A stretch of 64,000 nt of DNA from Acidobacteriota bacterium (GTDB taxonomy: Bacteria; Acidobacteriota; UBA6911; RPQK01; JAJDTT01). The position numbers were made by a program, and so were the translations under genes. The DNA is taken from positions 3,584,001 to 3,648,000 of the forward strand of contig CBDCJH010000002.1 of NCBI GenBank assembly GCA_965217775.1. The letters run 5' to 3'. The notes under the pieces were generated by a model. That model made no database searches. It saw nothing but the letters and a program-made list of their open reading frames with translations, and had not been told where the DNA came from. Of the stretch, positions 1-64,000 are shown in pieces (within the stretch, counting starts at the first letter, position 1; the number at the start of each line of letters is the position of its first letter).

Positions 1-585
1 GCTCTCCGAGAGGTGCTCGCCCCGGTGGTCCATCCCCACCACGTAGTCGAACTTCCGTCCCGAGAAGGTCAGCAGAAATCCCCGCTCCGCTCCACTCACC
101 CGCAACGCCGACTCCAGCAGTTGACCCAACATCCGGTCTGCCGAAAAGGTCTGGCCCCATTGATATTGGAAATCCAGGATGTGGGAGATCTTCTCCAACT
201 CCGAAGCAGCCGACGCGACGGGGGGAAGCACCGCCGAAAGCTGCAGGACGGACTTCTCCAAGTTCAGAGTCCTTTTCCCGTCCGTCTCCACCGAGCCCAG
301 ATAACTGAACTCGCTGGGACCGGGTCCCATTCGGATCTTGTCTCCGGCCTCCAGGACCCGTTCCTGGACACGTTTCCCATTGACGAAGGTCCCGTGGGTG
401 CTGTTCAGATCAATGACGGTGTAGCCCCGTTCCTGCCGCACCAACCGGGCATGCCGCCGCGAGACGTAGGGATCGGTCAGGACGATATCCGAATCGGACC
501 TGCGCCCGACGAACAGTTCCTGCTTCCGCAGCGCCATCCGGCGAGGTTGCCCGCCCTGACGCCACTCCACGTAATGAGTGCCCAT
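1..585 (-). CDS. FHA-domain protein followed by a probable GAF domain (partial, runs off the left edge)
   Basis: Manual translation from ATG 585 (RBS GGAGGGA) gives ...LFVGRRSDSDIVLTDPYVSRRHARL...DLNSTHGTFVNG, the FHA GR/SRxH/NxT motifs, then LLESALRVSGAERGFLL (GAF-like). Absent from the ORF track, probably because it is open-ended. Confidence 0.85.
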   Translation of the reverse strand, partial: MGTHYVEWRQGGQPRRMALRKQELFVGRRSDSDIVLTDPYVSRRHARLVRQERGYTVIDLNSTHGTFVNGKRVQERVLEAGDKIRMGPGPSEFSYLGSVETDGKRTLNLEKSVLQLSAVLPPVASAASELEKISHILDFQYQWGQTFSADRMLGQLLESALRVSGAERGFLLTFSGRKFDYVVGMDHRGEHLSES

Positions 586-1020
586 TCCCTCCCTCACGAC
601 GGCTCGTGGCAACAGATCTCCCGGAATCCGTCCGACGCCGCACCTCGCCGGACCGGGTTGCTCATCGATAACATACGCACCCGTAGGCTCGACGTTTCGT
701 TCGGTCCGCCGGGCACCACCCCGGCCTCAATGCTCCACTGGCCTTGCACCGGGGTCACCCGAAGCAGAACCGCACTCGCATTATAGACGCGCCTCGATCC
801 CAAAAGCGTATGCCTGGACGGCGAACCCCCGGAATCCCTCGGAAGAGGCGATTTGGAGTTGACTTTTGGAGGTTTTTGCTGGATATGAGTGGGAGTGCGC
901 AGGGCGTCTGCACCCAGGGTCCCTGACAGTGTAGAATGGCCTCTCCGGATCGAACCACGCGGATTTCAGGTAGTCGAACGGGATGACTTTACCCCACAGA
1001 CGAGAGGAGAAGACAACACT

Positions 1021-1905
1021 GTGAAGGCACTAGGTTACGCATGCCCCGAAACGCTGGAGGAGGCGGTAGCGCTGATGGCCGAATACGACGGCCGCGCCCG
1101 TCCTCTGGCCGGGGGAACCGACATCATCGTCCAAGTGAGGGAGGGCCATCGCGACCTGGACCTGATGTTGGACGTCAAGCGGATTCCCCAGCTCCGGCAA
1201 CTGACTCACGATGCGGCGGAAGGACTGGTCCTGGGGGCCGCGGTCCCCTGCTGTGAATTCTACGAAGACAGCGAGATCGCGTCCCTTTACCCCGGCCTTG
1301 TGGACGCCGCCGAGCTGGTGGGAGGGACCGCCATCCAGAACCGCGCTTCTTTCGGCGGCAACCTCTGCAACTCCTCGCCGGCAGCGGACACCATTCCCAC
1401 CCTGATCGCCCACGAAGCCGTCTGCGTGATCGCCGGTCCGGGCGGCCGGCGCGAAGTGCCGGTGGAGAGTTTCTGCACCGGCCCCGGACGCAACGTCCTG
1501 GGACGGGGAGAGTTGCTGGTCTCCTTGCGGATCCCGACCCCTGGTCCGAACGCGGGGGCGCACTATCTTCGCTTCATCCCGCGAAACGAGATGGACATCG
1601 CCGTCGTCGGTGCGGGATCGGCAGTGGTGCTGAACGACGCCGGCGACAGCTTCGTCTCCGGGCGCGTCGGATTGGGCGCGGTGGCGCCCACCCCGCTGTT
1701 GGTGGAGGAAGCCGGCGAGGTGTTGTCGGGGAGTCCGGTCTCGGACGCCGTCATCGACCAGGCGGCCGCGGCGGCCAGCAGGGCGGCGCGCCCCATCAGC
1801 GACATGCGGGGAACCATCGAGCAGCGGAAACACCTGTCCGGCGTCCTGACCCGCAGGACACTCGTGAAGGCCGTCGCCCGAGCCAGAGGGGAGTCGAATT
1901 CATGA
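1021..1905 (+). CDS. Xanthine dehydrogenase/CoxM-family FAD-binding subunit
   Basis: AGGTD, AIQNRASFGGNLCNSSPAAD and PISDMRG motifs; GTG start at 1021 with RBS GAGGAG. Confidence 0.92.
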   Translation: MKALGYACPETLEEAVALMAEYDGRARPLAGGTDIIVQVREGHRDLDLMLDVKRIPQLRQLTHDAAEGLVLGAAVPCCEFYEDSEIASLYPGLVDAAELVGGTAIQNRASFGGNLCNSSPAADTIPTLIAHEAVCVIAGPGGRREVPVESFCTGPGRNVLGRGELLVSLRIPTPGPNAGAHYLRFIPRNEMDIAVVGAGSAVVLNDAGDSFVSGRVGLGAVAPTPLLVEEAGEVLSGSPVSDAVIDQAAAAASRAARPISDMRGTIEQRKHLSGVLTRRTLVKAVARARGESNS

Positions 1906-2402
1906 GCGTTACAGCCGCCGACCAGAAGCTACACATCCGGACCCGGATCAACAACGAAGCCGCCGAGTTCCTGTGCGAGCCGCGCCACAGCCTGTTGGAG
2001 GTGCTGCGCGACATTCTCCAGCTCACCGGCAGCAAGGAAGGGTGCAACAACGGCAACTGCGGCGCCTGCTGCGTCATCCTGGACGGACGCCTCGTCAACT
2101 CCTGCGTGGTGATGGCGGGCGAGATTCAGGGCGCCGAGATCACCACCATCGAGGGACTGGCGTCGGAATCCGGCGAACTGCACCCCTTGCAGCAGAAGTT
2201 CCTGGAACACGCCGCACTTCAGTGCGGCATCTGCACCCCCGGGTTCATCGTCGCCGCCAAGGCCCTTCTGGACCGGAATCCCGATCCTTCCGAACACGAC
2301 GTTCGCCTGTGGCTGGCGGGAAACCTATGCCGCTGCACAGGTTACGACAAGATCATTCGAGCCGTATTGGACACTGCCGCGCAGACCAACGGCAACGGCT
2401 AA
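1902..2402 (+). CDS. CoxS/XdhC-family 2x[2Fe-2S] subunit
   Basis: KEGCNNGNCGAC...NSC and QCGICTPG...GNLCRCTGY motifs; ATGA overlap with the upstream gene. Confidence 0.95.
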   Translation: MSVTAADQKLHIRTRINNEAAEFLCEPRHSLLEVLRDILQLTGSKEGCNNGNCGACCVILDGRLVNSCVVMAGEIQGAEITTIEGLASESGELHPLQQKFLEHAALQCGICTPGFIVAAKALLDRNPDPSEHDVRLWLAGNLCRCTGYDKIIRAVLDTAAQTNGNG

Positions 2403-2422
2403 CCGAGGGGGAGTCAAGACTG

Positions 2423-4720
2423 ATGGCTACAGCAACCAAAACCGCACCGGAAACCCAGTCCGAATACAAGGTCATCGGCACCCGTCCCATCCGCCACGAC
2501 GGAGTGGACAAGGTCACCGGAAGGGCCCAATACGGCGCCGACGTGTACCTGACGGGCATGTTGCACGGCAACGTTCTGCGCAGCCCCCACGCCCACGCCA
2601 GGATCGTATCCATCGATGCCGGCAGGGCGCTGGCCCTACCCGGCGTGAAGGCGGTGGTCACGGGTAAGGACCTGCCCGATCCGGGAGACAAGATCGCCAA
2701 CCTGGGGGAGGCGTCGTCGCCCCTGCGGCATCTTTCCCTCAACGTGCTGGCCCGGGACAAGGTCCTGTACCAGGGACACGCCGTCGCCGCAGTGGCGGCC
2801 ACCGACCCGCATCTGGCCGAGGAAGCGGCGGGCCTGATCGAAGTGGAGTACGAGGTCCTTCCGCCGGTGATGGACGTCATGGAGGCCATGAAGGACGGGG
2901 CGCCGCTCCTGGACGAGAGTCTCCGCACCAAGGCCTTCGGAGCCGTCGGCGACAAGCCGACCAACGTCGCCGATCACATCCACTTCAAGTTGGGTGACGT
3001 GGAGAAGGGGTTTGCCGAAGCCGATGTGGTGGTGGAGAGGGAATTCACCACCCAGACCGTGCACCAGGGTTACATCGAGCCCCACAACTGTACGGCCTTC
3101 TGGAATTCCGACGGCCAGCTCACCATCTGGCTCAGCACCCAGGGCTCCTTCACCAGCCGGGCCCAGACCTCCGAGATCCTGGGGGTTCCCATCTCCCAGG
3201 TCAAGGTGGTGCCCACCGAGATCGGCGGAGGCTTCGGCGGTAAGATCGCCACCTACCTGGAGCCGGCGGCGGCTCTTCTGTCCAAAGCCACCGGGCGGCC
3301 GGTGAAGATGCTCATGACGCGGGAGGAGGTGCTGCAGGCCACCGGTCCGACGCCGGCTTCGTTCATGCGCGTCAAGATGGGCGCCAAGAAGGATGGAACG
3401 CTCACCGCCGGGAGTTTCTGGGCCGCGTTCGACGCCGGCGGTTTTCCGGGATCGCCCATCGGCGCCGCCTGCATGTGCGTGTTCGCTCCCTACAACCTTC
3501 CCAACGGCGTCATCGACGGCTTCGACGTGCTGGTCAACAAGCCCAAGTCGTCCGCCTACCGGGCTCCCGGAGCGACCCATGCCGAGTTCGCCTCCGAGAC
3601 GGTGGTGGACGAGATCTGTGAGCAGTTGGGCATGGACCCCATAGAATTCCGCCTCAAGAACGCCTCTCGCGAGGGAGACCGGCGAGTCGACGGGCCCGTC
3701 TGGCCCCGGATCGGATGCGTGGAAACGGCCGAAGCCGCCCGTGAACATCCGCACTACGCGGCGCCGCTGGAGGGACCCAACCGGGGTCGCGGCGTGGCCA
3801 GCGGATTCTGGTTCAACGTGGGACTCAAATCCAGCGTTCACGCCAGTGTGAACCCGGACGGAAGGGTGAGCCTGGTGGAGGGCTCCACCGACATCGGAGG
3901 CACCCGAACCTCCGTGGCCATGCAGATGGCCGAGGTCCTGGGCATTCCGGCCGAGAGCGTCCGGCCCATCGTCGCGGACACGGACGCCGTCGGTTATACC
4001 GACGTGACCGGAGGCAGCCGAGTCACCTTCTCCACCGGCTATGCCGCGTACGAGGCAGCCCGGGACATCCAGAGTCAGATGGTCGAGCGCGCGGCCGTCC
4101 TCTGGGAGATCTCGGAGGATCAGGTCGAGGCTCGCGACGGGGACTACGTGGCCACCGACGGATCGGGCAGGAGCATTTCCTTCGCCGATCTGGCCGCCAA
4201 GATGGACGAGACCGGCGGACCCATCGTGGGCCGGGCAACGGTCGATCCCAAGGGTGTCGGCGGTGCGTTCTGTACCCAGATTGCCGACGTGGAAGTAGAC
4301 CCGGACACGGGAAAGGTCGAAATCCTCCGCTTCACAGTCGTCCAGGACGCAGGCCGGGCCATCCACCCCTCCTATGTGGAGGGTCAGATGCAAGGCGGAG
4401 CCGTCCAGGGCATCGGCTGGGCTCTGAACGAGGAGTACGTCTACAACGACAAGGGTCAGCTCCTGAACGGCAGCTTTCTGGACTACCGGATGCCGACGAG
4501 CCTGGACCTCCCCATGATCGACACCAAGATCGTGGAGGTGCCGAATCCGGGACATCCCTTCGGTGTGCGGGGAGTCGGAGAGGTCCCCATCGTGCCCCCG
4601 CCGGCCGCCATCGCCAACGCCGTCTATCAGGCGACGGGGTTGAGGCTCAGGGACCTGCCCATGAGCCCGCCCAGGGTATTGAAGGCGCTCCTGGAGAAGA
4701 ACGGAAACGGGTCGGGTTGA
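2423..4720 (+). CDS. Xanthine oxidase-family molybdopterin-binding large subunit (substrate unknown)
   Basis: DKVTG, LRSPHAHA, GGGFGGK, AYRAPG, GGAVQGIG and GVRGVGE motifs; ATG 2423 with RBS. Confidence 0.93.
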   Translation: MATATKTAPETQSEYKVIGTRPIRHDGVDKVTGRAQYGADVYLTGMLHGNVLRSPHAHARIVSIDAGRALALPGVKAVVTGKDLPDPGDKIANLGEASSPLRHLSLNVLARDKVLYQGHAVAAVAATDPHLAEEAAGLIEVEYEVLPPVMDVMEAMKDGAPLLDESLRTKAFGAVGDKPTNVADHIHFKLGDVEKGFAEADVVVEREFTTQTVHQGYIEPHNCTAFWNSDGQLTIWLSTQGSFTSRAQTSEILGVPISQVKVVPTEIGGGFGGKIATYLEPAAALLSKATGRPVKMLMTREEVLQATGPTPASFMRVKMGAKKDGTLTAGSFWAAFDAGGFPGSPIGAACMCVFAPYNLPNGVIDGFDVLVNKPKSSAYRAPGATHAEFASETVVDEICEQLGMDPIEFRLKNASREGDRRVDGPVWPRIGCVETAEAAREHPHYAAPLEGPNRGRGVASGFWFNVGLKSSVHASVNPDGRVSLVEGSTDIGGTRTSVAMQMAEVLGIPAESVRPIVADTDAVGYTDVTGGSRVTFSTGYAAYEAARDIQSQMVERAAVLWEISEDQVEARDGDYVATDGSGRSISFADLAAKMDETGGPIVGRATVDPKGVGGAFCTQIADVEVDPDTGKVEILRFTVVQDAGRAIHPSYVEGQMQGGAVQGIGWALNEEYVYNDKGQLLNGSFLDYRMPTSLDLPMIDTKIVEVPNPGHPFGVRGVGEVPIVPPPAAIANAVYQATGLRLRDLPMSPPRVLKALLEKNGNGSG

Positions 4721-4761
4721 ACCGCCACCCGGCTCCGAGCCGAGGTTCGCACAAGAACTCC

Positions 4762-5040
4762 ATGCCCACAGCCTGGATTCCCCCGCCGATGCAAGAGCTC
4801 ACGAATGGTCGGGAGCAGGTCGAGGTTCGTGGACGGACCGTTCGAGAACTCATCGATCAGTTGGATCAAGAGTACCCTGGAATCGGGGACCGTCTCCGCG
4901 AGGGCAATCGACTGCGAAGCGGCGTTGCGGTTTCGGTCGACGGTGTGATTTCGCCCGAAGGGCTGCGGGCCCGCCTGCGGACCGGCAGCGAAGTCCATTT
5001 TCTGCCGGCCATCGCCGGAGGAAGCCGGAGGCGGAAGTAG
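4762..5040 (+). CDS. MoaD/ThiS-family ubiquitin-like sulfur carrier with a C-terminal extension
   Basis: GRTVRELIDQL...L(R)TGSEVHFLPAIAGG followed by SRRRK; lies directly downstream of the Mo-enzyme genes. Confidence 0.85.
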   Translation: MPTAWIPPPMQELTNGREQVEVRGRTVRELIDQLDQEYPGIGDRLREGNRLRSGVAVSVDGVISPEGLRARLRTGSEVHFLPAIAGGSRRRK

Positions 5041-5044
5041 CGCC

Positions 5045-5392
5045 ATGGGAATGAGGGTTCTGAGCCGCGTGATGCTCATCCTCTTTTCCGCCGCCACGAT
5101 CCTTCAGTACAACGATCCAGACCTCCATATCTGGATGCCCGTCTACGGCTTGGCGGCTCTCTGGTCCTGGATGTCCTGGACCGGGAGGAGACTGCCCGAG
5201 CCCTGGGTGGAGTTCTTTGCATTGGCGTGCCTGCTGACGGTGGTCTATTTGGGAACGACGCTCCCGGAGGGGACATTGAACTATCGTCATGAGGAACTCA
5301 GTGAGTCGGGTGGCCTCCTGGTCACCGCCGTCTGGTCCCTGGTGCTCGCCCGGCGCCAGCGCATGGCGAGAAAACAAGCGGCGGCCTCGTGA
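5045..5392 (+). CDS. TMEM220-like small membrane protein
   Basis: QYNDPD motif, about 4 hydrophobic segments and an E-SE-GGL motif. Confidence 0.7.
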   Translation: MGMRVLSRVMLILFSAATILQYNDPDLHIWMPVYGLAALWSWMSWTGRRLPEPWVEFFALACLLTVVYLGTTLPEGTLNYRHEELSESGGLLVTAVWSLVLARRQRMARKQAAAS

Positions 5393-5402
5393 GGTTGGCA
5401 AC

Positions 5403-5711
5403 ATGAATCTTCCCGAAGCGGCGGTGGTCATCTATGGGGCCCTGGTGTCCCTGGGAGGGCTGATGGGTTATCTCAAGGCCCGCAGCATTCCTTCCCTGGT
5501 GCTGGGCCTTCTCTTTGGAGTGGCTCTCATTCTCTCGGCACTGTTCGCCGGCGCCGAAGGCGGGCTCCCGGCAGACCTGCCGCTGTGGCTGGTTCTGGGA
5601 CTGACGGTATTGTCCCTCTATCGCCTCAATCTGACTCGACGCTTCATGCCGGCCGGACTTCTGGTCCTCCTCGGCGCCATCGTGGCCGTCATCCTGTTGA
5701 CAGCCAGGTAA
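5403..5711 (+). CDS. TMEM14-family small membrane protein
   Basis: YGALVSLGGLMGYLKARSIPSL...RRFMPAG pattern; ATG 5403 with RBS GAGG. Confidence 0.8.
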   Translation: MNLPEAAVVIYGALVSLGGLMGYLKARSIPSLVLGLLFGVALILSALFAGAEGGLPADLPLWLVLGLTVLSLYRLNLTRRFMPAGLLVLLGAIVAVILLTAR

Positions 5712-5738
5712 CGCCCTGAGCACCCGGAACGTGTAACC

Positions 5739-6614
5739 ATGATGAAATCCCTGCCCCTGATCCTCCTGCTGGCCCTCGGACCCGCTCCTTCCCAGATCGA
5801 GACCCGGGTCTTGACCTCCATCCAGGACCTGATTCGCCAAGGAACCGGCATCAGCTTCTCCGAGCTTCAGAACGACCCCCAATTCAGCAAAGAGGAGAAG
5901 GAGTTCATTGGCAAGCTCTTCGAGACCCTGTTCCGCATCCCCGCCTTCGTCCAGAGCGAGCTGAAACGGACGGGCGAGCCCCCAACGCGGGCGCAGATCG
6001 GAGAACGGTTCGGCGTCGGCGTTCAATCCATCGAGCTGTTGCTGACCGTCATGGAAATCGATGGCCGTGTCCCCCGAATGTTCGACCGGGACCAGACCGG
6101 GGAGATCACCAGGGTCCACCGTCAGGGCCTGGCGGCGTTCCTTCAGCGTCACGGCAGCCCGGTCCGCGTCACCGGCTGGGAGGGAAGACCCGCACCCGAC
6201 TTCGATCTGCTGACCCTGGAGGGAGAGAGGCTGTCCAGCGCAAGCTTGAGAGGATCCAACGTCCTTCTCTATTTCTGGTTCACCGGCTGCCCGCCTTGTT
6301 CCCGCATCTCTCCCATCCTGGAAACCCTCCACCAGCGGTACGGAAACGATCGACTCCGGGTGGTGGGCCTGAACGCCGACCGGATCCTGGAGTTGACGGT
6401 GAACGACCGGGAACGGATCGAATACCTGAAAAAGCACGGGGTCTCCTTCCCCAACCTCCATCTGACCGAGGAGTCGCACAAGGCCTTCGGGAATATCAAC
6501 GTCTTCCCCACACTCTTTCTGTTGGACTCCTCCGGGACGGTGTTTCGGCGCCTGATCAACTACCAGAGTCAGGAGACCATGGACCAGGTGGTCTCCGAAC
6601 TGGTGCGACCCTGA
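5739..6614 (+). CDS. Exported TlpA/ResA-type thiol-disulfide oxidoreductase with an extra N-terminal domain
   Basis: Signal peptide; APDFDL...FWFTGCPPC...VFPTLFLLD thioredoxin-fold motifs. Confidence 0.85.
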   Translation: MMKSLPLILLLALGPAPSQIETRVLTSIQDLIRQGTGISFSELQNDPQFSKEEKEFIGKLFETLFRIPAFVQSELKRTGEPPTRAQIGERFGVGVQSIELLLTVMEIDGRVPRMFDRDQTGEITRVHRQGLAAFLQRHGSPVRVTGWEGRPAPDFDLLTLEGERLSSASLRGSNVLLYFWFTGCPPCSRISPILETLHQRYGNDRLRVVGLNADRILELTVNDRERIEYLKKHGVSFPNLHLTEESHKAFGNINVFPTLFLLDSSGTVFRRLINYQSQETMDQVVSELVRP

Positions 6615-6675
6615 TGCCGGCCGGCAAACGCCGCCGGAGGCCGGCCCCGGCGACCCCGGCCGCGGCAAGCTTGGA

Positions 6676-7992
6676 ATGAAGCTCTTTCGGGAAATCGGTC
6701 TCGCTTCCGCCATGCTCCTGGTGGTGGGGAACATCGTCGGGACCGGAATCTTCACCACCTCCGGACTCATCGCCCAGGAGATCGGGAATTCTCCGTGGCT
6801 CGTCGGAATCTGGCTGGCCGGCGGCCTGCTGTCCCTTACCGGAGCCCTCTGCTACGCCCAGTTGGGGGCCCGCACTCCCAGGGCCGGCGGGGAGTTCGCA
6901 TTTCTCTACCCGGTCTACGGTCCCCTGGTCGCATTCCTCTCCGGTTGGGCTTCCCTGATCATCGGATTCTCGGGGCCCGTGGCCGCGGCATCGCTGGGAC
7001 TCGCCATCTATCTGGAACCCTACCTGCCCCTCGCATCCGGCCCTCTGGGGAACCAGACCGTGGCGACCCTGGTTCTCCTGGCAGTCACCACTCTGCTCTC
7101 CCTGGGGCTCAAATTCGGAACCCGTCTCCATTCCACGGTGACCCTCCTGAATCTGGGACTGCTTGCTGCATTCACCTGTCTGGTGCTGGTCAACACGCGG
7201 AAGGCCGGGGTCCTTCACGAGTTGAATCCGGCCGGCGCCTGGGACCTGGAGACGCTGGTCCCCGTGGCCTCGGCTCTGCTCCTGGTCATGTTCTCCTACA
7301 GCGGTTGGAACGCTGCGGCCTACATCGCCGAGGAGATTCGGGATCCGGCCCGCAACCTCCCCAGGTCCCTGTTGCTGGGGACGGCACTGGTCACCATTCT
7401 CTACGTCGGAATCAACCTGGCCTACCTGACGGCTCTTCCCCTGGCCCAGTTGCAGGGGGAGGTGGCCGTCGCCCAGTTGGCCGCTTCGGCCGTGTTGCCC
7501 TCCGGTGAATGGATCGTGACTTTACTGATTCTGGTCTCGATCCTGAGTTCCGTCACCGCCATGTCCATCGCCGGTCCCCGAATCTATTTCGCCATGTCCC
7601 GGCAACGGCTCTTTCCTTCCTGGTTGGGTGAAGTGCACCTGAAAAAGAAAATCCCCCTGAAGGCCATCTGGTTCCAGAGCGGCATCGCCCTGGCCCTGGT
7701 CTGGATGGGGACCTTGAGGCAGATCCTGCTCTTTTCGGGATTCGTGGTCATCCTCTTTTCGGCAGTGACGGTCTCGGCGCTGCTGCGAACGCCTCTCGAC
7801 CCCGACTCCAGCCGCGGGGCCTGGATCTTGCAGCGGATTCTGCCCTGGATCTTCGTCTTGACGAGTCTTGCCATCCTGGCGAGCGTCGCGTTCTCCCATC
7901 CCGGAGAATCGCTGGCCGGCGTGGCCACGGTCTGTGCCGGGCTGCCCGTCTACTACTACTATTACCGGAGGCGTCTGGGATCGGCGCCGTAA
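6676..7992 (+). CDS. APC-family amino acid permease
   Basis: GNIVGTGIF, PRAGGEF and FSYSGWNAA...EEIRDPARNLP motifs; about 12 TM segments. Confidence 0.93.
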   Translation: MKLFREIGLASAMLLVVGNIVGTGIFTTSGLIAQEIGNSPWLVGIWLAGGLLSLTGALCYAQLGARTPRAGGEFAFLYPVYGPLVAFLSGWASLIIGFSGPVAAASLGLAIYLEPYLPLASGPLGNQTVATLVLLAVTTLLSLGLKFGTRLHSTVTLLNLGLLAAFTCLVLVNTRKAGVLHELNPAGAWDLETLVPVASALLLVMFSYSGWNAAAYIAEEIRDPARNLPRSLLLGTALVTILYVGINLAYLTALPLAQLQGEVAVAQLAASAVLPSGEWIVTLLILVSILSSVTAMSIAGPRIYFAMSRQRLFPSWLGEVHLKKKIPLKAIWFQSGIALALVWMGTLRQILLFSGFVVILFSAVTVSALLRTPLDPDSSRGAWILQRILPWIFVLTSLAILASVAFSHPGESLAGVATVCAGLPVYYYYYRRRLGSAP

Positions 7993-7999
7993 CGGACTG

Positions 8000-8785
8000 T
8001 TATTCCCGGATCTTCCCGGTCATGGGGACAAAGCGCACGGCGAGCACGTTCTGGCGCCGGATCCTGCCCTCTTCCTTGGTCAACAGCAGCAGCTTCTGGA
8101 CCCGTCCCGGATCACCCACGGGAATGACGAGGCGGCCTCCTTCGGCCAGTTGTTCCTGAAGGGGCTCGGGAACCCGGCCGGCCGCGGCAGTCACCAGGAT
8201 GAGGTCGAAGGGAGCCGCTTCGGGCCATCCCTGGTAACCGTCCCCCGCCCGGGCGAAAACGTTCCCGTAGCCGAGACGCTTCAGCAATGCCGCCGACCGG
8301 CGGGCCAGCTCGGGGACGATCTCTATGGTGTAGACCCGATCGACCAGCTCCGCCAGGACCGCCGCCTGGTAGCCGGACCCGGTTCCGATTTCCAGGGCCC
8401 GGGCACCCTCTCTCGGATCCGCCAACTGGGTCATCAGAGCAACGATGTAGGGCTGGGAAATGGTCTGTCCCAGGCCGATGGGCAGCGGGTGGTCCTCGTA
8501 CGCGAGATGCTTCACGGTCTGGGGAACGAACTCGTGCCTGGGAACCTTGCCCATGGCCTCCAGGACCCGACTGTCCCAGATGTCTCGAGAACGGAGCTGG
8601 GTCGCCACCATCTCCCGGCGCAGCCGGGGGTAGTCGGCGGCCGCGGAGGCGGAATCCCCGGAGTCCTGGGAACCGCAGGAAGCGGCCAGCGGGAACAGAA
8701 GGACAATCAACACCAGCGGGATCCCCCCGGTCCGAGACCGGAAACCGAAGATGACCCGATCACCCCTGCCGCGCGATCCAAGCAT
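8000..8785 (-). CDS. pcm: Protein-L-isoaspartate O-methyltransferase with an N-terminal lipoprotein-like signal
   Basis: VPRHEFV, GQTISQPY, LEIGTGSGYQAA, GDGYQGW, APFD and VRFVPM motifs; start codon uncertain. Confidence 0.93.
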   Translation of the reverse strand: MLGSRGRGDRVIFGFRSRTGGIPLVLIVLLFPLAASCGSQDSGDSASAAADYPRLRREMVATQLRSRDIWDSRVLEAMGKVPRHEFVPQTVKHLAYEDHPLPIGLGQTISQPYIVALMTQLADPREGARALEIGTGSGYQAAVLAELVDRVYTIEIVPELARRSAALLKRLGYGNVFARAGDGYQGWPEAAPFDLILVTAAAGRVPEPLQEQLAEGGRLVIPVGDPGRVQKLLLLTKEEGRIRRQNVLAVRFVPMTGKIRE

Positions 8786-8849
8786 GAGTTTCTCCCATGA
8801 ATTCGCCGGGCCGCCGCCCAGTGCGGAAGCTCCTATTTTCTCTTTCCTC

Positions 8850-11537
8850 TCAAAAGGAGTACTTGAGTGCGACTTCGATCTCCCGGGAGCGGTGAGCTCC
8901 GAAGATCTTTCCGAAGAGCGAGGTCCCGACCACGGCGTTGGGCCGGAGGAAGTTCACCTGGTTGAAGGCGTTGAAGAGTTCCACGCGAAGCTCCACCAGA
9001 TCTCCGTTGATCAGCCGGGTCTGCTTGATCAGGCTGATATCCCACGCGTGATAACCCGGTCGCCTCAGGATGTTTCGGCCGGAATTGCCGAAGGAAAAGG
9101 GAGCCGGTTCGGCAAAGTCTTCCACCTGGAACCACATGTCCACCGAGGATTCGAACCGGTCGCTCGGCGTCATGGCAATCCGGTCCGCCCGGTCTCCTCC
9201 AAGTCCATCGTTGTTCCCGTCCCCCGGGCCGTAAACGCTGAAGGGTGTCCCGTCCTGGATGCGGGTGATGCCCGATAGCCGCCAACCGTCCACCAGTTGC
9301 AGCAACGGGTTTCGTCCCTCCGCACCCAGTGTCCGCTCCCTTCCCGGTGGCAGGTCGATGATGTAGTTCAAGGAGAACTGCCGAATGGGGACCCCTCGGG
9401 CGGAAGCTCGTTCGGCCTTCAGATTCCGAGGGTTCGACGGTTCCCACCGATAGCGATCGTCCAGCGAACGGTGCAACGTAAAGGCGGAACGGAGGGACAT
9501 GCCGTCGCTCAGACGCCGCTCCGCCGACAGATTCATCCGGTGGCTGTTCCCGGCGGAACCACCGGTCAAGATCCGAAACCGGCCGAATGCCGGATTCGGT
9601 CGCCGAGACTGGATCGGACCCGGCGCCGGCAGGGGGACGTTTCCCGGGAGGACCCGGCTCCACCCGGTTCTCTTGTTTCCATAGTAGGAGGCCCGCAGAT
9701 GCCACACCTCCTGGAAGTCGTTCTCGAGAGTCAACGCCCAGGTCTGCACGTAAGGCGTCCTCAGTCCGGTCTCGATCCCGCGGACCACCAGTTCGGGAGG
9801 CGCCACGTTCTCGAAGGGGTTCGCCAGATCCAGATCGGGACTGTCCACTGGGGATTGGGCGCTCTCCGTGTAGTAGAAAGGAAAGTTCTTCCCCAGATAG
9901 CGGCTGAAAGAACTGCTCCCCACCACCGAATAGTAGAGGGAATACGAAGCCCGCAATACCAATCGGTTGGTCCTGAAGGGTTTGTAGGACAACCCGATCC
10001 GGGGAGCCCAGTCGTTGCGATCGGGGAACACCAAGCCGCCCCGCCCCGCCCTCTCCAGACCGAGAGCCCGGGCTTCGAAGCTGTCGGCCACGACGATCCG
10101 ACCTGTGGTCGGGGGCTCGAAAAGGAGCGGAAAGAAACCGGAAATGGTGTCGCTGGTGGACCGGTAGGGAGACGCGTAATGGTAGGCAACCCCTCCTGTC
10201 AGCGCCAGAATCGGACTCAACCGCCAGCGGTCCCGGATATAGGCCTGCCACTGGTTGCGGCGCAAGTCGGTCCGGTCCGATCCGACCGTCCGGGAGGCCA
10301 CACTGGGTAAACCCAGAACGAAATCCGCAAACCCGTCACCGGTGTAGAACCCGCTGAATTCGAATTCGCCGCGGCCACGGCCTTCGATGTGCGTGTCGTT
10401 GACCTGGCGTTTGGTCAGGCTCGTTCCCATGGTCAGGGTGTGATCCCCGAGCGCCGTAGTGGTGGAGAACGAAGCGGAGTACCGGTTGCTGAGCCATTTG
10501 TAGGGAGACGACGTATCCCCGAAGGATGCGTAACCCGTGACCTCGAAGTCCGGGTATCCTTCGGTCAGGGCATCGGGAGCGGCCAGTCCCAAAATCCCCA
10601 CCGAATCCACCAGACCCACCTGGCCGGAGTTGGGAGACACGCTCAGGCTCAGGTAGCGGTTGTAGCCGATGGAGCCTTCGGTGACCCAGCGGGTTCCCAA
10701 GGTCCGGTTGTGGGAGAGGCTCACGGATTGGCTCCGGAGCGTGCGATTCCAGCCGAAGGAGGGGAGCGGATGAACCGTCTTCCCGTCACCGTCGGTCAGC
10801 GCGTACTGGAGGTAGCTCCTGGCATCGTCGTCGCCGGTATAGTCGAAACGAAAGAGGTAGGTATCCCGGTTGGTCACCCGGGGCTGGTTGTTGACGAAGT
10901 TCCGGTCGGGGTCCGGGCTGTTGGGATCGGGAATGACCGGGAACAGGTTCTTGGCGACCGGATGCAAACGACTCTGAGGAATCTGGTTTCCTGGAAATGG
11001 CTCTCCCGTCACCGGATCGACGATGGGAGCCTCGAGGCTGCTGAAATCGCCCAGCTTCATCTCCGGTGCCGGCACATGTGAGAGCAGGGTCGAACCCTTG
11101 ATGATGCGCAGGCTCCGGAGACTACCGAACAGGTTGATCTTTTCTCCGACCCGAACCCCCAGGCTGGCCCCGAACTCGTTCCTCTTGTACTCCGGGAGCG
11201 GCTGCCCTCCGGGGTCGAAGAAATTTCGGGCGTCGAGGTTGTCGTTCCGGTGAAACCAGTACACCGAGCCGTTCAGTCTCCCGGACTGTTTGGCGGGAAA
11301 CGGATTGACCATCTCCGCCAGCGAGGGTCTCGAGGTCGAGACGGCCGTTTGGCGGGCCAGTCGGATCTGGTAGTCGCGGATCTGATCCAGGGGGCTCTTC
11401 CCGGAACCGGCGCCACTCCCCTGGGAAGCTGCTTCGCCCGGCTTGGGCTTGGCCCGGGCCGTACCCTGATCCCAGATGCCGAATACGAGCCCAAAGACGA
11501 GCACCGAGTTCAAGACTCGAGATCCACCGGTGCCCAT
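8850..11537 (-). CDS. Oar-like/TonB-dependent-receptor-type outer-membrane beta-barrel, apparently without plug or N-terminal domains
   Basis: GSVYWFHRNDNLDARNFF, DRNDWAPRIG, FGNSGRNILR and ELFNAFNQVNF motifs; C-terminal ALKYSF. ATG 11537 precedes a hydrophobic leader; start uncertain. Confidence 0.85.
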   Translation of the reverse strand: MGTGGSRVLNSVLVFGLVFGIWDQGTARAKPKPGEAASQGSGAGSGKSPLDQIRDYQIRLARQTAVSTSRPSLAEMVNPFPAKQSGRLNGSVYWFHRNDNLDARNFFDPGGQPLPEYKRNEFGASLGVRVGEKINLFGSLRSLRIIKGSTLLSHVPAPEMKLGDFSSLEAPIVDPVTGEPFPGNQIPQSRLHPVAKNLFPVIPDPNSPDPDRNFVNNQPRVTNRDTYLFRFDYTGDDDARSYLQYALTDGDGKTVHPLPSFGWNRTLRSQSVSLSHNRTLGTRWVTEGSIGYNRYLSLSVSPNSGQVGLVDSVGILGLAAPDALTEGYPDFEVTGYASFGDTSSPYKWLSNRYSASFSTTTALGDHTLTMGTSLTKRQVNDTHIEGRGRGEFEFSGFYTGDGFADFVLGLPSVASRTVGSDRTDLRRNQWQAYIRDRWRLSPILALTGGVAYHYASPYRSTSDTISGFFPLLFEPPTTGRIVVADSFEARALGLERAGRGGLVFPDRNDWAPRIGLSYKPFRTNRLVLRASYSLYYSVVGSSSFSRYLGKNFPFYYTESAQSPVDSPDLDLANPFENVAPPELVVRGIETGLRTPYVQTWALTLENDFQEVWHLRASYYGNKRTGWSRVLPGNVPLPAPGPIQSRRPNPAFGRFRILTGGSAGNSHRMNLSAERRLSDGMSLRSAFTLHRSLDDRYRWEPSNPRNLKAERASARGVPIRQFSLNYIIDLPPGRERTLGAEGRNPLLQLVDGWRLSGITRIQDGTPFSVYGPGDGNNDGLGGDRADRIAMTPSDRFESSVDMWFQVEDFAEPAPFSFGNSGRNILRRPGYHAWDISLIKQTRLINGDLVELRVELFNAFNQVNFLRPNAVVGTSLFGKIFGAHRSREIEVALKYSF

Positions 11538-11599
11538 CCAGGCTCCATGATGCGGGTTCTGCTTGCGGAACGAAGGACTTGCAGAGCGATCGGATGGGA

Positions 11600-12331
11600 T
11601 CACAACACGAGCGCCCCTTCCACCAACATGTCGGAAACCGGAAAATTGACGCGCAACCGTCGGTACACCGACGGGATGTTGACCTCGAAGTTGACTTCCT
11701 TCTGGTCCGGCGAAACCACCGCAACACCGTCGATCCGGCGGGGAAAGACGAACTTGGCCCCCACTGCCTCCTCTCTGGGGGGAAAGTAGGCGGCCAGTTC
11801 GATTCGCGGAAAGCCCTCGGTGGCCAGATACGCCCGGTCTCTCATGGTCTCCAGCGTTTGGGAATCGAAGAAGCGCTTCACGCTGAGCTCCATGTTGGGG
11901 TTGTTGGACCGGAAGCTGATGGTGACCACGATCCAACGGCTCACGTCCATATTCAGACCGGGGGCGATGCCGGCATCGAGACGGCGCTTCTCTGCCTGCG
12001 TCATCTCGTCATAGCCGTTCTGGAGTTGCTGAACACGGGCATAGGCCCGGCGGATGGGCGGGGCCGAAAGCAGCCGGACGAAGAAGGTATTGAAGATTTC
12101 CTTCTCCCCATGAATCCCGCTGCCCACACCCCCGACGACTCGGGTATAGGTCTGTTTCCGGGCCCAGGGAGACCGGTTCAGGATCCGGGTGGCTTCGGCC
12201 AGAGTCCAACTGGAATAATCCCTGCTCAGGATCTGCGTGGCGTCCGGGACGGCGGCGCCGGCCGACAGACAGAGCAGCAAGATCAGACCCGTTCGCAGCA
12301 GCAATGGAACTCCTCTAAAGATCCCGGTCAA
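11600..12331 (-). CDS. Secreted hypothetical protein
   Basis: Signal peptide and protein-like composition (WTLAEATRILNRSPWA); co-oriented with the barrel gene. Confidence 0.75.
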   Translation of the reverse strand: MTGIFRGVPLLLRTGLILLLCLSAGAAVPDATQILSRDYSSWTLAEATRILNRSPWARKQTYTRVVGGVGSGIHGEKEIFNTFFVRLLSAPPIRRAYARVQQLQNGYDEMTQAEKRRLDAGIAPGLNMDVSRWIVVTISFRSNNPNMELSVKRFFDSQTLETMRDRAYLATEGFPRIELAAYFPPREEAVGAKFVFPRRIDGVAVVSPDQKEVNFEVNIPSVYRRLRVNFPVSDMLVEGALVL

Positions 12332-12474
12332 TCCCCTCAGTCAGGAACTCGCACTCCGCCGGGCCGCGCCTGTCACACTCGGCGACGGCTTGGAATCAGC
12401 TTAACATACGGGTCTGCCCGCTCCCGAAAGACGGGCGGAATGAGGACTGAAATACGGTCTGACGACGGTGCCCG

Positions 12475-14010
12475 TCAGGTGCCGGACGGGCCGATGGTTT
12501 CGGGCTTGTAGCCTCCCCGCGAGCGGAAATAGGCGATCAGGATCAGATAGCAGGCCAGCATGACGAGGGGGAGCACCGCGATCCGGGCCAGCGTCCCCTG
12601 TTTGGAGACCACCACTACGTCGCCGACCCGTTCCCGGCTCTCCTGGTCGAGACTTCCCAGGGCGGACTGATCCAAGGAGTTGTACCGCCCCAGAAGTCCC
12701 AGTTTCTCGGTCATGACCTGGGCGTGCAGGGCCTGGTCCTCCTGCTTCATCATGCGATCGAACGCCTGGTCCTGAAAGGTGCCGATCAGGGGTCCGCCCA
12801 GAACCCCCACCGCCAGCATCCCGACCCCCGCGATGGCGTTCAGGGTCAAGGCCCCGCCGCGGGGAAAGGACTCGCTCACGACTCCCAGAGTCGCCGGCCA
12901 GAAGAAGGTCTTGCCCACGCCGTAGAGAGTGGCGGCCAGGAAGACCACGGAGGCGGCCTGGCCGGCGGCGGACAGCCAGAAGAGGCCGGCCGCGGCGATG
13001 AGGGCCGATACGGCCAGCAGGCCCAAGGGGGAGATGCGGTGGGTGATGGGACCCGCGAAGAAGCGAAGGATGAACATGATGAGGGAGGTGTAGATCAGAA
13101 CCAGGGCGCCGGCGTTGGGACTGGCCAGCACGTAGCTCATGAGGTCGGCGATCCAACTGTCGGTCCCCAGCTCGGTGGTCGCCAGGGGCATCATGATCAG
13201 CAGCAGGAAGACGAACATGGGCCGTCCCAGCGAGCGGACGAAGTACAGGAACGCGGCCGTCGGCGCCACGACCAGCCCCACCTTCAGCCAGGGCTCGAGC
13301 GCGCTCTGGTGGACCAGCAGGATCTGATCCAGTCCCTGCACCAGCAGATAGCAGACGATCAGGCAGCTCGCCGCACCGAATTCCCGGAGCATGTCCAGGT
13401 ACGGCACTCCGGCGGCCACCCGCTCCTGGACGGGAAACTTCCGGCCCAGCAGCAGGAACCCGTAGAGGACGGTGGGAATCACCACCAGCCCCACCTTCCA
13501 CTGCCAGAGATTGCCGGGAAGTCCTCCCAGGGTGTCCCCCGTTCCCAGGGTCATGGCCAGGAGCCCGCCCAGGACCAGGCCTCCGGGCCAGCCGGCGTGG
13601 AGCACGCTCAGGTAGTGAGTCTTCTGCTTGTCGTAGATGGTGGCCACCACCGGATTGATCACCGCTTCGACGATCCCGTTGGAGAGGGCGAACAGGAAGG
13701 TGCCCAGGTAGAGAGTCGAGAAGTCTTCGGCGAAGATGGTGATCACGGCCGACGCCAGGTGACCCGCGAAAGCGAGCACCATGGAGAATCCGTAACCGAT
13801 CCGGTCCACCACCAGACTGAAGAGAATGATGGAGATGGCGAAAGGGTAGAGCCCGGCTCCCACCAGGTACCCGATCTGCTCTCCGCTGAGATTGAACTGG
13901 GCCCGCCAGTCATCCAGGATCATGGCCCGCACCACGAATCCGAACGCGGTGGCCACCAGCGCAAAGAAACACCCCAGAAACAGCCTTCGCCCGCCGATTC
14001 CATTCGACAT
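12475..14010 (-). CDS. MFS transporter (probable sugar transporter)
   Basis: Many TM helices; DRIGY loop, NGIVEAVINP and HAGWPGGL motifs; divergent from the sugar kinase and nagA genes. Confidence 0.9.
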   Translation of the reverse strand: MSNGIGGRRLFLGCFFALVATAFGFVVRAMILDDWRAQFNLSGEQIGYLVGAGLYPFAISIILFSLVVDRIGYGFSMVLAFAGHLASAVITIFAEDFSTLYLGTFLFALSNGIVEAVINPVVATIYDKQKTHYLSVLHAGWPGGLVLGGLLAMTLGTGDTLGGLPGNLWQWKVGLVVIPTVLYGFLLLGRKFPVQERVAAGVPYLDMLREFGAASCLIVCYLLVQGLDQILLVHQSALEPWLKVGLVVAPTAAFLYFVRSLGRPMFVFLLLIMMPLATTELGTDSWIADLMSYVLASPNAGALVLIYTSLIMFILRFFAGPITHRISPLGLLAVSALIAAAGLFWLSAAGQAASVVFLAATLYGVGKTFFWPATLGVVSESFPRGGALTLNAIAGVGMLAVGVLGGPLIGTFQDQAFDRMMKQEDQALHAQVMTEKLGLLGRYNSLDQSALGSLDQESRERVGDVVVVSKQGTLARIAVLPLVMLACYLILIAYFRSRGGYKPETIGPSGT

Positions 14011-14206
14011 GAGTTCACCTTTCCTCTGAACCGGATCAATGCATGGCAGCCCGGAAGGGACCGCTCCGACGTCTCCGAAAGTTTGAGCCCGCCGCCGCCA
14101 AGTGTCAATCGCCGCCCCCCTCTCTCCTCTTTCCTCTTTTCACTTTCCTTTCCGCCTTGGTACGATCTGGTCCCGGCCTGGATGCCGGGCGACCAGACCA
14201 CGCGAG

Positions 14207-16675
14207 ATGGAGACCACCTGCGTCATTCTCTGCGGCGGACACGGTAGGCGCATGGGCTCCTCCCGGCACCACAAGGTCTGTTTTCCCATCGCCGGCGTTC
14301 CTGCCATCGTTCGCATCATCGACACCCTCAAGGCCGCCGGTCTGAAGCATTTTCTGCTGGTTGTGGGCCAACAGGCCGTCGACGTCATGGAGACGGTGAC
14401 CCGGGTCCACCCCGATGTCTCCTTCGCCTACCAACCCGAAGCCCTGGGGACGGGGCATGCGGCCGGGTGCGCCGCCCGGGTCCTTCGCGACCGGCGTGCC
14501 GGCGGCGACATCCTGATCACCATGGGAGACAAGGTCATTCAGACGCAAGTGGTGAGAGACCTGATGGAACGCCACCGGGCGGAGGCCGCCGACCTGACGC
14601 TTGCGGCTCTTGCCAAGGAGCCGGACAGCACCGCCGGCCGGATCCTGCTGGACTCGGAGTCACGGCCTCTCGCCGTGGTCGAGCTGGCCGATATTCGCCG
14701 CTCATTGGAGACCGGAGTCCCCATCACGGTCGCGGGACAGGAGATTTCCGGCGCCGAAGCCGAGGCCGGGAGCCGAATGCTCAACACCTCCCTCTACCTC
14801 TTCAGAGCCGAAACCCTGCACGCCTCCCTGTCGGGCCTCGCGGCCGACAACGCCCAACAGGAACTCTATCTGACGGACACGGTCGAGCAGGTTTCGGGAA
14901 CCGGGGGCACGACCTCGGTCCTGGAGGTGGCCGACCCGCAGGACCTCATGGGCTTCAACACCCCGGAGGAGCTGCTCCGGATCGAGGAGTCCTTGGGTCG
15001 GCGCAGGATCATCGGCGGAGGTCCGGCGGAGCCTCTCCCCCGGATCGACCCGGGCCGTCTGAAACCGGCCGGCGAATGGCTCGAGATCCTGGACCGGAAA
15101 CCCCCGTCCCTGCGGCGTTCCCTCGCCCGGGTCTACGGCTTGGACGGAGTCCTGCCGGAGCCGCGCATTCGCGCCTGCCGGCGCCTGCTGGAACGGTTCG
15201 TCGACAGCCATGGCGCCTCTCGTCCCGTGGTCCTGGCCCGAGCCCCGGGCCGCCTCAACCTCATGGGACGGCACGTGGACCACCGGGGCGGCTACGTGAA
15301 TACCATGGCCATCAACCGGGAAATCCTGTTGGCGGCCTCTCCCCGGGACGACGACAGCGTCAGCCTTCGGCACCTCTCTTCGGACGAATTTCCCGAAAGG
15401 ACCTTTCGCATCCGCGATCTGCTGCCGGACACCGACTGGCTCGCCTGGATGGACTTCATCAGTTCCTATACCGTCAACCAGTTTCTCAGCGTCTCGCGGG
15501 GTGACTGGAGCAACTACGCCCGGGCCGCCGTGCTGAGACTCCAGCACGCCTACCCGCACCGCAGGTTGCGGGGGATGGACTGCGTGGTCTGGGGGGACAT
15601 CCCGCTGGGGGCCGGCCTCTCCAGCAGTTCGGCTCTGGTGGTGGCCATGGCGGAGGCGTCGGTGGCCCTCAACCAGTTGGCTCTGAGCACGCGGCAATTC
15701 GTGGATCTGTGCGGCGAGGGGGAATGGTTCGTCGGGTCCCGGGGCGGCATCGCCGACCAGGCCGCCATCCGGGGCGGGGAGAGGGACAAGGTCAGCAAGA
15801 TCGGGTTCTTTCCGTTCCGGATCGAAGAGACCATCGCCCTGCCCCGGGAGCTGTCGGTCATCATCGCCAACAGCCAGGCCGCCGTATCCAAGAGCCATGA
15901 GGCCAGGCACACCTTCAATCACCGGGTGGCCTGCTACGACCTGGCCGAGATGCTGCTGCGCAGGAATGCGTCCTTCCTGGCGTCCATGAAACACCTCAGG
16001 GATCTGGACCCCAGGAAGCTGGGTCTGTCCAGGTCCGAGATCTACCGCCTGCTGAAGCAACTGCCCCGGGAAACCGACCGGCAGAGCCTTCTGAAGCAGT
16101 TGCCCGACCAGACCGATCGAGTCCGGGAGATCTTCTCGACCCACGACGACTTGGGGAAATATCCCCTGCGAGGCGTCGCCCTCTTCGGCATCACCGAGTG
16201 CCGGCGGAGCGATCGCTTCTCTCGTCTCCTGAAGGACCGCGAGTTTTCCCAGATCGGAGAAATGATGCGGGTCAGCCACGACGGCGACCGCATCGTCCGG
16301 CATCACCGGGGCCGATCCCGGCCTTACGCTGCGGCATGTGACGATCGGAAATTGGACCGCCTGATCCGGGAATCCTTCTCCCTGGACTCCGCCAGGAAGG
16401 AGCACGCCAGCCTCTGGATGCAGCCGGGGAGCTACTCCTGCTCCACTCCGAAGATCGATCGGATCGTGGATCTGGCCAGCGCCCAACCCGGGGTCGTGGG
16501 GGCTCAACTGTCCGGCGCGGGTCTGGGGGGCTGCGCCATGATACTGGTCCGAACCGAGGCCGTGGAGCGGACTCTGGACCATCTGACCCGCACCTTTTAT
16601 GAGGCCCAGGGCCTGGAGGTCGAGGCCTACGTCTGCCGGCCGGTGGCGGGAAGCGGTCTCATCGACTGCCGTTGA
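14207..16675 (+). CDS. Fusion of a GlmU-type nucleotidyltransferase and a galactokinase-like GHMP kinase
   Basis: N-terminus ILCGGHGRRMGS..HK, QPEALGTGHA and NAQQELYLTD; C-terminus APGRLNLMGRHVDH, PLGAGLSSSSA and GAQLSGAGLGGC. Confidence 0.88.
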   Translation: METTCVILCGGHGRRMGSSRHHKVCFPIAGVPAIVRIIDTLKAAGLKHFLLVVGQQAVDVMETVTRVHPDVSFAYQPEALGTGHAAGCAARVLRDRRAGGDILITMGDKVIQTQVVRDLMERHRAEAADLTLAALAKEPDSTAGRILLDSESRPLAVVELADIRRSLETGVPITVAGQEISGAEAEAGSRMLNTSLYLFRAETLHASLSGLAADNAQQELYLTDTVEQVSGTGGTTSVLEVADPQDLMGFNTPEELLRIEESLGRRRIIGGGPAEPLPRIDPGRLKPAGEWLEILDRKPPSLRRSLARVYGLDGVLPEPRIRACRRLLERFVDSHGASRPVVLARAPGRLNLMGRHVDHRGGYVNTMAINREILLAASPRDDDSVSLRHLSSDEFPERTFRIRDLLPDTDWLAWMDFISSYTVNQFLSVSRGDWSNYARAAVLRLQHAYPHRRLRGMDCVVWGDIPLGAGLSSSSALVVAMAEASVALNQLALSTRQFVDLCGEGEWFVGSRGGIADQAAIRGGERDKVSKIGFFPFRIEETIALPRELSVIIANSQAAVSKSHEARHTFNHRVACYDLAEMLLRRNASFLASMKHLRDLDPRKLGLSRSEIYRLLKQLPRETDRQSLLKQLPDQTDRVREIFSTHDDLGKYPLRGVALFGITECRRSDRFSRLLKDREFSQIGEMMRVSHDGDRIVRHHRGRSRPYAAACDDRKLDRLIRESFSLDSARKEHASLWMQPGSYSCSTPKIDRIVDLASAQPGVVGAQLSGAGLGGCAMILVRTEAVERTLDHLTRTFYEAQGLEVEAYVCRPVAGSGLIDCR

Positions 16676-16700
16676 CCCGCGGGAGGAAAGACGAGAAGAG

Positions 16701-17836
16701 ATGGAATCCACACGGTATGAAGGTCGAGACTATCGGACCGGCAGACCCGTCTCCGTCGGCGTGAAGGGTGAGACCATCACCGATGTGCGGCCGGAGAACC
16801 GCGCCGAGCCTGGTCTCTGGACCGCTCCGGCCCTGTTGGACATCCAGCTCAACGGCTTCGGCGGCTACGGATTCAACGAAGCGGAGACCTCGCCGGAATC
16901 GGTGGCGCAGGTGGTCCGGAGTCAGTGGCGGGCCGGAATCGGCGCCTTCCTCCCTACCGTGACCACCCACTCCCAGGAACGGATGCTTCATTCCGTGAGA
17001 GCCGTCACCGAGGCTTGCCGCGATCCCCGGATCCGCCGCTCGATCCTGGGAATCCACTTGGAGGGTCCCCACATCTCACCCCTGGACGGTCCCCGGGGAG
17101 CCCACCCGCTGGAACATGTCCGGCTTCCCGCGTGGGACGAATTTCTCCGTATGCAGGAAGCTGCCGACGGGCGAATCCTCCTGGTGACGCTGGCGTCGGA
17201 GCTGGACGGGGCCATCCCCTTCATCGAGCGCCTGGTGGACGCAGGCGTGGTGGCCGCCATCGGTCACACCAACGCCTCGGCACACGATCTGGACGCCGCC
17301 ATCGAGGCCGGCGCCCGGCTCTCGACCCACCTGGGAAACGGCGCCCACTCGTTGCTTCCCCGGCATCCCAACTACATCTGGGAGCAACTGTCCAGAGACC
17401 AACTCGACTGCAGCGTCATCGCCGACGGTCACCACCTCCCCGCTTCCGTTCTCAAATGCATTCTGCGCTGCAAGGGAGTGAAGCGCACCATCCTCATCAG
17501 CGACGCCATCACCCCGGCCGGACTGCCTCCCGGCACCTATCCGGCGGCGGGGGGAGAGGTGGAGGTGAACCCCCACGGCCGAATCTCCCTGGCCGGAACG
17601 CCGTACCTGGCCGGCGCCGGAGCCCATCTGGGCCAGGGCGTCTCCAACCTGGTCCGAATGGGAGTGGCATCGCGCCGGGACGCCCTCCGGATGGCCAGTC
17701 TCCATCCCGCCCGGCTCCTCGGTCGAGACGACCGGATGGGAGCCTTGGAAGCGGGAAAGCTGGCCAACCTGATTCAGTTCTCGTGGACGGAAGAGGGGAT
17801 CCGCGTCCATCGAACCATGGTCGGCGGTCAGGTGGT

Positions 17837-17858
<22 letters not shown>
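16701..17858 (+). CDS. nagA: N-acetylglucosamine-6-phosphate deacetylase family amidohydrolase
   Basis: DIQLNGFGG, GIHLEGP, GAH, IGHT, THLGN, IADGHH, LISDA and LAG motifs. Confidence 0.88.
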
Positions 17859-19969
<2,111 letters not shown>

Positions 19970-19999
19970 GGAACACAAAACGGCACTACCCTCCAATGG

Positions 20000-20274
20000 A
20001 GAGGATCGATCTGGTAAGGCCTAATAAACTGACTGCCGCCTTTCTCGATCTCGACAGTCCGTACCTCGCCGGCCCATTCGTAAATATCCTGAAAAAGATG
20101 GTGGTGAATCGCCTTGAGATGATCAAGGTCGAAATCCCCCGTGGGAACCGCTTCCAGAAGGCGTTGCGCTACAAACTGGCGCTCCGCTGCCTCCAGTGTC
20201 GGAAGATCCCTGATATTCAGGTTGTTTCGAAGAACCGTGAAATCAGGAGGATAGCAATAGTCCGGGTCGCTCAT
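20000..20274 (-). pseudogene. fic: Truncated Fic (Fic/Doc) protein, N-terminal part only
   Basis: MSDPDYCYP..TVLRNNLNI...HLKAIHHHLFQDIYEWAGEVRTVEIEKGGSQF, after which similarity is lost and there is no HPFxxGNGR motif. The frame runs on into recQ to a stop at 19921. Confidence 0.8.
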
Positions 20275-20492
20275 TCGACCGCGGCAAGACCCTTGCGGTT
20301 CTTGAGTCGCCGTGCAATGTAGATGCGGCGATCTTCGGGCCTCCATTCTTCCTGTTCGAACATTTCGAACATCGCGACCTCATCGGACCGGAGAGGATTC
20401 GCCTCCATCGCCTGCAGATGCAGAGCCTCGGCCAGACGTTCGCGAACGGAGGCGGCCACGAGCCGACCAAGCTTTCTTTTCTTCTGGATCAC
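20271..20492 (-). CDS. Small Fic-associated antitoxin (VbhA-like)
   Basis: 73 aa; ATGA overlap with fic; LQAMEAN resembles the (S/G)xxxE(G/N) inhibitory motif. Confidence 0.7.
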   Translation of the reverse strand: MIQKKRKLGRLVAASVRERLAEALHLQAMEANPLRSDEVAMFEMFEQEEWRPEDRRIYIARRLKNRKGLAAVE

Positions 20493-20610
20493 ACGGTCAA
20501 ACTATCAAAATTTCGCACCCGGATCAGAAGATCGTGACGAGCGGGAGCAAAGTCCTTTCGACCCACGGAAACCAAGCGCGCCAGAACCGTTCGGATGTGT
20601 ACGCCCGGGT

Positions 20611-21594
20611 TCAACCTGCCAAGAAAGGTTTCAGATACCGGGCGCTCCGGGCCACCGCCTCCTCCACCGGCATGACACCGGCGAAGGCTTGGTGGACGGT
20701 CACGTAGCCTCCATACCCGATGGCGTCGAGGCCGCGGAAGACCTCCTCGAAATCGACGCCTCCTTCTTCCCACAGACCGATGTGGTCCACCGCGACGCCG
20801 CCGCGGCCCCAAGTTTCGACCACAGTCACCCCGGAGGGAGTCAGGAGGTGGTTCTGGACGTACACGTTCATGATCCAGGGCTCGAGTCGGCGGATGGTCT
20901 CGGCTCCGTAGTCCTCCCCGGCGATGAACCAGTTGGCCGGCTCGTAGATGATGCCGAAATTGGAACGGTCGACCCGCTTGAGGACATCCAATGCCCCTTG
21001 GACCGTCTCGAACAAACTGGCGCAATGGGCCTGGTGAGCGAGCCGGATTCGCCGCTCCCGGGCCTCGTCCGAGGCGCGGGCGGCCCATTCGATGTCTTCT
21101 TCCTTCTTCATGCAGATCCGGATCAGATCGGAACCCAGGACCTCGGTCAGGTCCAGGTAGGGCGTGATGTTGCGGAGTCCCTCGGGCCCCTGCTCGTCGT
21201 TACGAGGAACGGCGAAATCGCCGGTGACCATGGAGACGGTCAGACCCGCCTGAGCGATGGAGCGAGCCGCTTCCTGAACTCTTTCCTGCGGCGAGTGGGT
21301 GCCGACCTGAGAGGCTCTCATGCAGACAGCCTCGTAGCCGTGCTCCTGAGCCAAGCCGACGATCTGGTCCAGAGTCAGGTCCGCCCTTTCCTTGGAGCTG
21401 AAGGATTCGGCCACTCGCGCCGACAAAGAAAGCTTCATGGTGTCCTCGTTGGTCGATTCCGGCGGGGGCGGTCCCTCAGCCGTGGGACGGCAACCGCCCA
21501 GGAGACTCAGGGCGCCCAGTCCCAGAATGCCCTCCAGCAGTTGTCGTCGAGTTGGCGCCACCACTTGGTTCCACCCGTCTTCCGGTTCTCTCAT
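20611..21594 (-). CDS. Sugar phosphate isomerase/epimerase (AP-endonuclease-2 TIM barrel) with a Tat-lipoprotein leader
   Basis: TRRQLL and LGGC leader; IIYEPAN, GGVDFEEVFRGLDAIGYGGYVTVH; ATG overlaps the asd stop. Alternative start at 21438. Confidence 0.8.
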   Translation of the reverse strand: MREPEDGWNQVVAPTRRQLLEGILGLGALSLLGGCRPTAEGPPPPESTNEDTMKLSLSARVAESFSSKERADLTLDQIVGLAQEHGYEAVCMRASQVGTHSPQERVQEAARSIAQAGLTVSMVTGDFAVPRNDEQGPEGLRNITPYLDLTEVLGSDLIRICMKKEEDIEWAARASDEARERRIRLAHQAHCASLFETVQGALDVLKRVDRSNFGIIYEPANWFIAGEDYGAETIRRLEPWIMNVYVQNHLLTPSGVTVVETWGRGGVAVDHIGLWEEGGVDFEEVFRGLDAIGYGGYVTVHQAFAGVMPVEEAVARSARYLKPFLAG

Positions 21595-22670
21595 CGGCTG
21601 AGGCTGACCTCGACTCTCCGCTCGGACCCGTGCGTCCTGTCTCCAGCGAGATGCTCGGCGATCTGGACGGCGTTGAGGGCCGCCCCCTTGCGGATCTGAT
21701 CGCCACAGACGAACAGGTCCAGGCCATGGACGCCGTTCTTCCCGGAGCGGCTGATGTCGGAGCGAATCCGGCCCACGAAGACATCGTCCCGGCCCGACGC
21801 GCCCAGCGGGGTGGGAAAGCGGTTGCCGGTCCGGTCGTCCTGGACCGAGACTCCGGGAGCGTTCGCCAGCAGACTCCTGGCCTGCTCGGCATCGAGGGCC
21901 TCCTCCAACTCCAGGTTGATGCTCTCGGCATGAGCGCGCATGACGGGAACCCGCACGCAGGTGGCGGTGATGGCCACCGAGGAATCGCCCCAGATCTTGT
22001 GGGATTCCCGAACCATCTTCATCTCTTCCGTGTTGTACCCGTCGGGTCCGATTCCCGAGTCGTGGCTGAAGAGATTGAAGGCGTACTGCTGGCGAAAGAT
22101 CTCGCAAGTGGGAGCCCGGCCGTCCAGCACCTCCCGGGTCTGCCGCTCAAGTTCGGCCATGGCCGCGGCCCCGGCGCCGCTGGCGGCCTGGTAGGTGCTC
22201 ACCACGATGCGCCGGACCCGGACGGCGCGGTGAATGGGCGTCACCGGGACGATCATGATGATGGTCGAGCAGTTGGGGTTGGCGATGATCCCGCCGTTGC
22301 CCAACTCCAGGCCCTCCAGGGCTTCCGGATTGACCTCCGGAACCACCAGTGGAATTCCCGGGGACAGGCGAAAAGCAGAGCTGTTGTCGACGACGGTGGC
22401 GCCGGCCTCGGCGGCCAGAGGAGCGAACTTCCGGCTGATGGACGCGCCGGCGCTGAACAGGGCCAGTTCCAGGTCCCGGAAGCTATCCTCCGTCAGTTCC
22501 TCGACGCTGTGGGGCTTTCCCTGGAATTCTATGGTCTTGCCGGCGCTGCGGCGGCTGGCGAGAAGCTTGAGACGGCCCACGGGAAAACGCCGTTCGGCCA
22601 GCAGGCGCACGAACTCCTGCCCCACGGCCCCGGTCGCACCCACGATGGCTACGCTCAAATTGCCCGACAC
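21591..22670 (-). CDS. asd: Aspartate-semialdehyde dehydrogenase
   Basis: VAIVGATGAVG, DNSSAFR, IIANPNCST, STYQAASGAG, TCVRVPV and DQIRKGAALNAVQIAE motifs; GTG 22670 with RBS GGAGG. Confidence 0.96.
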   Translation of the reverse strand: MSGNLSVAIVGATGAVGQEFVRLLAERRFPVGRLKLLASRRSAGKTIEFQGKPHSVEELTEDSFRDLELALFSAGASISRKFAPLAAEAGATVVDNSSAFRLSPGIPLVVPEVNPEALEGLELGNGGIIANPNCSTIIMIVPVTPIHRAVRVRRIVVSTYQAASGAGAAAMAELERQTREVLDGRAPTCEIFRQQYAFNLFSHDSGIGPDGYNTEEMKMVRESHKIWGDSSVAITATCVRVPVMRAHAESINLELEEALDAEQARSLLANAPGVSVQDDRTGNRFPTPLGASGRDDVFVGRIRSDISRSGKNGVHGLDLFVCGDQIRKGAALNAVQIAEHLAGDRTHGSERRVEVSLSR

Positions 22671-22863
22671 GACACACCTCCGTCTTGAACCCCCACCCGG
22701 GCAACCGTCGTCGCGGCCTCCAGCCGGCGCGACGGCAACTTCCTGCCACGGAAGGGTAAACAACTCGTGACGACGTTGGCCACGGGCTGTCAACGTGGAG
22801 AAAGAGTATACCAGGATGCCCCCTGCTGAAATTCAGGGCGGCGGGGTGGAGAGAGGCTGCTGC

Positions 22864-23709
22864 TCAGTTCAGCAGCGTCGCCTTCTTGATGTAGTCCAGA
22901 TTGGGGAAATCCCGCTTCAGATAGCCGTTGCCTTCGGCGCGAATCCGCCCTTGACTCGGTCCCCTGCCCGAGGGAGCCCCCTCGCCGTACCCCTTGTAGA
23001 CGGAGTCCACCACCTCCATCCCTTCGATGACTCGGCCGAAGGGGGAGAAGCCGTAGCTGTCCAGGCTCCCGTTGTCCTTGTAGTTGATGAAGAACTGCAC
23101 CGAACGGGAATGGGGCATGTTGGTCTTGGCGAAGGAAACGTAGCCCCGCTGGTTCGACTTCACCACCGGGTCGTCCTGGATGTTGGCGGCGCTCCACTTC
23201 TGCCCGATCATGGGGTCGCCATGCATTCCGAACTGGGCCATGAACCCTTCGATCACCCGAAAGAAGGCGATGTTCCGGAAGTAGCCGATTTTCACCAGGT
23301 TGTAGAAACGGTCCGCGCCTCGAGGCGACCATTTCCGGGTCACCTCGACCACGAAGCTCCCCTTGGTGGTCTCGAACTTGGCCTTGAAGGTGGCGGGTGC
23401 CTTCCCGCTGGCCAGGGAGGGATTCCGTAGAGCGGGATTGGGCCCCTTCATGGGCCGTGGCGGTTTGTCCATCTTGACGGGCTCCGGTTTGGGTTTATCG
23501 GGTTCCTTGGCAGGCTCCGGCGGGGTTGCATCCGCGGCGTCGCCGGCCGCTTCCTCGGCGCTTATCTTGTCGCCCGCATCGGCCACGGCCGCGGCCTCGT
23601 CGGCCGCAGGCGGCTCCGAGGAATCGGCTTCGTCGGAGACAGGCGCACTACAGGAGAGCGAAAGCAACAACAAGAAAAACGCACAAAACTCCCATCGCCT
23701 TGCATGCAT
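22864..23709 (-). CDS. Cyclophilin-type peptidyl-prolyl isomerase, lipoprotein with an Ala/Pro-rich linker
   Basis: Lipobox LSLSC; FFRVIEGFMAQFG, QFFIN and FSPFGRVIEGMEVVD motifs. Confidence 0.92.
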   Translation of the reverse strand: MHARRWEFCAFFLLLLSLSCSAPVSDEADSSEPPAADEAAAVADAGDKISAEEAAGDAADATPPEPAKEPDKPKPEPVKMDKPPRPMKGPNPALRNPSLASGKAPATFKAKFETTKGSFVVEVTRKWSPRGADRFYNLVKIGYFRNIAFFRVIEGFMAQFGMHGDPMIGQKWSAANIQDDPVVKSNQRGYVSFAKTNMPHSRSVQFFINYKDNGSLDSYGFSPFGRVIEGMEVVDSVYKGYGEGAPSGRGPSQGRIRAEGNGYLKRDFPNLDYIKKATLLN

Positions 23710-23850
23710 GTTTCTCTATCTCCTTCATGTTTTCCGTTTCCGGTCCTCTCTCCAGAGCGCCGATTATTGCCCGGCAGGGGGTTCAGTTCAAGAGACACGG
23801 GTTCGAAGCCACACTCGAATTCGTAGTGCCCAATTCCCAATCCGCGTTTC

Positions 23851-23879
23851 TTGACACTTTTCTCAGACGTCCATAGTTT
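23851..23879 (+). promoter_or_regulatory. Sigma70-like promoter
   Basis: TTGACA-17 nt-TAGTTT upstream of ATG 23899 (RBS GGAGG). Confidence 0.6.
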
Positions 23880-23898
23880 GATGCAGGGAGGTAGACAA

Positions 23899-25554
23899 AT
23901 GCAGCAGAGGGGCTTTCGAGGGTCGGATAGAGAGGTTGGGGGATCGTCGGCCGGGGCCGGAACCGGCTCACGGTTCGTTGCGGGTGCCCTGTCGGCGTGG
24001 GTTGCTTTTGCGGGCACGGCAGTGGCGGGCTCTGCGGGCCTCCTCCACATCGGCGGAGACAAGCAGCTTTTCATCGACGACTACGTCATCGAGAGTCTCA
24101 GCCACGCCAAGCAGATCCTCAACCCGGCCGTCAAGCATCCGGCGAACCCCCTCTTGAAACAGGACCGTCCCTGGGAGGGTCATTACGTTGGGCTCCAAAA
24201 GTTGATCTATGACCCGGACCGGGGAATCTACCGGATCTGGTACCGGACCACGGGGGCATTCGAATCCCAGAAGGGGGGCCCCGATCGGCTCCGGCCTTAC
24301 CGCTGGGACTGGAGTCTGGAAGACGGGCAGGCCGTCCGCAGCAAAGCGGAGGAGGTTTACGGTTACAAGCAATACGCCGACGGAAAGGATTGGCTTCTTT
24401 GTTACGCCACGTCTAGCGACGGCATCCATTGGGAGAAGCCCAATCTGGGCCAGGTGGAGTTCGAGGGCTCCCGCGACAACAACATCCTACCGCCCGGGAC
24501 CCTGGTTCCCCTGTTTCGGGACGAGCACGAAACCGATCCCGCCAAGCGCTACAAGTCCATGAGGTCCGAGGGCACGACTCCCACCGTCTGGAAGCCGGGA
24601 ATGAAGCCTGGGATGCGGCAAAGCCTCTACTACTCGCCCGACGGCTTCGAGTGGACGCCCTACGACAAAAATCCGGTGATCGACACCGCCCCCAAGATCG
24701 GCCGCTGGGGACCCACCTCACACATGGGCTGGGACCCCATCCGGCAGGTCTACGCCGTGTTCATGGAGCAGTGCCTGCACCGGGGCTGCCCCCGGGGGCA
24801 GCGGATCATCGGCCGGGCCGAGAGTCCCGACATGACCCGATGGACCCCGGATCAGAACGTCCTGATCCAGGACGAGTTGGATTATCCGGACACGGAGTTC
24901 TACTCCATGCCGGTCATGGCCTACGAGGGAATCTACATCGGGTTGCCCTGGATCTTCCGCACCACCAATACGCTGCATTACCCCCAACTGGCCTTCAGCC
25001 GGGACGGGATCCGCTTCGAGCGGCGGTACCGCCAACCCTTCCTGCAGGTGGGCAGCAAAGGGGATTTCGACGAGAGCACCATCTACGTGCACCAGCCCAT
25101 GGTCCGTGACGGGGAGATCCGGATCTACTACTACGGCGGCAACTGGAGGGGGTCCGAGGCACTCCACGAACAGGGAGGCCGGGCCATGTTCGCCGTGGCT
25201 CTGGCGACGGTTCGCGAGGACGGGTTCGTCTCGGTGGACGCCGGCAAGATCCACCCCGGAGTCCTCACGACCCGCTTCCTCAGCTTCGAGGGCCGCCGTC
25301 TGATGGTAAATCTGGAGGCCGCCAAGCACAACCACGGCTCGGGACGGCCCGAGGTCCGGGTCGAGATCATCGGAAACGACCACCATCCGATCCCGGGCTA
25401 TAAGCTGGACGAGTCCGATCCGGCCCGGGTGACCGGGAAGCACGTGATGAGCTGGCGGGGACAGACGGAACTGGGCGCCCTGGCCGGAACACCGGTGCAG
25501 CTGCGCTTCGTAATTCGAAACGCCAAGCTCTTCTCGTTCCAGTTCCGACCCTGA
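23899..25554 (+). CDS. Secreted beta-propeller glycoside-hydrolase-like protein
   Basis: KQLFIDD; repeated Asp-box-like S-x-DG-x-x-W/F motifs (SSDGIHW, SPDGFEW, SRDGIRF); REDGFVS; C-terminal LFSFQF. Confidence 0.75.
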   Translation: MQQRGFRGSDREVGGSSAGAGTGSRFVAGALSAWVAFAGTAVAGSAGLLHIGGDKQLFIDDYVIESLSHAKQILNPAVKHPANPLLKQDRPWEGHYVGLQKLIYDPDRGIYRIWYRTTGAFESQKGGPDRLRPYRWDWSLEDGQAVRSKAEEVYGYKQYADGKDWLLCYATSSDGIHWEKPNLGQVEFEGSRDNNILPPGTLVPLFRDEHETDPAKRYKSMRSEGTTPTVWKPGMKPGMRQSLYYSPDGFEWTPYDKNPVIDTAPKIGRWGPTSHMGWDPIRQVYAVFMEQCLHRGCPRGQRIIGRAESPDMTRWTPDQNVLIQDELDYPDTEFYSMPVMAYEGIYIGLPWIFRTTNTLHYPQLAFSRDGIRFERRYRQPFLQVGSKGDFDESTIYVHQPMVRDGEIRIYYYGGNWRGSEALHEQGGRAMFAVALATVREDGFVSVDAGKIHPGVLTTRFLSFEGRRLMVNLEAAKHNHGSGRPEVRVEIIGNDHHPIPGYKLDESDPARVTGKHVMSWRGQTELGALAGTPVQLRFVIRNAKLFSFQFRP

Positions 25555-25598
25555 CCCAGCGGCTCGCCGCCGGGAAATTCCAAGCACCAAATCACAAC

Positions 25599-26997
25599 AG
25601 AAAGGGACAGTCTCGATTCCCGTCTCGTTGTGAGAATCCCGCCCGGAAGCAGAGCAGTGAATCCTTGGCAAATGGATGGAAGTCCGGAGGACTTTCCACA
25701 CATTAACAGGACAATTCAGGCTATAGGGTGGTTCCCGTGATCTGGGTCGTCCGGTGCCACGGTGGCAGAATCGACGGGCGGAGATCAGGCGAGTCTAGGA
25801 GACGAAGGCGTGCGAGCGCTGCTCCCGCAGGGAAAACAGCACTCCGCCCAGTTGGGGGATGGGGCGTCGGCGACGCCGATATCGACCTTGCTTTCGATAC
25901 GTCTCCAGCAGTTGCGCCACCTTCTCTGCCGGACCGACGGCCAACCCGTCCGTCAGAAATCGCAAACGCCGGCGAAAGGCTCCGGCACGGGTAAATCCAC
26001 GTTGCTGCTCCTGATGGAGGATCCACCGGGGGATCGCGGCCTGGTTCTCCCGGGTGGGGACGGCTCCTCGATAGTACAAGCGAGCCCGGTAACTGCTGTA
26101 CACGTCGGTTCCGGGATCCGAGGGGAACAGTTCCTCCAGTGGAATCAGATCTTGATCCTCGCCGGTGAGTCTCCAGCGGGCCGAGCCCCACTGCCATTGC
26201 TCGGGCCTTTTGACCAGTCCGGCCCGGACGGCGTTGAGTTCCACGTAGAGGATGGCGTCCTGGACGGCTTCGCTTCCCAAGAGTTCCGGGTTCTTGAAAC
26301 GATCACCCCAAAGATGGCCTCGCCGTTTGAAATTGCGGTTGAACCACCGGGCATAGAACCCGTCCACGTTCGCCATCAGTTTCGACACGTCAAAGAGACG
26401 CTGGTTGAAAGCCTCCCACTGGGCGACGGTCCAATCGGCGGTTTTCTTCTCTGCCTGTTGTCCATAAAGCTTGTGGGCGCTGTCCATCAACTCGTCGCGG
26501 GACAGGGGGCGGGGTTTCTCAAAATGGATGACGAAGTGGAAGTGATTGCCCATGATCTGGAAAGCGGCCAAACGACACCGGTAGACATTGACGTAGAACG
26601 ACATCATGTCCAGGAGTTTGCGACCGGCTTGGTGGTTTTTAAAGGGGAACCAATCGGAATTGCCGGCGACTCGATTGGTGAGGTGATAGAAGGCGGCTTC
26701 TGAACTCTTGTGTCGTGCGGCTCGGGCCATGGCCACAATCCTCGGTTCGGTTAGGACTCGGACTCGCGGCGTAGTCGTTTCGCAAACCTTTATGACACCA
26801 ACGATTCAGAACTGAGAAAGGCGAAGGAAACTCAAGAAACCCGGCAAACCTCATCTTTCCGGATGCAACCGAGGAAACTTGACCAGGTGACCACCTCAGT
26901 CGTTTTGGCAGCCCAAGGAGCCGGTACTTTTGTGGTCTATTCCATGCTTCCGGTCCCCCTGCCTCCGGTCCCCAAAAATAGACTGTCCCCTTTTTCT
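25599..26997. mobile_element. RAYT-type element bracketed by imperfect inverted repeats
   Basis: AGAAAGGGACAGTCT (25599-25613) and AGACTGTCCCCTTTTTCT (26980-26997) flank the transposase; the element sits between two convergent genes. Confidence 0.55.
25795..26736 (-). CDS. REP-associated tyrosine transposase (RAYT, HUH Y1 family)
   Basis: YHLTNR, IMGNHFH (HUH), RRGHLWGDRFK and YVELNAVRAGLV..PEQWQWGS motifs. Confidence 0.9.
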   Translation of the reverse strand: MAMARAARHKSSEAAFYHLTNRVAGNSDWFPFKNHQAGRKLLDMMSFYVNVYRCRLAAFQIMGNHFHFVIHFEKPRPLSRDELMDSAHKLYGQQAEKKTADWTVAQWEAFNQRLFDVSKLMANVDGFYARWFNRNFKRRGHLWGDRFKNPELLGSEAVQDAILYVELNAVRAGLVKRPEQWQWGSARWRLTGEDQDLIPLEELFPSDPGTDVYSSYRARLYYRGAVPTRENQAAIPRWILHQEQQRGFTRAGAFRRRLRFLTDGLAVGPAEKVAQLLETYRKQGRYRRRRRPIPQLGGVLFSLREQRSHAFVS

Positions 26998-27004
26998 CTT
27001 TTTC

Positions 27005-28498
27005 TCACTTGAACCGGAAGGAATAGAGATCGGCGTCCTGGAGGACGATGCGCAGGCGGACCGTCTTTCCGGCGACTCTCCGGAGGGGTTTCGCACGAAC
27101 CTTGCCTCCATGAATCCACCCGGCCTTCCCTTCCAGCTCGTCCCCCCAGATGGGGACCGATTCGGTCAGTGAGAGTCCGGGCGCCGGGTTGCCGTTGACG
27201 TCCTGGATCTCCACCTGGATGGAGCCGGCCGCGGAAGTGGAGTAGTTCAGGATCAGGTTCTCTCCGCTGAACCGGAACGGTTTCGTGATCAACTCGCCTC
27301 CCGGATAGCCGGCGCTGGCGGAGGCGAAGCCATCGGTCCTGACCACGACGCGCTGCAGGTGCGCCGTCGGATAAGTGTAGTGCTGCACCGTGTAGAGGGA
27401 GAGCTCCCCCGGCGCCGTGGGGACGATGCCCCGGGCCACTATGCCGTTCCGGTGGATCCAGTTGCGCCGGTCCCGTCCGGGACGGATGAAGGCTTCCATG
27501 AAGCGGTGCCAATGGACCCCGTCCCGGCTGCTCATGAAGACGGCATCGGAGATTCCGGCCCTTTCGGAGGCAATGGCGGGATCCAGATGCCGGGGAATCC
27601 TCCAGTTGACGAAGCGCTTGGGAAAGGAAAGGTAGATATGGGGAGCGCGAAAATAGGGAACGGTGGCATTGGTGTAGAGCTGCTCCGTGGGAGCGTCACC
27701 GTAGTCCACCCACCGGCCCTCGGACCATTCGACGAAGTCCTTGGAGGTGGCGTACTTGAGGGTCCGGACCCCGTGGACGAAATCTCGGTAGAGCGCCACG
27801 TAGATCCCCCGCTCTCCGTCCCAGAAGGCCACGTTGTGGGAGTCGAAGGCGCCGTCGGTGATGACCGGAACCTCACGCATCCAGCTCCAGCGGATGCCGT
27901 CGGGAGAGGACAAGGCCACCAGACCCCGATGGTTCCCGGGCTTGGCGAAGGCCACCGCCTTGTAGCGGGCCTCGGCCGGCGCCGACGGATTGTCGTCCCG
28001 GAAGGGATTCAGCTTGGCGGCACCCCGGATCTCCAGAATATTGTTGTCCCGGGTGCCGTTGAACTCCACCTGCCCCAATGAGGGACGGGTCCAGTGGATG
28101 CCGTCGCGGCTCTCGGCGTAGCAGGAGACCTTTTCGTGGGCGGCGACCCAAGTCTCCCCCGGTTCCAGCTCCTCCCGGTGGATATAGTCCACCGCGGCGC
28201 TGCCCCGGTAGTACATCCGGAAGACCTCCCCGTCCTTGAAGACCGCCACGTGAAAGGGAATGTTCCCTTCCCAAGGCTGGTCGAAGACGAAGACCTTCTC
28301 GGCTCGCCGGGGCTGCTGGACCTCCAGTTCCACCCCATTCATGGACTCGATGAGGGCATCGTCGACGAAAAGCTCCAGACGGGTCCCCAGGTTGGGAGCC
28401 GGGTTGGAATCGGCGGCCTTTTTTCCGTGACTCGACGCCTCGACGCCGGGCACGCCCACCAGAACCAGCACTACAAACATCCGCAAAATCGATTTCAT
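27005..28498 (-). CDS. Secreted beta-propeller glycoside-hydrolase-like protein, paralogue of 23899-25554
   Basis: Signal peptide; ELFVDD, SRDGIHW, SPDGIRW, SRDGVHW, RTDGFAS; C-terminal LYSFRF. Confidence 0.78.
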   Translation of the reverse strand: MKSILRMFVVLVLVGVPGVEASSHGKKAADSNPAPNLGTRLELFVDDALIESMNGVELEVQQPRRAEKVFVFDQPWEGNIPFHVAVFKDGEVFRMYYRGSAAVDYIHREELEPGETWVAAHEKVSCYAESRDGIHWTRPSLGQVEFNGTRDNNILEIRGAAKLNPFRDDNPSAPAEARYKAVAFAKPGNHRGLVALSSPDGIRWSWMREVPVITDGAFDSHNVAFWDGERGIYVALYRDFVHGVRTLKYATSKDFVEWSEGRWVDYGDAPTEQLYTNATVPYFRAPHIYLSFPKRFVNWRIPRHLDPAIASERAGISDAVFMSSRDGVHWHRFMEAFIRPGRDRRNWIHRNGIVARGIVPTAPGELSLYTVQHYTYPTAHLQRVVVRTDGFASASAGYPGGELITKPFRFSGENLILNYSTSAAGSIQVEIQDVNGNPAPGLSLTESVPIWGDELEGKAGWIHGGKVRAKPLRRVAGKTVRLRIVLQDADLYSFRFK

Positions 28499-28519
28499 AG
28501 ATCGCTCCTTACCCGTACA

Positions 28520-29425
28520 CTACATGCCGAGCCGCCGGCTCGCCGGATCGATGATCCAGAGCCAATCGTCCGCGAGGAACTCCAGCCTCTGGGCCATCAG
28601 GGCGATGCGCCCCATCACCGTGTAGCCGAAGCCGGCCCCGAAGGTGATCATGAGGAACCAGATTCCCAGGCGCGAGACGCCTCCCACGACCCCCTTGTGC
28701 TCGATGGAAAAGAAAAAATAGACCAGACAGGACAAGACTCCGACCACGATGGTCAGATTCTGGAGGGAGGCCGAAAAGTCGAATCCCTGAGTCCCCACCA
28801 CGACGAGGGGAAGAATCGTGCTCTGGACCTGCCGGATGAAGTCGCCCTGGAGATAGCCCAGGAGCCGGATCCCGGCGGTGGCTCCGATGAAGAAGGCCAG
28901 GGCCCAGCGGGAGATCCAGCCCCCGACCGGAGAGAGTCTCATCAACATCAGGACGCTCAGGAGCAGTGGGACCAGGTAGATGAGTTCCTGTTCCTGCGAC
29001 TCCGGGAGGCCCGGGAGCACCGAACCCCGGACCAGATCGGGAGCCAGCTTGCTGAACAGGTTCTGAACGATTCCGGTCCAGAATCCGACGACCATCCAAT
29101 AAGCCGCCGAGACCCCGACAAAGATGGCCTCCGCCAACTTGTAAAGGGGATTGTCGCCATAGAGAAAGGAGAGGATGAAGAGCGTGAAGAGGGCGGCCAA
29201 CCAGTTCCCCACGGTTCGGGACCAGCTCACCCGAACCCCCTCTTCACCCTGCCGCTTGGGATCCACACCGGCGGTCCGGCTCCAGGATTCCTGACCCGGT
29301 TCCTGGACTTCCACCGGCTGGTCCTGAACGTAGACCAGTCCCATGCCTCCCGTCGCCAGCCTCACCAGCAGGTAGATCCCGGCCACCACCATCAATGCCG
29401 TCCAAACCCACCCGGAGCGGCTCAT
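28520..29425 (-). CDS. Multi-pass membrane protein of the GlmL-linked operon
   Basis: About 7-8 hydrophobic segments; SFLYGDNPLYKLAE and LMITFGAGFGYTVMGR; ATGA overlap with the upstream gene. Confidence 0.85.
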   Translation of the reverse strand: MSRSGWVWTALMVVAGIYLLVRLATGGMGLVYVQDQPVEVQEPGQESWSRTAGVDPKRQGEEGVRVSWSRTVGNWLAALFTLFILSFLYGDNPLYKLAEAIFVGVSAAYWMVVGFWTGIVQNLFSKLAPDLVRGSVLPGLPESQEQELIYLVPLLLSVLMLMRLSPVGGWISRWALAFFIGATAGIRLLGYLQGDFIRQVQSTILPLVVVGTQGFDFSASLQNLTIVVGVLSCLVYFFFSIEHKGVVGGVSRLGIWFLMITFGAGFGYTVMGRIALMAQRLEFLADDWLWIIDPASRRLGM

Positions 29426-30282
29426 GACGCCACCCCCTTTCGCCGCTCCCAGAAGTAGATGACGTTGCCCAGAACGATGAGCAGGATCACCAGCATGTGG
29501 GCCAGGAGCTGTGGGCCCATTCGCCGCAGTCCCTCCTGCGCCGTGTCATTTTCCGCCAGGCCGGGATAGAGGTCGATGACCGCCTGCTCGTATTCGGCCG
29601 CCGCCTTGATGGCCGCCAGCAGGCCGGTCAGTTGTCCCGGAATGTAGGGATACAGCGACGGGGCCGTGACTCCCGTGGTGCCCCCGACGATCTCCAGGTC
29701 GTAGGGGGTCGCGGCATAGAGCACCCACTCCTTGGTGCCCGGATAGCCCGCGCTCACGTTGACGATGAGGTCCATCTGGCGGATGTTCTTCAGGTTTCGG
29801 GTGAGTGGCAGCTCATCCAGGCTGGTCCCGTCCACGTCGTTGGCGAAGAGCTTCTTCAGGTCCCCCACCACCACCTTGATGACCCCCTCGCTGCCGGGGC
29901 GGAACCCCAGGTTCACGTAGTCGCTCCCGTACTCGTAGTCGGGAAACTCCCGCTTCAGGAGGTCGATGCTCTCCTGGATCAACGGCCCTCCGGTGGCCCA
30001 GAGCGTCAGGAAGTAGAGCTTGTGCTTCTTGTAGGCGCAGTGGCGGACGAAGGCGGCGGCCATGGGACTCAGCTCGCCCCGGCTGGCGGGGTCGAAGTCC
30101 CAGGCCATCAAGACTTCCGATCCCTGGGGGAGCTCCTCGATGGCCGAGCGGACGTTCAGGACCATGGGCGATGGACTCTCGGGAAACCGGATCCCGAACA
30201 GTAGCGGAATCAGGATGGAAATCAGCATCAGGAGAAAGATCCAGCGCCGGTCCAGATTGCGAAAGAATTCGGCGACCTTCAT
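29422..30282 (-). CDS. Membrane-anchored protein of the GlmL-linked operon (TM, soluble alpha/beta domain, TM)
   Basis: DRRWIF followed by a TM segment; YGSDYVNLGFRPG and KAAAEYE; C-terminal TM. Confidence 0.85.
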   Translation of the reverse strand: MKVAEFFRNLDRRWIFLLMLISILIPLLFGIRFPESPSPMVLNVRSAIEELPQGSEVLMAWDFDPASRGELSPMAAAFVRHCAYKKHKLYFLTLWATGGPLIQESIDLLKREFPDYEYGSDYVNLGFRPGSEGVIKVVVGDLKKLFANDVDGTSLDELPLTRNLKNIRQMDLIVNVSAGYPGTKEWVLYAATPYDLEIVGGTTGVTAPSLYPYIPGQLTGLLAAIKAAAEYEQAVIDLYPGLAENDTAQEGLRRMGPQLLAHMLVILLIVLGNVIYFWERRKGVAS

Positions 30283-30285
30283 GGG

Positions 30286-30972
30286 CTATTCCTCCGTTCC
30301 CAGGTAGGATCGATCGACGCCCAGGAGAATCTTCAGGGAGAGTGAGACCACCCCCAGGCCGATGCCGATGGTGATGGCCCGGTTCCCCGCCAGATTGAAG
30401 ACGTTCATGATGGTCTCGGTGAGGTTGTCGAAGTGGAGCGCCTCCGGCAGCCACCCCGTCAGGGCCGTGCCGGCATAGGTCCGCCCCACCAGGACGATGA
30501 AGGCGGTCGAGAGCAGAATGAGGGCCTCGGCGTTCTTGGCCCGGAAGGCGCGAAACGCGGCGGAGGCGATGAAGCAGGCCAACAGGGCGAACATGGTGGC
30601 CCCCAGGGGATAGAAGGCATACTGGTAGACGAACCAGAAAAAGCTTCCCTCCTGAACGTAGTCCCCCGACCAGGCGAACTGGGAAAACTGGGGGCTGGGG
30701 TGGGCGCCCAGCTTGGCCATCCCGACGACCAGCGTCAGAAAGAAGGCGATGACGGTGACGGCCGCGTAGCCCCAGCCGGCCCTCCGGTACGAGATCTTCT
30801 GCAGGTTGAGCTTCACCAGGTTGGCGCCTCCCAGAATGAAGGCGATGGCGGCCAGGATGTCGAACCAGATCATGGCCTCTTCGCCCCAGGACTGGGTATA
30901 GGGAACGAAGTGGGCGCCGATGAGGACGAATCCCGTAACCGCGGCAATGAGCAGGGGAAGAGTTCTCTTCAT
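30286..30972 (-). CDS. Multi-pass membrane protein of the GlmL-linked operon
   Basis: About 6 TM segments; ATMFALLACFIASAAFRAFR; C-terminal LKILLGVDRSYLG. Confidence 0.85.
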   Translation of the reverse strand: MKRTLPLLIAAVTGFVLIGAHFVPYTQSWGEEAMIWFDILAAIAFILGGANLVKLNLQKISYRRAGWGYAAVTVIAFFLTLVVGMAKLGAHPSPQFSQFAWSGDYVQEGSFFWFVYQYAFYPLGATMFALLACFIASAAFRAFRAKNAEALILLSTAFIVLVGRTYAGTALTGWLPEALHFDNLTETIMNVFNLAGNRAITIGIGLGVVSLSLKILLGVDRSYLGTEE

Positions 30973-30984
30973 AGTGTGCTTTCC

Positions 30985-32196
30985 TTACCAGCCCTGGCTT
31001 CCCAGGACGTGATCGGTCAGATATGCCAGCATCTGGTTCAGCACCGCAGCATCGGTCAAGACCGCGGCAGTGGACAACAGGCATCCGACGACCACCAGCG
31101 TTCCTCCCAGGACCTTTCCCACGTCCTGGCCCTTGAGGCTGCCCAGTTGGTGGCTCTCCCCGGAGAGGTAGGCCGAGGCGGCGAACAGCTCCTCACCGAT
31201 GAGCGTGTAGTCGCACGCCGCCACGAAGAAGGGGAGCTGCGAGGGCATGGCGGTTCCGGCCACCTGGATGGCGCCGACGGCGTTGCCGGTCTCGGCCAGA
31301 ATCAGCGACTCGGCGAAGAAGGCGCCCATGTAGAAGCAGGCGGCCGGCCGTTCCCGGAGCATCTTACCGGTGACGCCGGCCACGTACCCGAACTGCTCGT
31401 CGGTCAGGTAGTAGACCGCGTCCTCGTTGAAGGCATCGGGACGGCCTGCCCCCAGATAGGCCGCCTCCACAGTTTCCCGGCAGGCCGTCATGACCAGGGA
31501 ACGGGAAGTGGGAACGTCCAGCCGGGCGTCGAATTCGGCTGTCAATCCGGCCACGTGCGACAGGACCGTGACGCCGGCGAGGGTCTGCATGTCGTTGATG
31601 TCCAGGATTCCGGGGACGAAGAGACAGGGACGCCCCATCTCGGTGGCCCGCCCCACGGCTTCGTCCACCGCTTCCAGTCCCGCGATCCGGCGGACCTTGA
31701 GTTCGCGTCCGCTCCGGGCCAGTTGGATGAAGTAGACGACGCTTCCCCCCACGATCAGCAGGATCACGCCGAACCAGAGTTGGGAGAAGTCGAAATACTG
31801 CATGACCGGCGTCACCGGCCCCCTCGTGGCGGCGGCGGGTGACCGTGCACCGTCCGGTCCAATGGCCACGACCTGGTAGAGGTAACTGGCTCCCGGCGTG
31901 CACCGGTCGTCCTTGAAGGACCGGGTCTGGTACGTCTCTTCTCCGATTTTGGTGAAGCTCTCCCCGGCCGCTTCCCGCCTCAGGATCTCGTAGGCGACGA
32001 CCAACCGTTCCGCGGGTTGGGGCTGATCGTCGGGGGAGAGTTCCCACTCGACCTGCACCGCCTCCCCGGCGTCATTGGGAAAGTCGACGGCCCGCACTTC
32101 ACCGGGCGGCCGGGGGGATTGCGCCAGGACCGGAGAGGCCCCTCCCGAGAGGACGAGACCGCCGGCCAGCACCGAAAAGAAAATCGATTTGTCCAT
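30985..32196 (-). CDS. Signal peptide, fibronectin type III domain and membrane-associated domain (DUF6754-like from recall)
   Basis: Fn3 pattern PPGEVRAVD..VEW...YEILR...YLYQVVA; TM; then RRIAGLEAVDEAVGRATEMGRP and QLPFFVAACDYTLIGEELFAASAYLS. Confidence 0.8.
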   Translation of the reverse strand: MDKSIFFSVLAGGLVLSGGASPVLAQSPRPPGEVRAVDFPNDAGEAVQVEWELSPDDQPQPAERLVVAYEILRREAAGESFTKIGEETYQTRSFKDDRCTPGASYLYQVVAIGPDGARSPAAATRGPVTPVMQYFDFSQLWFGVILLIVGGSVVYFIQLARSGRELKVRRIAGLEAVDEAVGRATEMGRPCLFVPGILDINDMQTLAGVTVLSHVAGLTAEFDARLDVPTSRSLVMTACRETVEAAYLGAGRPDAFNEDAVYYLTDEQFGYVAGVTGKMLRERPAACFYMGAFFAESLILAETGNAVGAIQVAGTAMPSQLPFFVAACDYTLIGEELFAASAYLSGESHQLGSLKGQDVGKVLGGTLVVVGCLLSTAAVLTDAAVLNQMLAYLTDHVLGSQGW

Positions 32197-32201
32197 CTTG
32201 T

Positions 32202-33326
32202 TCACGCCTCGATCAGTTCCACGTTGGCCCGCGGCACCACCAGCCGCCGGCCCGACTCCGAGCGGACCTCCAGCACCCGTGCCCGGGACCCGGAGCCCAG
32301 AACCTGGGGTTCGGCCGGAAGCCCGGAGACCACGCCGATCAATCCGAAATGCGGGTCCCGGATCACCCGCACCGGCGTTCCCAACTCCAGCCTGCCGACA
32401 GGACGCGCCTCGTCCACTTCCACTGCCTCTCCGGGAGCCGACGGAATCACGATTTCCGGCCGCAGGACCCCGGCGCGAATCTGAGTCGCCCCGTTGACTG
32501 ACGCTGGGTCCCCTTCCCGGGAGGCCAGCAACTGGAAGGTCTTGCGGGCCATGGCGATTCGGCCGAACCCTTCGGTGATGATCAGGGTCGTCGCCACCGG
32601 TTCCGATCCGGTGATGGCGACCCCCAGGTCGTAACCCAGGATCTCCCTTAGATCCGCATCGTCCATGCCTCCCGAGACCAGGGCCGAGATGCCGATCCGA
32701 AAGGCCTTGCGGACGGCTCCTCCCGTCATCCGGCTGCCGCCGACCACGACGGCTCCCTTCATCCCCTCTTCCAGCCGCTCGGCCGTCAACTCTTCCTTCT
32801 CGTCCCGGCAGGCCATTCGGACGGGCCCGAAGGCCTCGCCGCCGATTCCAAAGATCCCCTGGATGAAGGTGGCGTCCGCCTCCAGCACGACCCCTTCTCC
32901 CGGGATCTCCTCGACCACCTGGCCGGCCAGATAGGCCAGGACCCGGACCGGGATCGGTTCTCCGCGAAGGATGACCTGCCCCGTGACTTGGGAAATGGAC
33001 TCGATGGTCCCCGCAACCCTGGCCCTGCACTCCGACTTGAACAACCCGAAAATGCCCTTGGTCCGAGCCAGGGCCTCGCCGGCTTCCACCCGCATGCCGG
33101 GCTCCTTGAGCATGCATTCGGGGACGTCCGCGGGGGGCAGCGACAGGAGGTTGGCCACGTTGACCGGCGTGATGCTTCCCGGCATGAAGGTCTGGGCGAC
33201 CACCTCCCGGGAGTCCACCTGCTGTCCCGCCCGAACCAGAACATCTCCCTTGATGGGCAGGATCCGCCGGCAGCGATGTCGGGTTCGAGGACTGACCTTC
33301 AGACCTGGGGTGTATGCGTGGGCCAT
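32202..33326 (-). CDS. Soluble hypothetical protein with barrel-sandwich-hybrid repeats and a C-terminal KOW-like motif
   Basis: GDVLVRAGQQV and KEPGMRVEAGEALA...RARVAGTIESI repeats; IQGIFGIGGE, TEGFG and GATQIRAG; C-terminal GTPVRVIRDPHFGLIGVV. Confidence 0.85.
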   Translation of the reverse strand: MAHAYTPGLKVSPRTRHRCRRILPIKGDVLVRAGQQVDSREVVAQTFMPGSITPVNVANLLSLPPADVPECMLKEPGMRVEAGEALARTKGIFGLFKSECRARVAGTIESISQVTGQVILRGEPIPVRVLAYLAGQVVEEIPGEGVVLEADATFIQGIFGIGGEAFGPVRMACRDEKEELTAERLEEGMKGAVVVGGSRMTGGAVRKAFRIGISALVSGGMDDADLREILGYDLGVAITGSEPVATTLIITEGFGRIAMARKTFQLLASREGDPASVNGATQIRAGVLRPEIVIPSAPGEAVEVDEARPVGRLELGTPVRVIRDPHFGLIGVVSGLPAEPQVLGSGSRARVLEVRSESGRRLVVPRANVELIEA

Positions 33327-33341
33327 CCTCCGTTGACCTCG

Positions 33342-35162
33342 TCAATCCCGTTCCGGAACCGCGGGCACCAGTTCCAAATCCCGGACCCATTGAGTCATGG
33401 CCTTCCGGCAAGCCTCACGACCGGAGGGCAACGTCAGCGGACGTCCCCTCGCGTCCAGCAGGACTCCCACCGTCCCGCCCCTGAGCTCACCCTCCAGGGG
33501 CCGGCCGGGACCCGCCCCCGCATCCACTTTCCGTGCCGGCTCCACCACAATTCGCGCACTGGCTCCCAGGCCCAGCGGCAGCCGCTTGACCTCGCCGAAG
33601 GAGAGGGCGCCCTCGTTCTCCAGGCCGTCGCCGGAGATGGAATAGCGGAAGGCCGGGCTGCCCCAGGCGCCGGTTCCCCTGGGAGCCACGCAGGTTCCCA
33701 GGGAGATGAGGCAATCCCTCTGGAACACCTGGAGCGCGGCCTCCGGGTGGACCTGGGCCAGAACCCCCAGGTGCGGCATCATGAAGATGCTGTCCTTGGC
33801 CAGCCAGGTGATCCCCTCGGGCTGAAAGGCGTCCACCAGGAGCGCCGCCGTCTGCTGCATCAAGGGGGCATGGGAAAGGACTCCTCCCGATCCCACCAGC
33901 AGATCCAGCTTCATGTTGTCCACCAGGGTCTGTCCGCTGGCCTCCTGCCTGAAGGTGTCTCCCACGGTCCTCTGCTGCTGCACGCCCTTGAGCGTGGTGG
34001 CGAACTGCTTGTGCTGGTCATAGGCCAGGCGCAGGGCCTCGCGCGCCACGGCCTGCTCGAAGCACAGGGATTCCCGGGTCTGGGGAATCGTGGTGGGGCG
34101 GATCATCTTGTTCTTGACGTGGTTCCGCAGCTCCCCCTCCTCCATCTCCAAGTGGACCCAACGGAGGATGGAGGGCAGCGTCGCTTCGGCACAGACGTTG
34201 GAGATGGAGTAGCTCATTCCCAGGTTGGCGCTCACGGTGCGGTTGAAGGTGCCGTCGAAGACGCTGAAGACGTCGGTCGTGGCCCCGCCGATGTCCACGC
34301 CGACCACGTTGATCCGCTGCTGTTCGGCGATCCTCTGCAGGATGTTCCCCACCGCCCCCGGGGTGGGCATGATGGGGGCGTCGGTCCACTGGATCAGCCG
34401 TTCGTAGCCGGGGGCATGCGCCATGACGTGTTCCAGAAACAGGTCATGGATCTTGTCCCGGGCCGGACCCAGATTCTCCCGCTCCAGGACCGGACGCAGG
34501 TTGGGAACGACGGAGAGCTGGACCGACTCGTCGAAGGTCTGCTCCACCAGCGGCGCCGCGTCCCGGTTCCCCGCGAAGATCACCGGCATCCGGTACTCGG
34601 CTCCGAAGCGGGGCTGGGGACGGGCCGGCGCGATGAGCTCGGCCATCTGCACGACGTGGCGGGTGGTCCCGCCGTCGGTCCCTCCCGAGATCAGCACCAT
34701 GTCGGGCCGCAGCTCCCGGATCCGGTGGATCTGCTGGTGGGGGAGGCGGCGGTCATTGGAGGCAAGAACGTCCATGACGATGGCGCCGGCGCCCAGGGCC
34801 GCCCGCTTGGCGCTGGCGGCCGTCATCTCCCGCACCACGCCGGCCACCATCATCTGGAGGCCACCGCCGGCACTGGAAGTGGAGATGTAAAGATCGCACC
34901 CTTCACCATCGGCAGCGGGCCGGAGAATCCGGCCGGCATCGTCGATGAGGCGGCGGCCAGCCATTTCGGCCACCTCCGAGACGGCGTTCACGACGCCCAG
35001 GGTCACGTCGGCCGCCGGTTCCTCAACCGTCGTGGGAGCCTCGCCCCGGTGGGTCTGCCGGTATTCTCCACCGACCTTTTGGATGAGGATGGCCTTGGTG
35101 GTGGTGCTCCCGCAGTCGGTGGCCAGGATCACGTTGATGGATTCGGGATCGATCTGCTTCAT
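33342..35162 (-). CDS. GlmL/MutL (glutamate mutase L) family ASKHA ATPase with a C-terminal extension
   Basis: TDCGSTTTK, SSAGGGL, SGGTDGG, IMPTPGAV, VDIGGATTDV and GSGGVLSHAP motifs; ATG 35162 overlaps the upstream stop. Confidence 0.88.
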   Translation of the reverse strand: MKQIDPESINVILATDCGSTTTKAILIQKVGGEYRQTHRGEAPTTVEEPAADVTLGVVNAVSEVAEMAGRRLIDDAGRILRPAADGEGCDLYISTSSAGGGLQMMVAGVVREMTAASAKRAALGAGAIVMDVLASNDRRLPHQQIHRIRELRPDMVLISGGTDGGTTRHVVQMAELIAPARPQPRFGAEYRMPVIFAGNRDAAPLVEQTFDESVQLSVVPNLRPVLERENLGPARDKIHDLFLEHVMAHAPGYERLIQWTDAPIMPTPGAVGNILQRIAEQQRINVVGVDIGGATTDVFSVFDGTFNRTVSANLGMSYSISNVCAEATLPSILRWVHLEMEEGELRNHVKNKMIRPTTIPQTRESLCFEQAVAREALRLAYDQHKQFATTLKGVQQQRTVGDTFRQEASGQTLVDNMKLDLLVGSGGVLSHAPLMQQTAALLVDAFQPEGITWLAKDSIFMMPHLGVLAQVHPEAALQVFQRDCLISLGTCVAPRGTGAWGSPAFRYSISGDGLENEGALSFGEVKRLPLGLGASARIVVEPARKVDAGAGPGRPLEGELRGGTVGVLLDARGRPLTLPSGREACRKAMTQWVRDLELVPAVPERD

Positions 35163-35473
35163 TTGCCGGCCGAATCGAGTTCTTCGATCCGGCGACAAAG
35201 ATAGTCCACCGAGCCCCGATGCTCAAGAAAGGCGGCCAAGTGCCGGTGTCCGTGGGACTGGGTGAGTCCCGAGAGCATGGGCGACAGGAAATGCAGCAGC
35301 TGGGAACCCAGGAAGTTGAGGGGGCGGGACATTTCAAGAAACATGAGAGCCGACGTGGCCAGCCGGCGCCGCACCAGTTCCCGGCAGATCCGATCGGCCA
35401 CCTGGCGCTGCTCGTCCGAGGGTTGGAACTCGGACGGAGTGTCTACGGCAAAGGCGTGCCGCCAACCCTTCAT
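35159..35473 (-). CDS. Small hypothetical protein, first gene of the GlmL operon
   Basis: 104 aa, helical (LVRRRLATSALMFLEMSRPLNFLGSQLLHF); translationally coupled to the GlmL-like gene. Confidence 0.75.
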   Translation of the reverse strand: MKGWRHAFAVDTPSEFQPSDEQRQVADRICRELVRRRLATSALMFLEMSRPLNFLGSQLLHFLSPMLSGLTQSHGHRHLAAFLEHRGSVDYLCRRIEELDSAGK

Positions 35474-35527
35474 CGATTTTCCGTCGTCCTTTGTTGCCAA
35501 TCTCAGGTCCCCGGGACAGTGTGGGGA

Positions 35528-35598
35528 ATTATAGCCCGAATTTCTTGGAACTTGGGAATCGCGCCCATGCTTTACACCCGGAGAGCGGCTGCTACAAT
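35528..35598. promoter_or_regulatory. Divergent promoter region
   Basis: Minus-strand TATAAT at 35533-35528 faces the GlmL operon. Plus-strand TTTACA-16 nt-TACAAT with an extended TG (35571-35598) faces the FAH gene. Confidence 0.5.
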
Positions 35599-35663
35599 AC
35601 ACGGGCTGAACAGAGCGTGAGGACTCCGGGAGCAGGCTCCCGCACTCGCAGGGAGAGAACGAA

Positions 35664-36629
35664 ATGAAACTAGCCACGTGCAGCCGGGGGGAACGCTCCT
35701 TCGTCGCCGTAGCCACGGACGATGGACGGGTGGTGGACCTGGTTGCCGCCGACGCCGAGCTGGCCCGGAAGGAGGAGAGCCCTCCCCACGCGTTCTTTCA
35801 GGACATGATCGAATTTCTGGAGCACGGGAACCAATCCCGGGAGGCTGCCGAACGGGCCGCCCGGGCAGCCCTGGAGACATCTGGGTCCCAGGCGGACGGA
35901 GCCGCCGTGCACCGACTTTCCGACGTGCGCCTGCGGGCTCCGGTGGCGGTGCCCCGGAAGCTCTTCTGCCTTGCCGGCAACTTCCAGGACCACATCGAGG
36001 AAGGCGGACATAAGATGGACTCCCAGGACAAGGAGACCCCCCGCTTCTTCATGAAGCCCGCCAGCACCTGCGTGATCGGTCCTGGGGACGGCATTCGGAT
36101 TCCACCCGTGGCCCGGGCCATTGACTGGGAGGGAGAGCTGGCGGTGGTCCTGGGCCGGCGGGGCAAAAAAATCTCCCGGGACCAGGCGCTCGACTACGTG
36201 GCCGGATATACCATCATGAATGACGTGTCGGAGCGGAAGCTCAAGATCTGGCCCCGGAGCGAGGACCGCCCCCAGGACGAGTGGTTCGATTGGCTCAACG
36301 GGAAGTGGCTGGATTCCGCCGCGCCCATGGGACCCTGGATCGTCACCACCGACGAGATCCGGGACCCCCAGGACCTGCAGATCAGCACCTACGTCAACGG
36401 AGACCGAAAGCAGCACAACAGCACCAGCCAGATGCTGATTTCAGTGGCCGAACTCATCGAGTACATCTCGGCCATCGTCATGCTGGAGCCGGGAGACGTG
36501 ATCAGCACCGGCACCGTCTCCGGCGTCGGAAACGTCACCGGGGAGTACCTCAAACCGGGAGACCGGGTGGAGGTGAATATCTCGAAAATCGGCGTTCTGG
36601 GAAACCCGGTCGTCGCAAGTTCCAGCTAG
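35664..36629 (+). CDS. Fumarylacetoacetate hydrolase family protein
   Basis: FCLAGNF..H, PRFFMK, DWEGELAVV, YTIMNDVSER, GKWLD..PMGP and PGDVISTGT motifs. Confidence 0.93.
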   Translation: MKLATCSRGERSFVAVATDDGRVVDLVAADAELARKEESPPHAFFQDMIEFLEHGNQSREAAERAARAALETSGSQADGAAVHRLSDVRLRAPVAVPRKLFCLAGNFQDHIEEGGHKMDSQDKETPRFFMKPASTCVIGPGDGIRIPPVARAIDWEGELAVVLGRRGKKISRDQALDYVAGYTIMNDVSERKLKIWPRSEDRPQDEWFDWLNGKWLDSAAPMGPWIVTTDEIRDPQDLQISTYVNGDRKQHNSTSQMLISVAELIEYISAIVMLEPGDVISTGTVSGVGNVTGEYLKPGDRVEVNISKIGVLGNPVVASSS

Positions 36630-36708
36630 GAGCCTGCGGCGCAGACTCCTAGCCGTCCGCGGGCGCACCGTTTTTCAATCCTGATTCGCATTCGAGGGTG
36701 AGGTAATT

Positions 36709-37218
36709 ATGGCTCGATATATCGAAATCACTCTCAAGAAACGCAAGATCAGTTGCGTCGCCCGTCTCCTGGACGAGAAGGCGCCCCGGACCTGCGAGGC
36801 GGTCTGGAACGCCCTGCCCCAAGAGGGAGAGGTGTACCACGCCAAGTACGCCAGCAACGAGATCTACATCCTGGTCCCCGCCTTCGCTCCCGAGGAGCCG
36901 GGCCCCGAGAACTGTTCGATGGTTCCGGCGGCCGGAGACGTCATGTATTTCACGCTGGACTCCGGCCTCCAACTGCCGGTCCGGTCCGAATCGGGGGCTC
37001 CGGTCATCGATCTGGCCGTATTCTACGACCGGGACAATCTGCTCCTCTCCCCCAAAATGGGGCCGACGCCCGGCAACGTCTTCGCCACCATCATCAAGAA
37101 CCGGGACGCCATACGCGACGGGGGCAACAGCGTCTGGCGCGAAGGGGCGGTGGGAGAGACTCTGGCCTACAGCCGGCTGGAGGGCGAGGCATTGCGCGCC
37201 TGGGGCATCGAGCCGTAG
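36709..37218 (+). CDS. DUF3830-like cyclophilin-fold protein
   Basis: ARLLDEKAPRTC..VWNALP..YHAKYASNEIY..PGPEN...GDVMYF pattern. Confidence 0.75.
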   Translation: MARYIEITLKKRKISCVARLLDEKAPRTCEAVWNALPQEGEVYHAKYASNEIYILVPAFAPEEPGPENCSMVPAAGDVMYFTLDSGLQLPVRSESGAPVIDLAVFYDRDNLLLSPKMGPTPGNVFATIIKNRDAIRDGGNSVWREGAVGETLAYSRLEGEALRAWGIEP

Positions 37219-37256
37219 GTTCGATCTCGGAATGCCGTCTGCCCGGTCGTGCAGGG

Positions 37257-38216
37257 TCAGATGTGGATTCCGGGCCAGGCCTCACGAATCCGCTGCTCCA
37301 GGATCGACTTTGACACCGGTTTCTCCAGCCGCAGCCGAGCGGTCGCATTCTTACCCAGAGCGTCGCGGGGGGCCAAGCCCACGATTTCCGAGGAGGAGAC
37401 CCTGGTGCCCAACTCATGGGCGTGGCGGTCCACAGTCTCGAAGAGCCGGACCAGGGAAGTCCTGCGAAAGTCGGTGAGATTGGTGCTGACCTGCCCCTGA
37501 TTCCGGCTGGCGATCCACAACCCCAGCGCCTTGACGCCGGGCAGGCCACCGTCCCGTTCCCGGATCCGGGCGGCCACTTTCCGTGCCACGGTCAGATCGG
37601 GATCTTCGAGAACCATGTTGTAGGCGATCAGATAGTCCCGCGCTCCGACGCAACTGACTCCGACCGTCGGATGGGGGCGAGGGGGTCCGAAGTCGGGTGC
37701 CCAGGCGGGGTTTCGCGCCATCCGCCGTCGCAGCGACACCAGACCTCCCCGCCGGAGGTACGCCAGGGATCTTCGCTCGGGACGGGTCGCCGCCCGCTCG
37801 TAGAGATAGACCGGGAGTTGGATCTCTTCCGCCAGAGCCTTTCCCAGCCGGCGAGCGCTCCGGATGCAGTCGGACATGGTGACGCCGCGGATCGGCACGA
37901 ACGGAATGACGTCCACGGCGCCGATCCGGGGATGGACGCCTCGATGCCGGGAGAGGTCCAGGAGGTCGACGGCCCGGCGGCACAGCGCTGCCGCGGCCTG
38001 CTCAAGGCCCGGAAGAGAGCCCGCCAAGGTGAAGACGGTCCGGTGGTGGTCGACGTCGGCGTCCCAATGGAGCACAGCGGCGGCGGGCGTCTCGGCCGCC
38101 GCCCGGGCCAGTTCGCGGAGAACGGCCGGGTCGCGGCCTTCGCTGACGTTGATCACGCACTCGGCAAGCGAGGATATCGCCGTCCGCTTGTTCTCCCCAC
38201 CTCTCCCCACACTCAC
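37257..38216 (-). CDS. ftcD: Glutamate formiminotransferase
   Basis: ECVINVSEGRD, DVDHHRTVFT, HRGVHPRIGAVDVIPFVP, GARDYLIAYN and SEIVGL motifs; start uncertain. Confidence 0.92.
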   Translation of the reverse strand: MSVGRGGENKRTAISSLAECVINVSEGRDPAVLRELARAAAETPAAAVLHWDADVDHHRTVFTLAGSLPGLEQAAAALCRRAVDLLDLSRHRGVHPRIGAVDVIPFVPIRGVTMSDCIRSARRLGKALAEEIQLPVYLYERAATRPERRSLAYLRRGGLVSLRRRMARNPAWAPDFGPPRPHPTVGVSCVGARDYLIAYNMVLEDPDLTVARKVAARIRERDGGLPGVKALGLWIASRNQGQVSTNLTDFRRTSLVRLFETVDRHAHELGTRVSSSEIVGLAPRDALGKNATARLRLEKPVSKSILEQRIREAWPGIHI

Positions 38217-38900
38217 CCCCGAATCTCCCTTGCGTTGCCCCCCATGACACAGTCGTTCCTCTGCGACCATCGCGCCCAAGACTCGTCTTGCTCCACACTA
38301 TTGGATATACTCGCCATTCTTGAATCTTCGAACGAATGCTTGGGAGACCAATTCCAACCAGAAACATGCGTCAGGCGTCCCGGGATAATTTCCACCAAAC
38401 AGTCAAAGATTCGGAAGAAAAGTCATGGCGTCCATTACGGGGTCGTCTGGAAATAGCTACGTTCGAACCGGGCGGTGTCTGCCCCCCCGATATCAGAAAT
38501 CTGAATCGTTTCCCCTATAGCAAGACCACCTGCATATTGCACGCGCCGTTATCGAGATCCTGCATAGGATTCGCAGCTGTATCACCGAACAGCTCGGACA
38601 CGCATTCTGACACCGGCCGGGAGACTCCTCCGTGCCAATATCTCGCACTTGCGCCACGTATGATCACCGCTCGCGACGGCACTGATCTTCTACGGCGTCA
38701 TGGTACACTAGAAGTTAGATTACTCCACATTAACCAAACAATACCTCCTACGCTTCGGACCTACCTATCATCGGCCCCAGCAAGCGTGGTCGGCATCTAG
38801 ATTTATTGAATGTCTTAGACTTCATGCTCAGGTGTACGTGTAACATTGTCAACCTCCGGAACATGTCTCGCCAAAAAGAACCTGATCGAGAGCAGACTCA

Positions 38901-41900
38901 TTGGACACATATATGAACTTACCAACACAACCCTCCGTGCCAAGTGGCCTTCCTGCCTATTTGGTTGGACAAGCCGGATTTGATCACCTTTGCACCCTCC
39001 TCGGCATTGAAACCACAGCCCGCAAACAAAGTGTCGTTGGCAGCGAGGCCGTTAGACGTGCTCTGAAACAACTCGGCCCTGCGCCACGAGGCCTTCGCAG
39101 GGCCGGTCGCCTGAAGTGGAGCTTGGTAACCTTCTATAGCTCGCCACGACATCGGCTTAGGAACTGGCAAATTCACGTAGATGCTGACCTCGATTCATCC
39201 AAGTTAATACCATCCCTTGAAGCAAACATTATAAGCAAATTCGACAACGATCTGTATACCGCCGCGATCGATGATGCCGCATTAGTCGACTGCCATAACT
39301 TCTTTGACGCTGAGGAGGAATTGGAGCCATGGAAACAACCCGCCGTCGGTGCCCTGCCGATAATACATAGAGAAATCCTCAACTGGCAGAAGCTCGAACT
39401 CAAACGGCGTGATATCGTGGCGTTAGCCGCCTTCGCCGTCGCGACGATTCTGGAGGACTCACGTTTACTCTTCTGGGCCGCTGAAACAGTTGACGACCTC
39501 GCTACAGAATTCTCGTTCATGGGCGACTCTTTCACCTCCAGAGTCGACGATGTAGAGTCTGATCAAATCTCCAACGTTCCAGCCAGGAAGCAAAATGTCG
39601 TACAAACGTTTCGCAATGCATGCAAGGACTTGGCTGAAATCGCATTGAAACTCCGCTGTGACCCACCGGACTTCCAGTTATTCCAAGATCTGTCACGTCG
39701 CTACGACGCTGTCCGGGACTTAAGAGAACGCGCCATCAGCGAATTGGTAGCAAACCAGGTAACGAATTTTCTGACTGCAATCGAAGAAACCATCCTCTCG
39801 CAAGCCACAGACGCCTCATGGCTGGGGGGAGAAGTAGAGAAGATTCTCGCGTCATGGGCTGGAGAGTATCCCACCAACAATACCGATCTTGAAACCCTGA
39901 AAACCGATGTCGAGAGGGTTAAGCACGACTTGCCAGTCGCCATAAATGCGTGGCATTCGGCGGTCAAGACTACACAGACGATGTTGCGAGATTTGCGTGA
40001 GGTCGAAGTGGAAGGAGGTCTCGCCGGTCAGCTTAGTGCAAACAGGCGTGCCGAAGAACTCTATACGGCCATCGCAGCCGCAAAACGCGGCGAGATCGAT
40101 GCGATTCATCATGCGCTCCAATTAGCGTCGCCTAGTGGCCAAGGCTGCACAATCGCATCTGCCGCTCAGTCAGAGGAGGAACCTCTTAGTAACCAGAATG
40201 CAGAATTGACGGATAACGACAACGGCATCGAAACAACCCAGGAGCACCAAGCGCCCTTCCAGCATCAACCTGAACCACCTCCGGCCAAACCAGACATTGT
40301 CGGAGGCGGCGATGTTCATCCCACTATCGTCCAAGAAACAACCGCGACAGACGCCACCGAATCCCCCACCGCGACCGATCAAGCCACCACTCGCAATATC
40401 TCGGACGAATCCACCCTCCCACAATCTGAGACTGGAGACCAACTTGACTCACCTATCAGCGCGCTCGCTGAACCTGCTTGGCAAGCCATTGGACATCACC
40501 TTCCAGGTATCGCCTACCACATCGTACGCCTGACACCGTTTGAACAGCGAAACCCGACGTTTCCTCCCGCGGATCTCGTCGCAGCGGCCGCTGTGGCTAA
40601 TTCCGTAAATGTACCAAATGATAAAGTCGTAGAGACGCTTACCGAGTACTTGACAGGGATTCATCCTAACGACTTGAAACGGGATAATGAAGACGTCCGC
40701 GATGCTTTACACTTGTTACTTTTGTCAGCAACATTGCGTCCCGCTCTCTTCGCTCCATCAGCTGGCGGACTGTCGCAGTTGCGGCATTTAGAACTATCTT
40801 CTGCTTTTTCCTCAGTGTACGAACTTGCCGAAGTCGTCGCCAATCACGCAGAGTCATTGCAGGCCATAAGCCTTGACGTTGCCCGAGTTCGAGGCGCCCT
40901 TAGTAAGACTGCGTGGCAATACCAAGTTGAACAGCACATGGAAGCTGTTCAACAGTGGCTTCGAAATGCCGGCTCTCAGCGCATCCTCCATGGTCCTACA
41001 CAACGTGTGTGGAAACACTGGCAACGTAAAGATGGCATATTGGGAGAACTCGTCGATCTTCTCTTGAACATCGACCAAACAAATCAAGATAGAGTCCGGG
41101 AGATCCAAGCGAAACTTGAAGACCGACAGGCATACGTTACTCTTGTCAATTACACAGACCGGATTCAACTAGGACGAAAGACGGGCAAAAACATCGAAGG
41201 CCGTGCGTTGACCCAGCTTCGCAAGCACACAGTTCCGATACTAGAGTTCTTGCGGAATTGGCATCGCCTCCTCGCAGCTAAACCAGATCCTACAAATTAC
41301 ATCGACCGCACAATCGTCTCCCTTCGGCACGCTTTGCATATACACGGTCCGGCCGCTATCTTGACACTCAACAATTTCGAGCTCCAACAGCCAATACTGC
41401 CAGTTGCCGCTGCCATTAAATGGGCTCGCATTTCCATTGAAGATTTAGTGGCCTTATTCGACAGCACGGATGCCGTCGATGTCACCGAGCGACAACCGCA
41501 ACTCGTCAACGTCGATCACGATCTCGTGTTCGCCGTTGACGTGGATATAGATCGTGACTATCACTTCGCGGATGGCCAAGACCCTAAACTATGTCTCAGC
41601 TACCTTGCCCAAACAGCCTTGCGTCCCCCGACATTACCAGAAGCGTTTCACGCACGTTCCGGGAGAGGTGATTTAATTGGTGCTAGGCTAGCGTGTGATC
41701 GTATGGACGCAGTCGCCGACTCAGAAGCTGACCGTTGTCGCATTGATCTCGATAACATTATCCAACAAAAGCGTCGCGAATTACGCGCGCTCCGGATGAA
41801 GTTAACCGGCGACATTGAACAGAGCTATTGTCTAGGACAACTCACGCCGGACCAACGCGATGATCTAGCCGCGCGGTGTGTCGCGACCCACGTGGCTACT

Positions 41901-44900
41901 ACACACGCAGACACCGTAACGATCGCAATCAAAGAACTGAGAGCAATTGATGGGTGCCTCCGCGAGTATCGCGATAAGAGCACTGCAACGTTGATCAATA
42001 GCATTCGTGAATTGAAAGGCAAGGCGACGCCCGAGGAAATGTCACTCATTAAGGAGGCCCAAGACACGAATGATCTCGTAACAGTGCGAGAGTACGCGGA
42101 ACGTCTTAAAAATGGAAATCCAATTATAGCCACCGGCTCATCCGAACCGGACAGTTTTGCTGATTTTCTCGACGCCCTGCCCGAGATCAATAATGTACTT
42201 GAAGCATCGAATCGCCCGACACACGGTTCGATTATTGCGGCGGTTAAACGGCGAGAAAGCGTCGCTAGCATTAATTTTGCGTCCATGACCGAACATGAAG
42301 CCACGCAGGCGAGCCATCTCCTAGAGGCGTGGTATCAGATTGCTAGATATCACGAACTGGACAATCGCCTACTCCGCGATCTTTTCTCCCTACTCGGTTT
42401 TGACGTAAAGACAGTCGAGACCGCTGGCGACCGGATAGCAGTAGTCCAAACTGAACCGTTGCAAGACCGAACGCTGTGTCCGATACACATGTTCGGCTCC
42501 GCTGCTAACGGTCAGTACAGGGTCCTACTAAACTGGCGCACACCGGCCCGTGATTCGCTCGTCCAGGCAATCGGCGGACTACGCGGCCAACTTATGGTCC
42601 TCCATTTCGGTCCCCTTGGCGATGATAGAGAGTTCCTTCGCAATTGGTCCTTACAAAACCAACGTCTTTTCCTAGCGATTGACGAAGCTCTGGTACTCTT
42701 TCTTGCCGCAAGACCCAACGGTCGTTTAAAAGCCCTATATGATTCCACACTTCCATACACGGCCGCAGATCCGTTTGTCACGACTTCAAGCCTAGTACCT
42801 CCCGAAATGTTTTATGGTCGCACCTACGAACGGGAGGAAGTGATGAACCAATATGGCGGCTGTTTCGTCTACGGCGGTCGCCAACTTGGGAAGACGGCGC
42901 TTCTCCGTTCCGCAGAAACAGTCTTTCACCACCCAAAGACTAGGCACATCGCTAAATGGATCGATCTCAAAGTTCGTGAAATTGGTTATGCCCGTCAGAC
43001 TGAAGACATTTGGAGCGTTCTTTGGAAAGAGCTAACCGAGGTCGGTATCATTCCTGAAATGGGCTCTCAGCCTAAAGGTACACGCAGCCTCGTTTCGACT
43101 CTCACGCGCGCCATAAAAGAGTGGCTCAAGGACAACAAAGACAGTCGGATCCTATTGCTACTGGACGAAGCGGATGCTTTTCTCGAGGCAGACGCCCACA
43201 CAGATTTCCTTGAGTCTACACGACTCAAGGGATTGATGGATGAAACCGAACGTAGGTTTAAGGTAGTATTTTCTGGTTTACACAATGTATTGCGGACCAC
43301 AGAACGAGCCAACCACCCGCTCGCTCACTTCGGTGATCCCATCTGCATCGGCCCACTTCTCCACAACGGCGAGTGGCAAAGCGCGAGGTCCTTAGCAAGG
43401 GAACCGCTTGCTGCAATCGGTTTTGGATTCGAACATGACAACGTTGTTACGCGTGTACTTGCAAGAACCAACTACTATCCATCGCTTATACAACTATACG
43501 GTGCTGAGTTGGTCCGGTACTTACGTGACTCAACTAGAGTACCTCCCTATCAGGTACGAGCCGACGATGTTAATGCCGTTTTCATGAGGGATGGTCTTCG
43601 CAACTATATTCGAGCCCGTTTTCTTCTCACGCTGCAGCTTGATCCACGCTATGAGGTCATCGCCTATTCAATGGCTCTAGACTTGCAGGAGCACGCGGAG
43701 AACTTGGCAAACGGGTTGTCTTCTGAACACATCGCAGAACAAGCACGATCATGGTGGCCGGATGGCTTCGATATCCCCGACATTGAGTTTGATACGCTAC
43801 TACATGAGATGGCCGGTCTAGGGGTCTTGCGACGCACGATAACAGAGTCCCATGAAGGACAACGTTACACGTTTCGCAACCCCAACGTTTTATTGTTGCT
43901 AGGCACAGCCAGTGATATCGAAAAAGCGCTGTATAAGCCACGAGAATTACCAAAGATATTTGAGGCATCATCGTTTCACGCTAGGTATGTTGGCGACGAT
44001 GATTCACCAAAGCGAGGTCCGCTTACCTACGATCAGGAGGCACGACTTCGAAATCACAGAGGCGTCGCGATACTTACGGGCACTCAAGCAGCAAATATTA
44101 GACAGGTTAGCAAGTTTCTCTCGGGTCGATTAGGGTCGAGTAATTTCAGGGAACTTGAGCCATGCTATGACACAAATAGATTGGAACGCCAGCTCACAAG
44201 TTTACGACCTGATCGACGACAGGGCCTCCATGTCTACATGGTGCCCTTCGAAACTCCGTGGAGTGCGCTATGGCTTGACAGAGCTGCCAAAACTCTTAGG
44301 AGAGTCCAGCGACGCAATCTAATTCGAGTCGTGTTCATTGCTGAACCACAGACTCTATGGAGTGTGTTGGCCGACATCGACGAAAACGCGATTCTTGCGT
44401 ATCTTAAGTCGGACACTAGGTATCTTAAGTCGGACGCTCGACAAACTCGCAAACGGATTGATTGGATAGGTCTTGGACCTTGGGATTTCAGCTTCCTGCG
44501 CCGATGGTGTGATGACCACGATCTTCAGGTCGATCAGGAGGTTATCGATAAGTTGATGGAAATGTCGGGAGGATGGCCGAAGATCTTGGAGCAATACGAC
44601 CGATCTCCTCATAAGCATTCACGAAATAGGTTGGCGGCATTGGATCAATTCATTATCCGCCACCGTTCCGATCTGTTGCGGCATCTGGGAATCGATACGC
44701 CTCTAGTTCAATTCGAGCTTGAAACATTGTTTTCGTACGAGGCATTCACGCCCGATCAGGTGATCCAGCTTGTAAAAATGCAACGAGAGTCACGGGAAGA
44801 ATCTCTTAGCAGCGTTTCGTTGCGGCGACGTTTGATCTGGGCACAACATCTCGGCATTCTGCAGAACCCGACTGGAACCTGGCAGGTCAATCCTCTAGTT

Positions 44901-44927
44901 CAGAAAATGCTAAAGAAAGAGTCTTAA
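38901..44927 (+). CDS. Giant (~2000 aa) STAND-type P-loop ATPase
   Basis: PFVTTSSLVPPEMFYGR, Walker A YGGRQLGKT (~42870), Walker B LLLLDEAD, FKVVFSG and TNYYPSLIQL; long helical N-terminus. Start is TTG 38901 or ATG 38913. Confidence 0.88.
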   Translation: MDTYMNLPTQPSVPSGLPAYLVGQAGFDHLCTLLGIETTARKQSVVGSEAVRRALKQLGPAPRGLRRAGRLKWSLVTFYSSPRHRLRNWQIHVDADLDSSKLIPSLEANIISKFDNDLYTAAIDDAALVDCHNFFDAEEELEPWKQPAVGALPIIHREILNWQKLELKRRDIVALAAFAVATILEDSRLLFWAAETVDDLATEFSFMGDSFTSRVDDVESDQISNVPARKQNVVQTFRNACKDLAEIALKLRCDPPDFQLFQDLSRRYDAVRDLRERAISELVANQVTNFLTAIEETILSQATDASWLGGEVEKILASWAGEYPTNNTDLETLKTDVERVKHDLPVAINAWHSAVKTTQTMLRDLREVEVEGGLAGQLSANRRAEELYTAIAAAKRGEIDAIHHALQLASPSGQGCTIASAAQSEEEPLSNQNAELTDNDNGIETTQEHQAPFQHQPEPPPAKPDIVGGGDVHPTIVQETTATDATESPTATDQATTRNISDESTLPQSETGDQLDSPISALAEPAWQAIGHHLPGIAYHIVRLTPFEQRNPTFPPADLVAAAAVANSVNVPNDKVVETLTEYLTGIHPNDLKRDNEDVRDALHLLLLSATLRPALFAPSAGGLSQLRHLELSSAFSSVYELAEVVANHAESLQAISLDVARVRGALSKTAWQYQVEQHMEAVQQWLRNAGSQRILHGPTQRVWKHWQRKDGILGELVDLLLNIDQTNQDRVREIQAKLEDRQAYVTLVNYTDRIQLGRKTGKNIEGRALTQLRKHTVPILEFLRNWHRLLAAKPDPTNYIDRTIVSLRHALHIHGPAAILTLNNFELQQPILPVAAAIKWARISIEDLVALFDSTDAVDVTERQPQLVNVDHDLVFAVDVDIDRDYHFADGQDPKLCLSYLAQTALRPPTLPEAFHARSGRGDLIGARLACDRMDAVADSEADRCRIDLDNIIQQKRRELRALRMKLTGDIEQSYCLGQLTPDQRDDLAARCVATHVATTHADTVTIAIKELRAIDGCLREYRDKSTATLINSIRELKGKATPEEMSLIKEAQDTNDLVTVREYAERLKNGNPIIATGSSEPDSFADFLDALPEINNVLEASNRPTHGSIIAAVKRRESVASINFASMTEHEATQASHLLEAWYQIARYHELDNRLLRDLFSLLGFDVKTVETAGDRIAVVQTEPLQDRTLCPIHMFGSAANGQYRVLLNWRTPARDSLVQAIGGLRGQLMVLHFGPLGDDREFLRNWSLQNQRLFLAIDEALVLFLAARPNGRLKALYDSTLPYTAADPFVTTSSLVPPEMFYGRTYEREEVMNQYGGCFVYGGRQLGKTALLRSAETVFHHPKTRHIAKWIDLKVREIGYARQTEDIWSVLWKELTEVGIIPEMGSQPKGTRSLVSTLTRAIKEWLKDNKDSRILLLLDEADAFLEADAHTDFLESTRLKGLMDETERRFKVVFSGLHNVLRTTERANHPLAHFGDPICIGPLLHNGEWQSARSLAREPLAAIGFGFEHDNVVTRVLARTNYYPSLIQLYGAELVRYLRDSTRVPPYQVRADDVNAVFMRDGLRNYIRARFLLTLQLDPRYEVIAYSMALDLQEHAENLANGLSSEHIAEQARSWWPDGFDIPDIEFDTLLHEMAGLGVLRRTITESHEGQRYTFRNPNVLLLLGTASDIEKALYKPRELPKIFEASSFHARYVGDDDSPKRGPLTYDQEARLRNHRGVAILTGTQAANIRQVSKFLSGRLGSSNFRELEPCYDTNRLERQLTSLRPDRRQGLHVYMVPFETPWSALWLDRAAKTLRRVQRRNLIRVVFIAEPQTLWSVLADIDENAILAYLKSDTRYLKSDARQTRKRIDWIGLGPWDFSFLRRWCDDHDLQVDQEVIDKLMEMSGGWPKILEQYDRSPHKHSRNRLAALDQFIIRHRSDLLRHLGIDTPLVQFELETLFSYEAFTPDQVIQLVKMQRESREESLSSVSLRRRLIWAQHLGILQNPTGTWQVNPLVQKMLKKES
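44399..44440 (+). repeat. In-frame 21-bp tandem duplication (YLKSDTR/YLKSDAR)
   Basis: GTATCTTAAGTCGGAC occurs at 44399 and 44420. Confidence 0.85.
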
Positions 44928-44932
44928 CTAAA

Positions 44933-46048
44933 ATGAGGCTATGGGATTTGCCTGGGGCCGTACGGTTTGTTGATGCGATACAGCAGTCATTACGTGCTGG
45001 TGTGAATGTGGTTGCTCGGTTTCCCAGGACGGTTCCATCAGGATTCCGGGACACAGTTTCATTGGGTCTAACTCAGTTACTTGCTGTCGGAAGTATCGAG
45101 TGCGGACCCTCGCCGTTCGAACAGCTCTGTGGGAAGTTTTCTCCCGGTAGATTTTTTCAAGAGGACGACCTGCAGGAGCTGTGCGAGGATGATGGCTTTC
45201 AGGGACGTCTTATTTGGCTGGAGCGCCTCGACGAACGAACGTGGCCCAACTGGCGGACCTTCTTGACACGATATGCACAAGCAAGTCGGAACGTTTCTGC
45301 TTTTGGACGAACGTTATTTATGGCGACGCTTGACGGGGCACCGCCTGGGGATCCACTGGACGCTGACGTCACAATCGTGACGCATGATTGGTCTAATGTC
45401 ATAGACGAAATTGACCTTCTGTTTCTGGCCAATGATCGGTTGTTGCCGACGAAGTCCGATCCGGTTCAACGGCTACTACTCTCTACTACCGTGGCGAGGG
45501 TGGCGTCTTGGGACTTCGAGACGGCGGGACAGATGCTCGACGGCGGGACAGAAATTATTCTCGATCCCTTGGAGATGTTGAGGTCAATTGCAATTTGCAA
45601 GGGCTGGACAACTGCCACACCAGTTGCTTGGGAATTGGGAACTGCTTCGGGTAGTGGGGTTGTCCACCCAGCCCTTGCTGCTCTCGAAAACCCAGCAAGG
45701 GAGATCCGCCGACGGCTGTGGAGCGCTCAGGCGTCCGTACTGTTTCCACTCATCGAGTCTCGACGGGACGAGATCGTACGGCGGAATCTGTATGTAATTC
45801 GACGATACCTGCACAACTGCGGTGACGATGCGACAGATCCTCGGGACATGGAGATCGGTGACCTGTATTCCATGTTTCGGCGCGCAAATGGAAGCTGGCG
45901 ACTCCGAAAAAGCGTCAAGAGTCTCCGCAATGCCCGTAATGCACTTGCCCACCTAGATCCGTTACCGGCACAACAAGCCCTTGAACTGGCGCGAGTCAAT
46001 CGTGGCTATAATTCTAGAATGGGCAGGACCCATTTTACGATAAACTAG
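44933..46048 (+). CDS. Hypothetical partner of the giant ATPase with a C-terminal HEPN-like RNxxxH motif
   Basis: Starts 5 nt after the ATPase stop with the same low-GC codon usage; MEIGDL...LRNARNALAH near the C-terminus. Confidence 0.75.
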   Translation: MRLWDLPGAVRFVDAIQQSLRAGVNVVARFPRTVPSGFRDTVSLGLTQLLAVGSIECGPSPFEQLCGKFSPGRFFQEDDLQELCEDDGFQGRLIWLERLDERTWPNWRTFLTRYAQASRNVSAFGRTLFMATLDGAPPGDPLDADVTIVTHDWSNVIDEIDLLFLANDRLLPTKSDPVQRLLLSTTVARVASWDFETAGQMLDGGTEIILDPLEMLRSIAICKGWTTATPVAWELGTASGSGVVHPALAALENPAREIRRRLWSAQASVLFPLIESRRDEIVRRNLYVIRRYLHNCGDDATDPRDMEIGDLYSMFRRANGSWRLRKSVKSLRNARNALAHLDPLPAQQALELARVNRGYNSRMGRTHFTIN

Positions 46049-46155
46049 TTATCAGCATGATTCCATGCTCGGCCAGGGGCGAGCCTTTACGCGAAATCGC
46101 GACAGTTTCAAGGCCGAGAGGATTAGGATTGGACTAATGAGAACAGCCCGCTGAC

Positions 46156-47013
46156 TCAGTTGCGCCTACTGTTTCGCTCGATCCCCTCTTCTTGCTTTAC
46201 TCGTTTCGTTCTCATTCCCGAGTTCTCTCCCTGCAGGATCACCCGGGCTACCGTAAGGATCAGGATTCGACCGGCTTTGCCGTCCCGCTTGAGGACCTTT
46301 GAGGTCTCGTGGGAGGTGGCGCCCGTGGTGAGGATGTCGTCTACCAGGACCAGATCCTCTCCCGAGATTCGGCGTGCCTGCCGGAGCCGGAAGGCGTTGC
46401 GGACGTTCCTCCTTCGAGCCTTCAGGTCGAGTCCGAACTGGGGCAGAGTCGGACGCGACCTGCAAAGGCCCGGGAACACCGGAAGGTTCAGTCTTCGGCC
46501 CAGGGTTCGAGTCAGGAGGAGCGTCTGGTCGAATCCCCGTTTCCTCCGGCGCCGCGGATGGGAAGGGACCGGGACCAGCCAGGAAGGTGAAAAGGGATCG
46601 GGCCGCGCCCGGTAGGCTTCCTCCAGCAGGGACGCCAGAGGATGCGCCAGGCGGCGGTGGCCGGAGAATTTGAAGCGATGGATCAACAGTCTCAGGGTTC
46701 CGGCGTACGGTCCCCAGGCCCGAGTCGAGTGATGGAAGGGTCGTGTCCCCCGGCAGGACGCGCAGGGCTCCGGAGCCCCTGGATCTTTCTCCCGATCCGG
46801 AACCGGCAAATCACCGGCCGGCGCAGGCCCGCCACAAATCGGGCAGAGAGGATCCTGGAACCTGGGCAGTTGCAGGAAGCATTCGGAACAAAGGGGACTG
46901 GCATCCGGATTGGCGACCCAGCGGCCGCACAGGACGCAGCTTTGGGGAAAAAAGAGGACTTGGAGCCCCTGGAAAAGGCGCTTCCACAGAGTGATCCCCG
47001 GAACGGAAGACAC
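46156..47013 (-). CDS. comF: ComF family protein (double zinc ribbon and PRTase domain)
   Basis: Four CxxC pairs; VPVPSH, RGFDQ, RRRNVRNAF and LVDDILTTGAT motifs; start uncertain. Confidence 0.9.
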   Translation of the reverse strand: MSSVPGITLWKRLFQGLQVLFFPQSCVLCGRWVANPDASPLCSECFLQLPRFQDPLCPICGGPAPAGDLPVPDREKDPGAPEPCASCRGTRPFHHSTRAWGPYAGTLRLLIHRFKFSGHRRLAHPLASLLEEAYRARPDPFSPSWLVPVPSHPRRRRKRGFDQTLLLTRTLGRRLNLPVFPGLCRSRPTLPQFGLDLKARRRNVRNAFRLRQARRISGEDLVLVDDILTTGATSHETSKVLKRDGKAGRILILTVARVILQGENSGMRTKRVKQEEGIERNSRRN

Positions 47014-47074
47014 ACTGAACGAAACGTCCGATCCGGAAAACCTGCGAAGAGAATCCAAGTCCCCGAGGGAAGTG

Positions 47075-47434
47075 TCAGGAAAGTCGGCCCGACTCTTTCA
47101 TCTCCTGACAGTGGACGCAGAGAAGTGCCCAGGGCACAGCCTCCAGCCTCCGGCGCCGCACGGTTTCGCCACAGTGGGTGCACTCACCATAAGAGCCGTC
47201 CTGGATTCGTTCCAGGGCCTCCTCAACCAGGATGATCAATTGCCGTTCCAGGTTGCTGAGGCTGAACATGAACTCTTTGGTGTAGGACTTGGAGGCCCGA
47301 TCCGCCATGTCCATGGCTTCGCCCTCGCCGTCTATCTCCCGGCCATAACTCTCGGCCTTGTGGACGACGTCGATGAGTGCGGTTTTCTTTTGCAGGAGCT
47401 GCTTCTTGAAGTAGTCCAGGTCTCTGGATCTCAT
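47075..47434 (-). CDS. dksA: DksA/TraR C4 zinc-finger protein
   Basis: DMADRA coiled-coil tip; GSYGECTHC...RLEAVPWALLCVHC. Confidence 0.88.
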   Translation of the reverse strand: MRSRDLDYFKKQLLQKKTALIDVVHKAESYGREIDGEGEAMDMADRASKSYTKEFMFSLSNLERQLIILVEEALERIQDGSYGECTHCGETVRRRRLEAVPWALLCVHCQEMKESGRLS

Positions 47435-47544
47435 GCCAAACCTCCACTACTTTGTGTAACTCAATATACGACAGGCTCCCGAAAAGGTTCAGGTTCCGTG
47501 GTGAAGGTTGCAATCGGGAGCTGTGGGCCCCCGAAATTCGAGGA

Positions 47545-47901
47545 TCAGGCCTGCGGAGTGAGCACCAGCAGCCGGCCGTCGCTCCACAGTTTCTCCAATT
47601 GGTAGAAGGCTCGTGCACGCAGCGAGAAGATGTGGACCACGAAATCCAGATAGTCGAGTAGAATCCACTCGCCGCCTTCGTATCCCTCGACATGCGTGGG
47701 CCGGACCTTCTCCTGGTTCCTCAGGCGATGCCGGATCTCGTCGCAGATCGCCTGATTCTGTCGCTGGTTGTTCCCCTGGCAGATCACGAAGAAGTCGGTG
47801 AAGGACGAGATCTCGGAGATGTCCACGACCTGGACATCCTCTCCCCTCTTTTCTTGAATAGACTCACAAACCAGGGTCAGCAATTCTCTTGTTGTCTTCA
47901 T
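47545..47901 (-). CDS. rsfS: Ribosome silencing factor
   Basis: EKRGEDV, DFFVIC, EGYEGGEWILLD..DFVVHIF and FYQLEKLW motifs; ATG 47901. Confidence 0.95.
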   Translation of the reverse strand: MKTTRELLTLVCESIQEKRGEDVQVVDISEISSFTDFFVICQGNNQRQNQAICDEIRHRLRNQEKVRPTHVEGYEGGEWILLDYLDFVVHIFSLRARAFYQLEKLWSDGRLLVLTPQA

Positions 47902-48526
47902 AGAGGTGGTACTTCCGAATGTACTGCAAAACCGTGGGAGAAACCTGCCCGGAAAGGGGACGGCCCCTTCCGGTGAGGCTCTCCCGGACTCGGCTCGAGC
48001 TGATGTCGGGCGCTCCGATGTCCACCAGGATGGAGCGTCCCGAACGGATCTCCGGACTGGAGGAACTCCCTGCTCTGATCTGCTCCAGCCGTATTTCCGG
48101 AAAGAGGGCGGCATCGACTCGTGCTCCCGCCCGCTGCACGAAGACACAGCAATTGTCCCGCAGGAGGACCGAATGGTCCTTCCAGATGTGGATGTCCCGC
48201 AACGAGTCGCTTCCACCGATGAAGCAGAAACGGTGGCTGGGGTAGCTCTCGCGCAAGAGTGCCATGGTCTGGACGGTGTAACTGGGTCCGCGGCGCCTGA
48301 GCTCGAAGTCGGAAGCGTACAGGCGGGACTCTTCCAGGGTCTCCAGAACGACCATGGCAAGGCGATGATGCTGCGCAGCCACCCCGTTCCTCGGCTTGTG
48401 GGGAGGCAGCCGGGACACCATCAGGAGGACCCGGTCCAGCGCCAGCAGGCGCCGAACCTGGTCGGCAATATAGGTATGCCCCCGGTGGACAGGGTCGAAG
48501 GTGCCCCCGTAGATACCGACCCTCAA
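47864..48526 (-). CDS. nadD: Nicotinate-nucleotide adenylyltransferase
   Basis: GIYGGTFDPVHRGH, PPHK, SYTVQT, IGGSDS and ISSS motifs. Confidence 0.95.
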   Translation of the reverse strand: MRVGIYGGTFDPVHRGHTYIADQVRRLLALDRVLLMVSRLPPHKPRNGVAAQHHRLAMVVLETLEESRLYASDFELRRRGPSYTVQTMALLRESYPSHRFCFIGGSDSLRDIHIWKDHSVLLRDNCCVFVQRAGARVDAALFPEIRLEQIRAGSSSSPEIRSGRSILVDIGAPDISSSRVRESLTGRGRPLSGQVSPTVLQYIRKYHLYEDNKRIADPGL

Positions 48527-49524
48527 CCCTTGGCGACTCCCAACTGCTCGGTCAACGACCGCTTCAATTCCTGGATTCCATCACCCCGGACCGACGAGAT
48601 GCGGCCAAAGGGAACACCTTCCCGGGAACAGTACTCCTGGAGTCTCCTCACCTTTGCCAGGTTTGCGGCATCCATTTTCGAAGCCGCCACCATTTGAGGC
48701 TTGGCCGGCAGGGCGGCCCCATAGAGCGCCAATTCCTTCTGAACCGTCCGCACCGCAATGACGGGGTCCTCCGGACCGAAGTCCGTGACGTCCACCAGAT
48801 GAAGCAGGACACGGCATCGTTCGATGTGCCTGAGAAACTGGCCGCCCAGACCGTGACCCTCGTGGGCGCCCTTGATCAGGCCCGGGATGTCGGCGACGAC
48901 GCAGGTCCGAAAACCTTCCAGCGAAACCGTTCCCAGATTGGGCGTCAGGGTGGTGAAAGGGTAGTCGGCGATCTTGGGGCGAGCCGAGGAGATCACCGAG
49001 ATCAGAGTCGATTTCCCGGCGTTGGGGAGCCCGACCAGACCGACGTCGGCCAGCACCTTGAGCTCCAGGACAAGGTGCTTTTCCTCTCCCGCCCCGCCGG
49101 CTTCCCACCTTCTGGGAGCTTGATTGGTGGAAGTGGCGAAGGCCGCATTGCCGCGCCCGCCCCGGCCGCCCTTGGCTACCAGACGATTGAGGCCCGGTTG
49201 GTCCAGATCGAACAAGAGCTCGCGCGTGCTCTTGAGATAGATCTGAGTGCCGACCGGGAGATCGATGAACAGGTCCTTGCCCTTCTTCCCGTGGCGCTGG
49301 GAGCCGGAACCGTGAGAGCCGCTGCCGGCTTTGAACTCCCGCTTGTAGCGGAACGGCAGCAGGGTGTTCAGGTGGTTGGTGCTGCGGAAGTAGACGTTTC
49401 CCCCATCGCCGCCGTCGCCGCCGCTGGGTCCTCCGCGGGGAACGAACTTCTCCCGGCGAAACGCCAGGCAACCGTTCCCCCCGTCGCCGGCTTTGACGAA
49501 AACTCTGGTGTGGTCCAGAAACAT
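48523..49524 (-). CDS. obgE: GTPase ObgE
   Basis: FRREKFVPRGGPSGGDGG, GLPNAGKST, KIADYPFTTL and DIPGLI motifs. Confidence 0.97.
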   Translation of the reverse strand: MFLDHTRVFVKAGDGGNGCLAFRREKFVPRGGPSGGDGGDGGNVYFRSTNHLNTLLPFRYKREFKAGSGSHGSGSQRHGKKGKDLFIDLPVGTQIYLKSTRELLFDLDQPGLNRLVAKGGRGGRGNAAFATSTNQAPRRWEAGGAGEEKHLVLELKVLADVGLVGLPNAGKSTLISVISSARPKIADYPFTTLTPNLGTVSLEGFRTCVVADIPGLIKGAHEGHGLGGQFLRHIERCRVLLHLVDVTDFGPEDPVIAVRTVQKELALYGAALPAKPQMVAASKMDAANLAKVRRLQEYCSREGVPFGRISSVRGDGIQELKRSLTEQLGVAKG

Positions 49525-49570
49525 GCACGCAAAGTGGAGATCCAGGGTCCGATCTCCGGAATTCTGCGGG

Positions 49571-49822
49571 CTAGCTGATAATGTGAACGTAACGCCCCAG
49601 CCGTCCCCGGCGCTGGAACCGGACTTTACCTGCAGTGCGGGCGAAAAGGGTGTCGTCGCGGCCCCGGCCCACATTGGTGCCGGGCTTGATGGGAGTCCCC
49701 CGTTGGCGGACCAGAATCGACCCGGCCGTGACCAACTGGCCGTCGAACCGCTTGACGCCGAGACGCTTGGAATGGCTGTCCCGGCCATTTCGAGAACTGC
49801 CCAAACCCTTCTTGTGTGCCAT
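49571..49822 (-). CDS. rpmA: 50S ribosomal protein L27
   Basis: [22 protein letters not shown]. Confidence 0.98.
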
Positions 49823-49827
49823 GGCGT

Positions 49828-50163
49828 CTACTCCCGGACCGGACTCTCGTCTCCAATTCGAATGGGCCCGATCTCCACTTCGGTGAAGCGCTGGCGATGA
49901 CCTTGCTTGCGCCGATACATCTTGCGGCGCTTGAACTTGAAGACCGTGACCTTCCGATCCTTACCCTGCTCGACGATGGTGCCGGTGACGCGGACGTCAC
50001 TCAGCAACGGCGTGCCGACCTCGGTGGAATCCGGATGGCCGACCAACAACACGTCCTCCAGGCTGACCGCATCGCCTACTTCTCCCGCGATGCGCTCCAG
50101 CCGGACCCGGTCCCCTTCGGCGACCCGATACTGTTTCCCGCCGCTACGAATGATTGCGTACAA
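49828..50163 (-). CDS. rplU: 50S ribosomal protein L21
   Basis: [14 protein letters not shown]...[15 protein letters not shown]; TTG start. Confidence 0.98.
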
Positions 50164-50200
50164 ACCGATTCTCCCGGATCGACGTATTCAGAGGCTGCTT

Positions 50201-50229
50201 AGTATATTTGCGAACCCCGATCCTGTCAA
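50201..50229 (-). promoter_or_regulatory. Near-consensus sigma70 promoter for rplU-rpmA-obgE
   Basis: TTGACA-17 nt-TATACT on the minus strand. Confidence 0.8.
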
Positions 50230-50300
50230 AAATCCACCCCCCGCAAGGTGCCCCGCCGGAATCGGTCAGGTACCGGCTGTTCACTATCGTCTCCCGGGGA

Positions 50301-51752
50301 TCACATCCTCCAGAAGGGACGCGTGAAGAGCACCAGGAGCGTGTAGAACTCGAGGCGGCCTGCCAGCATGCAGATGCTCAGGACCCATTTTGCCGCCGCC
50401 GGAAGTCCCCCGTAGTTTTCGGCGGGGCCGACCTGTCCCAATCCGGGGCCGATGTTGAACATGCAGGCCGCCACCGCGGAAATGGTGGTGAGCACGTCCA
50501 TCCCCAGAGCGGCAAGACATAAGCAGGCCACGAAGTTGACCAGGAACGCCAGATAGACCAGGTTGAGCAGACTCCGGATCGTCTTCTCCGGGATCGCCCG
50601 CCCGCCGAAGCGAACGGCAAAGACGCCGTGAGGCTCCACCAACTGGTGGAACTCGCGGCCGACGACCCGGAACAGGACGCCGATGCGCGCCACCTTCATG
50701 CCTCCCGCCGTCGAGCCGGTGCACCCGCCCACAAACATGAGCACCAACAGCAGGAGCTGAGCAAAGGAACTCCATCCCTGAAAGTCGGCAGAGGAGAACC
50801 CGGTGGTCGTCATAATGGAGACGACCTGGAAAGACGCCAACCTCAGGGACTCCCCGAGAGAGTACTCCGAAGCCTGTACCAAGGTCGCCGACATGGCCGC
50901 CGTCATGACCCCGATGACGATCAGATAGAGGCGCAGTTCCACGTCGCCCCAGAAGGAGGAGACCCTGCGTTCCACCAACAGGCGGTAGTGCCGGGTGAAA
51001 TTGATGCCGGCCAGAACCATGAAGAGCACGATGACGATTTCCAAGGCGGGATTTTCGAAGGCTTCGATGCTTCCGTTGCGCGTCGAGAAACCGCCCGTGG
51101 CCAGGGTGGAAAAGGCGTGGCAGAGGGCGTCGAATTTCCCCATACCCGCCAACCTCAGGGCCGCGTAGCTGGCCAGCGTGAACGCGATGTAGATCTTCCA
51201 CAAAGCCAGGGCAGTCTCCGCGATGCGGGGCCTGAGCCGTTCGGAACGGGCTCCCGAGAACTCGGCCCGGTAGAGCTCCCGGCCACCGGCTCCGATCAGC
51301 GGAAGAATGGCGATCCCCAGCAGGATGATGCCCATCCCGCCCAGCCAGTGGGTCAACGAGCGCCAAAGCAGCAGGCTGGCCGGAAGGGCCTCCACGTCCG
51401 CCAGAACCGTGGCCCCCGTGGTGGAGAAACCGGAGACCGACTCGAAGACCGAATCGGTGAAACTTGGAAAATGGGGAGAAAAATAGAAGGGGAGAGCCCC
51501 CAGAAGTGCAGCGATCAGCCAGGTGGCCACAACCAGGAGCAAGCCTTCGCGGCGGCTCAGGGCCCTGAAGTGGAGCCGAAACACCAGGATCAGCAGCACT
51601 CCGGCGATTACGCCCACCGCCAGCGAGGCGGTCAACGGGGTCAGGCCCTCGTCGCCATTGGCCAGCGCGAAGCAGACGCAACCCAAAAGGCCCACGGAAA
51701 GGCCCAGCGCAAAGAATCCCAGGAGATGCAGGAGGTTGGACCAGCGAATCAA
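50301..51752 (-). CDS. trkH: TrkH potassium uptake membrane protein
   Basis: FESVSGFSTTGAT, TLATGGFS, MTTTGF, GGCTGSTAGGMK, NIGPG and GRLE motifs. Confidence 0.96.
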   Translation of the reverse strand: MIRWSNLLHLLGFFALGLSVGLLGCVCFALANGDEGLTPLTASLAVGVIAGVLLILVFRLHFRALSRREGLLLVVATWLIAALLGALPFYFSPHFPSFTDSVFESVSGFSTTGATVLADVEALPASLLLWRSLTHWLGGMGIILLGIAILPLIGAGGRELYRAEFSGARSERLRPRIAETALALWKIYIAFTLASYAALRLAGMGKFDALCHAFSTLATGGFSTRNGSIEAFENPALEIVIVLFMVLAGINFTRHYRLLVERRVSSFWGDVELRLYLIVIGVMTAAMSATLVQASEYSLGESLRLASFQVVSIMTTTGFSSADFQGWSSFAQLLLLVLMFVGGCTGSTAGGMKVARIGVLFRVVGREFHQLVEPHGVFAVRFGGRAIPEKTIRSLLNLVYLAFLVNFVACLCLAALGMDVLTTISAVAACMFNIGPGLGQVGPAENYGGLPAAAKWVLSICMLAGRLEFYTLLVLFTRPFWRM

Positions 51753-53125
51753 CGTCCGCCTTTCCGTCGTTCCTTCAGGAAGGCAGACTCCAGGTAGGGC
51801 ACCAGGCTCTCCAGACAGAAGAAGACCACCCGGTCACCAGTCTGAATGATGGCGTCTCCTCGCGGCACCAGGACTTCTCCGGAGGGCCGGCTAATGGCGC
51901 CCACCACGGTCCCGGCGGGCATGTGGATCTCGCGCAGGCTTCTTCCCACATATTTGGAGCCTGGAGTCGCCAGCAGCTCGATGGCTTCCGCTTCCTCCTC
52001 CCGAAACGTGGTGACCGACAGAACGTGACCCTGGCGGACGAACTGGAGGATCCGATCAACGGCGGCGACCCGGGTGCTGAAACTGGAGTTGATGCCCAGG
52101 AGTTGGGCCATGGGGAGAAAGTCGAGGCGATTGACCAGAGCCACCGCCTTCCGGGCCCCCAACCGTTTGGAAAGAAGGGAGGCGATGATGTTGACTTCGG
52201 ATTCAGGCGTGACGGCGAGGTAAGCATCGACCCCCTCGACGGCGTTTTCCATCAGAACCCTCTCGTCTGCCCCATCCCCGTGAACCACCACCGTGCTTTC
52301 GACCCGTGTGGAGATCTTTCGGCATCGTTCCAAATCCTTCTCGAAGAGCTTGACCTGGACCCCCTGCCGCTCGAGCCGGAGGGCCGCTTCGACCCCCAGT
52401 TGTCTGCCGCCCACGATGAAGACCCGCTCCACCTTCTTTGGAAGCGGGACTCCCATGAACCGGAAGACCGACTCCGTCTCCGGGGCAGGCGCCACGATGT
52501 AGACGTGGTCTCCAGCCTGAAGTCTGTCGCCGCCCCTCGGAATGAAGGTCTGCCGCCCGCGGAAGATGATCGCCATCAGAGAGTTCTTGGGCGGAGTACT
52601 CCGGTCCAGTTCGGCCATGCTCTTCCCCACCACCCAACTGTCCGGCTCGAGGTTCATCCCGAAGAGCCGCACCCGGCCTTCGGCGAACTCCAACACGTCG
52701 GAGATCCCCGGCAGTCCGATCACGCGAAGAATGCGCTCCGCCGTCTCCTGGTCGGGGTTGATGACCAGATCCACCTTCAATTGAGAGCCGTCGAAGAATT
52801 CCCTCCAGCGATCGGCCTCGGGGGTGCGGAGGCGGACCACCTTGATCTTGACGTTGGAGTGCCGTTGAGCGATCAGGCACCCGAGAATGTTGGCTTCGTC
52901 GCTGCTGGTGACCGCGATCAACATTTCGGCTTCCCGAATGCCGGCCTGCTCCAGAGTACGGATGCTGCTGGCGTTGCCGTGGACGATCTTGGCGTCCAGA
53001 CTCTCTTCCAGCAGCTCACAGCGTTCCCGGCGCTTCTCGACGATGACGACGTCGTTCCTCTCCTGGGCGAGACGGCGGGACACCATGGCGCCGACCGCAC
53101 CGCCACCAAGCACGACGATTTTCAT
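51749..53125 (-). CDS. trkA: Trk system NAD-binding subunit
   Basis: Two RCK_N/RCK_C repeats (LGGGAVG; IVGGRQLG); overlaps trkH. Confidence 0.95.
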   Translation of the reverse strand: MKIVVLGGGAVGAMVSRRLAQERNDVVIVEKRRERCELLEESLDAKIVHGNASSIRTLEQAGIREAEMLIAVTSSDEANILGCLIAQRHSNVKIKVVRLRTPEADRWREFFDGSQLKVDLVINPDQETAERILRVIGLPGISDVLEFAEGRVRLFGMNLEPDSWVVGKSMAELDRSTPPKNSLMAIIFRGRQTFIPRGGDRLQAGDHVYIVAPAPETESVFRFMGVPLPKKVERVFIVGGRQLGVEAALRLERQGVQVKLFEKDLERCRKISTRVESTVVVHGDGADERVLMENAVEGVDAYLAVTPESEVNIIASLLSKRLGARKAVALVNRLDFLPMAQLLGINSSFSTRVAAVDRILQFVRQGHVLSVTTFREEEAEAIELLATPGSKYVGRSLREIHMPAGTVVGAISRPSGEVLVPRGDAIIQTGDRVVFFCLESLVPYLESAFLKERRKGGR

Positions 53126-53139
53126 TTGGTTCGGGATAC

Positions 53140-53796
53140 CTACGGATTGGATCTGAGGAGTTCGACGGAGGATCGAGGACGGCCCAGCCAGCGGAACGAC
53201 GAGATCAATTGCCGAAAAGTAGGAAGTGCCTTGGAAATCGATGCCTCGTCCCGGGCCGAGAGGACGAAAATGACGAAATAGTCCGTGACCTCGGTAAAGG
53301 CGACGACTTCCTGCTTGCCGCCCGGACAGTCACACGTTTTGGCCACGACCCTGGGCCGGCTGCGGGTCTCCGGATTCAACTCCAGGTTCAAGTGCAGGTC
53401 ACTGATCTCCAATTTCGGACAGAGCACTTCCTGTCCAGCCAGCTCGGACTGCAGGAACTTCTCCAGGTCCTCGTCCTGACTCCTGGGGAAGAATCTGGAG
53501 AAGGCGACGACGTCGGCCTCTCTCCACTGCGTCCCTTCGGGGTGCATGACGAAATTGGCGACCTGAATCGCCGACCCGACGTCGATGGTCCAGCCCGCGG
53601 GTTCGGTCACCAGAAAGGAATATTCCAGGCCCCTGATGCGCAGCGTCCTTCCCCCTTCCAGTGACGGTATGGAAACGAGGAGACACGCGATTGAGATACA
53701 GATCTTCAGCAGTCGGCTCGAGAGAGAAGTGTTGGCCGGAACCGTCAGGGCCCGGCAAACGGGCTGCGGATTGAGAGGGCCGAAAAACCGATTCAT
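53140..53796 (-). CDS. Hypothetical exported protein
   Basis: Hydrophobic leader; FLVTEPAGW...FRQLISSF, reminiscent of PsbP/DcrB-like folds; co-oriented with trkA. Confidence 0.6.
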   Translation of the reverse strand: MNRFFGPLNPQPVCRALTVPANTSLSSRLLKICISIACLLVSIPSLEGGRTLRIRGLEYSFLVTEPAGWTIDVGSAIQVANFVMHPEGTQWREADVVAFSRFFPRSQDEDLEKFLQSELAGQEVLCPKLEISDLHLNLELNPETRSRPRVVAKTCDCPGGKQEVVAFTEVTDYFVIFVLSARDEASISKALPTFRQLISSFRWLGRPRSSVELLRSNP

Positions 53797-53836
53797 TCCG
53801 GCGCAAGTCTAGCAGGAACGGGAGGAGGGAGGCGCG

Positions 53837-53865
53837 TTGAGTTTCGCCTTGCCGTTGGCTATCCT
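53837..53865 (+). promoter_or_regulatory. Possible sigma70 promoter for gltA
   Basis: TTGAGT-17 nt-TATCCT. Confidence 0.45.
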
Positions 53866-53983
53866 ATAGCCTCGTTCCGGAAGGAGACACGGAGCGCACT
53901 ACCGGGCGGCGGATTCCCCAGGCTCGACCGTCTCGTGAGCGTCTCTTCAGAGAAATACCGGCACCTGCCAAAAGGTAATCAGC

Positions 53984-55270
53984 ATGCCCGATGAGAGCCT
54001 ATCCATTACCGATAACCGGACCGGTAAACAGTACGATCTGGCTGTCTCGGACGGTACCATTCGCGCCATAGAGCTTCGCCAGATCAAGACATCGGAAGAC
54101 GACTTCGGTCTCATGGCCTACGATCCTTCGTTCCTCAACACGGCCTCCTGCCGGAGCACGATCACCTATATCGACGGAGACAAGGGCATCCTGCGCTATC
54201 GAGGCTACCCCATAGAACAGCTGGTGGGCGAGTACAGCCACCTTGAGGTCGCATACCTGCTCCTGTACGGCGAGCTTCCGGACAAGGCCGAGTTCCATCA
54301 ATGGAACGGTGACATTCGGAAGCATGCCGAGTTGCCGACGGCCGTCCTGCGACTGGTTCGAAGCTTTCCCCCCGGGGGCTTTCCCATGGCCATGCTGGCG
54401 ACGGGGGTGGCCGCCCTCTCCAACTTCTATCCCGACGCCCGTACCGTTCTGGACCCGGAGCTGCGTCTCCTCCAGATCCATCGGCTCCTGGCCAAGGTCC
54501 CGGCCCTGTCGGCCCAGCTCTTCCGCTGCCTCCAGGGCTTGCCCCTTACCCAGGACGCGGGCGGACTCTCCTACGCCGGAAGCTTCCTGCAGATGGCGTT
54601 CGACCGGGCGCCGGAACCCGTGTTCGAGAAGGCGATGGAGGCCCTGTTCATCCTTCATGCCGACCACGAACAGAACTGCAGCACCAGCGCCATGAGAGGC
54701 GTCGGCAGTTCCCAGTGCGACCCGTACCTGACGACGGCCGCCTCCATCGGCGCCCTGTCCGGGCCCCTGCATGGAGGAGCGAACGAGGCGGTCATCCGCA
54801 TGCTGGAGTCGATCGGATCCAAGGACCGGGTACCCGGGCACGTGCAGCGGGTCAAGGGAGGCGAACTCCGCCTCATGGGATTCGGGCACCGCATCTACAA
54901 GAACTACGATCCCAGGGCCAAGATCATCAAACAACTGGCCCACGAGGTTTTCGAAGTGACCGGTTCCGATCCCCTGCTGGACGTGGCGCTTGAGTTGGAG
55001 AGGATCGCCCTGCAGGACGACTACTTCATCTCGCGAAAGCTCTATCCCAACGTCGACTTCTATTCCGGCCTGATCTACCGGGCTCTCGGCTTCCCTTCTT
55101 CCATGTCCACCGTCCTCTTCGCTCTGGCCAGAACGGCTGGCTGGCTGGTTCAGTGGGAGGAACTGGCGCGGGACCGGGAACAGAAGATCGCCCGGCCACG
55201 GCAGATCTACGAGGGATATCCGGTGAGAGACGTACCGGTTCGGAGGTCCTCGCCAATCCCGTCTTCTTGA
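53984..55270 (+). CDS. gltA: Citrate synthase
   Basis: ITYIDGDKGILRYRGY, LHADHEQNCST, GPLHGGAN, MGFGHR and YPNVDFYSG motifs. Confidence 0.97.
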   Translation: MPDESLSITDNRTGKQYDLAVSDGTIRAIELRQIKTSEDDFGLMAYDPSFLNTASCRSTITYIDGDKGILRYRGYPIEQLVGEYSHLEVAYLLLYGELPDKAEFHQWNGDIRKHAELPTAVLRLVRSFPPGGFPMAMLATGVAALSNFYPDARTVLDPELRLLQIHRLLAKVPALSAQLFRCLQGLPLTQDAGGLSYAGSFLQMAFDRAPEPVFEKAMEALFILHADHEQNCSTSAMRGVGSSQCDPYLTTAASIGALSGPLHGGANEAVIRMLESIGSKDRVPGHVQRVKGGELRLMGFGHRIYKNYDPRAKIIKQLAHEVFEVTGSDPLLDVALELERIALQDDYFISRKLYPNVDFYSGLIYRALGFPSSMSTVLFALARTAGWLVQWEELARDREQKIARPRQIYEGYPVRDVPVRRSSPIPSS

Positions 55271-55298
55271 CTCCAGCCAGTTGCGGTATAATCGTGCG

Positions 55299-55526
55299 AT
55301 GCCGATTTATGAATACCGCTGTCTGGATTGCGACACTCATTTCGAGCAGATCGTCCTGGGCGCCCAGAGCGATGCCGAGTGTCCCAGTTGCAGCGGAGAC
55401 CGCTTCGAGCAGCTTTTCTCCTCATTCGCCGTCGGCGGCGGGTCCATGGAATCCGGCTTCAAGGAAACCGGTCCCTGCGGCTGTGGAGCGCCCCAACGAG
55501 GAATGTGCGGGCAACTCGCCAACTAG
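55299..55526 (+). CDS. FmdB-family zinc-ribbon protein
   Basis: MPIYEYRCLDC..FE...CPSC. Confidence 0.9.
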   Translation: MPIYEYRCLDCDTHFEQIVLGAQSDAECPSCSGDRFEQLFSSFAVGGGSMESGFKETGPCGCGAPQRGMCGQLAN

Positions 55527-55551
55527 CTGATCGTCCGGACGACGCTGAACT

Positions 55552-56619
55552 ATGCAACAAACAACCACGGAGACCTATAAAGACCGGCTGGAGTCGATCA
55601 GCAGGTCCCTGCGGCCGCATCCCGATCAGCATCTGGAATTCCTCGGCAAGAAGGACATCATCGAGCGGATCCTCTATCTGCGGGAACTCAAGAACGTCCT
55701 GATCCTGGGCCACAACTACATGGAGCCGCTGGTCTTCCATCTGTCCGGCGAAGGCGAGAGAGGCGATTCGTTGGCGCTGAGCCGCTACGCCGCCAAGTCG
55801 GACAAACCCGTCATCCTCTTCGACGGCGTCCTCTTCATGGCGGAAACGGCCAAGATCCTGAATCCGGAAAAGAAGGTGCTGATCGCGGACCTGAATGCGG
55901 GCTGCAGTTTGGCAGACCCCTTCTCGGCCGAGGACGTGAGGTTCTATCGAAAGCGTTATCCCAACGCTCCGGTGGTCACCTACATCAACAGCTACGCCGA
56001 GATCAAAGCCGAATCCGACTACTGCTGCACCTCCGCGAACGGGCTCAAGGTCATCGAGCATGCGGCCCGGGAATTCGGTGCGGACCATGTGGTCTTCCTC
56101 CCCGATTCCCTGATGGGGGAGAACCTGCAACAGGAACTGGTCCGGAGGGGATCCGATCTGGATCTGATCTACCCGGGCAAGTATGACCGCAACTTCGGTC
56201 GCTGCGAGGTCCACGAGAAGTTCACCGCCAGCCACATCCGGGACATCCGGAAGCAATACGACATTCCCCGGGGAGGGAACGACGCCGCGGTCCTGGTGCA
56301 CTGGGAGTGCCTGCCCGAGGTCCTGGAAGAGGCCGACTTCTACGGCAGCACCTCCCAGATGGCCGGTTACGTGAAGAATCACGCCGAGCTGCGCCGCGTC
56401 TACATGGCCACCGAGTGTGAAATGTCGGCGAATCTGGCCACCGAATTCCCGCAGGTGGAGTTCGTCAGAACCTGCAGCATTTTCTGCCGCCACATGCGTA
56501 GAATCAGTCTCGAGAAGATCCTTCACAGCCTGGAGCATGAGGTCTACGAAGTGGAGGTGCCGGAGCCGATCCGCCGGGCCTCCCTGGGAGCCATCCAACG
56601 GATGCTGAGCATCGGCTGA
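55552..56619 (+). CDS. nadA: Quinolinate synthase
   Basis: ILGHNY, GDSLAL, FMAETAKILNP, AGCSLA, YINS, CTSAN, CEVH, GSTS and CRHM motifs. Confidence 0.95.
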   Translation: MQQTTTETYKDRLESISRSLRPHPDQHLEFLGKKDIIERILYLRELKNVLILGHNYMEPLVFHLSGEGERGDSLALSRYAAKSDKPVILFDGVLFMAETAKILNPEKKVLIADLNAGCSLADPFSAEDVRFYRKRYPNAPVVTYINSYAEIKAESDYCCTSANGLKVIEHAAREFGADHVVFLPDSLMGENLQQELVRRGSDLDLIYPGKYDRNFGRCEVHEKFTASHIRDIRKQYDIPRGGNDAAVLVHWECLPEVLEEADFYGSTSQMAGYVKNHAELRRVYMATECEMSANLATEFPQVEFVRTCSIFCRHMRRISLEKILHSLEHEVYEVEVPEPIRRASLGAIQRMLSIG

Positions 56620-56677
56620 TTCGGGATCTGGGCCGGAATCGGTCGGAACGCGACTGGGCTGCTGCAGAGAATAGACC

Positions 56678-57772
56678 ATGAAGCTGGACGGGCTGGACAC
56701 ACCTTCGGTCCTGGTCGACGTGGATATCATGACCGCGAACCTGGACCGATTGGCCGGTTACTGCCGGGAACACCGCCTCAATTTGAGGCCCCACGTCAAG
56801 ACCCACAAGATTCCTGAATTGGCGCAACTCCAGGTCAGGAAAGGCGCCGTGGGCGTTACCGTTGCCAAGCTGGGTGAGGCCGAGGTCATGGTGGACGGCG
56901 GAGTCGAGGACGTCCTGCTGGCATATCCGGTGTACGGAGAGATCAAGTGGAAGCGTTTGGCCGCCCTGGCCCGCCGCGCCCGGATCTCGGTGGCGTTGGA
57001 TTCGCTGGAGGTGGCCCAGGGCATCTCCAGGCATGCGCGCGAGGCCGGGGTCAGGATTCCCATTCTGGTGGAGTTCGATACCGGGATGCGGCGTTGCGGT
57101 TTGACCATCGGCCCGGAGGCCATCCAGGTGCTGGAGCGGATCGCCGAACTTCCGGCACTGGATTACGAGGGGCTGCTGATCTACCCCGGTCATTTCCTCG
57201 TGGACCCGGAACGGCGCAATCAGCTTCTGACGCTGGAGAACCGGCAATTGTCGACTTTGCTGAGTCTGCTGGACGACGCCGGGATCCCCTACCCGGTCAT
57301 CAGCGCCAGCTCGACCCCGACGGCCTACATGTCGCACCAGTTCGACAACATCAACGAGGTTCGTCCGGGCACCTACATCTTCAATGACCGGAATACCATC
57401 GGTTGCCAGGCCGCCGATCTGGCGGACTGCGCCGTCTCCGTCCTGTCCACCGTCGTGAGCACCAGCGTTCCCGGCAAGGCCGCCATCGACGGGGGCAGCA
57501 AGACCTTCTCCAGCGACAAGTTCCTCTCCGGAGACGGCGTGGGATTCGGTCACGTGATGGGAGACCCGGGCGCCGTGGTGGAATACCTTTCCGAGGAGCA
57601 CGGGCACCTGGTGCTGGCCAAGGCTTCCAGAAAATACCGCGTCGGGGACCGGGTTCGCGTCATCCCCAATCACGTCTGTGCCTGCGTCAACATGCACGAC
57701 CGCATCTACGGGGTCCGGGACGACGAGGTGGTGACCGAATGGCGCGTGAGTGCCCGGGGCGCCGTGCAGTGA
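56678..57772 (+). CDS. Fold-type III PLP enzyme (D-threonine aldolase/D-serine dehydratase family)
   Basis: LRPHVKTHK, EVRPGTYIFND, IDGGSKT, LSEEHG and IPNHVC motifs. Confidence 0.9.
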   Translation: MKLDGLDTPSVLVDVDIMTANLDRLAGYCREHRLNLRPHVKTHKIPELAQLQVRKGAVGVTVAKLGEAEVMVDGGVEDVLLAYPVYGEIKWKRLAALARRARISVALDSLEVAQGISRHAREAGVRIPILVEFDTGMRRCGLTIGPEAIQVLERIAELPALDYEGLLIYPGHFLVDPERRNQLLTLENRQLSTLLSLLDDAGIPYPVISASSTPTAYMSHQFDNINEVRPGTYIFNDRNTIGCQAADLADCAVSVLSTVVSTSVPGKAAIDGGSKTFSSDKFLSGDGVGFGHVMGDPGAVVEYLSEEHGHLVLAKASRKYRVGDRVRVIPNHVCACVNMHDRIYGVRDDEVVTEWRVSARGAVQ

Positions 57773-57843
57773 ACTGAACCGGACCGGGACGTCGCCCTCA
57801 GCCGTGGCGGTGCCCGATCCAACCCTGAGGAGATTCAAGCAAA

Positions 57844-58821
57844 GTGGCGTCGGCCGGAGAACTTCTGTACCTGTCGCGAGCGGACATCGAGCGGCTCGAT
57901 CTGTCCATGGCGCGCATCATCGAGGTGATGGAGGAAACCCTGATCCAGAAGGGATCGGGGAACGTGGAGATGCCGCCGAAGCCGGGAATCCACACTCGGC
58001 CCGACGCCTTCATCCACGCCATGCCGGCGTACGTCCGGCCCACGGGCGCCGCCGGAATGAAGTGGGTCGGAGGCTATCCCGGAAACTCGGCCCGGGGTCT
58101 GCCCTACATCACGGGTCTCGTGATCCTTAACGACCCCGCATCCGGAGTCCCCCTGGCGGTGATGGACGCCACCTGGATCACGGCGGTCAGGACCGGCGCG
58201 GCCACCGGTGTGGCGGCACGCCATCTGGCCCGCCGCGACGCTCTCACGGCCGCCATCCTGGGGTGCGGCGTCCAGGGCCGATCCAACCTGGAGGCGCTGA
58301 CGGTGGTCCTGCGCGACCTCCGGGACATCCGTGTCTACGACACTCGCCTGGAAGCGGCGCACAGCTTCGCCCGGGAGTGCGTGGAACGTCACGGTCTCTC
58401 GTGCACGGTCTGCGCCTCCCCCCGGCAGGCCGTCCAGGCCGCCGACGTGGTGGTCACCGCAGGCCCCATGCCGCGTCCACCTGCGCCCGTGATCGAACCC
58501 GACTGGCTCGCGGACGGGGTCTTCGTCTGCGTCCTCGATTTCGACTGCTATGTGACGCCCGCGGCCTTTCACGCCGCCGATCTGCTGGTCACGGACGACG
58601 TGGCGCAACTCGACTACTATCGCGGGGTGGGATATTTCGAAGGCCTCCCCGACCGGCTTTCCGACCTGGGAGACGTGGTTCGGGGACGGGGAGGACGCCG
58701 GAAGAAGGAGCAACGGATTATTTCCGTCAACCTGGGACTGGGCGCGGAAGACGTCGCGGCCGCCCAACTGATTTACACGAGTGCACTGAACCAGGGGTTG
58801 GGAACCTCCCTTCCCCTCTGA
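57844..58821 (+). CDS. Ornithine cyclodeaminase/mu-crystallin family protein
   Basis: HAMPAY, GMKWV, ITAVRTGA, ILGCGVQG and NLGLGAED motifs. Confidence 0.92.
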   Translation: MASAGELLYLSRADIERLDLSMARIIEVMEETLIQKGSGNVEMPPKPGIHTRPDAFIHAMPAYVRPTGAAGMKWVGGYPGNSARGLPYITGLVILNDPASGVPLAVMDATWITAVRTGAATGVAARHLARRDALTAAILGCGVQGRSNLEALTVVLRDLRDIRVYDTRLEAAHSFARECVERHGLSCTVCASPRQAVQAADVVVTAGPMPRPPAPVIEPDWLADGVFVCVLDFDCYVTPAAFHAADLLVTDDVAQLDYYRGVGYFEGLPDRLSDLGDVVRGRGGRRKKEQRIISVNLGLGAEDVAAAQLIYTSALNQGLGTSLPL

Positions 58822-58849
58822 TCCGCTGAGATAAGAAAGGAGCGTTGCA

Positions 58850-59428
58850 ATGGTTTTGACTGCATCGACCATGTTGGGTCTCGGCATCGAGGCCCCGGAT
58901 TTCCAGTTGCCGGACGTGACCACGGGTGAAACCGTCTCGCTGGACAGCTTCTCGGGGAACAAGGCCCTGTTGGTCATGTTCATCTGCAAACACTGTCCCT
59001 ACGTGGTCCATGTCCAGGAGGAGCTGGCCCGGCTGGGGAACGAGTACCAGGCCCGGGACGTGGGCGTGGTGGCCATCGGCGCCAACGACGTGGACGCCTA
59101 CCCGGGAGACGCCCCCGGCGAGCTGAAGAGCATGGCTCAGGAGCATGGGTTCCAGTTCCCCTATTGCTTCGATGAGACCCAGGAGATCGCCCAGGCCTAT
59201 ACGGCGGCCTGCACGCCGGACTTCTTCCTCTTCGACCAGGACCGGCGCCTGGCCTATCGGGGTCAGTTGGACGACAGCCGGCCGGGAACCGGCACGCCGG
59301 TGACCGGCGAAGACCTGAGAGGGGCCCTCGACACGGTTCTGGCCGGGGACACCCCCGATCCGGAACAGCGGCCCAGCCTGGGTTGCAACATCAAATGGAA
59401 GCCGGGCAACGAACCGGCCTATTTCTGA
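58850..59428 (+). CDS. Thioredoxin/AhpC-TSA family protein
   Basis: APDFQL, MFICKHCPYV, AACTPDFF, YRGQLDD and SLGCNIKW motifs. Confidence 0.93.
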   Translation: MVLTASTMLGLGIEAPDFQLPDVTTGETVSLDSFSGNKALLVMFICKHCPYVVHVQEELARLGNEYQARDVGVVAIGANDVDAYPGDAPGELKSMAQEHGFQFPYCFDETQEIAQAYTAACTPDFFLFDQDRRLAYRGQLDDSRPGTGTPVTGEDLRGALDTVLAGDTPDPEQRPSLGCNIKWKPGNEPAYF

Positions 59429-60864
59429 GGCTGATCCGAACCTGATTCGGGTGCCGGCGGTCGACCGGCCGGTCGATCCGGTCCACTTTCGCCGACGCGC
59501 TTCAGGCCCTCTTGAGCGTACCGGTTGCCGGGATTCAGACCCACGGCGCGGCCGTAGTGGGCCCGGGCTCCGGCCCGGTCCCCCTCCAACTCTGACAAGT
59601 ATCCCAGGGCAGCCCAATTGTAGTCGTCTTCCGGGTCGAGGGACACCGCGGCCCGGAACGACTCACCCGCCTCCCCGACTTGGCCTTCCCGGAGCAGAGC
59701 GACTCCGAGGTTGTAGTGCGGCCGCGACTTTCCGGGACTCTTGGCCACCGTGTCGCGCCAGAGTAAAAGGTCGTCGTTCCAGATCCGGTTGCGCGCCAGC
59801 GTCGGCGGAATCGTAAGTGCCGCCAGGATCCCGATGCCCACCCATTGGGCCCGGTTCGGCCAACGGCTTTCCGGCCGGCGGTGAAGCAAGAGCCAGGCTG
59901 GCATCAGGGAGAAACCGGCCACTGGCAAGTAGAGCCGCGTCTCACTGAAGGGATCCAGGTTGGGCAGGACCCAGGTCGGCAGGCTGAAGGCCAGGACCCA
60001 GAGCAGACCGACCCCCAGTGGGGTACGGAGCCGGCGCGAGCCCAGCAGCCCCATCACCGCGGTGAGGATTGCAGCTGCCGAGATGACCGTCAAAAGCAGC
60101 TGCGGCTCCGGGACCTGATGGTCCAGGTTCAGGTTGGCCGGCCATAGAAAGAGTCCCAGACCCTTCCAGAACATCACCGGTTGCAGCAGCCAGTAGCCGG
60201 CCGGGTCGGGATGGTTCCATGCCATTCCCGCCGGCGAGTACTTGACCAGCGACCAAGCAAGGGCCAACCCGTTGGCCAAGGTCAAACCGGCCCACCATCT
60301 CCATCGATCCCGATTCAAAACCCAGAGAAATGGGAGCAGCATGGCAGCTTCGGCACGGCTCCAGAGGGCCAGTTGGAAGCAGAGGACGGCGGCCCAGGGG
60401 CGGCGCGTGGCCAGCAGGAGAGCCCCCAGACCGAAGCCGCTCATGAGCAGAACCGAGCGGGCCCAGACGTAGTTCACGGCCTGCGTCTGCAGCGGATGAA
60501 GACCGAACAGCAGCGACGTGGCCAGGGCCAAGCCCGGCTGTCGGAACCGCTCCAGGATCAGAAGGAAGAGGAGCAACACGACCGCCAGATGGAGCAGGAC
60601 GCTCGCCAGGTGAAAAGCCCAGGGCTGAGCACCCGCGATCAGGTAGTTCAGATGGAAGGTCCAGAGTGTCAAGGGCCGGCCGCCGTACTGTTCCAGGAAA
60701 GTCCCGTAGTCGAAGCGCTCGGTCACCAGGGGGCTTTCCAGGATCAGCGCGTAGTCGTCGAAGTGGAAGGCCGCCGGAAAGGAGTTGAGATAGACGGCAC
60801 CGGTGACCAGCACGAGTGCCACCGCCGCAAGTCTCGTACCGCCTTGAGAATCCACGAGCCCCAT
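59419..60864 (-). CDS. TMTC-like GT-C fold membrane glycosyltransferase with C-terminal TPRs
   Basis: FHFDD, RPLT, HPLQTQAV..VWARS, ETRLYLP and RNRIW motifs, then TPR repeats; start uncertain. Confidence 0.85.
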   Translation of the reverse strand: MGLVDSQGGTRLAAVALVLVTGAVYLNSFPAAFHFDDYALILESPLVTERFDYGTFLEQYGGRPLTLWTFHLNYLIAGAQPWAFHLASVLLHLAVVLLLFLLILERFRQPGLALATSLLFGLHPLQTQAVNYVWARSVLLMSGFGLGALLLATRRPWAAVLCFQLALWSRAEAAMLLPFLWVLNRDRWRWWAGLTLANGLALAWSLVKYSPAGMAWNHPDPAGYWLLQPVMFWKGLGLFLWPANLNLDHQVPEPQLLLTVISAAAILTAVMGLLGSRRLRTPLGVGLLWVLAFSLPTWVLPNLDPFSETRLYLPVAGFSLMPAWLLLHRRPESRWPNRAQWVGIGILAALTIPPTLARNRIWNDDLLLWRDTVAKSPGKSRPHYNLGVALLREGQVGEAGESFRAAVSLDPEDDYNWAALGYLSELEGDRAGARAHYGRAVGLNPGNRYAQEGLKRVGESGPDRPAGRPPAPESGSDQPQK

Positions 60865-60922
60865 ATTATGGTCCGGCACCGCCTTTACCCCACCCGGCGG
60901 GTGGCCTTTTTGGGCGGGAGGG

Positions 60923-61110
60923 AAAACTTTCTTGTCGCCTGCTGGAGGGGCGACTTTCTTGTCGCCCACTGGGACAGGCGGCATTCTTGCCGCCTGCTCT
61001 TCTGTGTTGCTGCGTAATTCGGCGGCCGGAAAGTGTACAGTGGGGACTCCGTCCCCCCTGCCCCCCCCTGATCGGGGACAGGAATGTCCCCGCTCCCAGG
61101 GCGACAAGAA
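60923..61110. repeat. Cluster of REP-like GC-rich hairpins sharing a 6-nt loop (A/T)TTC(C/T)T
   Basis: GGGCGAC-TTTCTT-GTCGCCC (60948-60967); CAGGCGGC-ATTCTT-GCCGCCTG (60975-60996); inverted CGGGGAC-AGGAAT-GTCCCCG (61073-61092); half copies at 60923-60939 and 61099-61110. Confidence 0.8.
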
Positions 61111-62258
61111 GTCACGGTAGGAACGGCAGTTTCCTGCCGCCCCCCGCACAGATCCGGACGTGCCCGTTAAGGCATCCGGCTCCTACCTTGGGTGTGGACG
61201 GCCAGCGGAACCGCTGCCCCGGCCACGGGTGACGGATCTTCACGGATGGCCAGAGCAATTCCGTCATCCGTCGCAACCGTCCCCAACTGAAGCGGTCGCG
61301 TTGGGACCGGCGGCGCAAGGCTCGCAGCCACCGCCGTTGCAGCAGATAGCAGAAACCTCGCAGCCAGCGCGTACTCCCCGGAACCGCAAAATAGTTCAGC
61401 CAGCCGTTCAGGACCCGGCTCAACCATTTCCCGACCTCCCAGTGATCCGCGTGCCGTTGTCTCCACAGCCTCTCCCCCACCCGTCGCAGGGTCCGGTTCA
61501 TCCGTTTCGCGCTTGGCTTCCGCCCCAGCCGGAAGCGTCCCTTCCGGGTCTTCGCACAGTAGTGCGTGAACCCCAGAAAGTCGAACGTCTCCGGTTTCCG
61601 CTCCCCGCGTCGTCGCCGATCCGCTGCCGCAAATCGTCCGAACTCCACCAGTCGCGTCTTTTCCGGGTGCAGTTCCAGCCCGAACTCGGCGCACCGTTCC
61701 CCCAGGTCTCGGAGAAACCGTTTCGCGTCCGCCCGTCTCTGGAATCCGGCCACGAAGTCGTCCGCATATCGCACCAGGATCGCTTCGCCTTTTGGGACTC
61801 GTGGGCGCCACGTCCGATGGAACCACTGGTCCAGCACGTAGTGCAGGTACACGTTAGCCATGACCGGGGAGACGATGGCGCCCTGAGGCGTCCCTTTCCC
61901 CGTGTCCGACCAGGTCCCATCTTCCATCACCCCGGCGTTCAGCCACTTGCGCAGCAGCCGCAGCACCCGCCGGTCTCCGATCCGCCGTTCCACGAACCGC
62001 AGCAGCCGGTCCCGGTCGATGGCATCGAAAAACGTCCGAATGTCCGCGTCCACGATCCAGTTGACTTTCCGCCGTTCGATCCCGTAGGCCAGTGCATCCA
62101 GCGCGTCATGCGCCTTCCGTCCGGGCCGGAACCCGTAGCTGAGCCCGAGAAACTCCGCCTCGTAAATCGGCGTCAGGAGCTCGTCCACGACTGCCTTCTG
62201 GAGGATCTTGTCCTCCAGCGCGGCCACGCCGAGCGGTCGTGTCCTTCCATCCGGCTTT
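61111..62258 (-). mobile_element. 5'-truncated group II intron (RT/maturase remnant plus domains V-VI)
   Basis: Domain V GAGCCGGATGCC-TTAAC-GGGCACGTCCGGATC and domain VI ending CCTACCGTGAC at 61111. The RT starts abruptly at KPDGRTRPLG after an in-frame TAA. Confidence 0.9.
61112..62257 (-). pseudogene. ltrA: Group II intron reverse transcriptase/maturase lacking its N-terminus (class E-like from recall)
   Basis: SYGFRPGR, DADIRTFFD, GTPQG, RYADD, LHPEKTRLVEFGRFA and FDFLGFTH motifs; RT0 missing; no endonuclease domain. Confidence 0.88.
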
Positions 62259-62294
62259 TAGCCTGGCGCACAGTCGCCGCTCCACACCGCGAGT

Positions 62295-62323
62295 TTGACA
62301 CGTATTGGGGGCTTCGCTATCGT
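62295..62323 (+). promoter_or_regulatory. Sigma70-like promoter
   Basis: TTGACA-17 nt-TATCGT upstream of the PIG-L-family gene. Confidence 0.6.
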
Positions 62324-62443
62324 GAGTCCTCCCCGGCGACCGGCCATCCTGGGCTACGTTCATCCCAGATTGAACCGACGGGTCCGGGAGAACTCGCGGA
62401 CGCTGGCGCTCCAGTCCGCTGGAACCGAGTCAGGAGAATCCAA

Positions 62444-63241
62444 ATGACAGACGGAAAGACCAAGACCCTGCTCGTCATCACGGCCCACCCGGCCGACGCC
62501 TTCGATCTGGCCGGAGGCACCATCGCCCTGCACCGGCAACGCGGAGACCAGGTGCACGTGGCTTCCGTGACCCACGGAGCCCGCTCCCACGCCCCCAGCA
62601 TCTACGACGACAAACAGGAGGCTCTGGACGAGGCGGCAGAGGCCCGGCTGCTCCAGGAGATCATCCAGGAGAAGAAGCAGGAGTTCGAAGCCGCCGCCCG
62701 GGCGGTCGACGCCACCGCGACCCACTTCCTGGGAGAAGACGACGAGCCCTTCGTGGCCACTCGCAGCACCATCCTGCGCTTGGCGGAGCTCTACCGGACG
62801 GTCCGGCCCGACATCCTGATCACCCATCACCGCACCGAGCAGAACCATCACGACCACCCGGCCGTGGGAGACGCCTCTGTCCGGGCCATTGTCACCGCCG
62901 CGCGGTGGTTGGAGGGTTCGCGGCTGGAGCCTTACGACGTGCCGACCGTCTACTACTACGGCACCCAGGACCGGCGCGACGTGCGGATCAACCGCGGCAC
63001 GGTCGGCGTGGCGGCGACCCACATCATGGATATCGAGAGCGTGGTCGACCAGAAGCGGGAGGCGCTCAAGGCCTTCGCTACCCAGAAGTACCAGGGTAAG
63101 GGTTACTCGACACCTGAGTACCTGAACCGCCGCTTGGAGAGCGTCGAGGGCCACTACGGCCTCTTCAGCGGGTGCCGCTACGCCGAAGAGTTCATCGCCC
63201 GCGGGCCCCACGTGACGCGGCTGCTACCCTCGGTCCGCTGA
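62444..63241 (+). CDS. PIG-L/LmbE-family metalloenzyme
   Basis: LLVITAHPAD, VTHG, RPDILITH, HHDH, KREALKAFATQ and YAEEF motifs; ATG 62444 with RBS AGGAG. Confidence 0.88.
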   Translation: MTDGKTKTLLVITAHPADAFDLAGGTIALHRQRGDQVHVASVTHGARSHAPSIYDDKQEALDEAAEARLLQEIIQEKKQEFEAAARAVDATATHFLGEDDEPFVATRSTILRLAELYRTVRPDILITHHRTEQNHHDHPAVGDASVRAIVTAARWLEGSRLEPYDVPTVYYYGTQDRRDVRINRGTVGVAATHIMDIESVVDQKREALKAFATQKYQGKGYSTPEYLNRRLESVEGHYGLFSGCRYAEEFIARGPHVTRLLPSVR

Positions 63242-63415
63242 CTCGAACGGGGAGATTACCAGTAGTCAGGGGGCTGCTACGTGGAATACTTGTGGAATTG
63301 GTCAGTCCAGTCACCGCGCTCAAGTTACAATGCAGAACCTTCAAGAGTTTCAGCGACCATACAGCGTGGAGATGACTTCGCTCATGGCAGCCAGACTTGC
63401 TAACAGGCCGTGGAA

Positions 63416-63682
63416 TCAGGCCGCTTCGCTCTCTTTGCGCAGTCGTGCTTGTGCCAAGTCGTAGGCCGCTTGTAGGCGCATCCAGAAATCGGCATTCGAC
63501 CAACCCATCGCTTCGAGCTTCAAGGCCATCTCAGGTGAAATCCCCGCCTTTCCGTTCAGCACGCGGGAAAGAGTGACCCGGGCCACGCCCAGCTTCTCTG
63601 CTGCCTCCGTGATACTAAGTCCCGCTGCTGTACAATCTTGTATGAGACCACGTCCGGGATGGGGTGGGTTCTTCATCGGCAT
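63416..63682 (-). CDS. higA: HigA antitoxin (XRE HTH)
   Basis: MKNPPHPG...[42 protein letters not shown]. Confidence 0.95.
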
Positions 63683-63695
63683 TCCACCAGTCCTC

Positions 63696-63974
63696 CTAAT
63701 GGTAGTCGATCAGGTCCACGTCAAAGACATCGCCTGCCTCAAAGCGGAATATGATCCGCATGTTGGCAGAAACCCGAACACTCCAGAAGCCCTGCAGATT
63801 CCCCTTGAGCGGGTGCAGCCGGTAGCCTGGAGTGTTCAGGTCCTTCGTACCGACGGCCACATCAAGGCGGGAGAGGATCTCCTCGATCCGTCCGACTTGA
63901 TCGGGCCGTAGCTTGCTTTTGTCGCCCCGCTCAAATAGCCGCTTCAAGCCTCGGTGCCGCAACGTCCTGAGCAC
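63696..63974 (-). CDS. higB: HigB toxin (RelE/ParE family)
   Basis: [12 protein letters not shown]...[34 protein letters not shown]; toxin gene precedes antitoxin gene. Confidence 0.95.
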
Positions 63975-63980
63975 TTGCGA

Positions 63981-63996
63981 ATTGTATCGTTATACG
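63981..63996 (-). promoter_or_regulatory. higBA -10 element overlapped by an inverted repeat (putative HigA operator)
   Basis: TACAAT lies 6 nt before the GTG start; GTAT-CGTT-ATAC palindrome at 63984-63995. Confidence 0.5.
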
Positions 63997-64000
63997 ACTC

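Follow-up and report, generated by a model that had tools for sequence, protein, structure and literature searches.

Seven adjacent genes in the 64,000-nucleotide stretch of an Acidobacteriota genome analysed here (the window) probably encode a membrane machine of a new, ATP-coupled type. Comparison across genomes supports the conclusion that their ATPase, a relative of the glutamate mutase helper GlmL, is independent of B12 mutases and tied to a membrane module. Judged from sequence, the seven gene products may form an ATP-coupled importer of a small organic solute, with a likelihood that falls a little short of even. More tentatively, they could represent a class of primary active importer distinct from ABC, P-type and PTS systems, in which an actin/Hsp70-fold ATPase and a barrel-sandwich adaptor power an antiparallel four-subunit carrier that bears Rossmann-type domains on both faces, and in which modules can be exchanged to suit different cargoes. 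We know of no solute transporter that is driven by an ASKHA-fold ATPase. The literature searched, mostly open-access main texts, contains no description of the seven-gene system and no paper that refers to DUF6754 or PF13941 by name, and among the matches listed none describes an ASKHA-linked transporter.

Gene Organization and Distribution

All seven genes are encoded on the minus strand between positions 28520 and 35473, and the intergenic gaps of -4 to 15 nt agree with the co-oriented, tightly packed group described in a preceding sequence-only reading. Each gene is single-copy in the host genome. Three of the products are soluble: g1 (35159..35473) codes for a small helical protein of 104 aa that belongs to no known family, g2 (33342..35162) for a 606 aa long-form GlmL-related ASKHA (actin/Hsp70-fold) ATPase with some 120 extra C-terminal residues, and g3 (32202..33326) for a partner protein combining barrel-sandwich hybrid domains, an alpha/beta core with a T-Q-I-R-A-G motif and a weak C-terminal KOW domain. 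The exported Fn3 membrane protein and the three further membrane proteins noticed earlier correspond to g4 and g5-g7. The g4 product (30985..32196) comprises a signal peptide, a periplasmic Fn3 domain, a transmembrane (TM) segment, a predicted cytoplasmic Rossmann-type DUF6754 domain and a second TM segment; g5 (30286..30972) encodes a 6-TM protein with a predicted N-in/C-in topology; g6 (29422..30282) a predicted outside Rossmann-type domain flanked by two TM segments; and g7 (28520..29425) a core of about 6 TM segments, predicted to be N-out, which in the host lineage carries an extra N-terminal TM segment.

A survey of gene neighbourhoods, as had been proposed, finds the gene order unbroken in 45 of the 48 related loci with enough room to show it; in the 3 exceptions DUF6754 is encoded elsewhere in the same genomes. 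The small gene g1 is present in 65 of 80 related loci. A gene at 27005-28498 was considered as a core member and ruled out, being present in 4 of the 80 loci. The system is patchy in the host phylum (9 of 301 genomes) and, according to database records, occurs in Acidobacteriota, Planctomycetota, Gemmatimonadota, Fibrobacterota, Clostridia, Cloacimonadota and Eremiobacterota. Module copies reach 11 per genome and are dispersed, which counts for an importer, since substrate-specific transporters multiply per genome.

An ATPase Apart from B12 Mutases

The g2 protein matches the Pfam family MutL (PF13941) over residues 12-484 with 426 bits, above the cut-off, and shares this domain and the ASKHA motifs with GlmL/MutL (PF13941, NF040745, TIGR01319) and Or-4 (NF040744). 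The motifs D16-C-G-S-T-T-T-K, D290-I-G-G-A-T-T-D and S425-G-G are invariant across 34 homologues, confirming the initial assignment to GlmL/MutL-family ATPases with intact ASKHA motifs. The protein scores under all three curated NCBIfam cut-offs (score/cut-off 234/475 for NF040745, 212/600 for NF040744 and 164/204 for TIGR01319) and shares 27-31% identity with mutase-linked GlmL; across phyla, g2 identity amounts to 56-78%. Proteins of the g2 type measure about 600 aa and accompany g3 and the membrane module, whereas GlmL and Or-4 measure 447-487 aa and accompany glmS/glmE or oraS/oraE. In a quick tree, to be read with a long-branch warning, 31 short and 37 long rows separate at an SH-aLRT of 100 along a branch of about 2.9 changes per column, which places g2 in its own clade apart from short GlmL. 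By these sequence features, the g2 ATPase is not GlmL.

Neither glutamate mutase E nor a Lys/Orn aminomutase was found over the cut-off in the host genome or in 50 operon-bearing genomes, most of which are incomplete MAGs, while in control genomes with short GlmL mutase genes were detected adjoining it (4/5 and 3/5). The separation of the ATPase from these B12 mutases first seen in the window extends to all operon genomes surveyed (glmE/oraE/kamD in 0/50). Methylmalonyl-CoA mutase (MCM) is encoded in 40 of the 50 operon genomes and missing from 10, including assemblies of 5-9 Mb. Of 22 homologue segments from the middle domain of g2, 5 yield weak matches to B12-binding domains (E 0.003-0.033), and the DxHxxG cobalamin motif is absent from 34 g2-type sequences. 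MutL/GlmL has been termed a reactivating chaperone, with a diol-dehydratase paper as the source (PMC4682846); the passages of PMC3958899 consulted do not mention MutL.

The Membrane Module

The core of g4 is a full member of DUF6754 (PF20539, 399 bits), a catalogued domain without a function, and its partners g1, g3, g5, g6 and g7 have no family. In keeping with the view that the assembly is uncharacterised, g4-g7 match no transporter family in Pfam or NCBIfam, and a PDB sequence search with g1-g7 yields nothing at E <0.04 (best for g1, E 0.042).

Rossmann-type domains with a matching order of elements are predicted for g4 and g6 on opposite faces of the membrane. Between the g4 core and g6, each secondary-structure element has its counterpart (TM, helix, six strand/helix units, TM). 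The Lys/Arg bias predicts an inside location for the g4 domain and an outside one for the g6 domain, with the N terminus of g5 inside and that of the g7 core outside. Consistent with this topology, g6 is fused to g7 in P0135, P0147 and P0154, and a permuted g6 domain is found inside one g4 ectodomain. We infer that the halves g4+g5 and g6+g7 share ancestry; hhalign relates g4 and g6 weakly, in register and with E 0.031 in one comparison and not significantly in two others, and detects no significant similarity between g5 and g7. Foldseek with the g6 model retrieves only GT-B/SDR Rossmann matches at rmsd >9, and a structural search using the complete model of g4, which barely probes the DUF6754 core, gives essentially only Fn3 matches. 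Neither the g4 core nor a g7 homologue has a usable match in ESM Atlas, which says nothing on novelty or absence. A complex prediction for the g4 core, g5, the g7 core and g6 scored 0.64, and a control with g4 swapped out scored 0.70, which leaves the prediction neutral on the complex.

In pairwise comparisons of 23 modules, g4 exceeds g6 in conservation in 245 of 253 cases (mean 48% vs 37%), and among paralogous modules the inside domain is the most and the outside domain the least conserved. Charged or polar residues within or at TM segments are invariant or nearly so: R141 and R198 in g5, H262 and N273 in g6, E99 and R273 in g7 and K361 in g4. The g4 ectodomain is elsewhere replaced by beta-propellers, Fn3 repeats or EF hands; diderm lineages have the periplasmic extension of g4, and Clostridia-type genomes lack it. 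Variable Fn3/beta-propeller ectodomains of this kind are equally suited to a receptor.

Soluble Partners and Divergent g2-g3 Pairs

The g3 protein of the window has no Pfam match, and its homologues carry RnfC_N/NqrA_N-type barrel-sandwich domains (homologue L199: RnfC_N 45 bits vs a cut-off of 25.6). All 23 divergent homologues retain the motif T-[QH]-[IL]-R-[AS]-[GEN], which could complete an active site. No His is among the invariant or near-invariant g3 columns; a PTS-like phosphocarrier is ruled out, and g3 differs in this respect from the PEP-dependent phosphotransferase system with its invariant phospho-accepting His. Among 201 genomes of another phylum, DUF6754 is found in 14, g3 in 13 and both in 12, compared with any PF13941 protein in 80; g3 thus follows the DUF6754 module.

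Divergent g2-g3 pairs are found with no membrane module beside them, and often with an MFS transporter and an unnamed soluble gene as neighbours, for which a pure energiser would have no use. In 20 regions picked around g2-g3 pairs, an MFS transporter adjoins g2 in 5 and an unnamed soluble gene of 280-335 aa in 8, and in one region a radical SAM/SPASM peptide maturase gene lies directly upstream.

A Putative ATP-Coupled Importer

In the importer proposed here, g4-g7 would constitute a single inner-membrane complex of two oppositely oriented halves, with the Rossmann-type domain of g4+g5 in the cytoplasm and the similar domain of g6+g7 outside. The g2 ATPase, together with the adaptor g3 and the small g1, would dock in the cytoplasm onto the conserved DUF6754 domain; through its nucleotide cycle, the ATPase would drive or gate inward solute movement, and the variable outside domain of g6 may capture the solute. 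The sequence-only reading had the ATPase energise or regulate a membrane assembly; of this, the link to a membrane module and the freedom from B12 mutases stand, and physical energising or transport is what we infer.

The cargo is perhaps amino acids, short peptides or their amides, for which there is a weak hint. Peptidases/amidohydrolases are more frequent beside the modules (11 of 98 neighbours) than in the control (2 of 100; P 0.01). The signal weakens to 7/20 vs 2/20 when counted by locus (P 0.13; several loci are orthologous), as it does when oxoprolinase-subunit families and a cell-wall amidase are included in the control, whose count becomes 8/100 (P 0.48).

ABC and ECF importers provide a works-like analogy: they too join a soluble ATPase to membrane units that occur in multiple versions per genome, their docking face is conserved, and their outside face varies. 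Yet, g2 is an actin-fold PF13941 protein rather than a P-loop ABC protein, none of the seven proteins matches ABC_tran, and no permease or S-component family is found among the seven genes (Pfam, NCBIfam, PDB sequence search). Resemblance to Rnf/Nqr comprises the barrel-sandwich domains of g3 homologues and two oppositely oriented 6-TM subunits reminiscent of NqrD/E; however, g3, g5, g6 and g7 lack an invariant Cys, and neither flavin or Fe-S families nor sequence matches to solved structures are found. Trk/Ktr and other RCK-gated channels differ as well: RCK matches rank level with those to other Rossmann folds, the domain here is predicted to lie outside and to be membrane-anchored at both ends, and the seven genes include no TrkH/KtrB pore family (Pfam/NCBIfam).

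Alternative Functions

It is conceivable, if rather unlikely, that g2 and g3, with or without g1, work in the cytoplasm as an ATP-dependent enzyme, either a kinase or one that activates amides or lactams in the manner of hydantoinase A/oxoprolinase. Its substrate would be a solute moved by g4-g7 as a facilitator or ion-coupled carrier, in a transport-coupled metabolon or group translocation. Secondary carriers are typically built of oppositely oriented halves, and the fully kept g3 motif as well as the MFS, soluble and maturase neighbours of divergent g2-g3 pairs fit an enzyme. The g2 protein also matches Hydantoinase_A (PF01968) over the cut-off, but along 36 residues only; the full HyuA domain set is missing, and the seven genes include no hydantoinase B-type partner (HyuB). 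Moreover, g3 offers no invariant His, and the divergent pairs stem from a small number of related genomes in which the main system is present as well.

A transmembrane sensor is also unlikely. In this reading, a ligand or envelope polymer would be bound by the g6 domain outside and by the variable ectodomain of g4, DUF6754 would switch the nucleotide state of g2, and g3/g1 would relay the signal. However, the seven genes supply no domain for output (DNA binding, kinase or cyclase), two 6-TM subunits whose intramembrane charges are conserved go beyond the needs of a receptor, and the RCK matches are middling, level with unrelated Rossmann folds.

The ASKHA proteins PilM, FtsA and MreB organise membrane complexes and anchor envelope machines. 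An ATP-driven export or envelope-assembly machine of this sort would suit the g4 extension of diderm lineages and the housekeeping-like conservation of g2, but it is improbable given the patchy distribution, the many dispersed module copies and a neighbourhood in which no pilin, secretin or cell-wall gene recurs throughout.

That g2 is still a cobalamin-related chaperone, whether for reactivating a B12 mutase whose gene lies elsewhere or for handling cobalamin that enters via the module, is highly improbable, since its kinship with GlmL, the weak B12-binding-domain matches and the frequent MCM are outweighed by its separate clade, the missing DxHxxG motif, the absence of GlmE and aminomutases, the operon genomes devoid of MCM and an Rfam search of the window and Clostridia-type loci that found no cobalamin riboswitch.

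Regulation and Expression

The Rfam scan yields nothing in the window and no riboswitch directly upstream of the module. In 16/20 Clostridia-type loci, the only matches are a TPP riboswitch, which lies 4 kb upstream at the head of a thiamine-type ABC operon, and a distant T-box; both were rejected as module regulators. A promoter/terminator scan performs at chance level. In three sponge metatranscriptome runs from one study, contigs span 29-30 of 30 bins and one contig bridges g2/g3/g4, a weak hint that the locus is expressed, as DNA in RNA libraries is possible.

Implications

The match of g2 to the Pfam family of a glutamate-mutase helper invites mis-annotation and the false inference of glutamate fermentation. 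As a single-copy, seven-gene locus of 7 kb, the system is a compact cassette for heterologous expression. If confirmed, the importer would add a new energy-coupling mode to transport biology, and even under the alternative readings the seven genes would represent a multi-subunit membrane system conserved in many lineages that have received little study.

Organization and conservation of the operon

The seven genes are co-oriented and tightly packed on the minus strand, exactly where the sequence-only reading had placed them: g1 (35159-35473), coding for a small helical soluble protein, g2 (33342-35162), for a long-form GlmL-related ASKHA ATPase (Pfam MutL, PF13941, 426 bits), g3 (32202-33326), for a soluble barrel-sandwich partner, g4 (30985-32196), for a DUF6754 membrane protein (399 bits) with an ectodomain, g5 (30286-30972), for a 6-TM protein, g6 (29422-30282), for a TM-anchored protein with an outside domain of predicted Rossmann-type fold, and g7 (28520-29425), for a core of about six TM helices. 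The intergenic gaps from g1 to g7 are -4, 15, 5, 12, 3 and -4 nt, and every gene is present in one copy in the 6.4-Mb genome. Neither Pfam nor NCBIfam has a family over cut-off for g1 or g3; the same holds for g5, g6 and g7, and g4 matches DUF6754, so that none of the membrane proteins matches a characterised transporter family there.

A GTDB scan confirmed at least 585 g2 relatives among at least 594 candidate stretches. Among the matches listed, the nearest (95-96% identity) are Acidobacteriota and the others mostly Planctomycetota, both by record title. In the best 80 loci of the at least 585, g1-g7 are complete and in order in 49, and no order violation was found. Among loci with sufficient flank the order is intact in 45 of 48, so the presumed operon is indeed conserved elsewhere. 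The three exceptions (L061, L083, L085) carry DUF6754 elsewhere in their genomes, as the two lone-g2 cases do g3.

The membrane module g4-g7 is patchy in the host phylum (9 of 301 genomes, 5/5 of the genus included). A survey of a second phylum, the one to which a Clostridia-titled genome belongs, covered 201 genomes. Of these, 14 carry DUF6754 (as many as 11 copies in one genome), 13 carry g3 and 12 carry the two together (Fisher 2e-16, an overstatement given the kinship among the genomes); some form of PF13941 is present in 80. There, g4-g7 often form a separate four-gene unit, always in identical order.

Variants and genomic surroundings

In three loci g5 is split by approximately 1.1 kb after helix 3 (L011:14439-16265, L081:14664-16514, L017:4458-6074). 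Since the frame stays open throughout in L011 and L081 (624-629 codons), the interruption there looks like a large domain inserted in an outside loop. One DUF6754 protein (P0350, 935 aa) harbours in its ectodomain a circularly permuted g6-like domain, one piece of which spans residues 213-291 and the other residues 401-502. A 2-TM gene of about 160 aa with a weak bacterial PH-domain match lies upstream of g1 in 33 related loci (e.g., L009:653-1135); no homologue was found in this genome. In four genomes (L129, L148, L208, L209) the genes directly upstream of tsaE-tsaB-(acetyltransferase)-tsaD belong to the system, although the part varies (full operon, module alone or divergent g2-g3); the reason is probably a shared ancestral location, not a link in function. 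A recurrent gene block in 8-14 planctomycete loci (L015, L030, L034, L037, L047, L051, L052, L054 and L073 carry it), 1.6-10 kb upstream of g2 on the opposite strand, resembles one for tryptophan/kynurenine catabolism.

Downstream, 21 nt past g7, an exported 497-aa protein (27005-28498, minus) has no Pfam family and a faint glycoside-phosphorylase match. Its family is a very large paralogue expansion, with 130 tblastn matches in this genome (E<1e-10; 117 of at least 300 aa) and a further member at 23851-25554. An IS200-like Y1 transposase lies further downstream at 25795-26736 (minus), and a 2008-aa ORF (38901-44927, plus) occupies a low-GC stretch (0.51-0.54 vs approximately 0.63), probably a horizontally acquired island.

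Proposed mechanism and cargo

The most likely reading, held tentatively, is import of a small organic solute driven or gated by an ATP cycle. The g2 ATPase, with g3 and g1, would dock on the conserved cytoplasmic DUF6754 domain of g4, whose fold is predicted; the variable outside domain of g6 would catch the solute, and the ATP cycle of g2 may drive or gate its import. What the sequences show is the linkage and co-occurrence of the genes, the ATPase motifs of g2, its independence from mutases and the predicted folds of g4 and g6; the membrane topology and a common ancestry of the two halves are inferred from them, as are docking, coupling, direction and cargo. Of the competing readings, a transmembrane sensor is unlikely and an export or envelope machine improbable.

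The neighbourhood hints weakly at amino acids or peptides as cargo. Among the nearest 98 of 165 candidate neighbours at 20 Clostridia-type module loci, chosen before functions were known, 11 are peptidases/amidohydrolases (TldD/PmbA, M20, C26, amidase, amidohydrolase), spread over seven loci, three of which have one C26 context in common; an additional M20-type neighbour is named by NCBIfam only, with a look-alike at a second locus. Under the same definition, 20 control windows from the same genome set yield 2 of 100 genes (P 0.01), a figure that rises to 8 of 100 (P 0.48) once a cell-wall amidase and the oxoprolinase-subunit families are added; by locus, the comparison is 7/20 vs 2/20 (P 0.13). 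No riboswitch marking a substrate was found for the module.

Divergent g2-g3 pairs

The strongest competitor to the import reading, possible if unlikely, is an ATP-dependent enzyme or remodeller plus a carrier. Multi-module genomes contain one highly conserved g2-g3 pair and up to several divergent pairs, and a second class of divergent pairs has no adjoining module (L203, L204 at 683-7263, L205, L206, L207, L210, L213, L214, L216, L217). In 20 divergent-pair regions, an MFS transporter (H+-antiporter-type) adjoins g2 in five, an unnamed soluble gene of 280-335 aa adjoins g3 or g2 in eight, and a radical SAM/SPASM peptide maturase lies directly upstream in one (L204); the setting is possibly peptide processing or export. 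The pair can therefore act where no DUF6754 module adjoins, which supports the enzyme reading over a dedicated energiser. The ATPase motifs are kept in divergent g2, among the rows listed. The L203 and L214 pairs are accompanied by an HTH-TPR regulator.

Relation to GlmL and B12 mutases

Judged by its sequence, g2 is not GlmL, which has been called a reactivating chaperone with diol dehydratase work cited in support (PMC4682846). It stays under all three curated NCBIfam cut-offs for GlmL and Or-4, a related mutase-accessory ATPase. A 68-row tree (a quick tree, with a long-branch warning) places 31 short, mutase-linked proteins (447-487 aa) and 37 long ones on either side of a branch that has SH-aLRT 100 and a length of about 2.9 changes per column. 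The window g2 shares 27-31% identity with the short type and 56-78% with module-linked relatives.

Searches of this genome (97.9% complete) and of 50 operon-bearing genomes (mostly incomplete MAGs, chosen from the 51 loci with g7) found neither glutamate mutase E (PF06368) nor Lys/Orn aminomutase (PF09043) over cut-off, which extends the lack of a mutase partner noticed in the window. In control genomes with short GlmL the same searches find the former in 4 of 5, directly adjoining short GlmL each time, and the latter in 3 of 5. Methylmalonyl-CoA mutase occurs in 40 of the 50; the 10 that lack it include several assemblies of 5-9 Mb. A gene pair of this type, recognised by eye, seems to lie far from the window in this genome. 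The g2 middle domain gives faint B12-binding-domain matches in 5 of 22 segments, but none of 34 sequences has a DxHxxG motif, so this is probably a flavodoxin-like module that g2 inherited. A cobalamin-related role is the least credible of the readings.

Novelty of the system

ABC/ECF importers work in a similar mode by analogy, but on the defining features tested the system falls outside them, as it does outside GlmL/Or-4, Trk/Ktr, Rnf/Nqr, PTS and hydantoinase A; by sequence, g5 and g7 have no credible match in Pfam, NCBIfam or the PDB. The literature searched, with most subscription papers and supplements outside its reach, yielded no description. As far as sequences tell, the seven-gene system is real, conserved and undescribed, new as an assembly of parts and putative in function.

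Follow-up and report, generated by a model that had tools for sequence, protein, structure and literature searches.

What is the role of two low-GC genes inserted between ftcD and comF in our window, a 64,000-nt stretch of an Acidobacteriota contig? One gene encodes an ATPase of about 2000 residues and the other a 371-residue partner that is HEPN-like at its C-terminal end. The pair looks like an undescribed bacterial anti-virus system. In our main reading, to which we give a probability of about 0.55, an NLR-like ATP switch would control a HEPN RNase effector; we infer the defence role, the RNase activity and that the two proteins make contact. STAND/NLR-type receptors are a main bacterial route of phage detection, and HEPN RNases are common suicide effectors. 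The pair joins a receptor of this type and a HEPN-like protein in a manner that matches no named system.

Comparing the window flanks with the comF loci of five same-genus genomes by BLASTN, we find that the homology ends at 38170 and restarts at 46227. Therefore, the island spans about 38171..46226 (8056 nt). All five genomes have the site without the island, with a ftcD-comF spacing of about 200 nt. The GC content of the island is 0.519, against 0.636 in the remaining window; the two genes have 0.49-0.56 and the flanks 0.60-0.70. The GC3 values are 0.51 and 0.53 for the pair and 0.71-0.86 for 11 flanking genes. On one side lies ftcD (FTCD_N, E 2.4e-62) and on the other a ComF-like gene (DZR_2), followed by rsfS, nadD and obg. 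These neighbours are housekeeping genes, and no defence gene adjoins the pair in the window. An earlier sequence-only reading had described two genes 5 nt apart, with foreign codon usage and low GC, inserted between comF and ftcD. Each of these points is borne out, the gap being TAA-ctaaa-ATG with both ORFs on the + strand.

The ATPase gene and the partner gene are the only gene content of the island. Searching it, we found no tRNA, no direct repeats at its edges, and no transposase, integrase, replication gene or terminal repeats. The leader of about 740 nt that precedes the large gene (38171..38912, + strand) holds no convincing gene: its sole sizeable ORF (38336-38800, 154 aa) has no Pfam match, and the remaining ones have at most 67 aa or overlap ftcD. 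Promoter-like sites are not more frequent in the island than in shuffled sequence. The pair is horizontally acquired and patchy in its distribution, with the ATPase in 7 of 301 genomes of a phylum sample and the partner in 4 of 41 related genomes, where it occupies other sites and has 30-55% identity.

The large gene (38913..44927, + strand) encodes 2004 aa from ATG 38913 or 2008 aa from TTG 38901; our residue numbers count from the TTG. The database copy of the protein (P0122) has 2004 aa and starts at ATG 38913, and the family alignment shows M5 as nearly invariant. So long an open frame (6 kb) with such motifs is far beyond chance. Residues 1288-1669 (42762..43907, + strand) form a STAND/Orc-Cdc6-type NBD with a helical and then a winged-helix domain behind it, the NOD architecture of STAND NTPases. 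The protein thus has both the P-loop NBD and the NOD of the STAND NTPase superfamily. Its Walker A motif, GGRQLGKT (residues 1325-1332, 42873..42896, + strand), is the sole GxxxxGK[ST] in the protein and is invariant from G1325 to T1332 in 18/18 family members. Aligning the same family, we find the Walker B motif, LLLLDEAD (residues 1418-1425, 43152..43175, + strand), with L1418, L1420, L1421, D1422, E1423, A1424 and D1425 equally invariant (18/18). Pfam AAA_22 matches 17 and AAA_16 matches 16 of the 18 members, and the best fold matches of the protein are of the ATPase_2 and NLR types.

Behind the live module, the AF2 model places a second NBD-like module, C2, with helical and winged-helix-like parts (residues 1690-2008, 43968..44924, + strand). 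The second strand-helix module appears at model residues 540-859, and the tandem-AAA+ proteins ClpA, ClpC and Rix7 align to the model over 650-840 columns. There is no second GxxxxGK[ST] in C2, which in the model is a dead NBD-like module after a live one. Checking Pfam for a repeat-type sensor (TPR, WD40, LRR) C-terminal to the NOD, we found no repeat family; the P-loop-less module stands there instead. The sequence-only reading had called the protein a STAND ATPase with an intact P-loop. The live NBD-helical-winged-helix module and its invariant Walker motifs uphold this, but the additional dead module had been missed. A small alpha/beta domain precedes the ATPase (residues 1150-1284, 42348..42752, + strand) and was delimited by AF2 secondary structure and by its invariant columns (G-S-x-A-x-G-x-Y, H1235, R1243, R1247 and D1261-E1262). 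Fold searches of the modelled C-terminal part were dominated by ATPase matches, which masked this small domain.

The N-terminal half of the protein divides into four parts, all on the + strand. The N1 head (residues 1-210, 38901..39530) has the invariant residues P14, G16, R70, Y79, R85, W89, E107, D186 and R188 in the family alignment. It is optional in the family: BLASTP matched N1 in 82 of the 120 closest relatives, among which 16 proteins of about 1660-1830 aa lack N1 only. N2 (residues 211-460, 39531..40280) is the least conserved part, with 20-35% identity. It is possibly a coiled-coil, as hinted by coiled-coil chains in a PDB profile search (E 0.086) and one Syntaxin match among 18 members. 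An acidic Pro/Thr/Gln-rich linker, already noticed in the first reading as an acidic Pro/Thr linker, follows at about residues 461-514 (40281..40442). Its length varies: the 2008 residues expand to 2448 columns in the family alignment, where the linker consensus is nearly all x with scattered P. Performing tblastn with P0001 against variant loci, we find that the middle region (residues 515-1149, 40443..42347) is kept in diverged variants, from about residue 490-540 in G005, G003 and sigma-70-headed forms; in a pPIWI-RE form, conservation begins at residue 912. Neither N1 nor the middle region has a match in Pfam, PDB or Atlas. The roughly 1150 N-terminal residues of the protein are without an assigned fold.

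The partner gene (44933..46048, + strand, 371 aa) belongs to a family of 2186 clusters at 50% identity (E up to 1e-3). Residues 1-255 (44933..45697, + strand) form an AAA+/STAND-like NBD with an alpha-beta-alpha core and a helical lid. This part is a pseudo-ATPase, because GxxxxGK[ST] is absent from the window protein and from all 136 representatives (0/136). The fold searches of the partner covered residues 1-256 only. The fold of residues 1-255 is also that of inactive AAA+ subunits in clamp loaders and in ORC (E. coli delta, 8giy_A and 1jqj_D; ORC4, 5uj7_C), and delta likewise has no P-loop. The analogy suggests that this domain may serve in a mixed assembly as a structural part or an adaptor. 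The partner is not related to those subunits in sequence, has a HEPN-like bundle rather than a collar as third domain, and does not occur in a clamp or replication setting.

Residues 256-354 of the partner (45698..45994, + strand) are predicted as an all-helical domain of five helices with pLDDT above 90. Near its end, about 30 residues before the end of the protein, lies RNALAH, an Rx4-6H motif (R335-H340, 45935..45952, + strand). R335, N336, L338, A339 and H340 are invariant in 33/33 partner members. Of 136 full-length representatives, 115 have RNxxxH and 20 have another Rx4-6H (135/136 in total), at about the C-terminal quarter, and the R, N and H are retained in the diverged partners of G005, Agrobacterium and Bradyrhizobium. 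HEPN_Swt1 matches 9 of the 33 members at E up to 0.1 (best 1.1e-4) and DUF4145 matches 3; the window partner itself has no Pfam HEPN match. When aligned by hhalign with a bona fide Swt1-like HEPN protein, G-[DE]-L and RNxxAH fall together with an E of 0.0011 and a probability of only 20%. A PDB profile search with the C-terminal domain gave nothing significant, HepS (E 1.1) and Cas13a (E 3.5) being at noise level. We call the domain HEPN-like from the motif and these weak profile matches. The earlier description of a HEPN partner ending in RNALAH is correct for the motif and agrees with the weak HEPN_Swt1 matches, but it took for a simple HEPN protein what carries a P-loop-less AAA+/STAND-like domain in front.

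We also checked the association of the two genes in 29 loci holding most of a partner homologue. A large-gene homologue lies directly upstream of the partner in 29/29, near full length in 24 and as its C-terminal part only in 5. In locus coordinates, the large-gene ORFs run to 10004 or 10001, and the partner starts at 10001. In the reverse search, 6 of the 7 ATPase-holding genomes of the phylum sample have an adjacent partner. Hence, in the close family the two genes are an obligate, fixed pair. Inactivated copies of the large gene are frequent. In L027 a DDE_3 transposase cuts into it, in L017 it is interrupted, and L010 has it in split form and L028 with a frameshift. L004 and L006 hold shortened large-gene remnants beside IS elements, next to an apparently intact partner ORF. 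The ATPase family counts at least 2511 clusters at 90% identity; no relatives were found on viral contigs, and no curated name was found beyond generic labels ("hypothetical protein", "AAA family ATPase"). The family is large yet unnamed.

According to our main reading, the island would be a self-contained two-gene conflict module of NLR/STAND type, directed against phages or mobile elements. The large protein would act as an ATP-driven switch made of a variable head, a long helical middle, the small alpha/beta domain, the live NBD-HD-WHD and the dead NBD-like module. The partner would be an adaptor-effector in which a dead AAA+-like domain is fused to a Swt1/Abi2-type HEPN RNase domain. An invader trigger would be recognised by the head or the middle region, and nucleotide exchange at the single live P-loop would let the ATPase oligomerise. 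The partner could then dock via its dead AAA+ domain and bring two HEPN domains together in a composite Rx4-6H site. RNA would be cut, which would stop the infected cell or the invader from growing. The architecture is unusual in having a separate putative effector with a dead AAA+ adaptor, and a live and a dead NBD in tandem in the receptor.

To see the company that homologues keep, we ran PADLOC (E up to 1e-10) on the four nearest ORFs, two per side and each at least 150 aa long, of 28 loci (106 ORFs, with HamB of L006 in addition). Defence genes are among the four nearest ORFs in 11/28 loci, a count that includes PDC candidate models and methyltransferases, the latter possibly orphans; with non-candidate models only, it is 8/28. 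The matches are to Hachiman, Azaca, Lamassu/ABC-3C, Tiamat-like, PtuB-like HNH, type I REase and two MTases, and to the candidate models PDC-S01, PDC-M21B and PDC-M34. Pfam finds AbiEii in one further locus, and transposases or integrases occur in 7 loci. For a random gene, the Methods of PMC13581612 use 0.0153 as the probability of having a defence system within 5 kb. The binomial tail for 11/28 is 2e-13 at this value and 4e-5 at a background of 0.10, with backgrounds that do not come from the same genomes and several loci that come from related MAGs and are not independent. Two PADLOC matches, MutY as REase_II and DnaG as DRT, were judged false. Homologues are linked to defence genes, in line with the enrichment in defence islands that the sequence-only reading had proposed to test for; the window locus itself has no such neighbour. 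As for the extra genes it had considered, such as helicases, no conserved helicase or other third gene is found around the close family.

It had also failed to match the pair to a named system, and the comparison with PADLOC v2 gave the same outcome: no model matches either protein or relatives of the pair. P0001 has 0 PADLOC families at E up to 1, and the 18 ATPase family members gave scattered matches to PADLOC v2.0.0 at E 0.005 or worse, none of them Avs. In architecture, Avs/AVAST proteins (Avs3 8dgc, Avs4 8dgf, Avs5 9jap) come near: they are about 2000 aa long, have a STAND NBD-HD-WHD and a nuclease-type effector (predicted in our case), are patchy and horizontally moved, and lie near other defence genes. 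Avs3, Avs4 and Avs5 do appear among the fold matches. However, the window NTPase lies near the C-terminus behind about 1290 residues, whereas that of Avs precedes a C-terminal TPR sensor; a dead NBD-like module follows it, and the presumed effector is a separate protein with its own dead AAA+ domain. The archaeal ATPase_2 family (PABY2304 2qen, SSO1545 2fna) consists of stand-alone proteins of about 350 aa whose role is unknown; the window ATPase has 15-16% identity to them, with Pfam scores below the curated cut-off.

The BREX-related type 1 'Hma' (PMC3710099 Table 1, PMC12839542) is described with HEPN N-terminal on a live DUF499/BrxC-like ATPase and, in the same sources, as requiring a methyltransferase and a helicase-nuclease. 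In the window, by contrast, the HEPN-like domain follows a dead AAA+ domain and a different protein carries the live ATPase; the Pfam scans listed no DUF499 match, and the island has no MTase or helicase. The partner resembles Swt1/Abi2-clade HEPN RNases (HEPN_Swt1; PADLOC PDC-M34B) in its RNxxAH preceded by G-[DE]-L, at marginal scores. It differs in the fusion to an AAA+-like adaptor, which the sources cited here do not describe for that clade in the parts that concern it.

Distant relatives keep the ATPase chassis and, as judged from their sequences, swap the N-terminal head and the partner. N-terminal pPIWI_RE families are found in 55 of the 120 relatives listed for the Bradyrhizobium form, and N-terminal sigma-70 regions 1.2-4 in 12. 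The partners include HEPN alone, HEPN with an AAA_33 kinase-like domain, and a PLD-SNF2 helicase. The HEPN + AAA_33 type is found on an Agrobacterium Ti plasmid and a Bradyrhizobium plasmid and aligns with the window family by hhalign (probability 98.8%, E 5.5e-17). The Agrobacterium copy comes after a WYL regulator, with RelE/RelB, PIN and ThiF-patatin genes around it. The pPIWI-RE-fused relatives have 25% identity to the window chassis over residues 912-1892 (E 3e-67). They are fused behind the pPIWI-RE module of the three-gene system, adjoin its DinG-type helicase gene and lie in a PADLOC-recognised PprDinG/PprPIWI locus. The domains and genes of that system (pPIWI-RE, MID and X domains; DinG helicase and REase genes) occur in these distant relatives only and not in the window proteins. 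The fusion seems undescribed in PMC3702460 (2013), as the words ATPase, AAA+ and HEPN are absent from its main text.

We tentatively consider a broader possibility, namely that the pair belongs to a large unnamed NLR-like immune family in which one chassis takes exchangeable heads and effectors, the heads including a nucleic-acid-guided pPIWI-RE module and a complete sigma-70, and in which one live and two dead AAA+-like modules per pair would gate a HEPN RNase. That chassis would comprise the middle region, the small alpha/beta domain, the live STAND module and the dead NBD module. By analogy with plant NLR-ID receptors, a sigma-70 head may serve as an integrated decoy through which phage proteins that hijack the host sigma factor are reported; in the window version, the helical head would sense a phage product. 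The pPIWI-RE- and sigma-70-headed relatives offer a direct route to how the chassis couples very different recognition modules to an effector, and could reveal whether bacteria use integrated decoys.

The same sigma-70 heads raise a question of whether the chassis is a signal-transducing regulator that governs a head-borne output, such as the sigma factor in cyanobacterial relatives, with the partner as an RNA-binding or processing accessory acting on specific host transcripts. In MalT and the LAL/AfsR regulators, for example, a STAND ATPase links the sensing of a ligand to gene expression. Four sigma-70 regions are fused to the chassis in relatives, and no partner accompanies the sigma-70-headed relatives of four metagenome loci (L049, L050, L051, L052); in the first three, the downstream genes are housekeeping ones (CP12, glpX, hemA). 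Therefore, the chassis can exist without the HEPN protein, perhaps outside defence, and the window island too has no defence neighbours. However, Pfam finds no DNA-binding or sigma domain in the window family, and the sigma-70 head itself matches MzaA (PADLOC), a component of a candidate defence system. The near-universal retention of a catalytic-type RNxxxH, the patchy, horizontal distribution, the defence genes at 11/28 loci and the frequent disruption of the gene by IS elements also speak against a regulator, which we regard as unlikely.

Quite unlikely, too, is a selfish addiction module of toxin-antitoxin type, in which the large ATPase restrains a HEPN toxin, its loss kills the cell and any anti-phage effect is secondary. 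HEPN RNases are common toxins of TA systems (PMC3710099, PMC2701414), the two genes are tightly coupled and horizontally acquired, and the pair occurs on plasmids, with chassis relatives in 26 plasmid records; the Agrobacterium copy lies amid RelE/RelB and PIN genes. But a 2000-aa multi-domain ATPase with an invariant P-loop far exceeds the needs of an antitoxin, and the partner ORFs of L004 and L006, retained without a full ATPase, are hard to square with an unchecked toxin. Moreover, Pfam finds no MNT, nucleotidyltransferase or other known HEPN antitoxin domain in either protein, and the island encodes no nucleotidyltransferase. Very improbable is a mobile-element machine that acts on DNA in replication initiation, target selection or loading (Orc/Cdc6, MuB/TnsC or clamp-loader-like, the dead AAA+ being structural). 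One live and two dead AAA+-like modules do recall clamp loaders and ORC, which likewise combine active with inactive subunits. But the island lacks mobility and replication genes and terminal repeats, homologues have heterogeneous flanks, the best fold matches point to ATPase_2 and NLR proteins, and the conserved Rx4-6H is left unexplained. The window copy has an in-frame 21-nt tandem duplication within C2, at 44399-44438.

The large gene (38901..44927, plus strand; 2008 aa from a TTG) and its partner (44933..46048, plus strand; 371 aa) are co-directional, with the intergenic junction TAA-ctaaa-ATG. In a public protein collection the large protein is 2004 aa long, i.e. it starts from the ATG at 38913, and the family alignment keeps M5 almost without exception (residues here count from 38901). 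The composition of the pair is foreign to its surroundings. The GC content across both genes is 0.49-0.56, compared with 0.60-0.70 around them, and GC3 is 0.51 and 0.53 versus 0.71-0.86 in eleven flanking genes. Housekeeping genes lie on both sides, with ftcD at one end and a ComF-like gene followed by rsfS, nadD and obg at the other. Aligning the flanks to the comF loci of five same-genus genomes, we find that homology ends at 38170 and restarts at 46227, and that the equivalent positions are about 200 nt apart in those genomes. Thus, an island of 8056 nt (about 38171-46226; GC 0.519 versus 0.636 in the rest of the window) was inserted, in agreement with the sequence-only reading, which had proposed a pair of foreign codon usage between comF and ftcD. 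Besides the two genes, the island holds a leader of about 740 nt in which no convincing gene was seen, and no att-like or flanking repeats, tRNA or integrase were found at its ends.

The comF homology to the five congeners ends about 24 codons before the comF stop (46156-46227), so the insertion supplied a new comF 3' end. The long ftcD ORF (TTG at 38279) extends about 110 nt into the island (38170-38279), and the true ftcD start is therefore probably further downstream on its strand. Unrelated to the island, two adjoining minus-strand genes within 30985-35198 encode a 618-aa protein of the Pfam 'MutL' family (PF13941, E 2e-127) and an 808-aa DUF6754 protein (E 3.6e-119); their ORFs share an overlap at 33342-33411. 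A sequencing-run search returned five DNA-type holders in two studies and no RNA holders.

Performing a partner-profile search with one genome per species, we obtained 32 loci (L001 to L032). By their MAG labels, these come from Vicinamibacterales and other Acidobacteriota, Bryobacterales, Azotimanducaceae and other Gammaproteobacteria, Rhodothermales, Binatia, Gemmatimonadetes, Opitutales and Bradyrhizobium. The large protein gave a tblastn match in 30 of the 32, the two misses (L030 and L031) being partner fragments only. In all 29 loci from L001 to L029 the match lies directly upstream of the partner; 24 of these copies are near full length, two of them ending at contig ends, and five retain the C-terminal part only. 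In a reverse search, the ATPase (E <=1e-30) was present in 7 of 301 sampled genomes of the window's phylum, with the partner beside it in six of the seven; one of these loci is apparently among the 32 and so is not independent. The partner also occurs at other sites in 4 of 41 related genomes, at 30-55% identity. On viral contigs, none of 16 pattern matches encoded relatives.

The large gene is often broken, by IS elements among other causes. It carries an inserted DDE_3 transposase in L027 (7339-8424) and a gap of about 1.5 kb in L017 (6353-7809), it is split in L010 (5568-5571) and frameshifted in L028, these four copies counting among the 24, and in L004 and L006 only its last 350-410 codons are left, beside IS110, rve or IS4/5 transposases. 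We considered whether the loci with a C-terminal part plus partner (L002, L004, L006, L016, L021) represent a minimal system. Truncation is preferred, because transposases lie directly upstream in L004 and L006 and a contig end cuts L016.

The large protein begins with an N1 module (residues 1-210), a poorly conserved, possibly coiled-coil segment N2 (211-460) and an acidic linker rich in Pro and Thr (about 461-514). The part that we call the chassis opens with some 640 residues of middle region (515-1149) and continues through a small alpha/beta domain and the live STAND module to a second strand-helix module, C2. We refer to what precedes the chassis as the head. A predicted model of residues 1150-2008 (pLDDT 81.8) shows three parts. 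Among them, the small domain (1150-1284) carries an invariant GSxAxGxY, H1235, R1243, R1247 and D1261-E1262, while C2 (1690-2008) has helical and winged-helix-like parts and no P-loop, consistent with the tandem-AAA+ proteins that align over 650-840 columns. The quoted motifs GGRQLGKT and LLLLDEAD in this protein, and RNALAH in the partner, are all in place.

Pfam gave only a sub-threshold AAA_16 in the window protein; in 18 full-length relatives from public genomes it found AAA_22 (17/18), AAA_16 (16/18) and ATPase_2 (7/18). The large protein matched nothing in PADLOC or NCBIfam, and the partner has no NCBIfam family. In the ESM Atlas, residues 1-460 had no usable match and residues 515-1290 hit a single unnamed cluster at 0.76, below lead level. 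PDB sequence-profile searches with the whole ATPase and with residues 1150-2008 returned nothing significant. Over all the PDB profile searches, those with the partner included, the single low E-value (3e-4, to a designed repeat protein) was rejected, since it adds up eight stretches that are each below threshold. An in-frame 21-nt tandem duplication (44399-44438, copies 95% identical) encodes YLKSDTR/YLKSDAR at residues 1834-1847, in a segment with pLDDT <50 (model residues 690-701); the motif is missing from P0123, the closest homologue.

The partner belongs to a large family. A first search scored 8000 candidates and gave 174 relatives with E <=1e-3; the 120 of these that were listed have neither a Pfam domain nor a name. 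The full profile search yielded 2186 clusters at 50% identity, of which 1377 reach E <=1e-10 and 594 reach E <=1e-30. Aligning 33 of the 120 listed proteins, we find R335, N336, L338, A339 and H340 invariant. Among the best 150 representatives, 136 have at least 340 aa; RNxxxH is present in 115 of these, another Rx4-6H in 20 and neither in one, and none has a Walker A. The window partner itself has no Pfam match, while HEPN_Swt1 matched 9 of the 33 members (best E 1.1e-4) and DUF4145 matched 3. In a weak hhalign comparison (E 0.0011, probability 20%), the G-[DE]-L and RNxxAH of the partner line up with a bona fide Swt1-like HEPN protein of L014. Residues 256-354 are helical; the fold searches covered residues 1-256. 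PDB profile searches with the partner and with its HEPN-like domain alone gave nothing significant. The missing Walker A, the conserved Rx4-6H, the weak HEPN matches and the helical 256-354 region together indicate that the partner joins a pseudo-ATPase to a probable HEPN domain. The HEPN motif first noticed in the partner is thus conserved, but the protein is not a simple HEPN protein. Derivation of its dead AAA+ domain from C2 by duplication was rejected, as hhalign showed no resemblance between the two (E 0.16).

Joining a STAND or AAA+ ATPase to a HEPN effector is an established theme. Avs systems follow it, HEPN-STAND and HEPN-DUF499 architectures stand in Table 1 of PMC3710099, and passages of PMC12839542 on BREX-related systems give a further example. 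By the tests made, the window pair lies outside them, because PADLOC has no model for either window protein, nor for five diverged pairs, and because DUF499, a methyltransferase, a helicase and a C-terminal repeat sensor are all missing from it. The pair was not found described in the portions of the literature covered by a full-text search, so the initial failure to match it to a named system holds. The words ATPase, AAA+ and HEPN are absent from the main text of the 2013 pPIWI-RE paper, and the text supplements of PMC13581612 contain none of four relatives' accession numbers and neither 'pPIWI' nor 'Sigma70'; the family could still be among the 589 unnamed STAND clades of that paper under other identifiers.

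The chassis occurs with different heads. Two other same-genus genomes have diverged pairs (1891 + 372 aa and 1769 + 342 aa), in which similarity to the window protein begins near residue 490-510. Among the best 120 relatives of the large protein, all seven segments are present in 77, and N1 alone is missing from 16. The Bradyrhizobium locus L032 encodes a 3065-aa protein (35-9232) with pPIWI_RE_X, MID and RNaseH_pPIWI_RE ahead of a chassis that matches window residues 912-1892 (25% identity, E 3e-67). Its downstream partner (549 aa, 9236-10885) has a HEPN-like region and an AAA_33 (kinase-like) domain. A B. elkanii plasmid (L046) likewise joins pPIWI-RE and chassis in one protein of about 3100 aa (4246-13548), followed by a partner with the same two parts (13552-15201), and on this Bradyrhizobium plasmid a helicase gene called PprDinG by PADLOC precedes the pPIWI-RE-headed gene.

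A search from the L032 chassis gave 481 proteins. In the 120 of them that were listed, pPIWI_RE families occur 55 times and the set of sigma-70 regions 1.2, 2, 3 and 4 occurs 12 times; the sigma-70-headed matches listed are of about 2450 aa, from Microcoleus, Oscillatoria and Anabaena, and all others are about 2000 aa long and bear the annotation 'AAA family ATPase'. Cyanobacterial sigma-70-headed examples are L048 (716-8074), L047 (4597-11466) and the proteins P0331, P0343 and P0354. The sigma-70 head matches PADLOC MzaA (E 5e-57); it could serve either as an integrated decoy or as a sigma factor under regulation. No HEPN partner lies beside the sigma-70-headed genes in the metagenome loci L049-L052, which extend past the gene end, and L049-L051 show housekeeping genes there; the fifth such locus, L048, ends too near the stop to show downstream genes. 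On a Brasilonema plasmid a PLD-SNF2 helicase follows the sigma-70-headed form.

We also scanned the two nearest ORFs of >=150 aa per side in 28 loci (106 ORFs). The scan took in, besides these, the IS inside L027 (Pfam) and HamB of L006 (PADLOC), and L001 had no qualifying ORF. At E <=1e-10, PADLOC found a defence-model match near 11 of the 28: Hachiman (HamA and HamB beside) and PDC-S68 in L006, PDC-S01 in L009, PDC-M21B in L010, a type I REase fragment in L011, methyltransferases in L012 and L019, PDC-M34A and PDC-M34B in L014, a PtuB-like HNH and a second HNH in L015, a Tiamat-like match in L024, Azaca ZacA and ZacB in L026 and LmuA/ABC-3C in L029. A REase_II match in L002 (a MutY-like protein) and a DRT primase match in L020 (DnaG) were judged false. 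Pfam added AbiEii in L020 and PIN in L005, and it placed transposases or integrases near seven loci. In PMC13581612, the probability that a random gene has a defence system within 5 kb is taken as 0.0153. The binomial tail of 11/28 is 2e-13 at this rate, 4e-5 at 0.10 and 1.5e-3 at 0.15, assumed rates that give scale only, with no matched control. The expected linkage to defence genes is seen among homologues, and the window's own flanks are housekeeping only. Extra genes such as helicases had also been thought of; the flanks are heterogeneous among loci, and a conserved third gene was rejected.

Prokaryotic immune modules are usually recognised by features such as those gathered here: obligate pairing, catalytic-type motifs under constraint, a patchy distribution with horizontal transfer, frequent IS disruption, defence neighbours, and terminal modules exchanged on a conserved ATPase chassis. 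We hold it somewhat likelier than even (roughly 0.55) that an NLR-like ATP switch would gate a HEPN RNase that sits on a dead-AAA+ adaptor. Complex prediction for ATPase residues 1290-2008 with partner residues 1-255, run without controls, scored 0.00 and 0.01 (mark 0.32) and is neutral either way. It seems doubtful that the ATPase is instead a regulatory STAND, and a little more so that the pair is an addiction module. A DNA-transaction machine is very improbable, and the rest of the probability is given to no particular reading. Judged from its position, the head could be a sensor (compare pPIWI-RE) or a decoy (compare sigma-70), or it could be the output, as in the canonical STAND order.

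ORFs of 232-245 aa abut or overlap the large-gene start in three subfamilies (L013 3346-4071, L042 6049-6786, L048 21-719). They have no mutual similarity, the window's leader (about 740 nt) matches none of them, and the ORFs abutting the sigma-70 form and the diverged pair of genome G005 are unrelated to that of L013. The L013 ORF (about 240 aa) has fragmentary upstream similarity in the Vicinamibacterales-type loci L008, L009, L014, L018 and L024. On the Agrobacterium plasmid pTiCFBP4996 (L045), a WYL-domain regulator gene (5052-5933) lies directly upstream of a 1970-aa form, which is followed by a 529-aa partner whose homology to the window family spans its full length and takes in RNNLAH (hhalign probability 98.8%, E 5.5e-17). 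RelE/RelB, PIN and ThiF-patatin genes are near this pair. After it (13684-17901), a hypothetical gene, a ThiF-family adenylyltransferase and a patatin-like phospholipase look like a second, separate conflict module.
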